DNA of 64,000 nucleotides from an uncultured Spirochaetota bacterium. Its GTDB lineage: Bacteria > Spirochaetota > UBA4802 > UBA5550. The DNA is taken from the NCBI GenBank assembly GCA_963827275.1, contig CAWHAA010000005.1, positions 1 to 64,000 on the forward strand, read 5' to 3'. The notes under the pieces were generated by a model that did no database searches, was not told the DNA's origin, and worked only from the letters and a program-made list of their open reading frames with translations. The translations under genes and the position numbers were made by a program. How positions within the stretch are numbered: position 1 is the stretch's first letter; the number at the start of each line of letters is the position of its first letter. Positions 1 through 64,000 of this stretch are shown piece after piece.

Positions 1-1299
1 GGTCTCGCCCGCCTCCGGGAACACCGCGACTGTCGCGTGCTTCCCGATCTTCTTCACGCCCCTGCGGATCACTTCAGCCGGGTCCATGCACCGTACGAAA
101 AACCCGACCCGCTTCATCTCCTCGTCGGAGAGCGTCGGCACGTAAAAATAGAGGCTATACTGCCGCACCAGCTGGAGCGAGTAGTAAACCAGGAACTTCT
201 CCTCCACGTTGATCCCCCTGCGCGTACGCTCGATGAGCCCCCGCACCCTGCCCGGCCCGATGGCACGGAGGACCGCCTTCAGGATGGGGAGAGGGACCGG
301 CACGCGGGATGTTTTGATATCGTCGATCCCCCGCTCCGCCCGCATGAACGCCATGACCGCCCCGCCCGGCACCAGCGCGGGCAGGGAATTGCCCACGCAC
401 TTCATCCCCTGCTTGAAGTTTATGTCCATGGGGCGCGAGTTGACGATGATGCCGTCCACCGGGCGCTCGATATGCAGGCCCATCTCGCGGTAATTGTACT
501 CCACCGCGCCCCGGTGCGCCTCCACCGGGTCGCCGGCGAACGACGCGACGATCTTCCGGTCATGGTCGAGGACCACGTTGACGCAGAAGATATCGGCCGG
601 TATCATGCGCCGCACCTCCTCCAGGTCCTGCCGGAACGAGTTCTTCTCCGGCATCATGCCCACCCGGTTGAACAGGTAGGGCGGCTCGGCGATGATCTCG
701 TGGTGCAGGCCGATCGTCTCCGCGTACGCCACCCCCGGCAGAATGTTCTTCAGCCCGCCCCCGAACCCGGCCCAGATATGCGGCTCCACCAGCCCCACGA
801 GCACCAGGAGGTCCGCGTGGTACAGGTGCTTGTTCAGATAGACCGGCGTGTGCCGGGCCGTGGTCCCGAAATAGTGGCTCTCCTTGATGTCAAAGGCGTT
901 GTGGTTCTCCCACCGCACGCGTTTCAGGTTCTTCGGCCCGATCTTTTCGGCCATCTCCGTCTCGTCCATGGGCGTGTGGATGCCGATCGCGGGGATGACG
1001 GTGATGTTCTTCTCCGACGCGCCCGATTTCTTCAGCGCGTCGAGGAGCAGATGGAAGAACCTGTGCGCCGGCGTGGGCCGCGTTGCGTCATCGACGATGA
1101 TGACCACCTTCTTGCCCTTCAGTCTGCGCGCCGCAAGGGGCCGCGCGCCGGCCGGCTTCGCCAGCGACGCCCTGACCAGCGCGGCCTCGTCCGCCCGCTT
1201 CTTCGTATCCTGCGATTGTCTCTGCGGAAATATGACGCTCCACGTGTCGGGAACTTCAACGGGAAGGAAACCGGGGCCCCAGGGAAGCTGAATCTCCAT
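1..1299 (-). CDS. larA: LarA-family nickel-pincer-dependent lactate racemase-like protein, 3' end outside window
   Basis: Not in ORF track; my translation from ATG at 1299 gives MEIQLPWG...VVIIVDDATRPTP...PAIGIHTPM...ENHNA...VEPHIWAGFGGGLKNILPGVA, typical LarA motifs. Substrate uncertain. Confidence 0.8.
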   Translation of the reverse strand, partial: MEIQLPWGPGFLPVEVPDTWSVIFPQRQSQDTKKRADEAALVRASLAKPAGARPLAARRLKGKKVVIIVDDATRPTPAHRFFHLLLDALKKSGASEKNITVIPAIGIHTPMDETEMAEKIGPKNLKRVRWENHNAFDIKESHYFGTTARHTPVYLNKHLYHADLLVLVGLVEPHIWAGFGGGLKNILPGVAYAETIGLHHEIIAEPPYLFNRVGMMPEKNSFRQDLEEVRRMIPADIFCVNVVLDHDRKIVASFAGDPVEAHRGAVEYNYREMGLHIERPVDGIIVNSRPMDINFKQGMKCVGNSLPALVPGGAVMAFMRAERGIDDIKTSRVPVPLPILKAVLRAIGPGRVRGLIERTRRGINVEEKFLVYYSLQLVRQYSLYFYVPTLSDEEMKRVGFFVRCMDPAEVIRRGVKKIGKHATVAVFPEAGET

Positions 1300-1611
1300 A
1301 TGTCACCTCGCGAATGTGATTTCGAAGGCCGGTCCGGCGGGGACGGTATTACGAAAACGCATTTACACCACAATTGCAAGTACTTTATTGACGGGCCATC
1401 AAGGTCGCAGGATCATCGACAGCGGGCCGTACAGATACATCCGTCACTCCGCCAGCGCCGGCATGATCATCCCGCATATCTGGTAATGACCGGAAAATTT
1501 TTCTTGCAAAACCAGCTGCCCGGCCATATCATCTATCCGGCGGTCAGCGGCACGAAGGCATAAAAAGCACACGCTGCGCCCTGTTAAATCCATGCGAAGG
1601 GGAATTCAGCA

Positions 1612-2109
1612 ATGAAAAACATATTATTTATTCTTATTGCCTTCCTTGCCATGGGCATCGCAACACTTATGTTAATCGGGAAAAAACATATTGCTACCGA
1701 GATCATCATACATGCTCCGGCAGCAAGGGTCTGGGACACGCTGATCGACATCGATCGGTACCCGGAGTGGAACCCCTTTATCCGGAAAGCGGTCGGGAAG
1801 ATGGCGGAAGGACAGACTATCGAGGTCACCTTCCATACGAAAGGAAGCGACCCGATCACGTTTACGCCGACGATCCTTGTGATGAAAAAACATTCACTTG
1901 TAGAATGGGAAGGCAGGCTGCTGCTGCCGGGTATATTCACCGGGAGGCACACGTTCGAGCTGGTGCCGGTCAGCGCGGACACGACGCGGCTCATACAAAA
2001 AGAGGATTTCAACGGCATACTGGTGCCCTTCTTTGACTACGAACCGACCATCGAAGGCTTTACTTCCATGAACAACGAGCTCAAGAAAAGGGCGGAACGC
2101 AGGCGGTAA
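1612..2109 (+). CDS. SRPBCC/polyketide cyclase-like protein with N-terminal anchor
   Basis: IIIHAPAARVW..L.D...YPEWNPFI and F.GRH.FEL...TRLIQKEDF.G pattern. Confidence 0.8.
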   Translation: MKNILFILIAFLAMGIATLMLIGKKHIATEIIIHAPAARVWDTLIDIDRYPEWNPFIRKAVGKMAEGQTIEVTFHTKGSDPITFTPTILVMKKHSLVEWEGRLLLPGIFTGRHTFELVPVSADTTRLIQKEDFNGILVPFFDYEPTIEGFTSMNNELKKRAERRR

Positions 2110-2172
2110 CACCGGCCATGCGGCCATCACAGCGGAAGGGACCGTGCCGGGCGCGCCGCCGGCCCGGTCATT

Positions 2173-3645
2173 TCAGACCGCCTTCAGCAGATTGGCGGCA
2201 AAGCTGGCGATTTCCCGGACATCCCGTTCATCCATAGCCAGGTACGCGTACATCAATTCATCAATTGCATCAATATACTTTCCCGCGCATCCCCTGTCCC
2301 CCTTCTGTTCATATGCCTCACGTGCGATACGCGACAGGCGCCGCCTGGCGCCCGCATCGAACGCGGGCACGGGCACCCTCGCCACGTACCCTGACGTTAT
2401 CATGTTCGAACGGATCAGGCATGACCGGACGATGTACGTGACAAGGGAGCTGTTTAAATACCCCAGCAGCCACCAGAGGTCTTCCCGGCCGCAGATGACG
2501 GCGGCATTCACGCCAAAGGCGCTCTCCGGTGGCAGGTAACAGGCCCCGAAGGCGACCCCCATGGACGAGCAGATTATTCCTTCTTTAAATACATGGGCCC
2601 GGTTTCTTACGATAAAATTTTTGACCTTTGCGTGGATGTCGAGAAAGTCATGGGGGATATACCCGTCAGGGCCCGTGAAGAACCTCCGCGTGCCGGGGTT
2701 TTTATAGAACGGGACGGTGAAACGGCCTGTTTTTTCTTTTGAGATATATTTCGCGTCATTGCCCGTGGAGATCCCCGTTATGCAGGGGAACAGGCCGCCG
2801 AGCCGGGGGCCGTCGAACAGCTCCCTGACCGCCTGCGGGCAATCGATGACGAACTCGGGCGGACCGTCGCCGGTTTTCAGGCTGATCTCATCGATCGGTT
2901 TTTCGGCAAAGGCTTTATTGGAAAGAAGCTCCTTCAGGCGGTCCGTGTCCCGCGGCCTTTTGCCGACCTTCACGCTTCCCTGGTACCGTGTTCCCTTCTG
3001 GAGGATGATGATGCAGGTCCGCACATCCGCCTTCTGGTCCCTGAACAGGTCAGACGGGCACAGCACGAGGTAATGGACCGAGCAGCGGTCGAGTATCTTT
3101 TTCCTCAGGCCCCGGTGCGCCCTCGCGGTCAAGAATGAATCCAGGGTTATCATCCCGATCAGCGCGCCCTCCTTCGCGCAGTCGATCAGCGCGCCCAGGA
3201 ACATCGAATACATGTTATGCGTGCCGATATCATCAAAATTCGCGTTCAGCTTGTCCTTGTTGTCGCGGATGTACCCGACCTCGTGGCAATTGTAGGGCGG
3301 GTTTACGATATAATAATCGTAGACGCAACCGATATCCCGGCCGCCGCGGGCCTCCTGCCGGAGGCCGCAGTAATAATCAAGGAAATCGACACGCCTGAAA
3401 TTCGAACAGGCGTGATCGCCATAATCAATGATATCGAATGAATCGACGGACTTCCCGGCTGAATGGAAACAGCGCAGCAGGTCTTCTTTCCCGGCAGCGG
3501 GGTCGAGCACACACGCGCCGCCGGGCTGTATCTCCAGCATGGCTTCAGTCATGAATTTCGCGATAAAGCCGGGCGTTGCGTAGAACCCGGGCCCCCTGCG
3601 GTCGCGCCCTTCGGCGGTTGGAATATTTTTAAGGTGTCTTCCCAT
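2173..3645 (-). CDS. N6-adenine DNA methyltransferase (TaqI/Eco57I-like) with C-terminal target-recognition region; no adjacent endonuclease
   Basis: GFYATP, VLDPAAG (motif I), IVNPPY (motif IV), NMYSMF, C-terminal LLGYLNS; ATG start chosen at 3645. Confidence 0.85.
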   Translation of the reverse strand: MGRHLKNIPTAEGRDRRGPGFYATPGFIAKFMTEAMLEIQPGGACVLDPAAGKEDLLRCFHSAGKSVDSFDIIDYGDHACSNFRRVDFLDYYCGLRQEARGGRDIGCVYDYYIVNPPYNCHEVGYIRDNKDKLNANFDDIGTHNMYSMFLGALIDCAKEGALIGMITLDSFLTARAHRGLRKKILDRCSVHYLVLCPSDLFRDQKADVRTCIIILQKGTRYQGSVKVGKRPRDTDRLKELLSNKAFAEKPIDEISLKTGDGPPEFVIDCPQAVRELFDGPRLGGLFPCITGISTGNDAKYISKEKTGRFTVPFYKNPGTRRFFTGPDGYIPHDFLDIHAKVKNFIVRNRAHVFKEGIICSSMGVAFGACYLPPESAFGVNAAVICGREDLWWLLGYLNSSLVTYIVRSCLIRSNMITSGYVARVPVPAFDAGARRRLSRIAREAYEQKGDRGCAGKYIDAIDELMYAYLAMDERDVREIASFAANLLKAV

Positions 3646-3759
3646 GACGGCCTTCAGATGAAGATCAATGATTCGTTTCCCAAAGAGAAGGAACGCGGCG
3701 AAGGAGTTTGTCAAGTTTGATTTAGCGAAAAAAGGGGCGCCCGCGGCGGGGTGTTCATG

Positions 3760-3830
3760 CTGAGGGACTAGGACTCGAACCTAGGTTTGTGGGGCCAGAA
3801 CCCACCGTCCTGCCGCTGAACGATCCCTCA
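3760..3830 (-). tRNA. tRNA-Gln(CTG)
   Basis: Reverse complement TGAGGGATCGTTCAGCGGCAGGACGGTGGGTTCTGGCCCCACAAACCTAGGTTCGAGTCCTAGTCCCTCAG forms a cloverleaf with anticodon CTG. Confidence 0.93.
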
Positions 3831-4043
3831 ATGGCCGGCGAAGCGGCCGCTTCTGTCCCGGACAACATCAAGGTAGTTTGCAGCGCCTTACTGTCAATAA
3901 TAAATTACATTAATATTTTCAATTTATTTATTGAACCACTTTGAATGAATTATTTTTGCATGGACAAACCGGGAAAACCGTACCATGATATCCTGCAATC
4001 GGCGCCGGCCGGAAAATAAACCCGGGGCAGGAAAAACATCGCC

Positions 4044-4586
4044 ATGAATGATTATTACACCACGTTCGCTTCCCGGTTCGGGAAAACGGTCATCCTCTGG
4101 AAGATGAAAAGAGACGTGCCGAAAATATACCGCATAGACATCAACGTCAGGGACCGGGCATCGACGCGGGAGATACGGCGCGGTCATGCGGAAAAAAGCT
4201 GCGGACCTATCGATGACACTATCGGCGCCATGCTTTCGTATTTCTCCGGCGGAAACGTCACGTTCAGCCTTGATCTCCTTGACCTTGACCTGTGCCGGAA
4301 ATTCCAGAGAAAGGTGCTCCTGGCGGACCACGCCATACCGAGGGGCCGGGTGAGCACGTACGGGCGGCTTGCCGCGCGCGCCGGGAACCCGAAGGGCGCG
4401 CGGGCCGCGGGAAACGTCATGGCCGGAAACCCCTTCCCCATACTCATACCCTGCCACAGGGTCATCAGGTCGGACGGATCGCTTGGCGGGTACGGGGGCG
4501 GGCTCGTAATGAAACGGCAATTGCTTGAGATAGAGGGAATCACCTTCGATAACAGGCAAAAAGTGCCTTTTGAGCATTTCTATTAG
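4044..4586 (+). CDS. ogt: methylated-DNA-protein-cysteine S-methyltransferase
   Basis: IPRGRVSTYG, ARAAG, IPCHRV active site, GGYGGG. Confidence 0.92.
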   Translation: MNDYYTTFASRFGKTVILWKMKRDVPKIYRIDINVRDRASTREIRRGHAEKSCGPIDDTIGAMLSYFSGGNVTFSLDLLDLDLCRKFQRKVLLADHAIPRGRVSTYGRLAARAGNPKGARAAGNVMAGNPFPILIPCHRVIRSDGSLGGYGGGLVMKRQLLEIEGITFDNRQKVPFEHFY

Positions 4587-4653
4587 TACATCAACAAGCC
4601 TTGCCCCGGCTGCTTCGCGCCGGAATTATCACAGCATTAAACGGAGGAACCCG

Positions 4654-5643
4654 GTGAAGAAAAAAATCGTGTCGCTCTGCACCCTCGGCCCGGAGCTCTT
4701 GTCGATGATGATCAGGGGCAACGGCTGCACGTGCCCCGACGATGTCGAGGTGATCGGCGCGCACCACCTGCCTGACGGCGAGATTGTCGGCCTGCTGCCT
4801 GATGCCGACATCATCTTCGGTGATTACACTTTTATAAAAAGCATCACCGGCGAGATGGCCCGGGCCGCAAAAAAAGCGAGGCTGGTGCAGCAGCCGAGCG
4901 TCGGGTACCAGAACATCGACGTTGACGCCTTCACCGCCGCGGGGATACCGGTCGCAAACACCGCCGGGGCCAACACGGTGAGCGTCGCGGAGCACGTGGT
5001 GCTGGCCGCCCTGTGCCTGCTGAAAAACCTCCTCATGGCGCACCGCACCACCGCCGCGGGCGAATGGCGCCAGATGGACATCGGGGCCTTCGAGCTGCAG
5101 GGCAAGTCATGGGGCCTCGTGGGCATGGGGCGGATCGGCAGGGCCGTTGCCGAGCGCCTTGCCCCGTTCGGCGTCAGCATGACCTACTACGACCCGGCGC
5201 GGATGGGCGGGAGCGACGAAGCCGGATACGGCGCCGCCTTCCGCGAAATCGACGACCTGTTACAAACGTCCGATATCGTGAGCATCCACTGCCCCCTCAC
5301 CGACGCGACCAGGGGGATGATTGACGCGGGCAGGATCGCCCTGATGAAGCCGGCCGCCTTCATAATAAACGTCGCCCGGGGCGAGGTGCTGGACGAGGAG
5401 GCGCTGGCCCTGGCGCTTTCGGAAAAACGGCTGGCGGGTGCGGCGCTTGACGTCTTCTCGGAAGAGCCAATCAGGGCCGGCAGTCCCCTCCTGGGGGCGA
5501 TCGAAACCAGGCTCATGCTGACCCCCCATATCGCCGGCGTCACGCAGGAATCCAAGATGAGGATCATCACCGCCGCGATACGGAACGTGGTCGCCGTCCT
5601 CAACGGCGGCGAGCCGGACTTCATCATCAATGCCGTGAAATAA
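4654..5643 (+). CDS. D-isomer-specific 2-hydroxyacid dehydrogenase
   Basis: GLVGMGRIG, HCPLT, INVARG, LDVF..EP, TPHIAG; GTG start at 4654. Confidence 0.9.
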   Translation: MKKKIVSLCTLGPELLSMMIRGNGCTCPDDVEVIGAHHLPDGEIVGLLPDADIIFGDYTFIKSITGEMARAAKKARLVQQPSVGYQNIDVDAFTAAGIPVANTAGANTVSVAEHVVLAALCLLKNLLMAHRTTAAGEWRQMDIGAFELQGKSWGLVGMGRIGRAVAERLAPFGVSMTYYDPARMGGSDEAGYGAAFREIDDLLQTSDIVSIHCPLTDATRGMIDAGRIALMKPAAFIINVARGEVLDEEALALALSEKRLAGAALDVFSEEPIRAGSPLLGAIETRLMLTPHIAGVTQESKMRIITAAIRNVVAVLNGGEPDFIINAVK

Positions 5644-5672
5644 ACGCGCCATACCGATACAGGGAGACCGTC

Positions 5673-5891
5673 ATGAAAAAACCGAAAAGCATGCTCATAT
5701 TCAACGAGAAGGACTTCCCGCTGAACGCGATCCGGGGCAATTTCTTTCACGGGACCGGGTACGAGATCGCCGAGCTGAAGGAAAAGCCCCTCATCGGCAT
5801 AGTGAATTCCCGGACCGACATCAACCCCGGGCACGATCCCAACGTATGGCAGGCATACGGCATGTCAGGGTCCCGCTCCTCCCACTTTTAA
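5673..5891 (+). pseudogene. N-terminal fragment of an IlvD/Edd-family dehydratase
   Basis: KPLIGIVNS..DINPGH matches the IlvD/Edd N-terminus, but the ORF stops at 72 aa. Confidence 0.7.
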
Positions 5892-5965
5892 TTGACATTT
5901 TTATCAAACAATGTCATAACGACACGCAACATAAAAAATCCGGTTGTCACGAGAAAGCGTCATAG

Positions 5966-7831
5966 ATGGATACAATAGCCCGGGTAATCGACATATCGAA
6001 TTATACGTTCAGCTACTATTCCCTGCCCACGGCCATAGTCGCCTCGGGTATTTTTATCATCGGGATCGTTCCGCTGATACGCGAGCGCTTCTCCCGGCTC
6101 AGCGTTGACCTGTTCCTGGTGTCGGCCGCCTTCGCTGAATGGTTCCTCGCATTCACCTTCATGTATTCCAGCAATGACGAGTCCGTGGCCCTGTTCTGGG
6201 CGAAGGCCGGGTATATCGGCGTCCCCTGTATTCCCGCGGCCATCTACCTGTTCGTTGTCAGGGGCCTCGGGATCTTCCAGCAATGGAAGCGGCTCGTCCT
6301 CTTCAACTGGATGCTCTCGATCTTCTTCTCCGTGGCGATCATTTCCACGGACGCCATGATCGCGTCGCTCTACCACTACTGGTGGGGGTACTACCCGAAA
6401 TACGGATGGCTGAGCATCCCGTTCCTCATCTATTTCTTCACGATACTGCCGCTCTGCGGGTTCCACGCCTACAGAGAATACAAAAAAGCGGCGCCCGGCA
6501 CCATCTACCAGAGACGCATCAAGGCCATGTCGCTCGCCCTGGGCATCGCCTCCATCGGTGTCGTGGATTTTATCGCGAAATACGGGGTCCCGGTATACCC
6601 CTTCGGCTACATCCCCTTCATGGTCTTCGTGATCATCGCCCTCTTGCTGATACAGCGCTACAAGATCATCGAGATAACGCCCACCTTCGCGGCGCAGGCG
6701 ATCATCGAGACCATGTCCGACGCGCTGATCGCGGTGGACAACGAAGGCGTCATCCACCTGGTGAACAACGCCGCCTGCGAGCTCTTCCATAGAAAAGAAA
6801 AAGATATGATCGGGAGGCGGGCCGCCGACTTCATCGGCAACGATCCGTTTACCGATGAATTTACCGCCGCGCTGAAAAACGGGACGGTCAGCAACCACGA
6901 GATTTACATCTATACGCCGGACAGGGGGAACCGCACCCTGAGCCTTGCCGCCACGGCGATACGCGAACTGGAGGAGACCGCGGCGGGAATGCTCTTCGTT
7001 ATACGGGACATCACCGTTCTCAAGCAGCAGGAGGTGGAGCTGAAGGTGGCCAACATGGAGCTGAGCATGCGCCAGAAGATATCCGAGCAGGAGATGGCCC
7101 TCGCCGCCAACATACAGTTCCAGCTCTTCCCGCAGAAGCCCCCCGCCTGCCCCGGGTGGGACATCGCGTTTTTCATCAGGCCGATGATGGGGGTGTCGGG
7201 CGACTTCTATGATTTCTATGAAAGCGACGGGAACGTGAGCGGCGTCTCGGTCTTTGACGTCTCGGGCCACGGCATATCCTCGGGACTCATCACCCTGCTC
7301 GCCCGTTCGATAATATCGCGCCATTTCAACCAGATGTCCCAGGGCGGCCTCGCGAAGACAGTTGAAGACATCAACAGCGACCTGATCTCTGAGATCGGCT
7401 CCGTGGACAGCTACCTGACCGGCATCATACTGCGGCTGAACGGCAACACTATAGAATATATCAACGCGAGCCATCCGGACCTTCTGATAAAAAGGGGGAA
7501 AACCGGCAACGTGCTGCCCGTGAAGCCCCACGACAGGGACCTCAAGGGCATGCTGCTCGGAAAAGAAGGCCTTGCGGGAAATTTCGATGTGCTTAATTTC
7601 TCCGTCGCCAGCGGCGATTCCCTCCTGGCCTATACGGACGGCCTTACCGAATGCTCCAATTCCAACAAAGAAGGGTACGGGGAGGAACGCCTGAAAAAGG
7701 CGTTTAAAAATTCGCCCGACGGCACCGCCAGGGACATCCTGGATTTCATAACCGGCGATTTCAACAGGTTTATCGGCGCAGCTCCCCACAAGGACGATGT
7801 CACACTGATCGTCATGAAGAAAATACCATAA
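5966..7831 (+). CDS. 7TM sensor + PAS + SpoIIE/PP2C protein phosphatase
   Basis: Hydrophobic N-terminal helices, PAS-like IIETMSDALIAVD..N.AA, VSGDFYD, DVSGHG, YTDGLTE, DDVT. Confidence 0.9.
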   Translation: MDTIARVIDISNYTFSYYSLPTAIVASGIFIIGIVPLIRERFSRLSVDLFLVSAAFAEWFLAFTFMYSSNDESVALFWAKAGYIGVPCIPAAIYLFVVRGLGIFQQWKRLVLFNWMLSIFFSVAIISTDAMIASLYHYWWGYYPKYGWLSIPFLIYFFTILPLCGFHAYREYKKAAPGTIYQRRIKAMSLALGIASIGVVDFIAKYGVPVYPFGYIPFMVFVIIALLLIQRYKIIEITPTFAAQAIIETMSDALIAVDNEGVIHLVNNAACELFHRKEKDMIGRRAADFIGNDPFTDEFTAALKNGTVSNHEIYIYTPDRGNRTLSLAATAIRELEETAAGMLFVIRDITVLKQQEVELKVANMELSMRQKISEQEMALAANIQFQLFPQKPPACPGWDIAFFIRPMMGVSGDFYDFYESDGNVSGVSVFDVSGHGISSGLITLLARSIISRHFNQMSQGGLAKTVEDINSDLISEIGSVDSYLTGIILRLNGNTIEYINASHPDLLIKRGKTGNVLPVKPHDRDLKGMLLGKEGLAGNFDVLNFSVASGDSLLAYTDGLTECSNSNKEGYGEERLKKAFKNSPDGTARDILDFITGDFNRFIGAAPHKDDVTLIVMKKIP

Positions 7832-7883
7832 CACACGCGGCGGAAACGTAGTCATGAATGTACCCATGCACAGAGATACGATT

Positions 7884-8609
7884 ATGAAAAAAGCGCTTCA
7901 CCTGCTCTACCAGCCGTATAAATGGCTCTTCTTTATCCCTTACCTTGCGGTATCGACCCTGTTTTTCGGCTCGCTGACCATCATACTGGTGATCATCACG
8001 AACCCGAAGATAACCAGCTTCATCTGCGGCGTCGTATGGTCGCGGTTGAACGGCTACCTGACGCCGATATGCGTATCGGTCGCGGGCAGGGAGCATATCG
8101 ACAAAACCCAGTCCTACGTGATAGTCTCCAACCACCAGAGCCAGTATGACATCTTCGTCCTCTACGGCTGGCTCGGCATCGACTTCAAGTGGGTCATGAA
8201 GCAGGAGCTCCGGAAAGTCCCGGGCATCGGGATCGGGTGCGAAAAGGTGGGCCACATCTTTATTGACCGGTCCAACCACGAGCGCGCGCTCGCGTCGCTT
8301 AACGAGGCAAAGTCGAAAATCGTCAACGGCACGTCGGTCATCTTTTTCCCGGAGGGCACCAGGAGCAAAGACGGCTCCCTCGGCGAGTTCAAGAAGGGCG
8401 CGTTCAAGATGGCCCTCGATCTCGGACTCCCCGTTCTTCCCGTGACCGTCCTCGGCACCGCGAAGATACTTCCCTCGAACACCACCGACCTGTTCCCCGG
8501 AAAGGCGAAGATCGTCATCCACAAGCCGATAGACATAGCGGGATACAACGATGACAACATACAGGGTCTGATGGACCAGGCGCACGCGGCGATCAAATCC
8601 GTGCTCTGA
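7884..8609 (+). CDS. 1-acyl-sn-glycerol-3-phosphate acyltransferase (PlsC family)
   Basis: NHQSQYD, FIDR, FPEGTRS motifs. Confidence 0.9.
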   Translation: MKKALHLLYQPYKWLFFIPYLAVSTLFFGSLTIILVIITNPKITSFICGVVWSRLNGYLTPICVSVAGREHIDKTQSYVIVSNHQSQYDIFVLYGWLGIDFKWVMKQELRKVPGIGIGCEKVGHIFIDRSNHERALASLNEAKSKIVNGTSVIFFPEGTRSKDGSLGEFKKGAFKMALDLGLPVLPVTVLGTAKILPSNTTDLFPGKAKIVIHKPIDIAGYNDDNIQGLMDQAHAAIKSVL

Positions 8610-8638
8610 CCATCCGGCACCACGAAAGGGAGGCTGAT

Positions 8639-10135
8639 ATGGGCTCATTCAAGGAATATGGCAGCTATGACGGCCTCGGGCTTGCGGGCCTTGTCAGGAA
8701 AAAAGAGGTTTCCCCCGCCGAGCTGTGCGAGGAAGCGATATCCAGGATCGAAAAACTGAACCCCGCCCTTAACGCGGTCATCTGTCCAATGTTCGATATC
8801 GGCCGGAAGGCCGCGGCGGGCAAACTGCCCGACGGCCCCTTCAGGGGCGTCCCGTTCCTTTTAAAAGACCTCGTCTCGCCGTACGCGGGGGTGCCGTTCC
8901 AGTGCGGGTCGAAGGCATACCGGAACTTCATCCCCGGCTATGACAGCGAGATGGTCAGGCGGTTCAGGAACGCGGGGTTCATTTTCCTCGGAAAGACAAG
9001 CACCCCGGAGTTCGGCCTCCTCGCCTATACCGAGCCCGAGCTGTTCGGCCCCTGCCGGAACCCGTGGAACACCGGCCACACCCCCGGCGGATCGAGCGGC
9101 GGGACCGCGGCGGCGGTCGCGTCCGGCATGACGCCGCTCGGGTCCGGCGGCGACGGCGGCGGATCGATCAGGATCCCTGCTTCCTGCTGCGCCCTCTTCG
9201 GCCTCAAGCCGACGCGGGGGCGGAACCCGATCGGCCCGGTCAACGGCGAGGGCTGGCAGGGGGCGGTGGTGGAGCACGTGCTGACGCGCTCGGTGCGTGA
9301 CAGCGCCGCGGTGCTGGATTTCGTGCATGGCATGGACCCCGGCGCGCGATGCGCGGCCGCGCCGCCGAAGCGCCCTTACATGAAAGAGATCGCGACGAAG
9401 CCGGGACGGCTGACAATCGCCTTCTCGACAGAATCACCCCTCGGCATGGACGTTCACCCCGAGTGCGTGAAGGCGGTGCGGGAAACGGCGGCGCTGCTCG
9501 AGCGCCTCGGCCACCGGGTGGAGGAGGCGGCACCGGAGCTCGACGGCACGGACCTGGCCCGCTCCTACTTTACCATGTATTACGGCGAGACCGCGGCGGA
9601 CATCGCGAAGAGCGTCGAAGCGCTCGGGAGAACGCCGCGGAGGGGCGATTTCGAGGAGACCACGTGGCTCCTCGGCCTGCTCGGCAAATCATACACCGCG
9701 GAAGAGATGGTGCACGCCCTGCGGCAGTGGGACGTCGCTGCAAAGGCCATGGCGCGCTTCCACGAGCGGTTCGACCTGTACCTGACGCCCACGATGGCGA
9801 CACCACCGGTACGGATCGGCGAGCTGCAGCCGAAGGGCCCTGACCTGGCCGGGATAAAGATTATCAACAGGCTCAAGCTGGCGGGCCTGCTGAAAAAAAT
9901 CGGCCTCGCGGAAAAGATCGCCTTCGCGAACCTGGGGAAGACCCCCTTCACGCAGATCGCGAACTTCACCGGCCAGCCGGCGATGTCCGTACCGCTCCAC
10001 TGGACCCCGGAGGGGCTGCCGGTGGGCGTCCAGTTCATCGCGCCCTTCGGAGACGAGGCCACCCTCTTCCGCCTGGCGGCCCAGCTCGAGAAGGCGAAGC
10101 CCTGGTTCAACCGGCGGCCGCCCATCGCCGGGTAA
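8639..10135 (+). CDS. amidase-signature family amidase
   Basis: GVPFLLKD, GGSSGG, DGGGSIRIPAS. Confidence 0.92.
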   Translation: MGSFKEYGSYDGLGLAGLVRKKEVSPAELCEEAISRIEKLNPALNAVICPMFDIGRKAAAGKLPDGPFRGVPFLLKDLVSPYAGVPFQCGSKAYRNFIPGYDSEMVRRFRNAGFIFLGKTSTPEFGLLAYTEPELFGPCRNPWNTGHTPGGSSGGTAAAVASGMTPLGSGGDGGGSIRIPASCCALFGLKPTRGRNPIGPVNGEGWQGAVVEHVLTRSVRDSAAVLDFVHGMDPGARCAAAPPKRPYMKEIATKPGRLTIAFSTESPLGMDVHPECVKAVRETAALLERLGHRVEEAAPELDGTDLARSYFTMYYGETAADIAKSVEALGRTPRRGDFEETTWLLGLLGKSYTAEEMVHALRQWDVAAKAMARFHERFDLYLTPTMATPPVRIGELQPKGPDLAGIKIINRLKLAGLLKKIGLAEKIAFANLGKTPFTQIANFTGQPAMSVPLHWTPEGLPVGVQFIAPFGDEATLFRLAAQLEKAKPWFNRRPPIAG

Positions 10136-10336
10136 CCCGCGCCGCGGAAACTTGACATCGTAGCCGCTGCCGCAATAATTATAGTGGACATGATACCACG
10201 TGTTGTGCTACTCTTGCCGGACAGCATGCAGTCGTTCGGCATGCGTGATTTTAAAAAATAAATAAGACCACACCGCCATGACTACGGTCCTCAGGGGAGG
10301 GCCTGGGAAAAATAATCCTGCACAGGGAGGGCGGAA

Positions 10337-11245
10337 ATGACCAGTATCAGTCTTGAGGGAAGGGTTGCTATCATCACCGGGGCCGGGTCCGGAATCGGCC
10401 GCTCGCACGCGCTTGAGCTCGGAAGGCGCGGCGCCATGGTCGTCGTGAACGACCTCGGCGCGGAGCTCGACGGATCGGGGAACAGCGCCTCGGCGGCGGA
10501 TGCCGTGGTCGCTGAAATCAAAAAGGCCGGCGGGAAAGCCGTGGCGAACTACGACTCTGTCGCGACCGCGCAGGGCGCAGAAAGCATCGTGAAGACGGCG
10601 GTCGACGCTTTTGGCAAGGTGGACGTCGTCGTGAACAACGCGGGCATCGTCCGCGACAAGGGGTTCGCCAAGATGCAGGAGGAGGACTGGGACAGGGTGC
10701 TGAGCGTCCACCTGAAGGGGTCCTTCGATGTGACCAGGGCGGCCTGGCCCGTCATGAAGGAGAACAATTACGGGCGGGTGGTGTTCACCAGCTCCGGCGT
10801 CGGACTCTACGGCAACTTCGGCCAGGCCAACTACTCCGCCGCCAAGATGGGGATGATCGGCCTCATGAACACGCTCAGGATCGAAGGCGCGAAAAACAAT
10901 ATCCTCCTGAACACGATCGCCCCCAACGCCGGGACGCGCATGACGAAAAACGTCCTGCCGCCGCCGCTGTACGATCACCTGAAGCCGGAATACATATCGC
11001 CGCTGGTGGCATATCTCTGCTCGGAGCAGTGCAAAGAGTCCGGGATGATTTTCAACTGCATGGGCGGATGGTACAGCCGTACCGCCATCATGTGCTCGGA
11101 CGGCGTGATCCTGGGCCAGGGGGACAGCGCGGTCACCGCCGAGGAGATCATGGACAACTGGGACAGGATTACCGCGATGGAGAACACGAAAACCATCGGC
11201 TCGGTACAGGAAAGCTTCGCGTATCTCTCGACCATATTGAAATAA
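10337..11245 (+). CDS. SDR oxidoreductase (MFE-2/3-hydroxyacyl-CoA dehydrogenase-like)
   Basis: TGAGSGIG, VVNDLG, NNAG, GNFGQANYSAAK. Confidence 0.9.
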   Translation: MTSISLEGRVAIITGAGSGIGRSHALELGRRGAMVVVNDLGAELDGSGNSASAADAVVAEIKKAGGKAVANYDSVATAQGAESIVKTAVDAFGKVDVVVNNAGIVRDKGFAKMQEEDWDRVLSVHLKGSFDVTRAAWPVMKENNYGRVVFTSSGVGLYGNFGQANYSAAKMGMIGLMNTLRIEGAKNNILLNTIAPNAGTRMTKNVLPPPLYDHLKPEYISPLVAYLCSEQCKESGMIFNCMGGWYSRTAIMCSDGVILGQGDSAVTAEEIMDNWDRITAMENTKTIGSVQESFAYLSTILK

Positions 11246-11422
11246 GCGCCGAATGCCGGTGGCCCGCCGCGGGCAACGCGCCAGGCCACCGGTTTTACAT
11301 GCGTTAAAAATTACTTGACAATTAAAATCAACCGGCGGTAGCCTGTACATTCACGCGGCAGAAATCGCCGGGCGCTTCGCGGCCCCGGCAGCCGGCCAAT
11401 CAGGAACCAGAGACAAAACTCC

Positions 11423-12115
11423 ATGTCAGTCAAGTCATCGGCAGAAAACATAAAAGACAAAAAGGGCATCCGCACCAGGGAGATCATTACCCGCGCGGCG
11501 AAAAAAGTTTTTTCCGAGCACCCGTACCACGCCGCCAGCATGCGGATGATCGGCAAGGAAGCAGGCATCGAGCACCCCCTTATCAATTACTACTTCCCGA
11601 GCAAGGCCCGCCTCTTCGAGGCAATCACCAGCGAAATCTGCAATGAATTCATCACGCGCCACGAGGCGTGGTTTGACGAGGTCCGGAACGTAAAAACGCA
11701 GGAAGGCCTGCTCGTATTTATCGACCGGCTGCTCGACTTCAACGCCGAGCACCCCGAGCCGCTGAGGCTTCTCGCCCTTAACATGACCCAGGCGGAGAAC
11801 ATTTCGCAGATACCCGGCTACCAGCAATTCCCGGAGCTTATCGAAAAAATCCAGCGGCTTTTCATGAAGATAATCCCCTTCAAGAGCACGGAGCAGGAGG
11901 TAAGCATATACGTGAACAGCTTCATCTTCCTGGTCATCGCGCTTCTCGGTTCAAGCCCGTGCGTGGCCCAGGTACAGGGAATGGAGCCCGGCAGCCCCCG
12001 CTTCCGGGAATGGGTCAGGAACGCGCTGATATCAATCTTCCTCCCGCCCCTGAGAGACCTCATCAACCCGCCCGCGCGGCCAGAGGCGGGCCAGAAGAAA
12101 AAGCCGTCAAAATGA
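11423..12115 (+). CDS. TetR/AcrR-family transcriptional regulator
   Basis: N-terminal HTH: I.RAA.KVF.EH.Y.A.SMR.IGKEAGI...LINYYFPSK. Confidence 0.88.
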   Translation: MSVKSSAENIKDKKGIRTREIITRAAKKVFSEHPYHAASMRMIGKEAGIEHPLINYYFPSKARLFEAITSEICNEFITRHEAWFDEVRNVKTQEGLLVFIDRLLDFNAEHPEPLRLLALNMTQAENISQIPGYQQFPELIEKIQRLFMKIIPFKSTEQEVSIYVNSFIFLVIALLGSSPCVAQVQGMEPGSPRFREWVRNALISIFLPPLRDLINPPARPEAGQKKKPSK

Positions 12116-12489
12116 GACGGCCCTGCGCGCCAGCCACAGCATCATTATAAGCCCCGGGCAACCATCTGTATTCATTTCCTGCGCAATATTATACAATTCA
12201 GAGTAATAACCTGTATCATATAAGTATTGTGCAATCTATAGTAGAGAATTGCTATTTTCTTCATTGACAAAAAAGGCTGTTTTTTTAAGTTACACTATAG
12301 CACGGGTGCTTTATAACCGCCTTTTTAACTGTACCAGATTGAATAAGCCGTAAAACTCGCGGCTATCAATGTTTACACAGTATCATTTCGATTAAAGAGA
12401 GGCCAGCTCCTTTAACAAGGACATTTTCCCAATCACCATAATTGTAACTAATTTAATTGTTATTTATACCTAATATTGTGGAGAGTACC

Positions 12490-13071
12490 ATGAGCGCTAC
12501 CACCCATTCTCATACCGCAGGGGGCCTGGCCCATACACTCCGTAACGCCACAGGGGTAGCCGCCACCCGCTGCTACCAGTGCGGCAAGTGCACCGCCGGG
12601 TGCCCGATGGCGGAAGAGATGGACTACACTCCGAGCCATATCCTCCGGCTGCTCCAGCTCGGCCTGGACGGCTCCGAAGACACCATCCTGCGCGCGTACT
12701 CACCCTGGGTATGCCTGACCTGCGAGGTCTGCTACGCCCGCTGTCCCCAGGAAGTTGACATTCCCAAGATGATGGACTATCTCAGGAGCGAATCGGTACG
12801 CCTGAAGAAGGTGAACCCCCGGGCAAAAGATTTCGTATCATTCTACAAGACATTTCTCGATTCAATACAGTATGTGGGAAGGCTGTACGAAGTAGGATTG
12901 ATTATGGGCTACAAGGCGCGTTCCTGGCACCTTTTACAAGATCTCCTCATGGCGCCGAAACTGTTTTTCAAGGGTAAATTGAAGCTCTTCCCCCACCTGA
13001 TCAAGAACAGGAAAAACATCTCGCAAATCTTTAAGAAAGCGGGCAAGGCCCGCATGGAGGCGGCCAAATGA
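12490..13071 (+). CDS. hdrC: heterodisulfide reductase subunit C
   Basis: CYQCGKCTAGCP and CLTCEVCYARCP ferredoxin motifs; upstream of hdrB. Confidence 0.9.
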   Translation: MSATTHSHTAGGLAHTLRNATGVAATRCYQCGKCTAGCPMAEEMDYTPSHILRLLQLGLDGSEDTILRAYSPWVCLTCEVCYARCPQEVDIPKMMDYLRSESVRLKKVNPRAKDFVSFYKTFLDSIQYVGRLYEVGLIMGYKARSWHLLQDLLMAPKLFFKGKLKLFPHLIKNRKNISQIFKKAGKARMEAAK

Positions 13072-14006
13072 CCAAGATCGCATACTATCCGGGCTGTTCC
13101 CTCCTCGGATCTTCACGGGAATACGATGAATCACTGCGCGCAATAATCGGTCCGATGGGCTTCGAGCTCCTTGAGGTACCCGACTGGAACTGCTGCGGCG
13201 CCTCATCCGCCCATTCGCTCAACCACGAACTGTCGCTCGCCCTCCCGGCACGGATACTCACCCTGGCCGAGACCCTCGGCGTGGAGGAGATGCTGGTCCC
13301 CTGCGCGGCCTGCTACGGCCGCCTCATGACGACACGGCACGACCTTCTTGAAAATGCAGAACTGCGCGCGCGTATAAATGAAATAACGGGAATGGAATAC
13401 AGGGGCACGGTACGCCCCCTGAATATACTGGAATTCCTTGAATGCCACGCGGACGCGTTCAAGAACAGGGTAACGGCGCCCTTCGACAAGGACGTCGCCT
13501 GCTACTACGGCTGCCTCCTGGTGAGGCCGCCCAAGGTGGTGAACTTCGACCGGCCCGAAGACCCGCGGACAATGGATAACCTCGTAGAAATGATCGGGGC
13601 GAAAGCCCTGGACTGGGACTTCAAGGTTGAATGCTGCGGAGCGGGCCATTCGATATCCCGCACCGACCTGGTCGGCAAGCTGTCGAGCAAGATCGTCGGC
13701 AACGCGGTAAAGAAAGGGGCCCAGGCCATCGTTGTCGCTTGTCCCATGTGCCATTCCAATCTTGACATGCGGCGCAGTTTCATCAACAAGGCCGCGGGAC
13801 AGAAATATACTATACCGGTCATATACATAACCCAGGCCATCGGCCTTGCCATGGGCCTGGGCGAAAAAGAACTGGGCCTCAACCGTCACATCGTAAAGGT
13901 CCGTTTTCCCGAAAAGGTAACGGTCGGGGCCGAGGTCAAACCGAAAGTCGCGGCAGCGGCGGCAGCGGCACCGGCCGCGCAAACAGAGCAGACGGAGGAA
14001 GCGTAA
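13068..14006 (+). CDS. hdrB: heterodisulfide reductase subunit B
   Basis: YYPGC, WNCCG, YYGC, ECCG, ACPMC (two CCG domains). Confidence 0.92.
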   Translation: MTKIAYYPGCSLLGSSREYDESLRAIIGPMGFELLEVPDWNCCGASSAHSLNHELSLALPARILTLAETLGVEEMLVPCAACYGRLMTTRHDLLENAELRARINEITGMEYRGTVRPLNILEFLECHADAFKNRVTAPFDKDVACYYGCLLVRPPKVVNFDRPEDPRTMDNLVEMIGAKALDWDFKVECCGAGHSISRTDLVGKLSSKIVGNAVKKGAQAIVVACPMCHSNLDMRRSFINKAAGQKYTIPVIYITQAIGLAMGLGEKELGLNRHIVKVRFPEKVTVGAEVKPKVAAAAAAAPAAQTEQTEEA

Positions 14007-15998
14007 ATGTCACGAATCGGAGTTTTCATCTGTCATTGCGGAACGAATATTTCCGCCACGGTCGACTGTCCCGGCGTTGCGGAGACCATCTCCCACATAC
14101 CCGGTGTCGTCCACAGCGTCGATTACAAATACATGTGCTCGGACCCGGGCCAGACCATGATCAAGGAAGCCATCAAGGAACACAAGCTTGACGGCATCGT
14201 GGTGAGCGCCTGTTCACCGCACATGCACGAGCCCACCTTCCGGCGCGCCTGCGCCGAGGCGGGGCTGAACCCGTACCTGTGCGAAATGGCCAACATCCGC
14301 GAACAGTGCTCCTGGGTCCACGAGAAGACCGAGGAGACCACGGTCAAGGCGACCGATCTCGTCAGGAAAATGGTCGAGAAGGTCAAGAAGAACCAGCCGC
14401 TCTATTCTATCAAGGTGCCGGTCACCAAGACAGCGCTCGTGCTTGGCGGCGGCATCGCCGGCATCCAGGCGGCGCTCGACATCGCGAACGCCGGCCACAA
14501 GGTGGTCATGGTCGAGCGGGAGCCGTCGATCGGCGGCCACATGTCCCAGCTCTCCGAGACCTTCCCGACCCTGGACTGCTCGCAGTGCATCCTGACGCCG
14601 CGGATGGTCGAGGTGGCGCAGCACCCGAACATCACCCTGCACACCTACTCCGAGATCGAGAGCCTGGACGGCTTTATCGGCAATTTCAAGGTAAAGATAC
14701 GCAAGAAGGCGCGCTGCGTGGACGAGAAGCTCTGCACCGGGTGCGGACTCTGCTCCCAGAAATGCCCTACCAAGAAAAACCTGAGCGAATTCAACGAGGG
14801 CCTGGGCTACCGGCCCGCCATATACTCTCCGTTCCCGCAGGCGGTGCCGAACAAGCCGGTCATCGACAAGACACAGTGCACCTTCTTCCTGAAGGGAAAA
14901 TGCAAGGTGTGCGAAAAGGTGTGCCCCACTAAAGCGATACGCTACGACCAGGAAGACCAGATCCTCGACCTCGACATCGGCGCCATAGTGCTCGCCACCG
15001 GCTTCAAGGTGCTGCAGCCCGACTTCTTTCCGGAGTACGGGTACGGCAAGTACAAGGACGTGATACAGGGCCTGCAGTTCGAGCGCCTCGCGTCCGCGTC
15101 GGGCCCCACCTCCGGCGAGATCCGGCGGCCAAGCGACGGCAAGGAGCCGGAAACCATCGTCTTCATCGCCTGCGCCGGGTCGCGCGACGAGGCCAAGGGC
15201 CTCCCCTACTGCTCGAAGATATGCTGCATGTACACGGCGAAGCACGCCATGCTCTACAAGCACAAGGTGCACCATGGCAAGGCGTACGTCTTCTACATGG
15301 ACATCCGCGCGGGCGGCAAGATGTACGATGAGTTCGTGCGCCGCGCCATCGAGGAAGACGACGTGAAATACATACGGGGACGCGTCTCCCGCATTTACGA
15401 GGAGGACGGCAAGCTCATCGTCAAGGGCGCCGACACCCTCCTCGGGCATAAAACGGTCGAGATCAGGGCGGACCTGGTGGTGCTGGCGACCGCCGCGGTG
15501 GCCAACGACGGCGCGGAGGAGCTGGCCCAGAAGCTCCACGTGAGCTACGACCCGTACCACTTCTTCGCGGAGGCGCACCCGAAGCTGCGCCCGGTCGAGA
15601 CGAACACGGCGGGCATCTTCCTGGCGGGCGCCTGCCAGGCGCCGCGCGACATTCCGGAGACGGTGTCGCAGGCCTCCGGCGCGGCGAGCAAGGTCGCCGC
15701 CCTCTTCTCGCAGAGCGAGCTGACGCGCGAGCCGATCATCGCGGTAGTCAACCGCACCACGCCGCCGCTCTATTCCACCTGCACCGGCTGCGCCCTGTGC
15801 GTGCCGTCGTGCCCGTACCAGGCAATCGAGATGGAAGAGATCAAGAACCGCGACGGCAAGGTGATCAAGCGCGCGGCAAAGATCAACCCGGGCCTCTGCC
15901 AGGGCTGCGGCACCTGCGTCGCCCTCTGCCGCGTGAAGGCGATAGACCTGCAGGGGTTCTCGAACGAGCAGGTGTTCGCGGAGCTGATGGCGCTGTAA
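14007..15998 (+). CDS. hdrA: heterodisulfide reductase subunit A (FAD, Fe-S)
   Basis: RIGVFICHCGTNI, GGGIAG, TFPTLDCSQCI, YCSKICCMY, C-terminal ferredoxin. Confidence 0.95.
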   Translation: MSRIGVFICHCGTNISATVDCPGVAETISHIPGVVHSVDYKYMCSDPGQTMIKEAIKEHKLDGIVVSACSPHMHEPTFRRACAEAGLNPYLCEMANIREQCSWVHEKTEETTVKATDLVRKMVEKVKKNQPLYSIKVPVTKTALVLGGGIAGIQAALDIANAGHKVVMVEREPSIGGHMSQLSETFPTLDCSQCILTPRMVEVAQHPNITLHTYSEIESLDGFIGNFKVKIRKKARCVDEKLCTGCGLCSQKCPTKKNLSEFNEGLGYRPAIYSPFPQAVPNKPVIDKTQCTFFLKGKCKVCEKVCPTKAIRYDQEDQILDLDIGAIVLATGFKVLQPDFFPEYGYGKYKDVIQGLQFERLASASGPTSGEIRRPSDGKEPETIVFIACAGSRDEAKGLPYCSKICCMYTAKHAMLYKHKVHHGKAYVFYMDIRAGGKMYDEFVRRAIEEDDVKYIRGRVSRIYEEDGKLIVKGADTLLGHKTVEIRADLVVLATAAVANDGAEELAQKLHVSYDPYHFFAEAHPKLRPVETNTAGIFLAGACQAPRDIPETVSQASGAASKVAALFSQSELTREPIIAVVNRTTPPLYSTCTGCALCVPSCPYQAIEMEEIKNRDGKVIKRAAKINPGLCQGCGTCVALCRVKAIDLQGFSNEQVFAELMAL

Positions 15999-16061
15999 CG
16001 GACGACTATTGGAAGCGGGGTCACGCGGCCCCGCCTCACAACATATACCCGGAGTACTACC

Positions 16062-16517
16062 ATGGCCGAATTCGAACCGAAAATCATAGCCTTTGTCTGC
16101 AACTGGTGCACCTACACCGGCGCGGACCTTACCGGCACGAGCCGGATCAAGCACGCCACCAACGTCAGGATCATCCGCCTGCCGTGCACGGGACGGATCG
16201 ACTTCATGCTCCTCATGAAGGCCTTTGCCAGGGGGGCCGACGGCATCATCGTTTCCGGCTGCCACCCCAATGACTGCCATTACACCTCGGGAAATTTCCA
16301 CGCGCGGCGGCGCTGGATCGTATACCGCTCGCTCCTCAACTTCATGGGGGTTGACACCCGGAGGATCATCTTCTCCTGGGTCTCCGCCGCCGAGGGCGCG
16401 AAATGGGCGGACATCGTGAATAACGCCGTCAAGGAGATCAGGGCGCTCGGCCCGTATGACGAGTACAAGAAACTGGCGCCGATCCGCGCGAGCTGGAGGG
16501 ACGAACATGCAGGATAA
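16062..16517 (+). CDS. flxD: MvhD-like [2Fe-2S] subunit (FlxD)
   Basis: FVCNWCTY.GAD, PCTGR, GCHPNDCHY, WVSAAEG. Confidence 0.88.
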   Translation: MAEFEPKIIAFVCNWCTYTGADLTGTSRIKHATNVRIIRLPCTGRIDFMLLMKAFARGADGIIVSGCHPNDCHYTSGNFHARRRWIVYRSLLNFMGVDTRRIIFSWVSAAEGAKWADIVNNAVKEIRALGPYDEYKKLAPIRASWRDEHAG

Positions 16518-17295
16518 AATCATACAGAAGGCGAAAGAGCTCCTCTCGAGCGGCGCGGTCAAGGTGGTGATCGGATACGGCCAGGGCACCGGCGACCGCG
16601 TCCGCGCCGTGTTCATCCAGAAGCCGGAAGACGCCGGCCAGCTCATCATGGACGGCCGCTGCGTCCAGAACCTCGCCGGGTACCTCACGAAGCACGAGGT
16701 CCGCGCGCTGGGCCGGCCGGCGATCGTGGCCCGCATGCCCGTGCTCCGCTCCATAGCCCAGCTCATGTACGAGGAACAGTTCAAGGACGCGGACTGCGCG
16801 GTGATCGCGATCTCCGACGCGAACGAGCTCGTGGACCTGCCTGACCTGAACGCGGTGAAAGACTACGTCAGCAAGAACCCCCTGAAGCTCACGCCCGAGG
16901 AGCAGGCCGAGGTGGACAAGCTCGACAAAATGACCCGCGAGGAGCGGTGGCGCTACTGGATGGAAGAGACATCGAACTGCATCAAGTGCTACGCCTGCCG
17001 CGCCAGCTGCCCGATGTGCTACTGCGCGCGCTGCACCGTCGAGGTCAACCAGCCCCAGTGGATCAGCGTGCCGTCGCACGAGCTCGGCAACCTGGAGTGG
17101 CACATCATGCGCGCCATGCACCTGGCCGGGCGCTGCGTCAACTGCGGAGAATGCACCCGGGCGTGCCCGGTCAACATCCCGCTCCGGCTGCTGAACCAGA
17201 GGATCATCGCCGATATAGCGAACAACTTCGGGGAAGAAGGGGAATACGCGCTCGCCGCGTTCAAGCCGAACGACAAAGAAGACTTCATCAGGTAG
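16507..17295 (+). CDS. flxC: 4Fe-4S dicluster protein (FlxC-like)
   Basis: CIKCYACRASCPMCYC, HLAGRCVNCGECTRACP; position in hdr-flx order. Confidence 0.75.
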   Translation: MQDKIIQKAKELLSSGAVKVVIGYGQGTGDRVRAVFIQKPEDAGQLIMDGRCVQNLAGYLTKHEVRALGRPAIVARMPVLRSIAQLMYEEQFKDADCAVIAISDANELVDLPDLNAVKDYVSKNPLKLTPEEQAEVDKLDKMTREERWRYWMEETSNCIKCYACRASCPMCYCARCTVEVNQPQWISVPSHELGNLEWHIMRAMHLAGRCVNCGECTRACPVNIPLRLLNQRIIADIANNFGEEGEYALAAFKPNDKEDFIR

Positions 17296-17301
17296 AAGGC
17301 C

Positions 17302-18315
17302 ATGACAGAGAAAAAAACAATCACGAAAAGCTCGCTGGACGGGCTGATCAAAAAAATAACCTCCGCCGGCAAGCGGGTTCTTGCGCCCGTGGACAGGGGC
17401 GGTAAAATCCTTTTTGAAGACGTGGATTCCCTCGCCGCGGTCGCCGCCGACTACGTGCAGACCACCCTGTCCGCCAAGGACGCGGTGCTGCCGCGCTGCG
17501 AGGAGATGATGCGCTTTACCACCGAGCAGAGTACCGTCGCCATGGCCGAGGGCCCGGCGAAGCCCGCCCCGGTCGTGGTGTTCGGCGTCCGTCCCTGCGA
17601 CGCGCGGAGCATCGCCGTCCTGGACGCGGTATACCTGAAAGACTGCAATGACGCGCTGTATAAATCGAAAATCGACAACACGACCATCATCGGCGTGAGC
17701 TGCGCAAAATGCGACGAATACTGCTTCTGCACCTCGGTCGGCGGGTCGCCGGGAAGCACGGAGGGAAGCGACATCCTCCTGACCCTTACCGGCGGCGACA
17801 CCTACCTCGCCGAGATCCTCACCGAGAAAGGGAAGGCCCTTGTTTCCATGGCCCCCGAGCTCTTCGCTGCGGCCGGGAGCGAAGACAAAGAGAAGCACCT
17901 TGCCGACGTGAAGGTGCAGTTTGACCTGGCCGCGCTCGAGAAAAAACTGCCCGGCGCCTTTGACGCCGCCGTGTGGATCACCCAGTCGCTCCGGTGCATC
18001 GGCTGCGGCACCTGCAGCTATGTGTGCCCGGCCTGCACCTGCTTCGACATACAGGACGAGACTGACGGCAAAAAGGGCATGCGGTTCCGCTGCTGGGACT
18101 CCTGCGGCTTCGGGCAGTTCACCCTGCACACGTCGGGGCACAACCCCCGCGAAGTGCAGAGCCAGCGGTGGCGCCAGCGGATCATGCACAAATTCTCTTA
18201 CCAGCCCGACCAGCTCGAGGTGGTCGGCTGCGTGGGGTGCGGCCGATGCTCCCGGGCATGCCCGGTTGACATGAACATACTCCAGCACATCAAAGACATA
18301 GTCGAGGCCCGGTAA
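17302..18315 (+). CDS. flxB: 4Fe-4S dicluster protein (FlxB/AsrA-like)
   Basis: GVRPCD, CFCTS, CIGCGTCSYVCPACTCF, R.WDSC, CVGCGRCSRACP. Confidence 0.78.
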   Translation: MTEKKTITKSSLDGLIKKITSAGKRVLAPVDRGGKILFEDVDSLAAVAADYVQTTLSAKDAVLPRCEEMMRFTTEQSTVAMAEGPAKPAPVVVFGVRPCDARSIAVLDAVYLKDCNDALYKSKIDNTTIIGVSCAKCDEYCFCTSVGGSPGSTEGSDILLTLTGGDTYLAEILTEKGKALVSMAPELFAAAGSEDKEKHLADVKVQFDLAALEKKLPGAFDAAVWITQSLRCIGCGTCSYVCPACTCFDIQDETDGKKGMRFRCWDSCGFGQFTLHTSGHNPREVQSQRWRQRIMHKFSYQPDQLEVVGCVGCGRCSRACPVDMNILQHIKDIVEAR

Positions 18316-19154
18316 TGGAAGAGAAAAACGTATACCAACCATACCTGATGCGGATAGCGTCGATCATAAACGAGACGCCCGACGTCAAGACGTTCCGCCT
18401 GGAATTCATCAACGAGGAAGAGGGGAAGCGGTTCAAGTTCCTGGCGGGCCAGTTCGGTGAATACTCTGTGTTCGGCGAAGGCGAGAGCACGTTCTGCATA
18501 GCGTCATCCCCGACCCGCGAGGGTTATATTGAATGCACCTTCCGCAAGATGGGACGGGTCACCAAGGCCCTGGCCTCCAGGGAGGTGGGTGATACCATCG
18601 GGTTCCGCGGCCCCTACGGCAACACCTTCCCCATCGACAGCTGGAAGGGGAAGAGCCTGCTCTTCGTCACGGGCGGGATCGCCCTGCCCCCGCTCCGCTG
18701 CGTCATCTGGAACGCGCTGGACACCCGGGAGAACTTCAAGGACATCACCATCGTGTACGGCGCCCGTTCAGTCCAGGACCTGGTCTACAAGCATGAGCTC
18801 GAGGAGTGGGGCAAGCGGGGCGACGTGAAGCTCATTACCACGGTCGATCCCGGCGGCGAGACCAAAGAGTGGAAGGGGGAAGTCGGCTTCGTGCCCACGG
18901 TCCTCGAGAAAGCCGCGCCTTCCAGCACGGACACCGTCGCGCTCCTGTGCGGCCCGCCCATCATGATAAAGCTCACCATGCCGGTACTGACAAAGCTGGG
19001 ATTTGCTCCTGACAATATCTTCACCACCCTGGAAAACAGGATGAAATGCGGTATCGGCAAGTGCGGCCGCTGCAACGTGGGCAAGTACTTCGTGTGCAAG
19101 GACGGCCCGGTGTTTACCTTTGCGCAGGTAAACCAGCTTCCGCCCGAGTACTGA
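18315..19154 (+). CDS. flxA: FAD/NAD(P)-binding oxidoreductase (FlxA)
   Basis: GQF, RGPYG, GGIALPP, CGPPIM, MKCGIGKCGRC..CKDGPVF. Confidence 0.85.
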   Translation: MEEKNVYQPYLMRIASIINETPDVKTFRLEFINEEEGKRFKFLAGQFGEYSVFGEGESTFCIASSPTREGYIECTFRKMGRVTKALASREVGDTIGFRGPYGNTFPIDSWKGKSLLFVTGGIALPPLRCVIWNALDTRENFKDITIVYGARSVQDLVYKHELEEWGKRGDVKLITTVDPGGETKEWKGEVGFVPTVLEKAAPSSTDTVALLCGPPIMIKLTMPVLTKLGFAPDNIFTTLENRMKCGIGKCGRCNVGKYFVCKDGPVFTFAQVNQLPPEY

Positions 19155-19188
19155 TTCATAATAGTAGTGATATTTCATCATTTTATTG

Positions 19189-19216
19189 ATTAAGGCAGGC
19201 AAAAACCTGCCTTAAT
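19189..19216 (+). terminator. hairpin after hdr-flx operon, probable terminator
   Basis: ATTAAGGCAGG-caaaaa-CCTGCCTTAAT perfect 11-bp stem followed by a T-rich tract. Confidence 0.7.
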
Positions 19217-19223
19217 TGTTTAT

Positions 19224-19321
19224 TACCGATAACTATCGCCCCTACCGATAACTATCGCCCCTTACCGATAACTATCGCCCCTGACCGATAACTATCGCCC
19301 CTGACCGATAACTATCCCCCT
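19224..19321. repeat. five tandem ~20-bp repeats (T/G)ACCGATAACTATCGCCCC(T)
   Basis: Directly visible; each unit has an internal palindrome CGATA-AC-TATCG (last unit degenerate). Confidence 0.95.
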
Positions 19322-19460
19322 GCCATGCCTGCTCAATTTATTTCCTTGACATAACTTCGCCTCTCACTCTATGTATGACAAGCTCCATGCAGGACCGGCA
19401 TTGAACGGGATTGCAATTGGATCTATCTAACAACAATAATCAGATACGAGGGATACCACA

Positions 19461-19637
19461 GTGGGTTACGACAACAAGTTCGGCGACGACAGAGGCTTCA
19501 GGAGAGATTCAGCACCCAAGGAAATGCACAAAACCACCTGTTCTGAATGCGGGAAAGAATGCGAAGTCCCGTTCAAACCGGCGGAAGGAAGGCCTGTTTT
19601 CTGTAAGGATTGCTACAAAAAAAAGAAGGGCTTCTAG
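19461..19637 (+). CDS. CxxC-x17-CxxC zinc-ribbon small protein (58 aa)
   Basis: My translation MGYDNKFGDDRGFRRDSAPKEMHKTTCSECGKECEVPFKPAEGRPVFCKDCYKKKKGF; GAGG RBS; below ORF-track cutoff. Confidence 0.88.
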   Translation: MGYDNKFGDDRGFRRDSAPKEMHKTTCSECGKECEVPFKPAEGRPVFCKDCYKKKKGF

Positions 19638-19676
19638 CAAACCACACACACAGACGCGGCGGCTTCCCGCAATTCG

Positions 19677-20432
19677 ATGAAACAATCATTCGATAAAATG
19701 CCCGTCATTTTCATCGGTCATGGTTCCCCCATGAATGCCATCATGGAGAATGATTATACCGCGAGTCTCCATGAGCTGGGGGAGTCCCTGCCCAGACCGA
19801 AAGCGGTCATGGTGATATCGGCACACTGGCTCGCAAAGGCGACCTTCGTCAGCTGCATCAAAAACCCGGAACAGATCTACGATTTTTTCGGATTTCCGCC
19901 CGAGCTGTACCAGGTGCGGTATCCCTGCCCGGGAGCGCCTGACGAGGCCCGGATGGTCGCGCGCGTGACGAAGTACATGGTCAACTGCGCTGCCGATTGG
20001 GGCGTGGACCACGCGGCGTGGGCGGTGCTCACGCACATGTACCCGGACGCGGACGTCCCGGTGTTCGAGATGAGCGTCTGCGAAATGATGGACGCCGCGT
20101 ATCACTACGATATCGGCAGGCGGCTCGGGGCCCTCAGGAGAGAGGGGATTCTCGTTATCGGGAGCGGGAACATCGTCCACAACCTGCAGATGATGGATTA
20201 CGACGTGGACGCGGAGCGCTATCCCTGGGCGGTTGAAATCGATGAAAAAATAAAGTCCCTGCTGGTAAGCCGGGACCACGCCCCGCTGGTCAACTACGCG
20301 GATATCGGGAAGCACGTCAGGCTGGCGGTCCCAGCCGTTGACCACTACTTCCCCATGCTGTGCGTCCTGGGCATGCAGGAACGGGACGATGATATTTCAT
20401 TTATCTACGAGGGGTTCCAGCACGGGTCAATT

Positions 20433-20459
<27 letters not shown>
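19677..20459 (+). CDS. ygiD: 4,5-DOPA extradiol dioxygenase-like (LigB family)
   Basis: FIGHGSPMN, ISAHW, DHAAW, GSGNIVHNL. Confidence 0.88.
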
Positions 20460-24117
<3,658 letters not shown>

Positions 24118-25107
24118 CTACAGCCATGCCGCGACCTTTCTGTAAAGGGTCTTCCGCGCCAGGGAGCAGGCGCGGTATCCTTCTCCGATTATCCTCTTCG
24201 CTTCTGCGAAGTCAAGGCTTTCGACATCCACGATGTCCGGCTCGATCAGGACTGTCGGGGAATTGTATTTCAAAAGAAGCGCGGTGTTCACGTATTCCAT
24301 GATATCCACCGAACCGGCGATCACCTCGAAGATATTCGGCATCTCCGTTTTCCCCTTTCTGTCCCCGGGCCGCAACCATTGTTCCATCGCCCTGATCCAG
24401 TTGACGCCGGCGAACAGGGCCTTTTTTTCCGCCGCCCGCATGTTTTCGGTCCGCGCGTCACGTGCGGGGTCCGCGAACCCATCTGCCGCCACGGCGGGCG
24501 TTTTCCCGTGATACAGTGCTCCCCGTTTTTTAAGGCGCGGGTGCAGGTTGACCGCGATCGTCAGGCCGGCCCCCATCTCCCGTACGATGTTTATCGGCAG
24601 GGGGTTGGCGACCCCGCCGTCGATCAGCACCCTGTCGCCCTGCCTGACCGGCATGATGACGCCGGGGATCGAAACGCTCGCGCGGATGGCATCGAGCAGG
24701 TTCCCGCTCCGGAACACGACGGATTCGCCGGTGACAAAGTCCGTCGCGAGGACCGCAAGGGGGACCTTCAGGTCCTCTATCTTCGCGTCGCGCGGGATAT
24801 ACCGCGCCATGAACCTCACAAACCCCCTGCCCTCAATAAGGCCCGAGCGCGGCATGACCGGGTCCATGTATTTCAGCAGGTCACGCGTGGTGAACCTGAG
24901 CATGTCGTCCCTGAACTCTCCCATCGTCCCGGCAGCGTACAGCGCGCCAACGACCGCGCCGATGCTTGAGCCGGCGATCATGTCAACGGGGATGCCCATG
25001 GTCACGAGGTACTCGATCACGGCGACGTGGGAAAGTCCTTTCGCGCCGCCGCTCCCGAGGGCGAGGCCGACCTTCCTGTTCCTGAAATATTTCAGCGGGT
25101 TAACCAT
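24118..25107 (-). CDS. patatin-like phospholipase (RssA-like)
   Basis: LGSGGAKG, GSSIG, DGG motifs. Confidence 0.9.
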   Translation of the reverse strand: MVNPLKYFRNRKVGLALGSGGAKGLSHVAVIEYLVTMGIPVDMIAGSSIGAVVGALYAAGTMGEFRDDMLRFTTRDLLKYMDPVMPRSGLIEGRGFVRFMARYIPRDAKIEDLKVPLAVLATDFVTGESVVFRSGNLLDAIRASVSIPGVIMPVRQGDRVLIDGGVANPLPINIVREMGAGLTIAVNLHPRLKKRGALYHGKTPAVAADGFADPARDARTENMRAAEKKALFAGVNWIRAMEQWLRPGDRKGKTEMPNIFEVIAGSVDIMEYVNTALLLKYNSPTVLIEPDIVDVESLDFAEAKRIIGEGYRACSLARKTLYRKVAAWL

Positions 25108-25420
25108 GGACCGGGCAGTCTCCGTGCATTCAGTCGCTACCGCAGGGCGGTTGTGCATCGGTATACTGAAATATCCCGTTTTGTCAATGTTAATTGCGAT
25201 TCATCCGTGATTTCAATTGTGGAAGATGCAAAAAGGACGGAACAGCGCAGGCGCGGGAAGGCCGGCCGCTCAATAATTTTTCATGATGATGCCGCGCTTT
25301 ACGACCTTCACTTGAAATCCCGAACAAAAACCGGTATATTATTATTGGAAGAGCATTTATTTTTACTGTTTTAAAAAAATCTTGACACTATCGTCGTATT
25401 CGATAGGTTGACGTTCATAT

Positions 25421-25493
<73 letters not shown>

Positions 25494-25499
25494 ATCTGA

Positions 25500-25573
25500 G
25501 GCGAGGTAGCTCAGCTGGTTAGAGCACGCGGCTCATACCCGCGGCGTAGAGGGTTCGAATCCCTCCCTCGCTA
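25500..25573 (+). tRNA. tRNA-Met(CAT), probably elongator
   Basis: GGCGAGGTAGCTCAGCTGGTTAGAGC...CTCATAC...GGTTCGAATCC cloverleaf. Confidence 0.9.
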
Positions 25574-25595
25574 ATCTTCTTTATTCAACCGGCAT

Positions 25596-25862
25596 ATGGA
25601 AAGCATAATAACCGCCCTCACCGCCAACAAGGCGCTCCTGATCATCGCGGTATTCATCAGCATCCTTATTGTCTTTTCCGTTTTAAAAAAGCTCGCCAAG
25701 GCCGTGATCGTGCTCGCGGCGCTCCTTGTCATCTACGCGGCGTACCTGGTCTATACCGGGCAGAAGGTGCCGAAGACAACGACCGAAACGATTGAGCATG
25801 TGACGGATAAAATCGAGCGGATCAAAGATGGCGGCGGTGCGGGCCGCCGGGGCGGGAAATAG
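25596..25862 (+). CDS. small membrane protein
   Basis: Two hydrophobic helices; fills gap after tRNAs. Confidence 0.7.
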   Translation: MESIITALTANKALLIIAVFISILIVFSVLKKLAKAVIVLAALLVIYAAYLVYTGQKVPKTTTETIEHVTDKIERIKDGGGAGRRGGK

Positions 25863-25863
25863 G

Positions 25864-26277
25864 CTATTCTTCCTCTTCGTCGTCCTTTTCGTAAACGATA
25901 AAATCCTTGCTGTCTATGAGCGTATTGCCGTTATTGAGGTCCGTGAGGACGATCTGGTAGGTCCCCGGCGGAAGGTTGTCGATGGAGCCGTACACGGCCC
26001 TGCCATCCTCGCCGATCCTGCCTGTTTTTGAAAGCATTTCAATCCAGACCAGTTCCTTTTTCTGGTACACGATGCCGATCGTGCGCTCGCGGTATCTCTT
26101 ATCGAACACGAACGCCCAGTCCACAGTCTCATCCGAGGAAAATTCGGGGACGCCGTCAAGCCGGTGATACGAGTCCTGTCCGAACTTCTTGAACCCGAAT
26201 GTCCCTTTCACGCCGCAGGAAAGGACGGCCGCGGCAAGGGTTACGACAACTACAATGTGCATTATCGCGCGTATCAT
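25864..26277 (-). CDS. hypothetical lipoprotein
   Basis: Signal peptide ending in VLSC lipobox. Confidence 0.65.
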   Translation of the reverse strand: MIRAIMHIVVVVTLAAAVLSCGVKGTFGFKKFGQDSYHRLDGVPEFSSDETVDWAFVFDKRYRERTIGIVYQKKELVWIEMLSKTGRIGEDGRAVYGSIDNLPPGTYQIVLTDLNNGNTLIDSKDFIVYEKDDEEEE

Positions 26278-26299
26278 AATGGTGTCAGCCTGAACAGTA

Positions 26300-26533
26300 T
26301 TATTCCACCTTGTACTGGTCCCTGTCAAGCTCGATTGTCTCCTTTCTGCCTTTTCCGTTCCCCGGGCCGGGCCGGCGCCCGTCCCCCCTGATGTTCTGCT
26401 GCGCCATTTTCTCCTCCGCCTCCCGCTTAACGCGGAACGCCCTGCCCAGCCCGAACAAAAACCGTATCAGGTTATAGAGCATATATATGAATGCGATAAA
26501 CAGCAGCAGCTGCAGCAATTTGACTATAAACAT
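26300..26533 (-). CDS. small single-TM hypothetical protein
   Basis: Hydrophobic N-terminus, C-terminal IELDRDQYKVE, GGAG RBS. Confidence 0.65.
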   Translation of the reverse strand: MFIVKLLQLLLFIAFIYMLYNLIRFLFGLGRAFRVKREAEEKMAQQNIRGDGRRPGPGNGKGRKETIELDRDQYKVE

Positions 26534-26605
26534 GCGATTTCACTCCATTCGGCGGACGATGGGGGCCTCCGCGCCGGGCGGCTGGCCCCAGAAGGACATT
26601 GCAGC

Positions 26606-27358
26606 TTACCCCCCGATTATGGCAAGCAATTCTTTCACCGCGGCGGGAAGGCCGACATAGATGGATCGGGCGATGATGGAATGGCCGATATTCAGCTCGT
26701 CCAGCCCCCGCGCCGCGAGGACGGGGCCGAGGTTGTACCGGTTCAGGCCGTGCCCCGCGTTAATGCCGATCCGTATCTCCTGCGCGTATTCTGCGGCGCG
26801 GAGGATGCGGTCAAGCTCCCGCCTGACATCGGGCGGAAGGTCCCGGTTCAGGTCGCCGCCGAACTTGTCGGCCGCGATGCAGTAGGCCCCGGTGTGCAGC
26901 TCGATGTAATCCGCGCCGGTCTCCTTCGATCGGTACACCGCGTCCTTCTCCGGCTCAATGAAGAGGGACACGATGATGCCGGCGTCATGGAACTGCCCCA
27001 CCGCCGACCTGATGCGCTCGAAATGCGCCGTCACGTCGAGCCCTCCCTCGGTGGTGACCTCCTCGCGCTTCTCCGGCACCAGGGTGACCTGGTGGGGCTT
27101 TACCTTTTTCGCGATGGCGATGATTTCGTCCGAAAGCGCCATCTCCAGGTTATACTTTCCCCGTATGATGTCCTTGAGCGCGATAACGTCGCGGTCCTGG
27201 ATGTGCCGCCGGTCCTCGCGAAGGTGCACGGTGATCCCGTGCGCCCCGCTCTCCTCGCAGAGCCGCGCCCCCTCCAGGGGGTCCGGGTACGACGTGCCGC
27301 GCGCCTCACGCAGCGTCGCGATGTGGTCTATATTCACGCAGAGCTTCACTGTTGACAT
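26606..27358 (-). CDS. pdxJ: pyridoxine 5'-phosphate synthase
   Basis: VNIDHIATLR, HLREDRRHI, TTEGGLD, NAGHGL, ELNIGHS. Confidence 0.96.
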   Translation of the reverse strand: MSTVKLCVNIDHIATLREARGTSYPDPLEGARLCEESGAHGITVHLREDRRHIQDRDVIALKDIIRGKYNLEMALSDEIIAIAKKVKPHQVTLVPEKREEVTTEGGLDVTAHFERIRSAVGQFHDAGIIVSLFIEPEKDAVYRSKETGADYIELHTGAYCIAADKFGGDLNRDLPPDVRRELDRILRAAEYAQEIRIGINAGHGLNRYNLGPVLAARGLDELNIGHSIIARSIYVGLPAAVKELLAIIGG

Positions 27359-27362
27359 GTAT

Positions 27363-28352
27363 TCACTGCTCTCCCGCCTGTTTTTTCTTCACAATTCTCA
27401 GCAGCGCCCGTTTCGGCATGACCGACACTATCTCGCCGGGACCGATGTTTTTCGCGTTCACCGTCACCGGCAGGTCACGGTAGAGCGGCCCGTCACGTTC
27501 CTCTTCCGGAAGCATTTTCAGGTTCAGCTTGCCCGCGTCCACGTAGGCGTCAACCTCTTCCGGCGTCAGCCCGGCCGCGCGCCTGGCCCGCACGTACACC
27601 TCGACCTCCTGGTCGCGCGCCTCGTACTGGTAGTCCCTGTTTTCGTTAATGATCGAGATGGGCACCGTGAGGGTGACGAGGTCTTTCAGGTCGGCGACCA
27701 GCACCTTCACGGTGAATACCGTTTCGCCGAAGGCGATGTCCCGGTATTCGCCCTTCTTCAGGCCGACCTGGCGCTGTATTTCGCCCGACGCGTTTTCAAC
27801 GGACACGTCCTCGGTGTCGACCGAGTCCATGTCCACGACAAGCGACCGCGGCCCCGATATCTTCACCCGCTCGGGGAGGACCTGCTTGTCAAGGACGACC
27901 TTCCCCTTCCGGACCGCGCCCGTGACGACGGGACGCACCCGTATCCACCGCTCTTCCTTCTTCTCGACGGTCACCTCCACGTCGCCGCGGACGAGCGAGA
28001 TGGCGACGTCTTCCGGCACCTGGTTCTTTTCCACGACGATCTCGAACGCGGCCGGCCCGCCGGCGACCGCCTTCCCGAGGTCCACGGTCGCCCTGATGCC
28101 CTTCACGTTGACGTTCTTGATCTCGTCCTTCCTCCCCTCTATTTCGACGGCCGCGAACTTGTCCGACATGCCGGAGACGGCAAGGTGCGCCGGCAGGTTC
28201 TTGACGACAATCGGCACCCGGTACGTGGCGACCTCGGTCTTCCCGTTGATGATGAAGGCCCAGAGGATCACCGCCAGGAGGAGGCAGACGCCCTTTGCCA
28301 TGAAGTCCTTCTCGCGCATGGCGGAGAATATTTTATCCTTCAGTATTTCCAT
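27363..28352 (-). CDS. cdaR: CdaR/YbbR-family regulator of diadenylate cyclase
   Basis: K..CLLLAVILW anchor, YbbR-like repeats, downstream of cdaA. Confidence 0.85.
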   Translation of the reverse strand: MEILKDKIFSAMREKDFMAKGVCLLLAVILWAFIINGKTEVATYRVPIVVKNLPAHLAVSGMSDKFAAVEIEGRKDEIKNVNVKGIRATVDLGKAVAGGPAAFEIVVEKNQVPEDVAISLVRGDVEVTVEKKEERWIRVRPVVTGAVRKGKVVLDKQVLPERVKISGPRSLVVDMDSVDTEDVSVENASGEIQRQVGLKKGEYRDIAFGETVFTVKVLVADLKDLVTLTVPISIINENRDYQYEARDQEVEVYVRARRAAGLTPEEVDAYVDAGKLNLKMLPEEERDGPLYRDLPVTVNAKNIGPGEIVSVMPKRALLRIVKKKQAGEQ

Positions 28353-28355
28353 ATC

Positions 28356-29183
28356 TCATTCGGCGCTTTTCTTTGTCGGGATCCTGTATTTGTCATCGTA
28401 GGCGGTCTTCGGGTTCATGTAAAACAGTATCATGTTCTTTAAATCCGGGACGCGGACCCTGGGGAAAAACCTGCCGTTGACCATGATGTTGATGCTCCCC
28501 GTCTCCTCGGAGGTGAGGAGCACCAGGGCGTCGGTCTCCTCGGCGATGCCCAGGGCGGCGCGGTGCCGCGCGCCGTGCTGCTTTTTCAGCTGCTTCGAGT
28601 CGCTCAGGGGCAGGTAGCAGGCCGCGGCGGTGATCCGCCGCTCCTGGATGATGATGGCCCCGTCGTGGAGCGGCGTCAGCGGGAAAAATACCGTGCGGAT
28701 GAACTCCTCGGAGATGTCCGCGTTCACCATGACTCCGGACTCCGCGTAACTCCGGAGGCCCGTGCTCCGCTCGATCACGATGAGCGAGCCGACCCGCTCC
28801 TCGGACATGGACACCAGCGCGTTCACCAGCTCGTCCAGGGGAAAGGGCTCCTTCCCCGTCTCGGTGCCGATCCAGTTCCTCTGTCCGAACTGCGTGATGA
28901 GCCGCCGCAGCTCCGGCTGGAACAGGATGATGATCGCGATCACCACCGACGAGGCGATGTTCGTGATGAGCCAGTCGAGCGTTTCAAGATGGAGGAACTT
29001 CGCCAGGATCGCCACCACGATGATGACCAGGACGCCCTTCAGGAGCTGGATGGCCCTCGTGCGCGCGAGGAAGCGGTACACCAGGTAGAATATAAAGGCG
29101 ACCAGCAGTATATCGATCAGGTTCCGGGAATATTCCCAGAACACCGAAAAATACCGCGTGAAGTTGTCGATCAGTTCCATCAT
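28356..29183 (-). CDS. cdaA: diadenylate cyclase
   Basis: 3 TM helices, FQPELRR, PLHDGA, GARHRAA, SEETG. Confidence 0.95.
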   Translation of the reverse strand: MMELIDNFTRYFSVFWEYSRNLIDILLVAFIFYLVYRFLARTRAIQLLKGVLVIIVVAILAKFLHLETLDWLITNIASSVVIAIIILFQPELRRLITQFGQRNWIGTETGKEPFPLDELVNALVSMSEERVGSLIVIERSTGLRSYAESGVMVNADISEEFIRTVFFPLTPLHDGAIIIQERRITAAACYLPLSDSKQLKKQHGARHRAALGIAEETDALVLLTSEETGSINIMVNGRFFPRVRVPDLKNMILFYMNPKTAYDDKYRIPTKKSAE

Positions 29184-29187
29184 CCCG

Positions 29188-29985
29188 TTATGATAATCCT
29201 TTCAGCATTTCAATCCCCGCCAGCGCCAGGCGGTGCGCCCTGACGTCATGCACCCGTATCAGGTCCGCGCCGTTCAGCACCGCGGCCGCGTTGAGCGCGA
29301 TCGTGGCGGGGAGCCGGTCCTCTTCCTTGTCGTAGAGCCTGCCGATGAGCGATTTGCGCGACAGGCCCACGAGCACCGGACACCCGAGCTTCCTGAACTC
29401 ACGGAGATTCTGCAGTATCCGGTAATTATCCTCAAGCGTTTTTCCGAACCCGATGCCCGGATCGACGATTATTTTTTCACGGTCGATGCCCCCCGCGACC
29501 GCGCGTTCCACCGCTTTTTCAAGAAATTCCACTATCTCCCCGATCAGGTCCCCGTACCGGGGGCTGTCCTGCATCGTGGCAGGCCGCCCCTTGATGTGCA
29601 TGAGGACGATCCCGGCGCCGCGCTCCGCCACCGCGGCCGCCATGCCGCCGTCGAAGGTCAGGCCGCTGATATCGTTCACGATGGACGCCCCGGCCCGCAG
29701 CGCGGCGCGCGCCACCGCGGCCTTGCTCGTGTCGATGGAAACGGGCACCCCGAGGTCCCCGGCGACCGATTCTATGACGGGGCACACCCGGTCGATCTCC
29801 TCGCCGGCCTCGACCGGGAGGGAGCCGGGCCTGGTCGACTCGCCGCCGATGTCGATGATGTCGGCGCCCTCGTCCCGCATCGCGTAGGCCCGCTCGACCG
29901 CCCGCCCGCGGTCGAAATATCTTCCGCCGTCGTGGAACGAATCGGGCGTGACGTTCAGGATCCCCATGATCAGGCAGCGTCCCAT
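29188..29985 (-). CDS. folP: dihydropteroate synthase
   Basis: MGILNVTPDSF.DGG, GGESTRPG, DPGIGFGK, SRKS, RVHDV. Confidence 0.96.
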   Translation of the reverse strand: MGRCLIMGILNVTPDSFHDGGRYFDRGRAVERAYAMRDEGADIIDIGGESTRPGSLPVEAGEEIDRVCPVIESVAGDLGVPVSIDTSKAAVARAALRAGASIVNDISGLTFDGGMAAAVAERGAGIVLMHIKGRPATMQDSPRYGDLIGEIVEFLEKAVERAVAGGIDREKIIVDPGIGFGKTLEDNYRILQNLREFRKLGCPVLVGLSRKSLIGRLYDKEEDRLPATIALNAAAVLNGADLIRVHDVRAHRLALAGIEMLKGLS

Positions 29986-29994
29986 CGGCCCCCC

Positions 29995-31290
29995 TCAGAA
30001 CATCACGGTGGCGGACAGGTTATGGTTAAAGCCGATCGTTATCGTGTCCATCGTGAAGGAATAGCCGATATCGAACTGGACGATATGGAACGTCAGGCCC
30101 GCGGAAAACACGAGGTCGCGGATGCCGATATAGACCGACGCCCATTTCATGATATCGTACTGCGCGCCGACGCTGTAGCCGAACCGCTTCTCGTCGAGCT
30201 TCTTGATGCCGCTGGCGGTCAGGGTGAAGTTGCGGTTTGTTATTATCGCGATCCCGAGCCTGAGCGTCGGGTATGAAAAAACGTACCGCTGCCTGACGTC
30301 GTAGCGGCGGTCCATCGGGTACATGCCGGTCCCCAGGTCCTGCACCATGAGCCCCACCTTGAGGAAGGGAAGGACATAGACCTGCGTGCCGACGTCCGCC
30401 CCGCACCCGATGAAGCGGGTGTTGCCGACCCGCTCGTACAGCCCCTTGACGCTGACGCCGAATGACGACACGCCCAGCGAGACGCCGTAGGAGAGGTAGG
30501 CGGCGGTCGCCAGGTAGTCCAGGCCCCCGGTCTTCACGCCGTTATAGTCCCTCCGGTCGATCCCGCCCGAATAGACCAGGTACACGCCCATGCCCAGCAC
30601 GCCCCTGGGGAGGTTGACCGCCATCCCCCAGAAGCCCGCCTTTGCCCCGAAGCTGAGCATCGACCCGCTCACCCCGGTCTGTATTGAAAAGCTCTTGTCT
30701 TCCTCTGAAAATTTTACCAGGTCCGCGTCAGTGATCTGGTCAACCTTCCCCTTCTCGGCCTTTTCGCGTATCTCCTTCTCGGTCACGAGCTTCGTGTGCC
30801 GCAGCTCTGTGAGGCCTGCCGGGTTCCAGTAGATCGAATACACGTCGTCGGCGATGACTTCCCCGCTCCGCCCCATGCCGATGTACTTGGTCCCCACCCA
30901 GCCGCCGCGGCTGAACGAGCCGCTGCTCCCGCCGCCCGCCAGCACGGGCAGGGTCTTTGTGCCGTGCAGGCCGGTCCGGACGTCCTCTGCCTCGATTTTG
31001 ACATGGTACACGCCGGGATCGACGCGCCTGCCGTTCCTGTTCCTGCCGTTCCAGAGCGCGGGATAGCCGGGGAACAGTCCGGAATTCACTTCCTCGCCGT
31101 CAATGTTGTATATCTTCATCCTGACCTTGTTGAAGGGGACGCCCGAATAATCCATCACGCTGAAGAGGCCCCAGCCCGGGGTATAGGGGACCGGCCAGGC
31201 GATAACTCCCCCGGTGCTGTAGGGGTACGCGCCCCGCGCGGACGCGATGACGATGATGATGCTGAATGACAGCGTCGCAAGGTATTTCAT
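29995..31290 (-). CDS. secreted protein: FlgD-Ig/CTD-like domain fused to a PorV/PorQ-like beta-barrel
   Basis: Signal peptide; IYNI.GE.V...WNGRNRNG..V.PGVY.VKI; GMG......DD..SIYWNPAGL; alternating beta-strands, terminal Phe. Confidence 0.6.
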   Translation of the reverse strand: MKYLATLSFSIIIVIASARGAYPYSTGGVIAWPVPYTPGWGLFSVMDYSGVPFNKVRMKIYNIDGEEVNSGLFPGYPALWNGRNRNGRRVDPGVYHVKIEAEDVRTGLHGTKTLPVLAGGGSSGSFSRGGWVGTKYIGMGRSGEVIADDVYSIYWNPAGLTELRHTKLVTEKEIREKAEKGKVDQITDADLVKFSEEDKSFSIQTGVSGSMLSFGAKAGFWGMAVNLPRGVLGMGVYLVYSGGIDRRDYNGVKTGGLDYLATAAYLSYGVSLGVSSFGVSVKGLYERVGNTRFIGCGADVGTQVYVLPFLKVGLMVQDLGTGMYPMDRRYDVRQRYVFSYPTLRLGIAIITNRNFTLTASGIKKLDEKRFGYSVGAQYDIMKWASVYIGIRDLVFSAGLTFHIVQFDIGYSFTMDTITIGFNHNLSATVMF

Positions 31291-31342
31291 GGTTATTGTA
31301 CCGTTGATAAGGATAACTACAGGTATTTGCGACGGTCAAGAA

Positions 31343-32173
31343 TTATTTATCGGTGAAATATTCATGCGCGCGATCGACGATGTCGCGGATGAAGGCCCCG
31401 TGATCCTCCGGGGACGCGTGCGGGGGCGCTGCGCCGGCGCCGCACTCGAAATAGAGCAGGAATTCGATGTTGCCCTTCGGCCCCTGCACCGGCGAATGCA
31501 CGAGGCCCTTCATGACCATGCCCTTTGCCTCCAGCGCGGCGATGACGCGCTCCAGGATGGCCCGGTGCGCCTCGCTCCTGCGCACCACGCCCTTTTTGTG
31601 GTCCCCCGGCCCCGCCTCGAACTGCGGCTTCACGAGGATGACCCCCTCGACCGGGGAAAACACGTCGCGTATGGCGTCAAACACCTTTACGATCGATATG
31701 AAGGAGAGGTCGGCCGCGATGAAATCCACCCTGTCGGGGAAATTATCCCTGGAGATGTTCCGCGCGTTGGTCTTTTCCATGACGACCACGCGGCCGTCGG
31801 TGCGGAGGGAATAGTCGAGCTGGCCGTACCCCACGTCCACCGCGTACACCCTGACCGCGCCCTCCCTGAGCATGCAGTCGGTGAAGCCGCCGGTGGAGGC
31901 GCCGAGGTCGGCGGCCGTCCTCCCCGCCAGGGATATGCCGAAGCGGTCAATGGCGAACTTGAGCTTCTGCCCGCCGCGGCTGACGTAGAGGCCGCCGGGC
32001 CGGCTGACCGTGACGGCCTCCGTGCCGGCAACGGTCCTGGCGGGGTCGGAGACGGTTTCGCCGTCGATCTTCACCCATCCGGCCATGATCTCCCGCTTCG
32101 CCTTTTCGCGGGTCGGGGAGAGGCCTGCCTGTGCCAGGTATACGTCCAGCCTTGTTTTTTTCATGGTATCCAC
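31343..32173 (-). CDS. tlyA: TlyA-family rRNA methyltransferase
   Basis: RLD S4 domain, YVSRGG.KL, DLGASTGGFTD, DLSFIS, LVKPQFE, GNIEFL. Confidence 0.95.
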   Translation of the reverse strand: MDTMKKTRLDVYLAQAGLSPTREKAKREIMAGWVKIDGETVSDPARTVAGTEAVTVSRPGGLYVSRGGQKLKFAIDRFGISLAGRTAADLGASTGGFTDCMLREGAVRVYAVDVGYGQLDYSLRTDGRVVVMEKTNARNISRDNFPDRVDFIAADLSFISIVKVFDAIRDVFSPVEGVILVKPQFEAGPGDHKKGVVRRSEAHRAILERVIAALEAKGMVMKGLVHSPVQGPKGNIEFLLYFECGAGAAPPHASPEDHGAFIRDIVDRAHEYFTDK

Positions 32174-32198
32174 CGCTGCGCGGGAGTCCGGCGGCGCG

Positions 32199-34069
32199 TC
32201 ATTTCAGCAATTTCGCGAGCCGCTTCGCCAGGGATTCCGCGTCGATGCCGTGCATCTTGAAAAGCTCGTCGTTGCTGCCGTGGGGAATGAAGCTGTCGGG
32301 GAACCCGGCGCAGAAGAGGAGCTTCTTCCTGAGGCTTCCCCTCACCGCGGCGAGCAGGGCCTCCCCGGCCCCGCCGGCAATGACGCCGTTTTCAAGGGTG
32401 ATGGCGCACCTGACGCCGCCGAGGACCCGCTCGATCCCCCGCACGTCAAGGGGCTTTATGGTAAGGAGGTTGACGACCGCGGTGCCGATGCCGCGGTGGA
32501 GCAGTATCTCGCGCACCCGGTGCGCGACCGCGACCATGTCGCCGAAGGTGAAGATGGCGAGGTCGCCGCCCGCGGTGAGCCTCCTGATCTTCCCCGGCAC
32601 GAACCGGGCGCCTTCCTCGAAGCTGAAATCGCTTGCGCCCGCCCCGCCCCGGGGATAGCGAATCGCGACAGGGCCCTCGTCATGCCGCGCGGCGAAATAG
32701 ATCATGTCGCGCAGCTCCTCCCCGCTTGACGGCGCCAGGAGGATGAAATTGGGTATGTTTTTAATGATGGCGATATCAAAGAGCCCGTGGTGGGTCTCGC
32801 CGTCCTGGCCGACCGCCCCGGCGCGGTCGATGAGCAGCCTGACCGGCATGTTCATGATCCCGACGTCGTGGATGAGCTGGTCAACGGCCCGCTGCAAAAA
32901 CGTCGAGTAGATCGACACGAAGGGCCTGATGCCGCTCGCGGTGAGCGCGCCGGCGAAGGTGATCGCGTGCTGCTCGGCGATGCCCACGTCGAAAAAGCGC
33001 TCCGGCGTCTTGTTCTCGAACTCGAAGAGGCCCGTCCCGAGCTTCATGGCCGCGGTGATCGCGACGATCTTCCTGTCGCTCTTCGCCAGGTGCGCGAGGG
33101 TCCTGCCGGCGATCTCGGAATAGGAGAGCGCTGCCGCTCCCGCGGGTGAGCCCGGTGGCCCGGTCGAAGGGGCCGATGCCGTGGAAGCGGGCCGGGTTCA
33201 TCTCCGCCGGGAGGTAGCCCTTCCCCTTTTTCGTGATGACATGGATGATCTTCGGGCCGTAATCGATCCTCCTGACGCGCTCGAGCGTCCCGATGAGCGA
33301 GGTGATGTCGTGCCCGTCGATGGGGCCGAAATAGCGGATGCCCATGTCCTCGAACAGCTGGCCCGGGATGAGCATCTTCTTGAAGCTTTCGAAGAACCGG
33401 GAGATGAAATTGAACAGCGCGCCGCCGACGCGCGGTATTTTTTTTACCATCTCCATCGACTTCCGCCGCACCTGGTTGTAGGTGGAGCTCGATATGATCC
33501 GGGTGAGGTAGCGGGACATGGCGCCCACGTTCTGGTTGATCGAATGCTCGTTGTCGTTCAGGATGATGATGAGATCGCTCTCGGTGTGGCCCATCTGGTT
33601 GATCGCCTCGAACGCCATGCCGCCGGTCAGCGACCCGTCCCCGATAATTGCGATCACCTTGTTTTTTTTACGGGTCAGGTCACGTCCCATCGCGGCGCCG
33701 CAGGCGAGGGAAAGGCTCGTGCTGCTGTGGCCCGTGTCGAAGGCGTCAAAGGCCGATTCGCGCCGCTTGGGAAAGCCCGCGATGCCGCCGAGGCGGCGGA
33801 TGTCCCGGAAGTCCTCGCGGCGCCCGGTCAGGATCTTGTGGGCGTAGCACTGGTGCCCGACGTCCCAGATGATCTTGTCGCTGCGGCGTGTTGAAGACGT
33901 AGTGGAGGGCGATGGTGAGCTCGACGACGCCCAGCGAGGAGGCCAGGTGCCCGCCATTGACGGAGATCACCTCGATGATATAGTCGCGCACTTCGGCGGC
34001 GAGCGCATCAAGGTCGCCCGCCGATAATTTCCTCAGGTCCTTAACGCCGTTGATTTTTTCAAGCAACAT
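32199..34069 (-). CDS. dxs: 1-deoxy-D-xylulose-5-phosphate synthase, two apparent +1 frameshifts (~33883, ~33145)
   Basis: [13 protein letters not shown] / [27 protein letters not shown] / [20 protein letters not shown] spread over three ORFs. Confidence 0.92.
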
Positions 34070-34253
34070 TTACGTAGACCCCCCTGTCCCCCGGAGGGGG
34101 CATGTCAAACAGGCCATCCTTCCATTGTGCGCAACCAACGTGCCGGCCCCGTCATGCTCCGGCAGGCTGAATATGATATTTCGCATAACGTGACTATATA
34201 CAATATTGGATTAAACGGTCCGCTCCCGCGCGCCCCCGCGGGGGCCGGGCGGC

Positions 34254-35031
34254 TCAGGCAATGACCCTGCAAATGCCCTCGGTCCTGCCTTCCTTATTCA
34301 CCTCGAACACCGCCGCGTTGATCTTACTGTTCCCCTCGGCGACTTCGAATTTCACCCTGGTGAAGGTGAGGAAGCGTTTCATGGAATTTTCCTTGTTGAT
34401 CCCGATGACCGAATTGAACGAACCGGTCATGCCGAGATCGGTGATGAACCCGGTCCCGCCGGGCAGGACCTCCTCGTCCGCGGTCATCACGTGCGTGTGG
34501 GTGCCGAACACGACCGATGCCCTGCCGTCCACGTACCACCCGAAGGCCCGCTTTTCGGAGGTCGCCTCCGCGTGCAGGTCGACGACGATGATGTCCGCCC
34601 TGTCCTTGACCTCGTCGTAGATCGCATCGAACTTCTTGAACGGGCAGTCGATCGGCTCCATGAAGAGCCGTCCCTGGAGGTTGATGACGCAGACCCTGAA
34701 GCCCTTCCGCTCGATGATATGGTGCCCGTGCCCCCTGAGCCCCGCGGGATAGTTCGCCGGCCTGAGCAGGGCCGGCTCGGTCGATGATCTTCAGGGCCTC
34801 GCTGTTGTCCCAGATATGGTTGCCGGTGGTGATGACGTCCACGCCGCCGGAGAAGAACTCCTGCGCGATGTCCGGCGTGATCGACTTGCCCCCGGCGGAA
34901 TTCTCGCCGTTGACGATCACCAGGCCGATCCGGTGCGTGTCGATGATGCCCTGGAGCTTGTCCTTCAGCACCTGGCGACCGGGCCGTCCGACGATGTCGC
35001 CGACGGCGAGTATTTTTATTGTCTGAGCCAT
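34254..35031 (-). CDS. ymdB: YmdB-family metallophosphoesterase, one apparent +1 frameshift (~34780)
   Basis: GDIVGRPG, NGENSAGG, GNHIWD / DLHAEATSEK, GTHTHV, TDLGMTG. Confidence 0.9.
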
Positions 35032-35094
35032 GTCACCCAGAATGCGGGGTTCATCCGCTCTCAATATTCGGCACGGTAGCCTTCAACCGGCCAT

Positions 35095-36632
35095 TTACTT
35101 CGCGTACTCTATGATCCTGGTCTCCCGTATGACCGTCACCTTCACGATGCCCGGGTACTTGAGCTCGGACTCGATCTTGGTGGCGACTTCTTTCGCGATC
35201 CCTTCGGCCTTTTCGTCGCTGACGATGGAATTGTCCACGATGACGCGGAGCTCGCGGCCGGCCTGGATGGCGTAGCACTTTTCCACGCCCTTGAAGGCCA
35301 GGGCTATCTGCTCAAGGTTGTCGAGCCGCTTGAGATAGGTCTCGAGCGATTCCTTGCGCGCGCCCGGGCGCGAGGCGGAGATGGCGTCCGCGACCTGCAC
35401 CAGGACCGCCTCGAAGGACTCCGGCTCCCGGTCGTTGTGGTGCGAGGCGATCGCGTTCACGCACTTGTCGCCCTCGCCGAACTTCTTGGCCAGCTCCGAC
35501 CCCACGATGGCGTGGGCGCCCTCGCCCTCGACCACGCTCCCCTTGCCGATGTCGTGGAGGAGCCCGGCGCGCTTGGCCAGGTGCACGTCGAGCTTCAGCT
35601 CGCCCGCCATGATGCCCGCCATGTTGGCCACCTCGAGGCTGTGCGAGAGGACGTTCTGCCCGTAGCTCGACCGGTACTTCAGCTTGCCCAGGTTGTAGAG
35701 CGCCTCCTTGGCAAGGCCCGTGATCCCGAGCTGGTAGGCCGCCTTCTCGCCCTTCGTCGAGCATGTTCTCTTCTATTTCAGTGGTGACCTTCTCGACCAC
35801 CTCCTCGATCCGCGCCGGGTGGATACGGCCGTTCTGGATGAGCCGCTCGAGGGAGAGGCGGGCTATCTCGCGCCGCACCGGGTCGAAGCCCGAAATGACG
35901 ACCACCTCCGGGGTGTCGTCGATGATCATGTCCACGCCCGTGAGGTTTTCAAGGGTGCGGATGTTGCGGCCCTCGCGGCCGATGATCCGCCCCTTCATCT
36001 CGTCGGACGGCAGGGAGACCGTGGTGATGGTGCTCTCGGAGGTGTAGTCCGAGGCGTTGCGCTGGATCGCGGTGATGATGATCTCTTTCGCCTTCTTCTC
36101 CGCGGCCCGCTTCGCCTCCTCCTCGATCTTGTTGATGATCTTGGAAGCCTCGAACTTGGTCTCGTTCTCCAGGTTCTTCAACAATACCTGCTTCGCCTCG
36201 TCGGACGTCATGCCGGCGACGCGCTCGAGCTCCTTCTTGTGGCGCTCGAATTCCTTCCGGAGCTCCTCCTCTTTCTCGACGGTTCTCCTGCTCTTTGATC
36301 TTCAGCACCTTTTCCTGCTTGTCGATCTGGTCCAGGCGCTTGTCGATGGTCTCCTCTTTCTGCTGCAGCCGCTTCTCGACGTTCTGGAGCTCCTGCCGCC
36401 GGTCGCGGCCCTCTTTCTCCAGCGCGTTCTTTTCTTTCAGGAGCTGGTCCTTCGCTTCAAGGAGCAGCTCCTTCCGCTTGTTCTCCGCGTCCTTGACCGC
36501 GTCCTGGACGATCCGCTGGGACTTCGCCTCCGCGGAGCTGAGCTTTATCCTTCCAAGATATGCGCGGAAAGCATATCCCACTGTTCCTACGATCGGGAGA
36601 GCTATTATAAGAATGATTGTCAATAGCGTCAT
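35095..36632 (-). CDS. rny: ribonuclease Y, two apparent +1 frameshifts (~36281, ~35751)
   Basis: N-terminal TM + coiled coil; [47 protein letters not shown]. Confidence 0.93.
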
Positions 36633-36790
36633 ATAAAACCTCCTGTCCCCCAAGTAATATCCGCCCCGGGCCGGGCCGCATGCGCGGGCCGTTCACGGGG
36701 AGCAATGCCCGTCCGCGTGTCGTTGCGACAGACGCGCACGGGGCACCCGTTGTGCCGCCGTAACGGCGGCATGCCGCCGCTGACCAGGGG

Positions 36791-37279
36791 TCAGCGCTGC
36801 ATGGAGGAGTATTTCTTCTGGATCTTTTGTATGACGAATTGCGGGACCAGGCTGGTGAGATCACCGTTATAGCTCGCGATTTCCTTGACCATTTTCGAAG
36901 AAATAAAAGCATATTCTCCTTTAGTCATCAGGAAAATCGTTTCAATCTCAGGTGCGAGTTTATTGTTCACGGAGGCGTTCGTCATTTCGTATTCGAAGTC
37001 TGTAATGTTCCGTACCCCGCGAATGATATAATCTATCCTCTGTGATTTGCAAAACTCAACCAGTAAACCCGAAAATGAAACAACATCTATTGAGCTGTCA
37101 TCCTTATACTTAAGATTTATGATCTCTAATCTCTCCTCGACTGTGAAGAGAGGTTGTTTCTCGCGATTGATCGCTATTGCCACTACCAGCTTATCACAAA
37201 GCCCCCTGGACCGCTCGATTATATCGAGATGTCCGTTTGTTAAAGGGTCAAAGGATCCTGGATAAATCCCAATCCGCAT
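36791..37279 (-). CDS. coaD: phosphopantetheine adenylyltransferase
   Basis: YPGSFDPLTNGHLDII, RGVR..TDFEYE, ISS. Confidence 0.96.
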   Translation of the reverse strand: MRIGIYPGSFDPLTNGHLDIIERSRGLCDKLVVAIAINREKQPLFTVEERLEIINLKYKDDSSIDVVSFSGLLVEFCKSQRIDYIIRGVRNITDFEYEMTNASVNNKLAPEIETIFLMTKGEYAFISSKMVKEIASYNGDLTSLVPQFVIQKIQKKYSSMQR

Positions 37280-37413
37280 ATATAATCCAATTACTCCAGT
37301 CACCGCTAATTTAACAGGTGTATCAATCCTGTCAAGAATTATATTACTATACTGATATTAACTATCGTATAGTAAAATCCGGCATAAACAATAAACCTGT
37401 CATTTTGGCCGGG

Positions 37414-37893
37414 TTACATCATGTCCCGTCTCATGAACGTGACCGCGCCGGCATACCGCTTTTTCCAGTAGGGATTTCTCATGTCAGTGCTGGTCACCCG
37501 CTTGCCGGAGCTCGGCGCGTGGATGAACCGGCGGCCCCCCATGTAGATGCCCACGTGCGACAGGCGGCGCTTCTTCGATGTCCTGAAAAACACCAGGTCA
37601 CCCGGCTTCGCCTGCCCGAGACGCACCGGCCTGCCCGCGTGATACTGGCCCTTCACCGAACGCGGCAGGAGGATGCCGTTTTTCTTGTATACGTACATGA
37701 CGTATCCCGAACAGTCGAACCCCCGCGGCGATTCCCCGCCGTAGCGGTACGGCACTCCCCTGTATTTCTCCGCGGTACGGACAATGCGGCTGCCCTGGTC
37801 CATGCGGGTGAACCAGCCTGTGCTGGCGCAGCCCGTCAGGTTCACAACCGCTATTGCCAATAGCAATGATGCTGAAAAAAGCCGTTTTTTCAT
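37414..37893 (-). CDS. NlpC/P60 (C40) peptidase lipoprotein
   Basis: LTGC lipobox, GVPYRYGG, FDCSG, PGDLVFF, HVGIY. Confidence 0.92.
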   Translation of the reverse strand: MKKRLFSASLLLAIAVVNLTGCASTGWFTRMDQGSRIVRTAEKYRGVPYRYGGESPRGFDCSGYVMYVYKKNGILLPRSVKGQYHAGRPVRLGQAKPGDLVFFRTSKKRRLSHVGIYMGGRRFIHAPSSGKRVTSTDMRNPYWKKRYAGAVTFMRRDMM

Positions 37894-38303
37894 TATCCAA
37901 TACCGTTGGCCGGCCCTATCGCAGGGATGCCCTGAGACCGGGCGGGTCCAGTATATATATCGTACCAATATGTGGGGATATGAATCAATTAATGATGCCA
38001 CCGATCATGGGGAGGGTGTGCGCGGGAGCCGCTTTGCTATTCCCTCTATCGCCGGGCGGCGAGATGGGCCGGCCCGGGCCCTGGCATAGGGGGGCCGTTA
38101 CACGACGGCCCCCCTATGAACCCCCCGCGTGGTCGCTCAAACGCCGCGACTGCCTCCGGGCGTAACTCGTGCGAATCCCGCTTCGCGGGAATTCGCCCTC
38201 ATACAGACGCCCGATTGGTTTGTCCGCCTTCGGCGGACGTTTTAATGGCTTTGTTCTGGAATGTAATACGTTATTGAGGAAGTTGTGGCCAGAAGACGCA
38301 TAC

Positions 38304-38463
38304 TGTCCGCTTCGATGGCGTTGACGCGCCGATCTCGCAACGCCGCACCTCGTGTGCGGCGAATGACAGCATAGCAATGACATAAGTTTTTGACCAGAAT
38401 AGCAATCCCGCATAATACACAGACGCCCGAATTGTCCGCTTCGATGGCGCTGACGCGCCGATC
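38304..38463. repeat. 31-bp direct repeat pair (38304-38334, 38433-38463) in a hairpin-rich intergenic region
   Basis: TGTCCGCTTCGATGGCG(T/C)TGACGCGCCGATC twice. Confidence 0.85.
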
Positions 38464-38674
38464 GAAGCGAGGCTTCTCCCGGACGATCCCCGCACCGCTT
38501 GTCATGATCTTTCCGGAAGGCCATACCTCAAGCGCGGCACGCCAGTCAGGATGACTTAGTGCGGCGCTCGCACAGGAGGTGCGAAAAAAGCGCCGCCCCG
38601 TCAACCTGGCTTCGCCAGGTTTGGCCATGCGTGGGCACGAGGCGAAGTTTACCAGCATATCCAAAATATTAATA

Positions 38675-38711
38675 TTGACATGCATCTACCATGTATATAT
38701 ATTGTATATAC
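38675..38711 (+). promoter_or_regulatory. sigma70 promoter and palindromic operator of the TA operon
   Basis: TTGACA-17-TATATT overlapped by GTATATA-n5-TATATAC. Confidence 0.7.
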
Positions 38712-38729
38712 TCAATAAAGAGGTGCCGC

Positions 38730-38957
38730 ATGATAAAAAGAATGGTGCAACATGGAAATAGCTCTGCTCTGATAATTGATAAACCCATAATGGAGCTATT
38801 AAATATTGGCCCTGAAACGCCGCTGGAGATCGCTACCGATGGCCAAAATATTATAATTTCACCGGTGCATGACTCCACAAGAATGGACCGGCTGGAAAAG
38901 GCATTGGGAAAGATCAATAAAAAACATAACTCTACCTTAAGAAAATTGGCCAAATGA
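38730..38957 (+). CDS. AbrB/MazE-type antitoxin
   Basis: K.MVQHGNSSALIIDKP..ELL.I....LEI...G..III.P. Confidence 0.85.
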   Translation: MIKRMVQHGNSSALIIDKPIMELLNIGPETPLEIATDGQNIIISPVHDSTRMDRLEKALGKINKKHNSTLRKLAK

Positions 38958-39349
38958 CACAAAGACCAATTGAATTTATAACCCTGGCAGAAGTTATTGA
39001 AATACATAAAGATCAAACAAGACTCTATGGCGGCCCCGAAGGCATCAGGGATGTTAATCTGCTAACTTCAGCGTTAGCCCTGCCCAAATCTACATTCGAT
39101 GGGGAATACCTGCATAAAAATATATTTGAAATGGCGGCAGCATATGCCTGTCACCTGTGCCAGAACCATCCGTTCATTGACGGGAATAAGCGGGTGGCCC
39201 TGGTGACTGCCCTGGTGTTTTTAGAATTTAATGGCATTGAAATCGATGATCCAAAGGGGCTCTTATATAATGCCATGATGAATATTTCGGAAGGTAAAGC
39301 CGGGAAAAAACAAATAGAAGATATCTTCCGCAAATTGTCAAACAACTGA
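38954..39349 (+). CDS. doc: Doc/Fic-family toxin
   Basis: HPFIDGNKR Fic/Doc motif; ATGA overlap with antitoxin. Confidence 0.9.
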   Translation: MTQRPIEFITLAEVIEIHKDQTRLYGGPEGIRDVNLLTSALALPKSTFDGEYLHKNIFEMAAAYACHLCQNHPFIDGNKRVALVTALVFLEFNGIEIDDPKGLLYNAMMNISEGKAGKKQIEDIFRKLSNN

Positions 39350-39541
39350 CCTGTAATATTATTATAAACCAGATGACTTATGGCAATAAGCCGGTAAAAA
39401 CTTCACGCAACTAACACTGCCCTGCTTTTTGTGGCCACGAAAAGCGGCCCCGTGCCCCGCCTTTCCGGCAACTGTAGCGAAGCAGAGTCAAAAATGCATA
39501 TCAGCGGACAGCTGTGCTAAAATCCGGAATAACGAGCACCC

Positions 39542-40744
39542 TCACAACGGGCTCCGGATGCCCTTAAGCTGCGGATCATAGACCTTTGTATATATCGAAG
39601 TCGTGGTTATGTTCTTATGGCCGAGCAGCGCCTGTATGTGCCGAAGCGATATGCCGTTCTCGAGCAGGTGCGTGGCAAATGTATGCCGGAGGTCATGCGG
39701 CGACGCCTTTTTATTGATGCCGGCCTCCCTGAGCGCCCTCTCCAGCACCTTCTGCACTGTCCTTCCGGAAAGGGCATGGTGCCTTCCCTGCCTGTCCGTG
39801 CCGGACGAAAGGAATATGAACTCGTCACCACGCTTCCCATCCATAAACCGTCTCAGGTCATCGACAATCTTATCGGAAAAAATGGTGATGCGGTCTTTTT
39901 TCCCCTTCCCCTCCTTCACGTGAATCGACAGGCGCTCACAATCGACGTCCCGCACCCTCAGGCTGAGCAACTCGGAGAGCCTGAGCCCGGACGAGTAAAT
40001 AAGCGCGATCATTGTCCGGTGCTTCAGGTTTTTTATGCTGTCCAATATTCTCGCAATCTCGCCCCGGGTAAACACCACCGGAAGGTGCTTCGAATTCCGC
40101 ACTCCTTCAACAAACGAGAGGTCGATTGTCATGTTCAACATGTTATTAAAATAATACGCGAGCGCGAACCTGTACACTCGTACCGTCGATGCGGATGCTT
40201 CCCTGTCATTATTCAGATAAAGAAAAAACGCGCGGAAATCTGCATGATCCATATCGTCAATGTGTTTATTTTTTTTTGCCATGCTCCAGGCATGGATCAT
40301 TCGCACCGCGCTTAAATAAATTTTTATGGTTTTCCGCGAATATCGTTTCAACTTGAGCGTTTCTTCAAACTCTGTATACTGCCGCGGCAGTGACATCGGT
40401 TGCGCCACACTATTCCCGGACGCAGACACAACGGCCTTATCATTATCCTCATTTGGAAACCATGTTTCGATCTCTTTAAAAGCATTACGATATACACCGA
40501 GCGTTTTTTGAAAATAATCGCGCACCAGCAGAAAATCCCCGTAGCTAATTCTACTCCTGTTTCTTTCAAAAAACTCCATAATATTTTGGTTAGATATAAA
40601 CATTGCCTTTTTCCATGAATATTTCTCCAGCAACATCCCCAATATTCCATTTTCCATTCGCATCACCCCCCACATGTTTTCAACTACCATATCAGACCAT
40701 GATAATAAACGAATGGGAGGTTCGTTTAATAAAACATTATTCAA
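39542..40744 (-). CDS. intI: integron integrase (tyrosine recombinase), start uncertain, N-terminal extension
   Basis: LPVVFT, YSSGLRLSE, KGKKDR, insertion ending GRHH, HDLRHTFATHLLE.G, LLGH, IYT; divergent from attC array. Confidence 0.9.
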   Translation of the reverse strand: MNNVLLNEPPIRLLSWSDMVVENMWGVMRMENGILGMLLEKYSWKKAMFISNQNIMEFFERNRSRISYGDFLLVRDYFQKTLGVYRNAFKEIETWFPNEDNDKAVVSASGNSVAQPMSLPRQYTEFEETLKLKRYSRKTIKIYLSAVRMIHAWSMAKKNKHIDDMDHADFRAFFLYLNNDREASASTVRVYRFALAYYFNNMLNMTIDLSFVEGVRNSKHLPVVFTRGEIARILDSIKNLKHRTMIALIYSSGLRLSELLSLRVRDVDCERLSIHVKEGKGKKDRITIFSDKIVDDLRRFMDGKRGDEFIFLSSGTDRQGRHHALSGRTVQKVLERALREAGINKKASPHDLRHTFATHLLENGISLRHIQALLGHKNITTTSIYTKVYDPQLKGIRSPL

Positions 40745-40765
40745 TAAATTATGAATTTTTTCTTA

Positions 40766-40794
40766 TTGACTTTCGGCTCGCCTAACAGTAGCCT
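40766..40794 (+). promoter_or_regulatory. candidate Pc cassette promoter
   Basis: TTGACT-17-TAGCCT just upstream of first cassette. Confidence 0.55.
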
Positions 40795-40799
40795 TAAAA

Positions 40800-40833
40800 A
40801 ATCATTAAGAAATTCGGACAATTTTAGTTAAAC
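40800..40833 (+). other. attI: attI site (core GTTAAAC at 40827-40833)
   Basis: First GTTRRRY not preceded by an attC arm, between intI and cassette 1. Confidence 0.75.
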
Positions 40834-41300
40834 GCCATTTCGAGCGGCGGCCGCGGTTTTTTTGTTATAAATAAAAGAAAAAAATAGGGTTGGCTTTTCT
40901 TTCGATCATATAATAATTAAGGCAATAATCTTTTCGTTCGGTTGCAGCTTAACATTACGCGGCCGCCTCTGGGCTCGCAGGTCTCTCAGTATCGTTTTAT
41001 TGGGTCTTTCTGTTGATTCATAGATATGGGATAACCGACTGACGATATTGGTATGCAACTACTGTCGGTTGCAATACATCGCATAAAGCTTTAACTGGCA
41101 GGTCCTGCGATCCCAGTCGAAACGGCGCTTAACAAAGCATGGGGCGCTGCGCGCGGCCACGAAAATTTAGACGCTGTGGCCGCGCTTGGCCTCGCGCCTT
41201 TCCGCCAGCGGCGGTACTGATTGGCGGATGTTCTAACGCACCGCCACTGGCGGGGCGCTCGGCACACCGCCCTGCGGGCGGCGTCGCCCATGCTTGGACG
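40828..41300 (+). ncRNA. gene-less structured cassette, allele A (cassette 1)
   Basis: No conserved ORF; nested inverted repeats; six copies; RNA status inferred. Confidence 0.5.
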
Positions 41301-41306
41301 TTAAAC
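41127..41306 (+). repeat. attC: attC1 (180 bp)
   Basis: GCTTAAC-aaagcatggg...cccatgcttggac-GTTAAAC. Confidence 0.88.
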
Positions 41307-41772
41307 GCCATTTCGAGCGGCGGCCGCGGTTTTTTTGTTATGAATAAAAGAAAAAAGAGGGTTGGCTTTTCTTTCGATCATATAATAATTAAGGCAATAG
41401 TCTTTTCGTTCGGTTGTAGCTTAACATTACGCGGCCGCCTCTGGGCTCGCAGGTCTCTCAGTATCGTTTTATTGGGTCTTTCTGTTGATTCATAGATATG
41501 GGATAACCGACTGACAATATTGGTGTGCAACTATTGTCGGTTGCACTACATCGCATAAAGCCTTAACAGACAGGTCCTGCGATCCCAGTCGAAACGGCGT
41601 TTAACAAAGCATGGGGCGCTGCGCGCGGCCACGAAAATTTAGACGCTGTGGCCGCGCTTGGCCTCGCGCCTTTCCGCCAGCGGCGGTGCTGATTGGCGGA
41701 TGTTCTAACGCACCGCCACTGGCGGGGCGCTCGGCACACCGCCCTTCGGGCGGCGTCGGCCATGCTTGGACG
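41301..41772 (+). ncRNA. gene-less structured cassette, allele B (cassette 2)
   Basis: Near-identical to 40828-41300 with allele-specific SNPs. Confidence 0.5.
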
Positions 41773-41778
41773 TTAAGC
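41599..41778 (+). repeat. attC: attC2 (180 bp)
   Basis: GTTTAAC...GTTAAGC, same family as attC1. Confidence 0.88.
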
Positions 41779-41891
41779 GCAATACAGCGCTGGCTTTGGG
41801 TTGGCTTTATGGTTGGTCCGGCCTCCTGCCGGCCTTTAATTATGAATTTCATTTTTAAAATATTCTTTTTCATTATTATAGGTTTTTATAT

Positions 41892-42605
41892 ATGAAAAGA
41901 TTAATTACTATTCTATCAATAACTTTCACTTTAATTTATTGTGAAAAATCTTATTCTAATTATTATCTGGGTCCTTATATATCTGTAGCTGTAGGTCAAA
42001 TGGCTCATACACAATCTTCAATTCGAGAAGTTTATGATAATTATATTTTTGGCGGAGGTGGAATCTTCCAAACATCGATTTATCGACGAGGTTTATATAA
42101 TTATAGATTAAATTTTTGTTTCGAAAAGATTTATATACCACATACGACCAAACTTGGAACTGATTTTAGAAATACAATTCGAGGAAATTTAATTAATACA
42201 ATTGCTTATTCAATTTATAAAAAAAGGAATTATAATTTATGGATCGGGCCGCAAATCGGTCTTCATATTTTATGGGGCGACAATTATCTAAGTGATAATA
42301 AATATAATAAATTGAATACGATCCTCATTTCATCAATAATAATGAATCCTGAACTACCACTAATCATTTTACTATATTCTTCGAATAATTATGTGAAATT
42401 TACTGATTTTATTTTTAGTTTTGCTCCGGAAATTGGCATTGATATAAATGCAACAGACTTTTTAATTATATCATTGGAAAGTGGATTGAGAGTAGGTATT
42501 CATTTGCCAACAAATAAAATATCTAGCTCTGTTACATTGTATAGATTTGAAGGATTTTTTAATCTTTCATTTTTATTTAGAATTAACAAAGAAGAAAATA
42601 CATAA
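41892..42605 (+). CDS. cassette 3 hypothetical secreted/outer-membrane protein
   Basis: AT-rich 237-aa ORF, signal-peptide-like start, beta-strand-like C-terminus. Confidence 0.7.
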   Translation: MKRLITILSITFTLIYCEKSYSNYYLGPYISVAVGQMAHTQSSIREVYDNYIFGGGGIFQTSIYRRGLYNYRLNFCFEKIYIPHTTKLGTDFRNTIRGNLINTIAYSIYKKRNYNLWIGPQIGLHILWGDNYLSDNKYNKLNTILISSIIMNPELPLIILLYSSNNYVKFTDFIFSFAPEIGIDINATDFLIISLESGLRVGIHLPTNKISSSVTLYRFEGFFNLSFLFRINKEENT

Positions 42606-42663
42606 TTTTATTATGCCGCCGCCGTCCTGACGGCGGCAACTTGAACTGGGAGCGCTGTACTGC

Positions 42664-42843
42664 GCTTAACAAAGCATGGGACGCTGCGCGCGGCCACGAA
42701 AATTTAGACGCTGTGGCCGCGCTTGGCCTCGCGCCTTTCCGCCAGCGGCGGTGCCGATTGGCGGATGTTCTAACGCACCGCCACTGGCGGGGCGCTCGGC
42801 ACACCGCCCTTCGGGCGGCGTCGCCCATGCTTGAACGTTAAAC
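42664..42843 (+). repeat. attC: attC3 (180 bp)
   Basis: GCTTAAC...GTTAAAC. Confidence 0.88.
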
Positions 42844-43309
42844 GCCATTTCGAGCGGCGGCCGCGGTTTTTTTGTTATAAATAAAAGAAAAAAGAGGGTT
42901 GGCTTTTCTTTCGATCATATAATAATTAAGGCAATAGTCTTTTCGTTCGGTTGCAGCTTAACATTACGCGGCCGCCTCTGGGCTCGCAGGTCTCTCAGTA
43001 TCGTTTTATTGGGTCTTTCTGTTGATTCATAGATATGGGATAACCGACTGACGATATTGGTATGCAACTACTGTCGGTTGCAATACATCGCATAAAGCTT
43101 TAACTGGCAGGTCCTGCGATCCCAGTCGAAACGGCGCTTAACAAAGCATGGGGCGCTGCGCGCGGCCACGAAAATTTAGACGCTGTGGCCGCGCTTGGCC
43201 TCGCGCCTTTCCGCCAGCGGCGGTACTGATTGGCGGATGTTCTAACGCACCGCCACTGGCGGGGCGCTCGGCACACCGCCCTTCGGGCGGCGTCGCCCAT
43301 GCTTGGACG
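42838..43309 (+). ncRNA. gene-less structured cassette, allele A (cassette 4), includes attC4 43136-43315
   Basis: Repeat of cassette 1. Confidence 0.5.
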
Positions 43310-43781
43310 TTAAACGCCATTTCGAGCGGCGGCCGCGGTTTTTTTGTTATGAATAAAAGAAAAAAGAGGGTTGGCTTTTCTTTCGATCATATAATAATTA
43401 AGGCAATAGTCTTTTCGTTCGGTTGTAGCTTAACATTACGCGGCCGCCTCTGGGCTCGCAGGTCTCTCAGTATCGTTTTATTAAGTCTTTCTGTTGATTC
43501 ATAGATATGGGATAACCGACTGACAATATTGGTGTGCAACTATTGTCGGTTGCACTACATCGCATAAAGCCTTAACAGACAGGTCCTGCGATCCCAGTCG
43601 AAACGGCGTTTAACAAAGCATGGGGCGCTGCGCGCGGCCACGAATATTTAGACGCTGTGGCCGCGCTTGGCCTCGCGCCTTTCCGCCAGTGGCGGTACTG
43701 ATTGGCGGATGTTCTAACGCACCGCCACTGGCGGGGCGCTCGGCACACCGCCCTTCGGGCGGCGTCGCCCATGCTTGGACG
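43310..43781 (+). ncRNA. gene-less structured cassette, allele B (cassette 5), includes attC5 43608-43787
   Basis: Repeat of cassette 2. Confidence 0.5.
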
Positions 43782-44491
43782 TTAAGCGCAATACAGCGGC
43801 TTTATTTTTTTGCTTTATTCTGGGGCCGGCCTCCTGCCGGACTATTCTTAAAGAAAATGCTTTTTTATTAATGTCCTGGAAGTCTATATCCACCTTTTCC
43901 ACTCAATTCTTGTAAGAGTGTAGAGATATTTTTTTATTATTAAAGAAATACTAAATAAAATATTCTGAAAAATAGCTCAATCTGTTCTCTTTTAGCTAAG
44001 ACGCAAGAGTAGTCTTTTTGATTTATTTTTTTATGTTTTTCTTGACCAGTATTCTCATGTGCATATATATAATTCTGTATTAAAATACTTTTTAAATATT
44101 AATACAAAAGAAAATGTTTGGACATTTGTTCGCCGTGAATTTATTGTACTGAAACGTAAGAGCATACTTTTTTAATTTATTATTTTCTTGGCTTATTCTT
44201 AACCGTAATAGTTATCTATTTTTTACATACTTCAGTATAAATATTATTTTTTTGCTGTAAGTGTATTTGCCGCCGCCGTCCTGACGGCGGCAACTTGAAC
44301 TGATAGCGCTGTACTGCGCTTAACAAAGCATGGGGCGCTGCGCGCGGCCACGAAAATTTAGACGCTGTGGCCGCGCTTGGCCTCGCGCCTTTCCGCCAGT
44401 GGCGGTGCCGATTGGCGGATGTTCTATCGCACCGCCGCTGGCGGGGCGCTCGGCACACCGCCCTTCGGGCGGCGTCGCCCATGCTTGGACG
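43782..44491 (+). other. second type of gene-less AT-rich cassette (cassette 6), attC6 44318-44497
   Basis: No credible ORF inside; ends shared with cassette 3. Confidence 0.7.
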
Positions 44492-44524
44492 TTAGGCGCA
44501 ATTTGGTTGATATTTAATAATATT

Positions 44525-45034
44525 ATGACAAATTTATTATCCTTAAAAGAAATAGAAAGCGAAGTAAATAATCTTGCAAGATTGATAAATGCACCAAAAG
44601 ATTATTTGCCAACATTTGGCTATACAAATGATTTTGCACAACCTCATATTGAGATAAATTATAATCAGTATCACTATGTAATTGTCGAGCGTGGCCAAGA
44701 ATTTGAAAGAAAATCAACGGAAAATATTCATGAACTTTTATATTGGATATTTGAATCAATAACATTTAATATGGCTATTGATTATGAATTTAAAAATAGA
44801 ATTGAAGATCTTGATTCTAGACGTATTGCTTTTAAAAAACAAGAAGAATTATTAAATCTACTTAATCCAGATTGGAAGAATACATTAGAAAATAAACATA
44901 AATTAATATTAGAAAAACATCCTTTTGATGACTTATCTGGTTTAAGGGCAACATATTGTAGGGAGTTGAGAGAAAAAGGATATTGTGAAGATGATATAAC
45001 TAAAAAGGCTTATGAAAAATATCCTTTGCCTTGA
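44525..45034 (+). CDS. Imm63-like polymorphic-toxin immunity protein (cassette 7)
   Basis: P..YLPTFG...PHIEI..YHYV..ERGQE..R..T....ELLYWIF..IT..MA..YE...R....D.RR..F..Q.ELL. Confidence 0.75.
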   Translation: MTNLLSLKEIESEVNNLARLINAPKDYLPTFGYTNDFAQPHIEINYNQYHYVIVERGQEFERKSTENIHELLYWIFESITFNMAIDYEFKNRIEDLDSRRIAFKKQEELLNLLNPDWKNTLENKHKLILEKHPFDDLSGLRATYCRELREKGYCEDDITKKAYEKYPLP

Positions 45035-45046
45035 CAACCAAACTGC

Positions 45047-45220
45047 GCATAACAAAGCATAGCCGCTCCGCTCCTCGCTCGCTAAGGCTCGCTGCGGTGC
45101 TCGGCCTCGCGCTTATCCCGCCAGCTGCGGCGGTGATTTGGGGAGGGTTTTGAGCCGCCTTGCTGGCGGGGCGCTCGGCAACCTGGCTTCGCCAGGTTCG
45201 GCTATGCTGAGACGTTAGGC
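45047..45220 (+). repeat. attC: attC7 (174 bp)
   Basis: GCATAAC-aaagcatagccg...cggctatgctgagac-GTTAGGC. Confidence 0.88.
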
Positions 45221-45298
45221 GCCATTTCTGGCTGGCTTTTTTATTTCCTCGCCATCCATGGCTCGGAATTATTATCATATTTTATCAGGAGGACATTT

Positions 45299-45883
45299 AT
45301 GGGTCTAATTGTTCATTCATTAGAAAACATACCTCAATCTTCAAATAGGGATTATATAATATATTTACTCGATTATGGCTGGAGTGAACCAATTGGAAAA
45401 GCTCTTAATGATAATTTTGATCATATGGCTAATATTGCAGCAAATAATCGAGCTGTAATTATTAAGGGAACTAGATTAGGTGATTTTGCAAACGAAGTTT
45501 TTTCTTGGCATCATATAAATAATATTGATGCCGATGACATTCTTCCTGCATTATTAATTACCAATAAACATCCCGTATATTTTAAAGATTATGAGTTTGG
45601 ATATCGCCAAAAAAAGGGATTATATAGAGACACCAAAGATGATGATTTAAAATTAATTCTAATACCTTTTAAAAAGTTTTGTAAAACAACAACTGAGGTA
45701 ATTTCTTTAATCGAAAAAGTATTTTCTGATATAATTAACAAAAAGGATTTATCAAATTTTTCTGTAGCAAAAGAAATGAAAAAAGGAATATGTTCTGCAA
45801 TTGTAGACGCTATAATACTTGAGCCTAATTTTTCCGGAATTGGTTTTAGTTTTAATAAATTCAGGAGTTATTTAAAAACTTAA
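45299..45883 (+). CDS. hypothetical protein (cassette 8)
   Basis: 194-aa ORF with strong AGGAGG RBS filling the cassette. Confidence 0.8.
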   Translation: MGLIVHSLENIPQSSNRDYIIYLLDYGWSEPIGKALNDNFDHMANIAANNRAVIIKGTRLGDFANEVFSWHHINNIDADDILPALLITNKHPVYFKDYEFGYRQKKGLYRDTKDDDLKLILIPFKKFCKTTTEVISLIEKVFSDIINKKDLSNFSVAKEMKKGICSAIVDAIILEPNFSGIGFSFNKFRSYLKT

Positions 45884-45958
45884 AATTAACTTATTTGTAA
45901 TTACTCAAAAGTACATCCATGTACTTTTGAACTTTTTCGTTTTAATGCCAGAAACGGC

Positions 45959-46206
45959 GCCTAACAAAGCATAACCGCTCCGCTCCTCGCCCACTTCGCG
46001 GGCTGCGGTGCTCGGCCTCGCGCCTGGCCGCCTCCGTCGGTGCCGATTTGGGGATGATCTAAAGCACCGACTCCGGCGGCGCGCTCGGCTCATTTTTCGG
46101 CGCTTCTTAGTTTCAAATAAATTAGTACTTGCAAAATTGCTTACAACAGGATAGATAACTTTTCGCGGCCAGGCCTCAAAACGACGGTTATGCTTGGACG
46201 TTAAGC
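45959..46206 (+). repeat. attC: attC8 (248 bp, with AT-rich internal insert)
   Basis: GCCTAAC-aaagcataaccg...cggttatgcttggac-GTTAAGC. Confidence 0.8.
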
Positions 46207-46374
46207 GACATTGCCATTTTTTTATGTATTTGGAGTTATGAATGATTCCATCAGAAAGACACCCAATTGTTTCATTCTTCCTTGATGCTTATTTCATTGA
46301 AACATTTTTAAATCTTATAAAAAAATTATATCTGCCGAACGAGTATTTTAATATATCTATAAGAATAATATTTA

Positions 46375-46863
46375 ATGATAATATTCATATTTTACCATGC
46401 TTACTATTATAAAAAAACAAAATTCCGCACTATTGGCGAACTTATTACTGGAACCTATATAGATAGTGATGGTAATAAATATTTTCTTAATCCATTTTAT
46501 TTAAATCGTTTTATTTTATGGGTTCCAATGTTTCTCACCTTTGTTGGTTTAAAATCTGTAAATATAATTCAAATAAATGACTTAAAATTAATTTCATCAT
46601 TAATATTTATTGGCATTTTATTATTAACATATTTTTCATACATCATGTTAAATAGAGGATATGTTATCGGTTTAATTTTATTATTAATAATTTATGCTTC
46701 TTTAATTTTTAATGTAATATACAATAAAGGATTTATTATAAAATTATTTGATTGGGAATTAATAATAGAATTCACATTATTATTGTTATTTATAACAATA
46801 ATAATAGCATATTGGATTATAAGAATGAATAAATTTCAAAATATAAATGGCAACGTCGCTTAA
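46375..46863 (+). CDS. multi-pass membrane hypothetical protein (cassette 9); 5' end uncertain
   Basis: Hydrophobic ORF whose stop lies in the attC R'' box. Confidence 0.65.
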   Translation: MIIFIFYHAYYYKKTKFRTIGELITGTYIDSDGNKYFLNPFYLNRFILWVPMFLTFVGLKSVNIIQINDLKLISSLIFIGILLLTYFSYIMLNRGYVIGLILLLIIYASLIFNVIYNKGFIIKLFDWELIIEFTLLLLFITIIIAYWIIRMNKFQNINGNVA

Positions 46864-47029
46864 CACGGCGTTCACGCTCCGCTCCTCGGGGCTTCGCCCC
46901 TGCGGTGCTCGGCTTCGCGCCTCGCCCGCCGGTTTCGGCGGTTTTCGGAGGAGTGTTCTGAGCCGTTTCACCGGCGGGGGCGCTCAGCAACCTGGCTTCG
47001 CCAGGTTCGTAAACGCCGGAACGTTAAAC
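46858..47029 (+). repeat. attC: attC9 (172 bp)
   Basis: GCTTAAC-acggcgttcacg...cgtaaacgccggaac-GTTAAAC. Confidence 0.85.
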
Positions 47030-47495
47030 GCCATTTCGAGCGGCGGCCGCGGTTTTTTTGTTATAAATAAAAGAAAAAAGAGGGTTGGCTTTTCTTTCGA
47101 TCATATAATAATTAAGGCAATAGTCTTTTCGTTCGGTTGCAGCTTAACATTACGCGGCCGCCTCTGGGCTCGCAGGTCTCTCAGTATCGTTTTTTTGGGT
47201 CTTTCTGTTGATTCATAGATATGGGATAACCGACTGACGATATTGGTATGCAACTACTGTCGGTTGCAATACATCGCATAAAGCTTTAACTGGCAGGTCC
47301 TGCGATCCCAGTCGAAACGGCGCTTAACAAAGCATGGGGCGCTGCGCGCGGCCACGAAAATTTAGACGCTGTGGCCGCGCTTGGCCTCGCGCCTTTCCGC
47401 CAGCGGCGGTACTGATTGGCGGATGTTCTAACGCACCGCCACTGGCGGGGCGCTCGGCACACCGCCCTGCGGGCGGCGTCGCCCATGCTTGGACG
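47024..47495 (+). ncRNA. gene-less structured cassette, allele A (cassette 10), includes attC10 47322-47501
   Basis: Repeat of cassette 1. Confidence 0.5.
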
Positions 47496-47547
47496 TTAGG
47501 CGAAAAAACGCCAAAATATAAGTCGAGGTAAAAAGGAAATTTATATT

Positions 47548-49989
47548 ATGGAAATTTATGCTATACTATTAAAATTATTTGATTTTCTTAATAAAATGTC
47601 TAATATTTCCTTTACAACATTTATCGCATTCATAGGAGCTATTACTGGTTCATTAACTTTTTATTATACTTTTTTAAAAAGATTTAATCCAAAATGTATA
47701 ATTAGTGGTGATATTATTTTTCATTGCAACAAAGGTTCTTTAAAAAATAATGATGCCTATTTAAAAGAAATAGAGTTAAATATTACATTCAGCAATGAAT
47801 CTAATAAGTATGGGTTGATTGAAGACCTACTAGTTCGTATATATTCAACGGATGGGATCACAAGAGAAACTGATCCTACCCCACAATTCGACCAGTTTCA
47901 AGTTTAGTTTTCTCGATCACTAACATATCATTATATTGTTTTGGCGTCATCCCTTTTAATCTCTTTTGAGGTCTTTCCTCGTTATATTCTCTCCACCATT
48001 CATGAATAATCTCTCTGGCTGTACTCAGTTTTTTAAAATAATGAGCACTGAGACATTCATTCCGAAATGTTCCATTAAAACTTTCTATGTGGCAATTATC
48101 TGATGGCTTGCCGGGCCTTGTGAAAATTATTTTAATCCCCTTTTCATAGCACCAACGGTCGAGTTCCTGGCTTCTAAATTCAGGACCATTGTCACATTGT
48201 ATAAATTCTGGATACCCAAAGGATTCACATGCTCTTTCAAGTAGTTCAGAAACATCCTTACCCGTTATTGAAAATCCAGTATGAATAAGTGGCGAATGAT
48301 TCGTTACAGGGTCAATCGCTGTCAGTATTTTGAGATTCTTTTTAAAGCCCACCGAGTCATGAATGAAATCTAAAGCCCATATGACGCCAGGTTCATTCGG
48401 CAATTCAACGGGTGATCGTTCTAATGAAGCTATCTTTTTCCGACGTTTCCGCGCTCGTAATTGCAGCCCATGCTCTTTATATATCCTTTCTGTACGCTTA
48501 TGATTAATCAGTATCCCTTTTTGCCTCAGCTTGAGCTGTATCATTCCGCAGCCATATTTTGAATTTTTTGAAAGGATCGAATCTATCTCTCCAATGATTC
48601 GTGCGTCATCATTTGGCTGCGGACTATATAAAAATGTAGAACGAGCCATGCAAGAAACCTTGCATGATCGTCGTATCGAAAACCCGAAGCTACTCATCAG
48701 ATAGCTTACTGCCTCTCTCTTCACTCCGGGTCGCAGAACTTTTTTATGATCTCCTTCTGTGCCATGTTATCCAGGGATAAATCGGCAACCAGTTTCTTTA
48801 ATCGTGTATTTTCATCTTCAAGTAGTCGCAATCGAACAATTTCCTGAGAGCTCATATCTCCATATTTGCGCTTCCAGATATAAAAGGAGTTCTCACTAAT
48901 GCCGTGTTCTCGGGCGATATCCTTTACCTTTTTTCCCGCCTTATGCTCACCAAGGATCCTGACAATCTGCTCTTCTGAGAATCGTTTTTTCATTTTAACC
49001 TCATTAGTCTTGATTATTTATCGGTTAAAACTAAACTATCTCGTGGTACAAATTTAAGGGGTGGGATCAAAACCACTCCTTATTTTATAAGTCTTTTCAA
49101 GGATCATGATAATCCTGATAAATTGCCATTTTACCCTATCGTATTAATCCCTAAAAGTTTTCGTTCATCTACATTTATCTTTATCGATCGAATTGCCGCA
49201 TCAGAAAAAATAATAAATATTGATCGTGATTATAATCTTCAATTATTCATTAAATATAAAAAAGAAAATAATTGGGTTTTAATTGATGATATAACTCTAT
49301 ATTGTAAATTAAAAGATAATACCAATCAATTATTTGATTTAATATTTATGTCTATAAATCAACAGATTATTCGCGATAAGGCTAAAGACTATATTGGGAA
49401 AATTCCAAAACCTTTTTACAGAGGAATAATACATCAATGGTTTAAAATTATATTTGAGGAAGTTAAGTTTTTCATTATAAGGACAATTTATAAATTGTTG
49501 CATTTCATACAATGTATTTACCATCTTATTCTCTCTGGAATTAATTGGCTTGTATCTTTTATTGTAATAAATAACCTATTAATATTTTTATCTTCAAAGA
49601 CTAAGGAAATTAAAACAAGTAGCCAAATTGGTCCCGATGAGCAAACACTGGATTATATAAAAAAACTACACAAAGTAATTTTAAAATTAGTTACTAAAAT
49701 TAATAATAGATCAGAAAGCAAAATTGATATTCAATACAAAGGCAAAGATATTTTATTAAGTCGCAATAATTTTGAAATTATTATTTATGCACCTGGCGTT
49801 AACCATATAATGGCACATGATAAAGAAAGTCATGAATATAAGCTTTTTCTTGAATTTGCGATGGTTGTAAATAGGATTAATCATAAATATTGGACATATG
49901 ATGATAAATTTATATCGATTACGAGAATAGCATTAAAAATTATTGATAGTTTTAGCTTAATGACTCAATATAAAATAATTCCTGAATAA
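47548..49989 (+). pseudogene. 412-aa hypothetical cassette-11 gene split by an IS3-family element
   Basis: Removing IS 47871-49069 and one AAAC fuses 47548-47870 in frame with 49074-49989. Confidence 0.85.
47871..49069 (-). mobile_element. IS3-family (IS407-group-like) element, 1199 bp, 4-bp target duplication AAAC; orfA 48721-48993, orfB 47876-48724
   Basis: IRs TGATCC(T/C)ACCCC; orfA MKKRFSEEQI; orfB DDE (WALDF, CDNGPEF, ESFNG); A6G slippery site at 48739-48745. Confidence 0.95.
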
Positions 49990-50002
49990 TTGACGTTTCT
50001 TC

Positions 50003-50125
50003 GCCTAACAAAGCATAACCGCTGCGCGCGGCCACAAGAAATGAAGCTGTGGCCGTGCTCGGCCTGCGGCACACCGCGCCAAGGGAGGAAGCTGGCGCGG
50101 CGTCGGTTATGCTTGGACGTTAAGC
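50003..50125 (+). repeat. attC: attC11 (123 bp)
   Basis: GCCTAAC...GTTAAGC. Confidence 0.87.
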
Positions 50126-50189
50126 GCCATGGAAAAAGAGCTTTTTGCCCGCCATCCGTGGCGGGCTTTTTAAGAAATATATTTTTTTC

Positions 50190-50218
50190 TTGACATGTAG
50201 TCATTATATGACTACTTT
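50190..50218 (+). promoter_or_regulatory. TA cassette promoter with palindromic operator
   Basis: TTGACA-17-TACTTT; GTAGTCAT-tat-ATGACTAC. Confidence 0.8.
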
Positions 50219-50223
50219 GATTT

Positions 50224-50487
50224 ATGTTCTCAGTTAAAATATCAAAAAAGGCTATTAAGGGCATTCATAAAATGCCCATTAAAATTCAAGAAAGAATGAA
50301 TGTCCTTCTTAAAGATCTACGTGCAAAAGGACCCATGCGATATGAATGGCCAAATTTTAGTAAATTAGATGAAAATCTGTATCATTGTCATTTAGCTCAC
50401 AAATGGATCGCATGCTGGAAATATGAAAAACATACAATCATTATAGAGGTTTATTATGCAGGCTCACGTGAAAACGCCCCATATTAA
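50224..50487 (+). CDS. RelE/ParE-superfamily toxin (toxin-first TA, cassette 12)
   Basis: 87 aa, V.ISKKA.K.I.KMP..., YHCHL, EVYYAGSRENAPY; upstream of HTH gene. Confidence 0.7.
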   Translation: MFSVKISKKAIKGIHKMPIKIQERMNVLLKDLRAKGPMRYEWPNFSKLDENLYHCHLAHKWIACWKYEKHTIIIEVYYAGSRENAPY

Positions 50488-50824
50488 AATTAATATTAAA
50501 GGTGAAATTCATCCCAAAGTTCTTTCTGTTTTAAAAGAAGTCTATGGGAAAAAAGTTAAACTTATCAAGGAAAATGATGAAGAATTAGTTGATGCCTTTG
50601 AAACTGAATGGTTTAAAAATATTGATGCCACCATGTCTCCCGGCAAAAACATGAGGATATATCGAGAAATTCATAAAATGACCCAAGAAGAACTAGGTAA
50701 CAAATTAGGTGGCATTTCTAAACAAAATATTTCTCATATGGAACGAGGTATTAGACCTATTAGTAAAAAAACTGCTAAATCATTGGCTTCAATTTTTAAA
50801 GTTCCGGCAGACCGTTTTATTTGA
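50456..50824 (+). CDS. XRE-family HTH antitoxin (HigA-like)
   Basis: PG.NMRIYRE...MTQEELG.KLG.ISKQNISHMERG.RPIS. Confidence 0.85.
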   Translation: MQAHVKTPHIKINIKGEIHPKVLSVLKEVYGKKVKLIKENDEELVDAFETEWFKNIDATMSPGKNMRIYREIHKMTQEELGNKLGGISKQNISHMERGIRPISKKTAKSLASIFKVPADRFI

Positions 50825-50900
50825 CTATTTTTAAGATATTGCCCTGCCCTCGCCCGTCCTGGACTCGGGCAGTAAATACTTATACTATTTTTTCCACGGC

Positions 50901-51079
50901 GCTTAACACGGCGTTCACGCTCCGCTCCTCGGCGGCTTATTGGCGCCTGCGGTGCTCGGCTTCGCGCCTTGCCCGCCGGTTTCGGCGGTTTTCAGAGGAG
51001 TGTTTTGAGCCGCCTCACCGGCGGGCGCGCTCAGCAACCTGGCCTGCGGCCAGGTTCGTAAACGCCGGAGACGTTAAAC
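50901..51079 (+). repeat. attC: attC12 (179 bp, attC9 family)
   Basis: GCTTAAC...GTTAAAC. Confidence 0.85.
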
Positions 51080-52482
51080 GCCATTTCGAGCGGCGGCCGC
51101 GGTTTTTTTGTTATGAATAAAAGAAAATAAATAAGGTTGGCTTTTCTTTCGATCATATAATAATTAAGGTGTAATAGACTCGATTTAATCTGACACTCTT
51201 CCGATAAATGGAGCAGAAAATGCTCTGAATAATTATACGGAGGAGTACATGACAACAGAACAGAAAGTCATCAGGAACAAAATGGGGTTATTAAACCTCG
51301 CAGAGCAGATTGGGAATGTCAAAAAAGCATGTCACATTATGGGATATTCCCGAGACAGTTACTACCGGCTAAAGGAACTTTATGATACTGGTGGTGAAGA
51401 AGCGTTAAAAGAAATCAGCAGAAAAAAAGCTAATATAAAGAATCGTGTTGATCCAAGTGTTGAAACTGCAGTTAACAGCATTGCAATTGAGTATCCCGCA
51501 TTTGGACAGGTTCGGGCTTCTAATGAACTGAGAAAACAGGGGATATTTGTCTCACCTACCGGAGTAAGAAGCATATGGCTCCGTAATGATCTTGAAACCA
51601 TGAAGAAGCGGCTCAAGGCACTTGAGGCCAAGGTCGCTCAAGATGGAATCATTCTCACGGAATCACAGCTTGCCGCATTAGAGAAAGCCAAAGAGGAAAA
51701 GGAAGCTCATGGTGAGATTGTATCTGAACATCCTGGTTATCTGGGTTCGCAGGACACAATGTATGTAGGAACGGTCAAAGGTGTTGGCCGGATATACCAG
51801 CAGACTTTTATAGACACGTATTGTAAGGTGGCTTTTGCAAAGTTATACAATATGAAAACACCAATTACCTCTGCCGACATATTGAACGACAGGGTTATAC
51901 CGTTTTATGAAAACAGCAGCATTAAGCTGATCCGAGTATTGACGGATCGTGGTACCGAATATTGCGGGAAAATGGAAAGTCATGACTATGAACTGTTTCT
52001 TTCGATTGAGGATATTGAGCACACAAAGACAAAGACGCGGCATCCTCAAACAAATGGAATATGCGAAAGATTTCATCGAACCATTCAAGATGAATTTTAT
52101 CGCATAGCATTTAGAAAGAAAATTTACAACACTCTTGATGAACTTCAGAAGGATCTTGACATATGGATTGTTCAATATAATAATGAGAGACCGCATAGTG
52201 GAAAATATTGTTATGGCAAAACACCGATAGATACGTTCAAGGATTCGTTAGTGCTTGCAAAAGAAAAACTGCTAAACTTTAACTGACAGGCAGTTTGGAA
52301 GTGATTGGTGAGTGTCAGATGAAGTTCAGAGTTTTACAATTAAGGCAATAATCTTTTCGTTCGGTTGCAGCTTAACATTACGCGGCCGCCTCTGGGCTCG
52401 CAGGTCTCTCAGTATCGTTTTATTGGGTCTTTCTGTTGATTCATAGATATGGGATAACCGACTGACGATATTGGTATGCAAC
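51074..52482 (+). ncRNA. sixth copy of gene-less cassette, interrupted by IS481 and truncated by IS3
   Basis: 51074-51169 and 52339-52482 match the cassette. Confidence 0.5.
51170..52338 (+). mobile_element. IS481-family element, 1169 bp, 7-bp target duplication ATTAAGG; transposase 51249-52286
   Basis: TGT...ACA ends with ATCTGACACT inner IR; HPGYLGSQDT, LTDRGTEYCG, TNGICERFH. Confidence 0.93.
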
Positions 52483-53681
52483 TGATCCTACCCCACAATT
52501 CGACCAGTTTCAAGTTTAGTTTTCTCGATCACTAACATATCATTATATTGTTTTGGCGTCATCCCTTTTAATCTCTTTTGAGGTCTTTCCTCGTTATATT
52601 CTCTCCACCATTCATGAATAATCTCTCTGGCTGTACTCAGTTTTTTAAAATAATGAGCACTGAGACATTCATTCCGAAATGTTCCATTAAAACTTTCTAT
52701 GTGGCAATTATCTGATGGCTTGCCGGGCCTTGTGAAAATTATTTTAATCCCCTTTTCATAGCACCAACGGTCGAGTTCCTGGCTTCTAAATTCAGGACCA
52801 TTGTCACATTGTATAAATTCTGGATACCCAAAGGATTCACATGCTCTTTCAAGTAGTTCAGAAACATCCTTACCCGTTATTGAAAATCCAGTATGAATAA
52901 GTGGCGAATGATTCGTTACAGGGTCAATCGCTGTCAGTATTTTGAGATTCTTTTTAAAGCCCACCGAGTCATGAATGAAATCTAAAGCCCATATGACGCC
53001 AGGTTCATTCGGCAATTCAACGGGTGATCGTTCTAATGAAGCTATCTTTTTCCGACGTTTCCGCGCTCGTAATTGCAGCCCATGCTCTTTATATATCCTT
53101 TCTGTACGCTTATGATTAATCAGTATCCCTTTTTGCCTCAGCTTGAGCTGTATCATTCCGCAGCCATATTTTGAATTTTTTGAAAGGATCGAATCTATCT
53201 CTCCAATGATTCGTGCGTCATCATTTGGCTGCGGACTATATAAAAATGTAGAACGAGCCATGCAAGAAACCTTGCATGATCGTCGTATCGAAAACCCGAA
53301 GCTACTCATCAGATAGCTTACTGCCTCTCTCTTCACTCCGGGTCGCAGAACTTTTTTATGATCTCCTTCTGTGCCATGTTATCCAGGGATAAATCGGCAA
53401 CCAGTTTCTTTAATCGTGTATTTTCATCTTCAAGTAGTCGCAATCGAACAATTTCCTGAGAGCTCATATCTCCATATTTGCGCTTCCAGATATAAAAGGA
53501 GTTCTCACTAATGCCGTGTTCTCGGGCGATATCCTTTACCTTTTTTCCCGCCTTATGCTCACCAAGGATCCTGACAATCTGCTCTTCTGAGAATCGTTTT
53601 TTCATTTTAACCTCATTAGTCTTGATTATTTATCGGTTAAAACTAAACTATCTCGTGGTACAAATTTAAGGGGTGGGATCA
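52483..53681 (-). mobile_element. second copy of the IS3-family element (orfA 53333-53605, orfB 52488-53336); flanks do not match
   Basis: Same proteins and IRs as 47871-49069; left flank CAAC, right flank AAAC. Confidence 0.95.
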
Positions 53682-53689
53682 AAACCCAT

Positions 53690-54142
53690 ATGAAAATACT
53701 TATAAAACTCCTGCCATTTATATTAGGTGGTGCCTTAGTTATTCAATCTTCACTAAATAAATCAATTGCCCAATCAAAAGGCTTAAGCACAGCATTAGTC
53801 ATAAATGGATTAATTGTTGTATTCTGTTCATTAATAATATTTATTTTATCATATTTTTTCCCACATCACTTCTCGGAAATTATTACTTATAACAACAATA
53901 ATTTGATATTTAAATGGTGGTATATAATTCCTGGTTTTTTAGGATTTTGTGCATTATTAATTCTTCCAATTGGAATTATGAAAATTGGTGCCTTACCAAT
54001 TTTTCTTGGAGTAATTGCTGGGCAAATAATCGTAAGTATTATATATGATTTTTATTTTGAAAATATTTCAATTAATTTAATTCGTGTATCAGGAGCCTTA
54101 TTAACTTTTATTGGAGCCTTTTTGGTAGTTTGGAAAAGATGA
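53690..54142 (+). CDS. DMT-superfamily (YdcZ-like) transporter (cassette 14)
   Basis: G...Q...N, WW..PG.LG, IG......GQ...S..YD pattern. Confidence 0.8.
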   Translation: MKILIKLLPFILGGALVIQSSLNKSIAQSKGLSTALVINGLIVVFCSLIIFILSYFFPHHFSEIITYNNNNLIFKWWYIIPGFLGFCALLILPIGIMKIGALPIFLGVIAGQIIVSIIYDFYFENISINLIRVSGALLTFIGAFLVVWKR

Positions 54143-54317
54143 ATAATTATTCAAATCACAAGTAATAACCAACAAATAACTAATAACTTGACAAAATATG
54201 TATTTATTATTATAGAATATATAAATTACATGCAAAATATTATTTTTTTTTACCTTAATGTTGCTTTTCGCCATCCATGGCTCAAAGCAAATATGCCTTA
54301 ATGTGTATGGCCACTTC

Positions 54318-54455
54318 ACCTAACAAAGCATAGCCGCTGCGCGCGGGAATACCGCGCTTGGCCTCCGCGCCAAGATATGAAGACGGCGCTACGGCACATT
54401 TTCACCTCCGCGAGTACGCTCCGGTGAAAACGTCGGCTATGCTTGGACGTTATAC
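54318..54455 (+). repeat. attC: attC13 (138 bp)
   Basis: ACCTAAC-aaagcatagccg...cggctatgcttggac-GTTATAC. Confidence 0.87.
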
Positions 54456-54515
54456 GCCATGGCAAACTTTTCGCCTGCCATCCATGGCGGGCGTGGTATT
54501 TCATAATAAAATATG

Positions 54516-54544
54516 TTGACAAGTAACCCTTATTTGGTTACATT
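54516..54544 (+). promoter_or_regulatory. second TA cassette promoter with a different palindromic operator
   Basis: TTGACA-17-TACATT; GTAACC-n7-GGTTAC. Confidence 0.8.
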
Positions 54545-54549
54545 GCATT

Positions 54550-54813
54550 ATGTATAAAGTAGTAATTACAAAAAGCACCCTCAAAGGCATTGAAAAAATG
54601 CCTAAATTTTCACAATTAGCAATGGGGAACTTAGTTGATGATCTTAAGGAGTGTGGCCCTATTCAAAAACACTGGGCTAATTTTAGTAAAATTGGAAAGA
54701 ATAAATTCCATTGCCATTTATCATATAAATGGGTTGCATGCTGGGAATTTTATGAAAATAATATATTAATTGAGGTTTATTATGCAGGTTCACGTGAAAA
54801 CGCCCCGTATTAA
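54550..54813 (+). CDS. RelE/ParE-superfamily toxin, paralogue of 50224-50487
   Basis: Same length; shared NFSK, HCHL, KW.ACW, IEVYYAGSRENAPY. Confidence 0.7.
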   Translation: MYKVVITKSTLKGIEKMPKFSQLAMGNLVDDLKECGPIQKHWANFSKIGKNKFHCHLSYKWVACWEFYENNILIEVYYAGSRENAPY

Positions 54814-55147
54814 AATTGATATTAAAGGCGAAATTTCTAAAAAACACCTTTCTTTGCTGAAAAAAGAATATGGTGAAAATCTTCATTTAATTAATAAAGA
54901 TGATAAGTCTATTGATGTCTTTAAAACTGAATGGTACAAAAATATTAAATCTCAAATGACCCCTGGGACAAATTTAAAAGTTTATAGAATAAATAAAGGA
55001 TTAACCCAAGCTCAGTTAGGGGAATTACTTGGTGGCATTCCTAAACAGCATATATCAAATATGGAAAACGGGAGAAGGCCCATTAGTTTAAAAATGGCAA
55101 AAATTTTAGCCAGATTCTTTAAGGTATCAGTTGATAAATTTGTTTAA
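54782..55147 (+). CDS. XRE-family HTH antitoxin, paralogue of 50456-50824
   Basis: MQVHVKTP..., LTQAQLGELLGGIPKQHISNMENGRRPIS. Confidence 0.85.
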   Translation: MQVHVKTPRIKIDIKGEISKKHLSLLKKEYGENLHLINKDDKSIDVFKTEWYKNIKSQMTPGTNLKVYRINKGLTQAQLGELLGGIPKQHISNMENGRRPISLKMAKILARFFKVSVDKFV

Positions 55148-55222
55148 TTTTTTATTACCTTTGGCCCGCCTCCGCACGTCCTGTGCTTCGGCGGTAGAGC
55201 TTTTTTACTTCATTGCCACGGC

Positions 55223-55528
55223 GTATAACACGGCGTTCACGCTCCGCTCCTCGGCGGACTTGGGCCGCCTGCGGTGCGCTGATCAGGATGATCGAGTGTC
55301 GAGCCGCAACAGGATGTTGCGAAAAGGCTCGACCTCGGCCTCCCGCCTTTCCGCCTCCGTCGGTGCCGATTCGGGGATAATCTAAAGCACCGACTCCGGC
55401 GGGGCGCTCGGCTCATTTTTCGGCGCTTTTAAGTTTCAAATAAATTCTTCTTGCAAAAATGCTTATAACAGGCTAAATAACTTTTAGCAGCCAGGCCTCA
55501 AAACGACGGTTATGCTTGAACGCTATAT
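55223..55528 (+). repeat. attC: chimeric, probably inactive attC14 (306 bp)
   Basis: Left arm of attC9/12 type, right arm of attC8 type; core GCTATAT instead of GTT. Confidence 0.75.
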
Positions 55529-55599
55529 GCAATTGCCCCATTTTATATAGAATAGAAAAATATAGTATAAATATTACAAAAAAATTGTGCATATAAATT

Positions 55600-56355
55600 A
55601 TGTCTGTAGATTATAACCAACTATCAAAACAATATAAAAACTATAGAAGACCTGACACTCGGATTTTAAGGCAAATACAATATTATCTTCAAAATGCTCA
55701 ATGTATTTTAAATGTTGGAGCTGGTATTGGATCCTATGAGCCTGTAGATAGTAAAGTAGTCGCCATCGAACCATCTTTTGAAATGATTTCAAAAAGAGAT
55801 AATTCAAAAGCACTTTTGGTACAAGCAATTGCCGAAAAGCTGCCTTTTAAAAATAATATCTTTGATTGCTCCATGGCAATTTTAACAATACATCATTGGT
55901 CAAATGCAATTTCTGGTCTTAAAGAAATGATCAGAGTTACAAAATATAAAATTGTCTTATTTACTTGGATTGGATATGGCAATAACTTTTGGCTAGAGAA
56001 TTATATACCCGAAATTATTGGAATTGATATAAAATTATTTCCAACAATAGATGAACTTAAACGAATACTTGGAAATGTCATAGTTGAAATTGTTGAAATA
56101 CCTTATGATTGTACAGATGGATTCATGTGTGCCTATTGGAGAAGACCGGAAATGTATTTGGATCCAAATGTGCGGAAGGCCATATCTACTTTCTCACGCA
56201 TACCCGAAAATCCCGAGGGACTAAATAAACTACGAAAGGATATTGAAAGTGGCGAATGGTATAATAAGTACAGCTATTTGCTTGATAAAGAAACTATTGA
56301 TTTAGGATATAGATTAGTTATATCTGAAAACAAAGAATGGGGCAACTGCACATAA
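55600..56355 (+). CDS. class I SAM-dependent methyltransferase (cassette 16)
   Basis: LNVGAGIGSYEP, AIEPS, AEKLPF, TIHHW, AYWRRPE. Confidence 0.88.
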   Translation: MSVDYNQLSKQYKNYRRPDTRILRQIQYYLQNAQCILNVGAGIGSYEPVDSKVVAIEPSFEMISKRDNSKALLVQAIAEKLPFKNNIFDCSMAILTIHHWSNAISGLKEMIRVTKYKIVLFTWIGYGNNFWLENYIPEIIGIDIKLFPTIDELKRILGNVIVEIVEIPYDCTDGFMCAYWRRPEMYLDPNVRKAISTFSRIPENPEGLNKLRKDIESGEWYNKYSYLLDKETIDLGYRLVISENKEWGNCT

Positions 56356-56474
56356 CAAAGCACACCCGCTGCGCGCGGCCACAAGAAATGAAGCTGTGGC
56401 CGTGCTCGGCCTGCGGCACACCGCGCCTAAGGGAGGAAGACGGGCCCGGCGGCGGCTATGCTGGAACGTTGTTC
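56350..56474 (+). repeat. attC: attC15 (125 bp, attC11 family)
   Basis: ACATAAC...GTTGTTC. Confidence 0.75.
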
Positions 56475-56515
56475 GAAACCCGGCGGTTTTGAAATTTGAG
56501 AGGAACTCTTTCATA

Positions 56516-57406
56516 ATGAAAAACTTCAAGTTTAAGAAAATCGATGCTTTTACAGATAAGTCATCTCATGGCAATCCGGCAGCTGGCATTTATTTAGATA
56601 ATCTTAATGATATTTCAGACATGGAAATGCTAACTATAGCCAGTGAACTTAAAGGTTTTGTCAGCGAAGTTGTATTTCTATTTCCAGAGAAGGATGGATA
56701 TTTTTTAAAATACTATTCTTCTGAATGTGAAGTTGAATTTTGCGGCCATGGAACTATTGCAATAATGTTTGATCTGATTAAAAATAGCCCGAATCTTTTA
56801 GATGAAAAAGTCATCAATATTAGAGTTAGAAACGAAAATCTTAAAATCTATAATCAAATTAATAATAATAACTCAATTTTTATAACTGCCCCAAACCCGA
56901 CGTATCATTCTTGTAATATTAATCATAATGATCTAATTTCTTGTCTAAATATTTCTTTAGATACAATTAATAGCAATCTGCCAATTGATATAATAAATGC
57001 CGGACTGAATACTCTAATTGTACCAATTATAAATCTTAATAAATGCCTTAATGTGAAGCCTGACCAAGAAGTTCTAAAATATTTCTGCCTGGACAATACT
57101 ATTGATATAATACATATCTTCACAAATGAAGTATCGAAAGGAACCAATAATTATCGAACAAGAGTTTTTGCTCCAAAGTATGGGTATTTGGAAGATCCGG
57201 CAACTGGTTCTGGCAATTCTGCCTTTGGGTATTATTTATTGAAAAATAACCTATGGGCTGGACAATTACTGAAAATTGAACAAAATAAAGAATATGAAAT
57301 GTCTAATTTGGTGAAATTAAATACGGTAATGTTAGATAATAAACTACGTGTTTTATTTGGCGGCTCCGCAACACTAAAAATAGATGGAGCATATACTTTA
57401 TATTAA
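56516..57406 (+). CDS. PhzF-family isomerase (cassette 17)
   Basis: IDAF....GNPA, SE, EVEFCGHGT, EDPATGS. Confidence 0.9.
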   Translation: MKNFKFKKIDAFTDKSSHGNPAAGIYLDNLNDISDMEMLTIASELKGFVSEVVFLFPEKDGYFLKYYSSECEVEFCGHGTIAIMFDLIKNSPNLLDEKVINIRVRNENLKIYNQINNNNSIFITAPNPTYHSCNINHNDLISCLNISLDTINSNLPIDIINAGLNTLIVPIINLNKCLNVKPDQEVLKYFCLDNTIDIIHIFTNEVSKGTNNYRTRVFAPKYGYLEDPATGSGNSAFGYYLLKNNLWAGQLLKIEQNKEYEMSNLVKLNTVMLDNKLRVLFGGSATLKIDGAYTLY

Positions 57407-57425
57407 GGAATTATCGCCGATATTC

Positions 57426-57550
57426 GCACAACATAGCATAGCCGATCCGCTCCCCGGCGGGCTTGGGCCTCCTGCGGTGCGCTGATCAGGGTGATCGAGT
57501 GTCGAGCCGCAACAGAAGGGTGCAGAAAGGCTCAACCTCGGCACTCGCGC
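57426..57550 (+). repeat. half attC (left arm only)
   Basis: GCACAAC-atagcatagccg plus the insert shared with attC14; no right arm or GTT. Confidence 0.65.
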
Positions 57551-57599
57551 TTGCATCGCCATCCATGGCATCGAATAATAATAGACACGGGCCAATGTA

Positions 57600-58439
57600 A
57601 TGTTTAATGAACTACTTGAAATCAACAGACGGCCAAAACCATTTGAATATTATACTGCTCCAGAATTATGGACGGACGGGCACACCTCTCAAAAAATGCT
57701 GGAGTTTCATTTGAATGAATCAATTGATGTTTCATCAAGAAATATCAATTTCATCAACAAATCATCCGAATGGATAATAAGCCATTTCGGTCTTGATGCC
57801 GCATCCAAAATAATTGATTTTGGATGCGGCCCGGGACTTTATACCTCCCGTTTTGCCAGGAAGGGCATCCACGTAACCGGCATAGATTTTTCAAAGAGAT
57901 CAATTGAATACGCAAAGCAGGCCGCGCTGAACGAAAAACTTGACTGTGACTATATTTGCTGCAATTATCTTGATTTTAAATCATCGAATAAATTCAACCT
58001 GATAACCATGATCATGTGTGATTTTTGCGCTTTAAGTCATGATCAACGAAGGATCATGCTGGGTAAGTTCAAAAATATTTTAACACCAAATGGATCAATA
58101 CTGCTTGATGTCTATTCCATAAACTTTTACAATGCAAGTAAAGAAAAATCCATATATGAATTTAACCAGCAATCTAATTTTTGGTCAGCGGATGATTATT
58201 ATTCTTTTCAGAATACTTTTAAATATGATGACGAGAAAGTTATTCTTGATAAATATACAATTATTGAAAAATCACGAAAACGTGTTGTCTGCAATTGGCT
58301 GCAATGTTTCAGCGTTGATTCATTGAAGAAAGAATTCGAGGAAAATGGCCTGAAAATTATTGAAATATTTTCAGATGTATCAGGATCAGAATACAGACAG
58401 GACTCTTTGGAGATTGCGGTCGTAGCACGGACCATCTGA
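57600..58439 (+). CDS. class I SAM-dependent methyltransferase
   Basis: IIDFGCGPGLY, GIDFS, CDFCALS. Confidence 0.88.
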   Translation: MFNELLEINRRPKPFEYYTAPELWTDGHTSQKMLEFHLNESIDVSSRNINFINKSSEWIISHFGLDAASKIIDFGCGPGLYTSRFARKGIHVTGIDFSKRSIEYAKQAALNEKLDCDYICCNYLDFKSSNKFNLITMIMCDFCALSHDQRRIMLGKFKNILTPNGSILLDVYSINFYNASKEKSIYEFNQQSNFWSADDYYSFQNTFKYDDEKVILDKYTIIEKSRKRVVCNWLQCFSVDSLKKEFEENGLKIIEIFSDVSGSEYRQDSLEIAVVARTI

Positions 58440-58497
58440 TCTGCAGCCAGGCTCAACATCCGTGTTCCGCCTGCCTTGCGGCAGGCCCGCTTTCCGC

Positions 58498-58574
58498 GTA
58501 TAACGCGGCATCACCGCGCCGCTGCGCTCCCCGGCCCCTGGCGGCGCCGCCCGTTGTTTTACATTATGCGCAAT
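58498..58574 (+). repeat. eroded attC remnant
   Basis: gcGTATAAC ... ATTATGCGCAAT (cf. GTTA.GCGCAAT cassette starts). Confidence 0.45.
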
Positions 58575-58645
58575 GCCCGGTATACATTACCATGGCATCG
58601 CCGTCAGAATATAGTTGGCAATTCATACCACGGGAGGGGTCCTCC

Positions 58646-59422
58646 ATGAAAGTCACCGCATTTATCGGAAACGTCCGGAAGAAGTACACCTACGATGCCA
58701 CCGTGCAGCTTTTGGAAAAACTGCGGTCACACGGCGATATTGAATATGAAATAGTCATGCTGGGTGATTATCGACTGGGAATATGCAGGGGATGCAAGCA
58801 GTGCTTCGAAAAGGGGGAGGAGTGCTGCCCGCTGAAAGATGACAGGGACGTGCTTTTAGAAAAAATCAATAGCTCCGACGGGATTGTCCTGGCGTCCCCC
58901 AACTATTCTTTCAACGTATCAGGCCTCATGAAGGTGTTCCTTGACCGGCTTGGATTCATTTTCCACCGCCCCTGTTTTTTTGGCAAAGCCTACACCAGCG
59001 TCGTGGTCCAGGGGATATACAGGGGCAAAGAAATTTCCAAATACTTTAACTTCATCGGGAACGGGCTCGGGTTCACCGTGGTGAATGGCTGCTGTTTGAC
59101 GGCTATTGAGCCGATGACCGAAAAAGACCGGAAAACCTTCGACAGGGTCCTTGACCGGCTGAGCGGTAAATTCCATGCGGCACTGGCACGAAAAAAATAC
59201 CCGGCCCCGGGGCTTTTCAAATTATTCATATTCAGATACGCGCGGACAAGCATGAAATTGCTGCTTGACGATCGCAGCAGGGATTACGCGTATTATAAGA
59301 AAAACGGCTGGTTCGAATCCGAGTATTATTATCCGATACAATTAAACCCATTTAAAAAATTGGCCGGCAGGCTTTTTGACCGCATGACGGTCCTGACGAC
59401 ACAGACCGACCGGCAGTCATAA
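58646..59422 (+). CDS. iron-sulfur flavoprotein / NADPH-dependent FMN reductase family
   Basis: CRGCKQC.....CPLKDD, DGIVLASPNY..VSGLMK.FLDR. Confidence 0.85.
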   Translation: MKVTAFIGNVRKKYTYDATVQLLEKLRSHGDIEYEIVMLGDYRLGICRGCKQCFEKGEECCPLKDDRDVLLEKINSSDGIVLASPNYSFNVSGLMKVFLDRLGFIFHRPCFFGKAYTSVVVQGIYRGKEISKYFNFIGNGLGFTVVNGCCLTAIEPMTEKDRKTFDRVLDRLSGKFHAALARKKYPAPGLFKLFIFRYARTSMKLLLDDRSRDYAYYKKNGWFESEYYYPIQLNPFKKLAGRLFDRMTVLTTQTDRQS

Positions 59423-59454
59423 CAGACCGCGAGGCAACAGCCAGAGGTGGTGCA

Positions 59455-60168
59455 ATGCACGCGAGCGATGTAATTATAAAGATCCGGCAGGAACTGAAGC
59501 GCAGCAGCGACAGGAAAAATACAGCTTCCGCCCGGAAATTTTTTAAAGAAAAAATCAAGCTGTATGGCGCAACAACCGCGGTGACAAGAAAAATCGGGAA
59601 AGAATACTTTAAAGAAATAAAAAATAAAAAGAAAAAATATATTTTCGGCCTGTGTGAAGAGCTCTGGCGATCAGGATACATGGAAGAATCATTTATCGCG
59701 TGCAACTGGTCGTATTATATCCGCGGGGATTACGAGCCGGGTGACATCAGGGTATTTAAAAAATGGGTCAATACATACGTCAGCAACTGGGCATCATGCG
59801 ATACCCTGTGCAATCATACTATCGGCGCGCTCCTGGAAATGTATCCCGGCCAGGTATCACAGCTGAAGCAATGGGCCCGGTCCAGGAACCGCTGGATGCG
59901 GCGGGCCGCTGCCGTGTCCCTCATCATCCCCGCCAGGCAGGGAAAATTCTTAAAGGATGTTATTGAGATCGCCGGGCTCCTGCTCGCGGACCGGGACGAC
60001 CTGGTGCAGAAAGGCTATGGGTGGCTGCTCAAGTCGGCCAGCAACGCGCACCGGAAAGAGATATTCGATTATATCATGAAAGAAAAAGCGGCGATGCCCA
60101 GGACGGCGTTACGGTATGCAATTGAAAAAATGCCGAAAGGGCTGAAGATGAAGGCCATGGCGAAATAA
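59455..60168 (+). CDS. AlkD-like DNA alkylation repair protein
   Basis: LW.SG..EE, NWA.CD, W..S.N.W.RR, LVQKGYGWLLK, RTALRYAIEK. Confidence 0.88.
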   Translation: MHASDVIIKIRQELKRSSDRKNTASARKFFKEKIKLYGATTAVTRKIGKEYFKEIKNKKKKYIFGLCEELWRSGYMEESFIACNWSYYIRGDYEPGDIRVFKKWVNTYVSNWASCDTLCNHTIGALLEMYPGQVSQLKQWARSRNRWMRRAAAVSLIIPARQGKFLKDVIEIAGLLLADRDDLVQKGYGWLLKSASNAHRKEIFDYIMKEKAAMPRTALRYAIEKMPKGLKMKAMAK

Positions 60169-60222
60169 TCAGGGGGATCGTTCCTCGCCCTGCCCACGGA
60201 AAACCGCTGCTGGCGGTGCTGC

Positions 60223-60963
60223 TTACGCAGTAGCGGGCGTATGCTTCTGCAGATTGTCCGCTATCACGTTCCGCGCCTTTTCCACGAGCTGGGCCGCCTG
60301 CTCGATGCCGCAGTCCACCGTGGAGATGGCCTCGCCGATGATGATCGTGATCGTCCCCTTCCTGATGGCGAAGGACCCGCTCGGCATGAGGTTAAAGCTG
60401 TTTATGATCGTGACCGGCACGAGCGGCAGCCTGGAGGAGATGGAAAACATCACCCCTCCCTTTTTGAAGGGCTGGAGCCTGCCGTCCCTGCTCCGGTGCC
60501 CCTCGCCGAAGAACAGGACACTGATGCCGTTCCTGAGCTCCCTGCCATAGCGGTTGATGGTCTCGATCGATTTCTTCCCGTCGTTGCGGTCGATGGGGAT
60601 CATCCTGCCCAGCTTGAAGGCCTGCCCCATGATCGGTATTTTCAGCAGGGACCTCTTGATGACGAAGCGGAGGGGCGACGGGAGGCTCGTGCCTATGGCA
60701 AGCCCGTCGAGATTGCTCTGGTGGTTCGAGATGAAGACATACGACGTTTTCCGGTTGATGCGCTCCAGGCCCTCGACCCGCACCCTGACGCCGTTCAGCC
60801 TGAGCACGACCCTGGCCCAGGCCTGGCCGATGCGGTAGGGGACCCTGCCGGTCCTGTCGACGAAGGCCGAAAGGAGCGAGGGGATGCCAAGCATAAGCGA
60901 GGCGACGATCATGATGGTCATGGTCCGCACCGTTCGTAACACATTGATGATTTTTTGCTTCAT
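60223..60963 (-). CDS. 1-acyl-sn-glycerol-3-phosphate acyltransferase (PlsC family)
   Basis: NHQSNLD, IDR, FGEGHRS. Confidence 0.88.
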   Translation of the reverse strand: MKQKIINVLRTVRTMTIMIVASLMLGIPSLLSAFVDRTGRVPYRIGQAWARVVLRLNGVRVRVEGLERINRKTSYVFISNHQSNLDGLAIGTSLPSPLRFVIKRSLLKIPIMGQAFKLGRMIPIDRNDGKKSIETINRYGRELRNGISVLFFGEGHRSRDGRLQPFKKGGVMFSISSRLPLVPVTIINSFNLMPSGSFAIRKGTITIIIGEAISTVDCGIEQAAQLVEKARNVIADNLQKHTPATA

Positions 60964-61133
60964 GGCCTGCCCCCTGGATTGTCATCTGTCCCATGAATAG
61001 GTATAGCAGAGGCCGGTAAACAATCAATTATTTTTTTGGTCGCCGTCCAACTCTTTTCCGGGGCAGGGGCACGGGTGAAACCGCCGCGGGCGGTCCCGAT
61101 ACCCGTCATACGGGGACGGCGGACAGGCCGGTC

Positions 61134-61472
61134 CTAAAGGGGATACATCGTGTCGAATTCTTCGCGGGTGAGGATGAGAAATATCTTGTTCAGCTTCGCC
61201 TTGTTGAATATGCGGGATATCGATTCGTTCAGATCAAAAAACAAGAGCTTCATGTTGTGGGACATCGCATAGTGCAGGAACTTGACGAAGGTGCCGATGG
61301 CGGAGGAGTCGACGAACGTCATTTCACTGCAGTCAATCGCCATCACCTCGGGATTGGCCGCGACGGTCTTGTTCCAGGTCTCCTCGACCTGGCGGACATA
61401 TCCGAGGAAGAACTCCCCCCTGATCTTGATTATCTGCAATTTGCCATGATCTTCAACATCGATTGAAACCAC
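61134..61472 (-). CDS. STAS-domain anti-sigma-factor antagonist
   Basis: IDCSEMTFVDSSAIG. Confidence 0.85.
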   Translation of the reverse strand: MVSIDVEDHGKLQIIKIRGEFFLGYVRQVEETWNKTVAANPEVMAIDCSEMTFVDSSAIGTFVKFLHYAMSHNMKLLFFDLNESISRIFNKAKLNKIFLILTREEFDTMYPL

Positions 61473-61749
61473 GCGGATCTCCTGTTTCGCCAGTGATGGA
61501 TTTCCCGAAGACAGACAGTACCAGATGAATAAATTTTGCCTGTCACAACAAAATTATTGACCTGCGCCGCTGACCATACAATTATTATACCATAGTGAAA
61601 TTTGAGTCAACAAATTTATATAAATTGTAAATAATACGGCCCGCGGACACGAACGCGGGCGGGTCGCGGGCGATCATCGAAGCATGGAGCTGCCGGCTGT
61701 TCCGGACGGCACCCTGCCCGCGGCTCAACAACGGAAACGGGGAAGGCAT

Positions 61750-62940
61750 ATGAAATTTTGTGACGGCGGACTCGAACAGGTTGAAGGCTTCACCTGCGGG
61801 GCGGTGGAATGCGGGATCCGCTACACGGGAAGGCTTGACTACAGCCTGATCGCCGCGGACGGGCCCTGCAACGCCGCGGGAGTATTCACCACGAACCTGG
61901 TTTCCGCGGCCCCGGTCAAGCTGTGCCGCGCCAGGATCGGCGGCCCCGTGCGGGGGATACTGATAAACGCCACCAATGCGAACGCCTGCACCGGCGACCA
62001 GGGGTCCCGGGCGGCGGAGGCGCTCACCGCCGACATTGCGACGCGGCTCGGCGCGGCGCCGGAGCAGGTGCTCATGGCGTCCACGGGCATCATCGGGCGC
62101 CAGCTCCCGCTGGAAAAGATGCTGCAGTCCCACCAGGGGCTCGTATCGTCGCTCTCCCGCGAGGGCGGCAGGCTGATCCCCCGCGCCATCATGACCACCG
62201 ACACCGTCCCGAAAGAGACATGCGTCTCCTTCACCGCGTCCGGCCGGGAATACCGGATTGCCGGTACGGCAAAGGGCTCGGGGATGATCGCGCCCAACAT
62301 GGCCACCCTCCTCTGCTTCATGATCACCGACGCCCCCCTGCGCAGGGAAGACCTCTCGGCCATATTCAGCCGCGTGATCGGGACCACGCTGAACGCCATC
62401 ACCATAGACGGCGACATGTCGACCAACGACACGGCGCTCATACTGTCGCCCCGCTCCGGCGCGCCGCTCACCGGGGACGGCGACCGCGCCGCCTTCGAGG
62501 AGGCCCTGCGCGCCGCGCTCACGCGCATCTCGGAGATGCTCATCGATGACGGCGAGGGGACGACGAAGCGCGTGCGGATCAGCGTTAAAAACGCGCGGTC
62601 CGACGGCGACGCGGCCCGGATCGCCCGGGCGATCGCCCAGTCGCTCCTGGTCAAGACCGCCTTTTTCGGCAACGACCCCAACTGGGGCAGGATCGCCGCC
62701 GCCGCCGGTTACTCCGGGGGCGCGATCGACGAGCGGAAGCTGTCGGTTTCGTTCGACAGCATGCCGCTCCTCGTCAACGGGACGCCGGCGGAATTCGACC
62801 GCGACGGGCTGGTCGCCATCATGAAAAAAAACATCTTCGAGGTGACGGTCGATGTCGGCCTCGGCACGGCGGGGCACTCCATGCTCACCACGGACATCTC
62901 GTTCGATTACGTCAGGATCAACGCCGAATACTCCACGTAA
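61750..62940 (+). CDS. argJ: ornithine acetyltransferase
   Basis: GVFTTN, NANACTG, MTTDT, AKGSGMIAPNMATLL, DGDMSTND, DGEG, DPNWGRI, INAEY. Confidence 0.96.
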   Translation: MKFCDGGLEQVEGFTCGAVECGIRYTGRLDYSLIAADGPCNAAGVFTTNLVSAAPVKLCRARIGGPVRGILINATNANACTGDQGSRAAEALTADIATRLGAAPEQVLMASTGIIGRQLPLEKMLQSHQGLVSSLSREGGRLIPRAIMTTDTVPKETCVSFTASGREYRIAGTAKGSGMIAPNMATLLCFMITDAPLRREDLSAIFSRVIGTTLNAITIDGDMSTNDTALILSPRSGAPLTGDGDRAAFEEALRAALTRISEMLIDDGEGTTKRVRISVKNARSDGDAARIARAIAQSLLVKTAFFGNDPNWGRIAAAAGYSGGAIDERKLSVSFDSMPLLVNGTPAEFDRDGLVAIMKKNIFEVTVDVGLGTAGHSMLTTDISFDYVRINAEYST

Positions 62941-63036
62941 CCGGCGCGGCTGAAAACCCAATTTCAGATTGACAATAATATCCGCCCGGGCTAGAGTAAA
63001 AACCGCCCGCCGCAATGCCGTGGCGGCACAGGCCCT

Positions 63037-64000
63037 ATGCAGAAACTATCAATCATAACCGCACTGTTGGTTTTCTCATTTTCCGCCGCCGGAGCGGTTT
63101 CCGGCAGGGAGAAGGTCCTTATCTTCAACCTCGAGATAATCCACGAAAAAAGCATCCTGGTGGATCGGCACGGCAAAAACAAAGAAGAGCGGTATGACTA
63201 CTACTCCCTTATCATTCCCCATACGATCGCCAAGAACCTGAACGCGTCCGGGAACGTCGAGGCGCAGAAGATAGCCGGCACCCTTCCCCTGGCCGACATC
63301 GGCAGCGACGAGTTCTACTCGCAGATGGCGTCGATCGCGGAGCGGCACGCGGCCGGCTACCTGCTCGGCGGAAAAGGGACCATCAGGGGGAAAAAACTGA
63401 CCCTGGAGCTCGCGCTGGTCGATCCCAAGGGAAAAAGCTTCACTCCGATAACGAAGGAAACGTTTGAAACCGGCGCCGAGATGCGGGGCATCATCACCGA
63501 GCTCAGCGCCGATATAGAGCAGAAGCTTGAAGCCGCCATCAGGGAGGCCGGCCCCCCGAAAAAGGGGACGGAGCCCCTTCCGGCCGAAGAGGAGGAGGCC
63601 CGGCCCGCCCCCGGCGAAACGGAGATGAAAAAAGAGACCGCTCCCGGACCGGTGCCGGTATCGCCCTTTCTTGCAATGTACCGGGCGCTTGACGGCCTGT
63701 CGTTCGGCATCATGGCCGGCAGCTTTTTCATAAAAGGCTCCTTCCAGAAGATATACGGGGACGCGGAATATGTCAGCCCCTATATCCGGTATGGCATACT
63801 CCCGTGGCTGGGCGTTACCGCGCAGGTCGATTACCTTGCCGCCACTAACGACACCCAGTTCGTGACCAAGCACAGTTCACTGGCCCTGTGGGGCGTCTCG
63901 CTGAACGCCGACTTTACCTGGTGGCTCTTCAGCCATTTCGGGGTGAGGCTTACCGCCGGCGCCGGGGTTTCGCACGGCAGGCTGTACGTGGGGAGCGCGG
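63037..64000 (+). CDS. secreted hypothetical protein, possible C-terminal beta-barrel; runs off window
   Basis: ATG 63037, MQKLSIITALLVFSFSAAGA signal peptide; no stop seen before the window edge. Confidence 0.65.
   Translation, partial: MQKLSIITALLVFSFSAAGAVSGREKVLIFNLEIIHEKSILVDRHGKNKEERYDYYSLIIPHTIAKNLNASGNVEAQKIAGTLPLADIGSDEFYSQMASIAERHAAGYLLGGKGTIRGKKLTLELALVDPKGKSFTPITKETFETGAEMRGIITELSADIEQKLEAAIREAGPPKKGTEPLPAEEEEARPAPGETEMKKETAPGPVPVSPFLAMYRALDGLSFGIMAGSFFIKGSFQKIYGDAEYVSPYIRYGILPWLGVTAQVDYLAATNDTQFVTKHSSLALWGVSLNADFTWWLFSHFGVRLTAGAGVSHGRLYVGSA

What the first reader, a model, noticed from the sequence alone, without database searches (positions are those of the whole stretch)
40828..52482. 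A gene-less, fully self-folding integron cassette present in six copies, including the first array position
Seen: a ~472-bp cassette recurs at 40828, 41301, 42838, 43310, 47024 and (IS-broken) 51074, as two alleles (A: 40828, 42838, 47024; B: 41301, 43310; the last copy is mixed). The 51-codon frame MNKRKKRVG... has a start only in allele B, and has early stops in the first and last copies, so it is not conserved as protein. The ~300-nt body is nested inverted repeats: outer stem 40827-40843/41117-41133; arm 1 GGCGGCCGCG 40846-55 / CGCGGCCGCC 40958-67 enclosing an AT-rich stretch with TATAAT (40909); arm 2 CTGGGCTCGCAGG 40969-81 / CCTGCGATCCCAG 41104-16 enclosing two hairpins. One of these (TGCAAC/GTTGCA) has two linked A-to-B changes that add a G-C pair. 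Known: gene-less promoter-bearing cassettes exist in Vibrio and other integrons. Inference: the copy number, first position and structure suggest a selected function, either a mobile ~150-200-nt structured ncRNA (decoy, sponge, antitoxin, or a retron-msr/msd-like RNA with an RT elsewhere), an internal promoter module re-driving the array, or a selfish cassette built for efficient IntI recombination.
Basis: partly seen in the sequence, partly recalled or inferred. Interest (0 to 1): 0.88.

Follow-up and report, generated by a model that had tools for sequence, protein, structure and literature searches.

The report
Multicopy gene-less, self-folding integron cassette
A 472-base mobile integron cassette that carries no gene but folds tightly on itself is present in about six copies in this bacterium; it is a new example of the already known "gene-less" cassettes, and what it does is still unproven.

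Summary
A chromosomal integron (intI 39542-40744, array to about 58.5 kb) carries five intact copies and one IS-broken copy of a 472/473-bp cassette, always joined exactly at G|TTAAAC.

No reading frame is conserved. There is no Rfam match, and no homologue in about 460 related genomes or two large contig collections. Contigs from two independent DNA studies hold the same cassette as a third allele.

All 12 complete cassettes checked here, and 56 of 59 candidates in six arrays of the genus, have the same terminal inverted repeat.

What is specific is a 271-nt payload folded as two GC-stemmed arms. Only 1 of 21 variable sites lies in the stems (P=0.015). Substitutions do not show which strand folds, or whether the fold acts as RNA or DNA.

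My best reading is a cargo-less cassette multiplied by IntI, with its compact single-strand fold helping excision. Its AT-rich core also carries a sigma-70-like promoter facing downstream, so "promoter cassette" is the main rival. The retron reading is not supported and the small-RNA reading has little support.

It is a new member of a known kind (paralogous non-coding cassettes). Interest is moderate to low.

The parts
39542..40744 (-). Integron integrase gene intI (400-aa ORF, with an N-terminal extension of about 110 aa)
   Evidence: Pfam Phage_integrase 2.9e-43 and Phage_int_SAM_4 2.2e-15. Matches at E<=1e-100 (50-75% identity) in 14 of 16 same-genus genomes.
40780..40827 (+). attI region ending at the first crossover G|TT (G at 40827)
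   Evidence: The sequence ...GGACAATTTTAG|TTAAAC resembles ...AGACAATTTTAG|TTGTAC next to the closest IntI orthologue (L044).
40828..41300 (+). Copy 1 (allele A-like, 473 bp, first array position)
41301..41772 (+). Copy 2 (allele B)
42838..43309 (+). Copy 3 (allele A)
43310..43781 (+). Copy 4 (allele B)
47024..47495 (+). Copy 5 (allele A)
51074..51169 (+). Copy 6, 5' fragment, broken by an IS481-like insertion
   Evidence: IS at 51170-52338 (345-aa rve/HTH_29 protein), ATTAAGG duplicated on both sides.
52339..52483 (+). Copy 6, middle fragment, cut off by the IS3-family element that starts at 52484
   Evidence: This IS copy has ACT on its left but no matching duplication on its right, so the rest of the cassette was lost in a rearrangement.
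40827..40843 (.). 5' half of the terminal inverted repeat (R' box plus extension). It pairs with 41117-41133.
   Evidence: Generic to all cassettes: 12 of 12 here and 56 of 59 in six arrays carry the same position-11 mismatch.
41117..41133 (.). 3' half of the terminal inverted repeat (extension plus R'' box GCGCTTAAC)
40846..40967 (.). Arm 1: the 10-bp stem GGCGGCCGCG/CGCGGCCGCC encloses an AT-rich 102-nt stretch
   Evidence: No variable site lies in the stem.
40890..40917 (+). Sigma-70-like promoter match TTGGCT-16-AATAAT, facing downstream. It becomes TATAAT in the third allele.
   Evidence: consensus match only; 40912 A>T.
40969..41116 (.). Arm 2: the 13-bp stem CTGGGCTCGCAGG/CCTGCGATCCCAG (one mismatch) encloses 122 nt, including the TGCAAC/GTTGCA hairpin at 41053-41074
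41125..41306 (+). attC of copy 1 (about 182 nt, R'' 41125-41133, R' GTTAAAC 41300-41306). The same attC type (97-100% over 88 nt) follows 7 cassettes.
   Evidence: (family D4)

Best explanation
**What it is.** This is a cargo-less ('gene-less') integron cassette: an attC site plus a 271-nt non-coding payload. The integron integrase excises it and re-inserts it like any other cassette.

**How I think it works.** It has reached about six copies mainly because it is a good recombination substrate.
- The cassette is short.
- As single-stranded DNA the payload collapses into a three-way junction: terminal stem, arm 1 and arm 2.
- The genus-wide terminal inverted repeat can then close easily. That would bring the crossover point of the upstream attC next to the cassette's own attC.
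- This should favour excision as a circle. Re-insertion at attI after replication adds a copy.
- Slippage or unequal exchange between the near-identical 180-nt attC sites can add tandem copies.
- The AT-rich loop probably also starts some transcription towards the next cassette, as a side effect or secondary benefit.

**Shown.** Cassette identity, copy number, exact junctions, the fold and the conservation of the stems.

**Inferred.** That the fold acts at the DNA level and raises mobility.
For: **Cassette identity.**
- G|TTAAAC junctions lie behind attI, behind itself (twice) and behind three other cassettes.
- A contig of run X5 shows a further upstream attC end not present in the window (loose end at 40827).
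- The first array position is the normal landing site for an insertion at attI.

**Non-coding.**
- The 51-codon + frame has ATG in 2 of 5 intact copies and is broken in copy 1 and copy 6.
- The third allele seen in X1, X5 and X19 combines ATG with copy 1's extra base. That gives MNKRKK-stop (worked out by hand).
- None of 599 and 592 pattern hits in genome contigs and metagenome contigs was confirmed.
- The 118-aa ORF has no relative among the clustered proteins searched.

**Fold.**
- z -6.3 to -10.6.
- The payload alone as bottom-strand DNA gives -0.147 kcal/mol per nt (z about -3.8). Six other cassettes give -0.074 to -0.112 (only 12 shuffles each).

**Constraint on the stems.** Only 1 of 21 variable sites lies in the 80 stem nucleotides out of 307 (binomial P=0.015).

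**The terminal stem is a DNA-level feature.**
- 46 different extension sequences keep complementarity.
- The fixed mismatch is A.C on the top strand but T.G on the bottom, recombining strand, in 56 of 59 cassettes.
- Control: 11 of 600 random 18-mers have an inverted partner.

**Orientation.** GC skew is negative in 38 of 41 20-kb bins of the contig, which puts the attC bottom strands on the lagging-strand template. In that orientation excision is higher and depends on cassette length for long attC sites (Loot 2017, PMC5371416, passages read).

**Recurrence.** A sister species has an unrelated 402-bp cassette with no evident ORF (by eye; not tested) as two tandem copies plus a partial copy at its attI (L047).
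Against: - No excision or copy-gain rate was measured. 'Selfish' is partly a default reading.
- The stems are mostly Watson-Crick pairs, so they would serve an RNA equally well.
- The + strand RNA fold is 7-12 kcal/mol more stable than the - strand fold in all six alleles tested, although the z-scores do not favour it.
- Loot 2017 found no consistent drop in excision below 1,500 bp, so the advantage of a short cassette may be small.
- When the terminal stem closes around the payload it competes with the R boxes of both flanking attC hairpins. It could therefore inhibit recombination rather than help it.
- Apparent copy number is similar (4 to 5.5 by contig depth, with the tool's caveat) in two other samples. 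That looks stable rather than runaway.
- An RNA-library contig covers 40901-41134.
Confidence: 0.4

Rival explanations
1. Promoter cassette. The AT-rich core of arm 1 holds a sense-strand promoter (TTGGCT-16-AATAAT/TATAAT, start near 40924). It re-drives transcription of the next cassettes, as shown for most gene-less cassettes of Vibrio superintegrons.
For: - The promoter-like site is found in both copies scanned.
- The stretch 40886-40911 does not vary in any allele.
- The one change in the -10 hexamer (40912 A>T, third allele) makes a perfect TATAAT.
- An A-rich tract lies just upstream.
- The payload is 42% G+C in a 56% G+C genome.
- Precedent: most of 29 Vibrio gene-less cassettes have sense promoter activity (PMC11014356, abstract and discussion read). 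The same was reported for Treponema cassettes (PMC6557892, listing and abstract start only).
- A contig in an RNA library covers 40901-41134.
Against: - The match is consensus only. The region has 5 promoter-like sites against 3.3 +/- 1.8 in shuffles.
- A promoter does not need GC-rich long-range stems, which are the most conserved part.
- Tandem pairs mean a promoter driving another promoter cassette, and copy 1 sits directly behind the integron's own promoter region.
- The RNA-library contig starts 23 nt upstream of the predicted start site. It amounts to a few reads and may be DNA.
Confidence: 0.3
2. Cassette-borne structured small RNA. A 200-300-nt transcript of the payload acts in trans, for example as a regulator, sponge or antitoxin.
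For: - The fold is strong.
- The stems are conserved.
- Several allele changes are wobble-neutral on the + strand: 40919, 40988 and 41003 (A-U to G-U), 41044, 41090, and 41053/41074 adding a G-C pair.
- A 234-nt contig in a metatranscriptome library covers 40901-41134.
Against: - No Rfam family matches.
- There is no intrinsic terminator after the payload.
- Pair-keeping does not differ between strands: 7 kept and 5 broken against 6 and 5.
- The inner folds predicted for alleles A and B differ.
- No complementarity beyond 13-19 nt chance matches exists elsewhere in the genome (best E 0.054).
- No homologue outside this species is available for testing covariation.
- The RNA evidence is one low-depth contig (2.3) that may be DNA.
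Confidence: 0.15
3. Decayed remnant of a small protein-coding cassette or a type I toxin-like cassette. The candidates are the + frame MNKRKKRVGF... (51 aa) and the - strand TTG frame at 40906-41058 (50 aa).
For: - Both frames are open in several copies.
- The + peptide has a basic N-terminus and hydrophobic stretches.
- In the - frame, 4 of the 8 changes to the third allele are synonymous (by hand).
Against: - The + frame is intact with ATG in 2 of 5 whole copies and is stopped after 6 codons in the allele found in three other studies.
- It runs through the GC stems, which explains its Arg/Gly/Ala stretch.
- The - frame has a TTG start and no ribosome-binding site, and its changes include L>P and L>S.
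- No related protein or locus was found.
Confidence: 0.07
4. Assembly artefact: collapsed or falsely duplicated repeats.
For: Repeats this similar are hard to assemble. Most relatives' contigs end right after intI.
Against: - The copies differ by defined alleles and sit in six different, exact contexts.
- Two are interrupted by IS elements.
- Contigs of two independent DNA studies hold the cassette at 4 to 5.5 times the word depth of intI (with the tool's caveat on depth).
Confidence: 0.03

Closest known systems
Paralogous non-coding cassettes of Vibrio chromosomal integrons (Boucher et al. 2006, PMC1382264; passages read)
   Same: - No ORF and no protein match.
- Several copies in one array.
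- Conserved over the whole length.
- Found only in the close lineage.
- The same two readings were offered there: selfish element, or a function useful to the integron.
   Different: - Different phylum, with a host of 56% G+C.
- No sequence similarity.
- The attC is about 180 nt with a branched fold.
- The payload is organised as two long-range GC-stemmed arms forming a three-way junction with the terminal stem. That paper does not describe such a fold in the passages I read.
Promoter cassettes: gene-less cassettes with promoter activity (Blanco et al. 2024, PMC11014356; Tansirichaiya et al. 2019, PMC6557892)
   Same: - Size class: 472 bp here against 491-666 bp there.
- No ORF above 210 bp within the cassette.
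- AT-rich relative to the host.
- A sense-strand promoter-like site lies away from the 5' end.
   Different: - Promoter activity is untested here.
- The most conserved feature here is the GC-rich stem system, which a promoter role does not explain.
Gene-less self-folding mini-cassettes noted earlier in this scan (e1-2313974, e1-2929841, e1-2978890, e1-1113786; unchecked AI notes)
   Same: Multicopy, ORF-less cassettes inserted exactly at G|TT junctions. Some have a leader that folds back on the attC. They were read as selfish passengers of IntI.
   Different: - Other genomes and sequences; there was no sequence look-alike.
- Those are mostly little more than an attC (about 160 bp). This one carries a separate 271-nt folded payload.
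Retron msr/msd RNA
   Same: Flanking inverted repeats and nested hairpins.
   Different: - No adjacent reverse transcriptase. The two RVT_1 hits are on contig C4 and about 250 kb away on C5.
- No Rfam retron hit.
- The element is bounded by attC crossovers.

Membership tests
Integron gene cassette | Bounded at both ends by the G|TTRRRY crossover of attC/attI sites | tested here: met
   All intact copies start with TTAAAC right after the G of the preceding attC or attI, and end with ...GGACG (or GAACG) before the next TTRRRY.
Integron gene cassette | Own attC with inverse-core R'' (RYYYAAC) and core R' (GTTRRRY), complementary L boxes, and a folding bottom strand | tested here: met
   R'' is GCG(C/T)TTAAC and R' is GTTAAAC; AAGCATGG pairs with CCATGCTT. 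Bottom-strand DNA folds at -116.6 kcal/mol, z -10.6. The extrahelical bases of the L box were not examined in detail.
Integron gene cassette | Sits in an array next to an integron integrase gene and attI | tested here: met
   intI at 39542-40744 on the opposite strand. At least 13 consecutive cassettes were delimited.
Integron gene cassette | Mobility: the same cassette occurs in different contexts | tested here: met
   Six contexts in the window. A further upstream attC end appears in a contig of run X5.
Gene-less / non-coding cassette (Boucher 2006; Blanco 2024) | No ORF above 150 bp (Boucher) or above 210 bp (Blanco), and no protein match | tested here: met
   Within the cassette the longest frames are 50-51 codons (153-156 bp). 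That is borderline for the 150-bp rule and met for the 210-bp rule. The 118-aa ORF at 41139-41495 runs from one cassette's attC into the next cassette. No protein relatives were found.
Gene-less / non-coding cassette (Boucher 2006; Blanco 2024) | No codon-like substitution pattern among homologues | tested here: inconclusive
   Only three alleles are available. The + frame is stopped in the third allele. In the - frame, 4 of 8 changes are synonymous (by hand).
Promoter cassette (Blanco 2024) | Measured promoter activity or a mapped transcription start | not testable with these tools
   Only a consensus match, TTGGCT-16-AATAAT, and one low-depth contig in an RNA library.
Any Rfam RNA family | Covariance-model score at or above the gathering threshold | tested here: not met
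   In the window only 3 tRNAs pass. In 40700-41900 at E<=10 there are 14 hits, all far below threshold; the best is 20.6 bits against 81.
Retron ncRNA | Adjacent retron-type reverse transcriptase | tested here: not met
   RVT_1 hits lie only at C4:457160-457789 and C5:295079-295687.
Type I toxin-antitoxin | Conserved small hydrophobic ORF | tested here: not met
   The frame is intact with ATG in 2 of 5 whole copies and is stopped after 6 codons in the allele seen in three other studies.

The most novel reading that the evidence does not exclude
In this genus every cassette carries a cassette-specific 'clamp': a 10-13-bp extension of the R''/R' stem with a fixed wobble that pairs only on the bottom strand. 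The clamp can loop the payload out and place two consecutive attC crossover points side by side.

The 472-bp cassette would then be the extreme outcome, a payload evolved purely as a single-stranded DNA three-way junction that makes the clamp snap shut. That would make it a hyper-mobile parasite of the integron, or a tuning device for excision, rather than a carrier of any gene, promoter or RNA.
Probability: 0.2. Interest if true: 0.65.

Novelty: new member of a known kind. Interest (0 to 1): 0.33.

Why it matters
Gene-less cassettes make up 6-49% of Vibrio arrays (PMC1382264), and their role is only partly explained by promoter activity (PMC11014356).

This example comes from a distant, uncultured-type lineage found in bioreactor, manure and wastewater metagenomes. 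Here the conserved part of such a cassette is its fold, not only its AT-rich core.

Together with the genus-wide terminal stem, this gives a concrete, testable idea: cassette ends and payload structure may control excision in integrons whose attC bottom strands lie on the lagging-strand template.

If it turns out to be only a promoter cassette, it merely extends a known category to another phylum.

Tried and rejected
- **Rfam.** Searches at gathering score and at E<=10 gave nothing.
- **tRNA/tmRNA.** None found.
- **BLAST of the payload against other genomes.**
  - 60 relatives: only 22-47-nt A/T-rich matches in 5 genomes, E 4.5e-4 to 9e-3.
  - 400 genomes of the phylum: one 28-nt match.
- **Degenerate-pattern scans.** I used the open + frame of 41301-41492 against genome contigs and metagenome contigs. 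0 of 599 and 0 of 592 candidates were confirmed. These scans may leave out the window's own genome.
- **Protein search.** The 118-aa ORF gave 24 candidates and none scored.
- **Earlier scan findings.** No look-alike by sequence.
- **Trans-target or source search in the own genome.** Only chance-level 13-19-nt matches.
- **Reverse transcriptase nearby.** None.
- **Strand assignment from allele substitutions.** No difference between strands.
- **IntI scan of genome contigs.** It returned only distant IntI (29-46% identity) in other phyla and missed the genus orthologues. The genome search later found those.
- **Hammerhead-like words.** By eye I considered CTGACGA and CGAAAC. The motif is recalled, the B and third alleles break it, and Rfam gives no ribozyme hit, so I dropped it.
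- **The G008 tandem cassette.** It shares only the terminal repeat with this one, not the payload.
- **Read laying, parts without cover.** Run X19 (RNA library) has no contig on intI or on the attC, and X18 has only short unlike pieces.
- **Not done.**
  - No covariance model was built, because all copies are near-identical and no homologues exist to find.
  - The second metagenome-contig scan was not used.

Full report
**Setting**

The window holds a chromosomal integron. An integrase gene lies at 39542-40744 on the minus strand (Phage_integrase 2.9e-43, SAM-like domain 2.2e-15). A cassette array on the plus strand runs from the first crossover at 40827/40828 to about 58.5 kb.

The host DNA is about 56-60% G+C. 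The cassette interiors are 20-33% G+C, and the attC sites are G+C-rich.

The integron belongs to the lineage. 14 of 16 genomes of the same genus have an IntI match at E<=1e-100 (50-75% identity), including its N-terminal extension.

GC skew is negative in 38 of 41 20-kb bins of the 810-kb contig. The attC bottom strands therefore lie on the lagging-strand template. Loot et al. (PMC5371416, passages read) link this orientation to small arrays and frequent excision.

**The observation**

It is correct in nearly every detail.
- Five intact copies lie at 40828, 41301, 42838, 43310 and 47024. They are 472 bp long, except the first, which is 473 bp.
- One broken copy lies at 51074-51169 plus 52339-52483.
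- The broken copy is split by an IS481-like element with a 7-bp target duplication. It is then cut off by an IS3-family element that lacks its duplication on the far side, so the rest was lost in a rearrangement.
- All 7 matches in the 4.13-Mb genome lie in this array.
- Alleles A and B, the start codon found only in B, the early stops in the first and last copies, the stem coordinates and the linked A>G / A>C change in the TGCAAC hairpin are all as described.
- Folding energies are far below those of dinucleotide shuffles: z -6.3 (RNA, + strand), -7.3 (RNA, - strand) and -10.6 (whole cassette as bottom-strand DNA).

**Independent data**

The stretch has words in 20 listed runs from 12 studies of bioreactor, manure, wastewater, sediment and freshwater metagenomes. 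One of these may be the source sample.

I laid four runs.
- In two DNA runs from two studies the cassette body is one contig (40827-41158 and 40827-41174). Its word depth is 130.5 and 25.4, against 23.9 and 6.31 for the intI contigs. The tool warns that depth is not a copy number, so this is only consistent with several copies.
- Both contigs carry a third allele, with 17 differences from copy 1 and no gap.
- The third allele combines the ATG of allele B with the extra base of copy 1. The 51-codon frame therefore reads MNKRKK-stop (worked out by hand).
- A 234-nt contig with the same allele (depth 2.3) is present in one metatranscriptome library and covers 40901-41134. This is a handful of reads, may be DNA, and shows neither strand nor ends.

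**What the 'outer stem' really is**

For each of the 12 complete cassettes between 40827 and 51073, the first 17-20 bases after the crossover G are the reverse complement of the last 17-20 bases that end in the AAC of the cassette's own R'' box. There is always one mismatch, at position 11: A on the 5' side opposite C on the 3' side.

The same rule delimits 59 candidate cassettes in six arrays: the window plus five other species of the genus.
- 56 of the 59 have exactly this position-11 mismatch.
- Positions 12-18 take 46 different sequences while staying complementary.
- As a control, only 11 of 600 random 18-mers have such a partner.

An A.C mismatch on the top strand is a T.G wobble on the bottom strand, which is the strand that integron integrases recombine. 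So the stem at 40827-40843/41117-41133 is a genus-wide feature of the attC system at the DNA level. It is not evidence that this cassette encodes an RNA.

**What is specific to this cassette**

The specific part is a 271-nt payload (40846-41116) made of two arms.
- Arm 1 is a 10-bp GC stem around 102 AT-rich bases.
- Arm 2 is a 13-bp stem around 122 bases.
- The arms join each other and the terminal stem by linkers of 0-2 bases, which makes a three-way junction.

As bottom-strand DNA the payload alone gives -0.147 kcal/mol per nt (z about -3.8). Six other cassettes of the array give -0.074 to -0.112. One other cassette without an ORF (43782-44491) also scores z -4.7 (12 shuffles each, rough).

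Among the three alleles and the singleton changes, 21 sites vary in 307 nt. Only one of them lies in the 80 stem nucleotides (P=0.015). That one (41128) turns an A.C into an A-T pair.

The inner folds are not robust.
- Alleles A and B get different minimum-energy structures.
- On a consensus fold, 7 variable columns keep pairing and 5 break it on the + strand, against 6 and 5 on the - strand.

The data therefore support constraint on the long-range stems. They do not say which strand matters, or whether the fold acts as RNA or DNA.

**Coding, RNA families and relatives**

- No frame is conserved.
- The minus-strand 50-codon TTG frame shows 4 synonymous and 4 non-synonymous changes to the third allele, including L>P and L>S (by hand).
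- Rfam gives nothing, and ARAGORN gives nothing.
- No homologue appears in 60 relatives, in 400 genomes of the phylum, in two contig collections scanned with degenerate patterns or among clustered proteins.
- The payload has no extended complementarity elsewhere in the genome.
- The two reverse-transcriptase hits are far away.

**Mechanism**

The exact junctions in six contexts, plus one more in run X5, show repeated IntI-mediated placement. The first array position is the usual landing site.

I think the most likely account is a cargo-less cassette that has multiplied because it recombines well.
- It is short.
- Its attC is long and branched. Loot 2017 found excision to depend on cassette length for the long Vibrio attC sites with low folding probability when the bottom strand is on the lagging-strand template. 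This attC's folding probability was not measured.
- Its payload folds away, so the terminal stem can close and bring the neighbouring crossover points together.
- The near-identical 180-nt attC sites would also allow slippage or unequal exchange, which may explain the two A-B tandem pairs.

A sister species shows the same behaviour with an unrelated 402-bp cassette with no evident ORF (by eye; not tested): two tandem copies plus a partial copy at attI. This suggests the behaviour goes with short gene-less cassettes in general and not with one payload sequence. All of this mechanism is inference; no rate was measured.

**Main rival**

The main rival is the promoter cassette of Blanco et al. 2024.
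- A TTGGCT-16-AATAAT match faces downstream and is invariant in all copies. It becomes TATAAT in the third allele.
- It is only a consensus match in AT-rich DNA.
- It does not explain the stems.

The two readings do not exclude each other.

**Comparison and verdict**

Paralogous, conserved, lineage-restricted non-coding cassettes were described in Vibrio in 2006 (PMC1382264, passages read), with the same two hypotheses. Promoter activity was shown in 2019 and 2024 (PMC6557892, listing only; PMC11014356, abstract and discussion read). Earlier notes of this scan list similar families in other phyla (unchecked).

This is therefore a new member of a known kind. It stands out for its fully folded payload and for sitting in an integron lineage with an extended, bottom-strand-biased terminal stem.

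I did not search the literature specifically for that terminal stem, so I make no claim that it is undescribed.

Noticed in passing
window 40827-51073; L044, L046, L047, L048, L049: In this genus the cassette ends are inverse complements for 17-20 nt, that is 10-13 nt beyond the R''/R' core boxes. Position 11 carries a fixed mismatch (A.C on the top strand, T.G on the bottom strand) in 56 of 59 candidate cassettes, and the outer extension takes 46 different sequences. This looks like a lineage-specific extension of the attC stem that can form only in the excised circle or by looping out the payload.
   Followed up: partly
window 39542-40744 (-): The IntI ORF is 400 aa, with about 110 residues ahead of the SAM-like domain. 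Genus orthologues align from residues 4-34 onward, so the extension seems real. Distant IntI in other phyla match only from about residue 115-130. Whether it relates to the extended attC stem is unknown.
   Followed up: no
window 41773-42837 and 43782-44491; L044 178-794; L047 reverse strand 325-971: Two cassettes share the same first ~60 nt and last ~60 nt: a 5' hairpin GGCCGGCCTCCTGCCGG, a 3' hairpin GCCGCCGCCGTCCTGACGGCGGC and the same attC. Their AT-rich interiors are unrelated; one has a 237-aa ORF and the other has no ORF. The same 5' hairpin opens the first cassette of the closest relative and a cassette in G008. This looks like a conserved GC-rich 'frame' with exchangeable AT-rich content.
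   Followed up: no
window ~45240, 50150, 54270, 54470, 57560; L047 reverse strand ~1815: A hairpin motif GCCATCC(A/G)TGGC recurs near the 5' ends of otherwise unrelated cassettes. In some it is followed by a T-run, so it looks like a terminator.
   Followed up: no
L047 (G008), reverse strand 204-325, 972-1373, 1374-1775: Another species of the genus has an unrelated 402-bp cassette with no evident ORF (by eye; no ORF or protein search was run on it), present as two tandem copies plus a partial copy directly at attI. RNA fold z is -4.2, and it has no GC-rich arms.
   Followed up: partly
window 40000-58500 against the flanks: There is a strong composition contrast: cassette interiors are 20-33% G+C and intI about 42-45%, in a genome of 55-58% G+C, while the attC sites and cassette-end hairpins are G+C-rich.
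   Followed up: no
window 50224-50824 and 54550-55147: Two paralogous two-gene cassettes each encode an 87-aa protein and a protein of about 122 aa (HTH_3 in the one scanned at 50456-50824). Each sits behind its own TTGACA-type promoter-like sequence. They look like toxin-antitoxin cassettes.
   Followed up: no
window 47872-49074 and 52484-53686: Two identical IS3-family copies. The first interrupts a cassette ORF and has an ACT target duplication. The second lacks a matching duplication, so an IS-mediated deletion or rearrangement removed the rest of cassette copy 6 and whatever followed it.
   Followed up: partly
window 44330-45034; 38954-39349: One cassette encodes an Imm63 immunity-protein domain (1.3e-24). 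A Fic/DOC-family gene lies just outside intI.
   Followed up: no
G000 contig C5, whole length: GC skew is negative on the + strand in 38 of 41 20-kb bins, so the attC bottom strands lie on the lagging-strand template. Loot et al. 2017 associate this orientation with small, dynamic arrays.
   Followed up: partly

Follow-up and report, generated by a model that had tools for sequence, protein, structure and literature searches.

Does a cassette array beside a recombinase that lacks I2, the domain thought to define integrons, belong to an integron, and what do the matching ends of its cassettes do? We analyzed a 64,000-nt stretch of contig CAWHAA010000005.1 from an uncultured Spirochaetota bacterium (the window), in which an integrase gene points away from an attI-like site followed by 17 cassettes.

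A cassette array beside an integrase without I2

The features of the locus were as follows.

39542..40657, minus strand: tyrosine recombinase (integrase), about 371 aa; the open frame extends to 40744
40766..40800, plus strand: candidate cassette promoter, putative in function, with a -35-like hexamer (40766-40771) in the same place in aligned relatives
40811..40838, plus strand: attI-like site; 11-bp arm 40811-40821, 6-bp spacer 40822-40827, and 11-bp arm 40828-40838 from the first cassette
40827..41299, plus strand: cassette 1, gene-less; arms 40827-40843 and 41117-41133, mismatch A40837/C41123, attC 41127-41306
41300..41771, plus strand: cassette 2, gene-less copy; 3' arm end 41605
41772..42836, plus strand: cassette 3; ORF 41892-42605 of no family, arms 20 nt, 3' arm end 42670
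42837..43780, plus strand: cassettes 4 and 5, gene-less copies; 3' arm ends 43142 and 43614
43781..44490, plus strand: cassette 6; end sequences those of cassette 3, interior different, 3' arm end 44324
44491..45213, plus strand: cassette 7; Imm63 immunity-family gene 44525-45034 (Pfam PF15599, E 7e-25), arms 19 nt, 3' arm end 45053
45214..46199, plus strand: cassette 8; ORF 45299-45883 of no family, arms 19 nt, 3' arm end 45965, attC 248 nt
46200..47022, plus strand: cassette 9; ORF 46375-46863 of no family, arms 20 nt, 3' arm end 46864
47023..47494, plus strand: cassette 10, gene-less copy; 3' arm end 47328
47495..50118, plus strand: cassette 11, split by an IS3-family element (ORFs 47876-48993, minus strand); 3' arm end 50009
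50119..51072, plus strand: cassette 12; small gene pair (87 aa of no family, and an HTH_3 protein), arms 19 nt, 3' arm end 50907
51073..54448, plus strand: cassettes 13 and 14, with a second IS3 copy (52488-53605) between them
within 51073..54448, plus strand: cassette 13, gene-less; IS481 at 51249-52286, 3' end missing
within 51073..54448, plus strand: cassette 14; DMT/YdcZ gene 53690-54142, 5' end missing, attC 54318-54455
54449..55521, plus strand: cassette 15, a homolog of cassette 12, from which both arms differ at positions 5, 6 and 15; attC 306 nt
55522..56467, plus strand: cassette 16; methyltransferase 55600-56355, arms 21 nt, 3' arm end 56356
56468..57560, plus strand: cassette 17; PhzF-family gene 56516-57406, arms eroded (A opposite A at position 11), attC right half not found

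Both ends were kept in 15 of the 17 cassettes, cassettes 13 and 14 each missing one end beside the IS3 copy, and 15 attC sites were complete. From its layout, the gene pair of cassette 12 is probably toxin-antitoxin-like. An Rfam search of the array returned no family. One gene-less cassette occurs as six near-copies at different ranks in the array, and a solo cassette preceded by an attI-like site lies on contig C4, indicating that cassettes have moved as units. The alignment of eight integrase-proximal sites revealed invariant columns that include cassette-arm positions 1-3, 8 and 11; judged by sequence, the attI-like site is conserved next to the integrase, with the first cassette inserted at GTT. 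Cassette-circle junctions were not found in four assembled runs, whose poor cover of the stretch makes this result say nothing for or against activity; no run in public data held half of the stretch, and no RNA run was listed with it. No classical IntI was found in the genome, which is 92% complete. The array is probably a non-classical integron, working or recently working, that is served by the adjacent recombinase.

The integrase has 17 residues where VchIntIA (2A3V) has 55 in the IntI-specific insertion (I2 region), and a motif spacing of 70 compared to 106 in IntI1. Its TIGR02249 score (214 bits, split over two stretches) was under the cut-off of 265, as were the scores of 10/10 I2-less relatives scanned, whereas 2/2 classical controls exceeded it. 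The catalytic residues are intact (PF00589, E 3e-43), with the R, K, H-x-x-R, H and Y columns invariant among 15 family members. The best NCBIfam score was that of the XerA-like NF040815 (217, cut-off 220), and the XerC/D family cut-offs were missed (TIGR02224, 180 of 335; TIGR02225, 164 of 330). A PDB sequence search gave similar scores for XerA and VchIntIA, and the top Foldseek match was VchIntIA. In the trees the integrase groups with IntI and is split from 11 XerC/D-like proteins with a support of 100. The I2-less group was paraphyletic to IntI in a quick tree of 53 rows (SH-aLRT 80) and a sister clade at 76 in another of 37 rows, after dropping 16, archaeal XerA being absent from both.

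The integrase also carries an extra N-terminal domain of ~65 aa, modelled as four helices (pLDDT 93). This domain had no Pfam match in the window protein; in 2/15 family members it matched the integrase SAM-like family (E 5e-4). Its top four fold matches were recombinase core-binding domains, at Z scores of only 5.2-5.7; atlas matches were all under 0.8, and a profile comparison with the integrase's own core-binding domain was not significant. A relationship to core-binding domains is a lead only. We rejected this domain as the cause of the long cassette-end extension described below, since an equally long stem occurs beside an integrase with a HARP-like N-terminus.

Cassette ends pair around a mismatch at position 11

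In 14 of the 15 testable cassettes, the two ends pair over 17-21 nt and are mismatched at position 11, where the A of the 5' end faces a C upstream of the cassette's own R'' box. The exception, also named as such by the initial annotation, is cassette 17, in which A faces A; the nine end pairs that the annotation quoted were all present in the sequence. Cognate ends matched at 80 of 100 positions 12-21 over 10 distinct end types, compared to a mean of 36.4 (sd 6.3) for shuffled ends, and 0/500,000 permutations reached 80 matches. A genome-wide scan for the end signature matched the array and the solo C4 cassette only, and the same scan with any other base opposite position 11 gave 0 matches.

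Two parts of the original description required narrowing. The ends do fall into 10 types, but not every cassette has its own repeat, as one 5' end is common to the six gene-less cassettes and cassettes 3 and 6 share their ends. The 3' arm exists, but it is a stretch ending at R'', ahead of an attC of 123-306 nt, and not the final bases of the cassette. The premise that complementarity in classical attC sites stops at the 7-bp R box did not hold: end pairing of 9-11 nt is reported for most classical cassettes (Bouvier 2009, PMC2727003), and our classical controls paired above background as far as about position 12.

Geometry and predicted folding of the attC sites

Classical attC sites carry an extrahelical G in L'' (position 16) and a second extrahelical base, T, six pairs further. 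The classical-place bulge was absent in 15/15 window sites (eight without a bulge, six with one at position 11, and one at 13 after AAC). No bulge was found in 43/55 sites of the host family and 52/73 of a Bacteroidota group, the commonest bulge lying one base earlier than the classical place. The spacer was longer on the R' arm by 3 nt in 14/15 window sites and by 4 nt in one; 5-6 nt of unpaired spacer per arm are given for classical attC sites in PMC5027507. The tops of the window sites are branched.

A home-made covariance model of classical attC (43 sites, training length 57-84 nt) yielded 15 matches with an E of at most 0.02 in classical loci held out of training. Its best score in the window was 13.3 bits (E 0.28), where the sites are longer than the training sites, which may add to the miss; in five I2-less arrays it gave 0 matches at E 1, to which length may likewise contribute.

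The bottom strand was predicted to be more stable than the top in 14/14 circle forms and 12/15 array forms, with the outer duplex favored on the bottom strand by 1-2 kcal/mol. Where the neighbor differs, the circle bottom strand was predicted to exceed the array hybrid in stability by 9-14 kcal/mol. In the excised circle it is predicted to fold into an outer stem of 17-21 bp with T.G at position 11, in line with the lengthened stem that had been proposed.

Recurrence of the design in other genomes

We counted pairing at position 11 in 123 cassettes of this type, from the window, the host family, other Spirochaetota, the Bacteroidota group and metagenomes. Position 11 was paired in 2/123 of these cassettes compared to 24/38 classical controls, although kin are not independent and such counts overstate the number of tests. 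By set, it was paired in 0/10 (window), 1/32 (family), 0/4 (other Spirochaetota), 1/27 (Bacteroidota group) and 0/50 (metagenomes), and in 0/14 and 0/14 of two further array sets. Position 12 was paired in 90-100% of every set except the Bacteroidota group (59%). A second classical control set had only 2 usable pairs. The L058 sites were classical sites read backwards and were left out of the counts for this type.

T.G occupied position 11 in 29/32 family and 48/50 metagenome cassettes, whereas the Bacteroidota group (n = 27) had 13 T.G, 8 T.C, 4 T.T and 2 other. The constant element is therefore a T left without an A partner, rather than the fixed T.G wobble initially described. These counts bear on the view that the mismatch belongs to the known G.T bias for bottom-strand folding and is not read by the protein. 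An excess of G:T pairs is reported on classical attC bottom strands (Nivina 2016, PMC5027507), and both the predominance of T.G and the predicted stability of the outer duplex agree with it. However, a stability bias needs no single fixed position, 12/27 Bacteroidota-group cassettes have the wobble-less T.C or T.T, and in the two further sets position 10 is often unpaired too (57% and 64% paired), which weakens the stem. We regard this view as quite unlikely.

The extensions in the Bacteroidota group are short (mean run 2.6 nt past position 11), and long extensions track host family, not integrase subtype, indicating that positions 13-21 are no class-wide requirement.

Gene, attI-like site and array stay linked throughout the genus and family and in distant phyla, and relatives with the same layout carry up to 25 sites in 20 kb. 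The design also lies beside distant integrases in Bacteroidota, Ignavibacteriota and other Spirochaetota, so the feature is not confined to this integrase lineage, as had been supposed. The heuristic attC finder, which misses sites (12/15 in the window), detected none for 15 of the 29 I2-less integrases having at least 3 kb of downstream DNA, suggesting that the protein type is not always accompanied by an array. As to carriage by phages, 30 viral contigs matched the left-half pattern, and the same finder detected a complete site in none.

The conserved linkage weighs against the array being an orphan cluster served by another enzyme, either XerCD of the host or a classical IntI that the assembly does not contain, with the neighboring recombinase incidental. 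Such an explanation could draw on the 92% completeness of the genome, the Xer-like geometry of the arms, and the ability of XerCD to integrate the folded single strand of phage CTX (PMC4792948). But the sites do not fit the classical attC model and the protein groups with IntI, not XerC/D, and together with the linkage this makes the explanation highly improbable.

Both ends of related cassettes change together

Among related cassettes, we found 29 both-end changes compared to 2 one-sided ones, which indicates that the stem is maintained and that the mismatch is kept against that trend. This result, with the excess of cognate matches over shuffled ends, bears out the claim that the extensions covary within each cassette; it goes against the suggestion that they are a passive footprint of cassette birth.

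It also raises a different explanation: that paired ends and mismatch are written by copying (fold-back or template-switch) when a cassette is created or re-captured, the mismatch marking a step boundary with little role in recombination. Where interiors are 68-71% identical, some cassettes have changed at 8-11 of the 13 end positions, in every case on the two arms alike and beyond the interior divergence; in one 250-nt pair with 94% identity, both arms carry a difference at position 15; and the same end words occur on unrelated cargo. Both-arm differences arise more easily by copying than by two chance mutations. However, copying would pair position 11 too, which is unpaired and flanked on both sides by pairing in 149/151 cassettes, and A is also the commonest base there in classical cassettes (59%), as fits a binding arm. 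As a full account copying is rather unlikely; it could explain the extension while recognition of an unpaired base explains the mismatch, and both can hold.

Proposed mechanism

We propose that the substrate recombined by a Xer-like integrase is probably a hairpin imitating double-stranded DNA, in which the unpaired base would serve as a recognition mark. The cassette would be excised as a circle, whose bottom strand would fold into a hairpin resembling a Xer-type double-stranded site, in which a 6-nt spacer lies between an 11-bp arm and a second arm and the strand destined for cleavage carries 3-4 additional spacer bases. The outer arm would be formed by the cassette's own two ends and lengthened to 17-21 bp. 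Because this extension would be present only in the circle, it may favor release of the excision product and improve the circle as a substrate for integration into attI. The mark for the integrase would be the position-11 base (A on the top strand, T on the bottom), conserved in the binding arm and lacking a Watson-Crick partner. Mark and spacer bulge may take over the strand choice made by the extrahelical bases and I2 in classical integrons, and the adjacent protein would accordingly act on the bottom strand of these sites. Of the initial idea of an extra recognition determinant for one IntI lineage, recognition remains the best reading and the restriction to a lineage does not.

For classical sites, PMC2727003 describes that attC x attI recombination continues after loss of the extrahelical bases, with the spacer still able to set the strand. 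It also places the cutting monomer on the R arm, the monomer on the other arm being disabled by the extrahelical T; an unpaired T in the R arm therefore cannot act in the same way.

A wider reading, possible but somewhat doubtful, is that these arrays form a widespread second class of integrons in Spirochaetota, Bacteroidota and neighboring phyla, invisible to standard attC and IntI models. They would represent a pre-I2 state, in which a Xer-like integrase acts on a hairpin mimicking double-stranded DNA, a fixed unpaired R-arm base stands in for the L-box extrahelical bases, and the ends are actively copied from one another.

Comparison with known systems

We found no description of this integron design in the open-access papers searched. 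Whether I2 was selected before attC, or attC before I2, has been framed as a chicken-and-egg problem (Escudero 2016, PMC4792948). An answer can be tested directly on arrays beside I2-less integrases that share a clade with IntI, and such arrays may reveal how integrons operated before I2 appeared. One complete integron in Bacteroidota is reported for IntegronFinder 2 (PMC9024848); should the class be real, too few integrons are being counted by current tools in Bacteroidota and non-Treponema spirochaetes. The paired ends provide a simple cassette detector. The both-end changes offer a route to studying how the ends of cassettes are written, a matter relevant to cassette origin.

XerC/XerD and archaeal XerA resemble the window system in having no I2 and in the 11+6+11 site geometry, and CTX integration by XerCD likewise uses a folded single strand, described in PMC4792948 as free of extrahelical bases. 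The window protein differs from XerC/XerD in grouping with IntI and adjoining a cassette array, in a genome with a separate XerC/D-like pair. Treponema integrons differ in an attC with the protruding G of the L box (PMC3607928), and archaeal integrons in IntIs that retain the additional domain (PMC9668308).

With classical integrons (class 1, and sedentary chromosomal ones such as that of Vibrio cholerae) the window shares a recombinase divergent from attI and a tandem array, GTTRRRY-type and RYYYAAC-type boxes with crossover at the GTT edge, a bottom-strand folding bias, gene-less and toxin-antitoxin-like cassettes, and cognate ends that pair beyond 7 bp (9-11 nt as published, PMC2727003). 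In contrast to them, its integrase lacks I2 and has an extra N-terminal domain, and its attC sites are long with branched tops, lack the extrahelical G at the classical place, and have a spacer longer on the R' arm than on the R'' arm by 3-4 nt (0-1 in classical sites). Its outer stem reaches 17-21 bp, with a fixed unpaired base at position 11, which is mostly paired in classical cassettes. Pairing past the 7-bp R box was already known; beyond that, this is probably a different kind of integron, marked by the mismatch.

Cassette ends in the window

Positions 40827-57432 hold a tandem array of 17 cassettes, numbered from the attI side, downstream of a divergent tyrosine recombinase gene. We compared the 5' end of each cassette with the reverse complement of its own sequence ending at the R'' box. 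Both ends were present in 15 of the 17 cassettes, and the paired ends described in the initial annotation were recovered, with its near-invariant mismatch at position 11 (the 11th base of the 5' end): A opposite C in 14 of the 15, and A opposite A in cassette 17, the exception it had named. The claimed covariation of the extensions (the stretch past the 7-bp R box) was likewise borne out by both-arm changes in related cassettes and by the match at positions 12-21, which was 80/100 in cognate ends (10 distinct end types) versus 36.4 with shuffled ends (0 of 500,000 permutations attained 80). An end-signature scan of the whole host genome returned the array and one solo cassette on another contig (C4), nowhere else, and no match with another base opposite position 11.

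A 472-nt gene-less cassette, possibly a promoter or spacer cassette, is present in six copies (40827-47494 and 51073), ranks 1 and 2 beside attI included. The copies form two sub-types, 12-18 differences apart, and differ by 2-6 within a sub-type. Two IS3-family copies (47876-48993 and 52488-53605; identical proteins) and one IS481 (51249-52286) lie within cassettes 11 and 13, and the second IS3 copy adjoins a deletion that removed the 3' end of cassette 13 and the 5' end of cassette 14. At its far end (57432-58520) the array decays into fixed genes, among them a methyltransferase gene (57600-58439); attC half-sites lie close to 57426 and 58498. The solo cassette (G000:C4:744295-745376 in the host genome; L020:9296-10377 as a locus) has 19-nt end pairing, the position-11 mismatch and attI-like sequence before it; its attC is interrupted by an insertion-sequence-like element, presumably IS256-like, and no integrase match was found in the 13.6 kb examined beside it. 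Immediately internal to many cassette ends are short GC-rich hairpins whose centre contains TCC, and relatives have them too. In the window they are at:

41799-41835, GC-rich TCC hairpin
42616-42640, GC-rich TCC hairpin
45251-45262, GC-rich TCC hairpin
50847-50871, GC-rich TCC hairpin
54270-54281, GC-rich TCC hairpin
54477-54489, GC-rich TCC hairpin
57558-57569, GC-rich TCC hairpin

Recombinase, attI-like site and attC sites

The recombinase (39542..40657, minus strand) retains every catalytic residue, and its score falls below the integron integrase (TIGR02249) cut-off, with the match split into two stretches. Aligned to VchIntIA (PDB 2A3V), it has 17 residues where VchIntIA has 55; by this alignment, therefore, the IntI-specific insertion (I2) is absent. 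The rest of the host genome (92% complete) yielded no classical IntI. The host probably belongs to Spirochaetota, since its XerD-like protein clusters at support 100 with that of a Spirochaetota genome. The predicted structure carries an extra N-terminal four-helix domain, which may, weakly, be a degenerate second core-binding domain (profile comparison with the protein's own core-binding domain was negative). The site before cassette 1 consists of an 11-bp arm, a 6-bp spacer and an 11-bp arm, is conserved in 8 aligned loci, and lies inside the general range of tyrosine recombinase sites (PMC2095811, in excerpt). Just beyond the integrase gene, a toxin-antitoxin-like pair of small genes (38691-39349) encodes a Fic/Doc protein and an 88-aa protein with no Pfam match.

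The window attC sites are 123-306 nt long. In the predicted fold of the circle bottom strand, an outer stem of 17-21 bp is followed by a bulge of 3-4 nt, located on the strand cut in classical integrons, then by an inner stem of ~10 bp in which the R' arm is displaced by 3-4 nt in pairing, and by a branched top. At the place of the classical extrahelical G, 0/15 sites had a bulge. A home-built covariance model of 43 classical attC sites gave 15 hits with E of 0.02 or below in classical loci kept out of training. Its best E in the window was 0.28, and five other arrays of I2-less type gave no hit at E 1; because the training sites were short, length may add to the misses. Judged by sequence, the window attC sites are not classical. 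Hairpin tips at the attC tops (e.g. 41270, 41742, 45185, 46994 and 51042) read TTC or TGC on the top strand, that is, GAA or GCA on the bottom strand. Hairpin loops of the GAA/GCA type are very stable in single-stranded DNA.

Spread across genomes

An integrase match at E 1e-30 or better was found in 15/16 other genomes of the genus, and similarly built arrays were present in those with long contigs. Scanning a single genome from each species gave at least 80 loci. Among the loci listed, 29 I2-less integrases had 3 kb or more of downstream DNA. Of these, 9 had at least two sites on one strand, with A at position 11 in every site, 4 had one, 15 had none under our heuristic finder and 1 was a false call. 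Cognate pairing was scored between adjacent sites with at most one R-box mismatch.

Table. Pairs removed by the R-box rule; position 11 paired; mean unbroken pairing beyond position 11. Counts from related genomes are not independent tests.
Window: 1/11; 0/10; 6.3 nt
Host family: 2/34; 1/32; 7.1 nt
Other Spirochaetota: 0/4; 0/4; 5.8 nt
Bacteroidota group (Bacteroidota, Ignavibacteriota, unassigned): 1/28; 1/27; 2.6 nt
Classical (class 1 plasmids, Gammaproteobacteria; selected on classical geometry, so extrahelical base present by construction): 1/39; 24/38, A/C once; 0.5 nt
Metagenome (100 loci, found afterwards by left-half pattern): 5/55; 0/50
Two further arrays: position 11 paired in 0/14 and 0/14

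Aligning both ends in related genomes, as had been proposed, left position 11 unpaired in nearly all pairs, with runs of 5.8-7.1 nt in the Spirochaetota sets versus 0.5 nt in classical cassettes.

Several loci differed in setting. On a Flagellimonas plasmid (L028:11044-12819), an I2-less integrase gene directly follows erm(F), and our finder detected no attC site there. Near a single I2-less integrase, locus L313 (G327:C25:3170000-3189900) carries two arrays of I2-less type, one on each strand. An archaeal contig (Undinarchaeales, L036:8250-10819) with little downstream DNA carries two tandem I2-less integrases, placed beside classical IntI in a quick tree. A HARP-like N-terminal domain occurs in several distant I2-less members (Pfam matches in 5/16 scanned, 1 above cut-off).

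Upkeep of the stem

Positions 12-18 showed 107 different words among 134 cassettes. In six related-cassette groups with differing ends, 29 positions (4 to 17) were altered on both arms to a new pair; one both-arm change left no pairing, and 2 changes, in two other groups, affected one arm only (this count omits four weaker rows from a 242-nt family that carries a one-base insertion). In the window, cassettes 12 and 15 differ by both-arm changes at positions 5, 6 and 15. The extension had been offered as a possible footprint of how cassettes are made, yet a relic of cassette birth would decay, and the excess of both-arm changes argues that the stem is maintained. In two cassette pairs divergence was greater at the ends than in the interior, a pattern that suggests rewriting of the ends by copying. 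Under maintenance or copying, position 11 is exempt from whatever pairs the positions beside it.

The partner of position 11 is variable in the Bacteroidota group, and two arrays often have position 10 unpaired as well; the constant in these alignments is therefore an unpaired T, not a wobble. Of the proposed bottom-strand stem reaching 10-14 bp beyond the R box with a fixed T.G, the length agrees with the predicted 17-21 bp, and the wobble is not fixed across groups. Some 242-nt gene-less cassettes of locus L004 have a true bulge rather than a mismatch, owing to one additional base close to position 11 of the 3' arm.

Proposed mechanism

The integrase would bind Xer-like 11-bp arms, presented by the folded bottom strand of the circle as near-perfect duplex. 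Strand choice would be set by the spacer bulge together with the position-11 mark; classical sites stripped of their extrahelical bases can still have the strand set by the spacer (PMC2727003, in excerpt). The private extension would arise only between one cassette's own ends, and since the computed mean for the outer duplex was -20 kcal/mol in cognate versus -9 in non-cognate combinations, it should favour release and re-insertion of the excised circle. As a guess, second strand exchange might be avoided by attI and attC spacers without homology. Movement of cassettes as units is indicated by the six gene-less copies at different ranks and the solo C4 cassette behind its attI-like site. No cassette-circle junction was seen in four assembled runs, where the window stretch was poorly covered.

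Evolution and comparison with known systems

In two quick trees (without archaeal XerA), I2-less integrases and classical IntI grouped together, apart from XerC/D (support 100), with classical IntI as a clade (support 99-100); the placement of the I2-less group, as sister or ancestral to classical IntI, differed by tree. Because I2 is absent from the outgroup, the simplest reading is a single gain on the classical branch, with loss also possible; if gained once there, hairpin-bounded cassettes would predate I2.

Full-text searches of open-access papers found no description of an I2-less integron class; PMC4889954 enumerates I2-less recombinases near attC sites in its supplements and may bear on novelty. 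Canonical complementarity had been taken to end at the 7-bp R box. However, classical cognate pairing at positions 8-12 was 86, 68, 55, 63 and 39% versus a background of 31, 35, 28, 36 and 22%, thus exceeding background to about position 12, and end pairing of 9-11 nt is described for most classical cassettes (Bouvier 2009, PMC2727003, in excerpt). With a bottom-strand G:T bias in classical attC also published (PMC5027507, in part), a modest extension and the wobble bias are already known; beyond these lie a paired stretch of 17-21 bp, an unpaired base at a fixed position and an association with an I2-less integrase. In the CTX phage/XerCD system, the folded site likewise offers near-perfect duplex arms (PMC4792948, in excerpt). 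Compared with classical integrons, the array appears to work like an integron, yet its recombinase and its sites fall outside IntI and attC.
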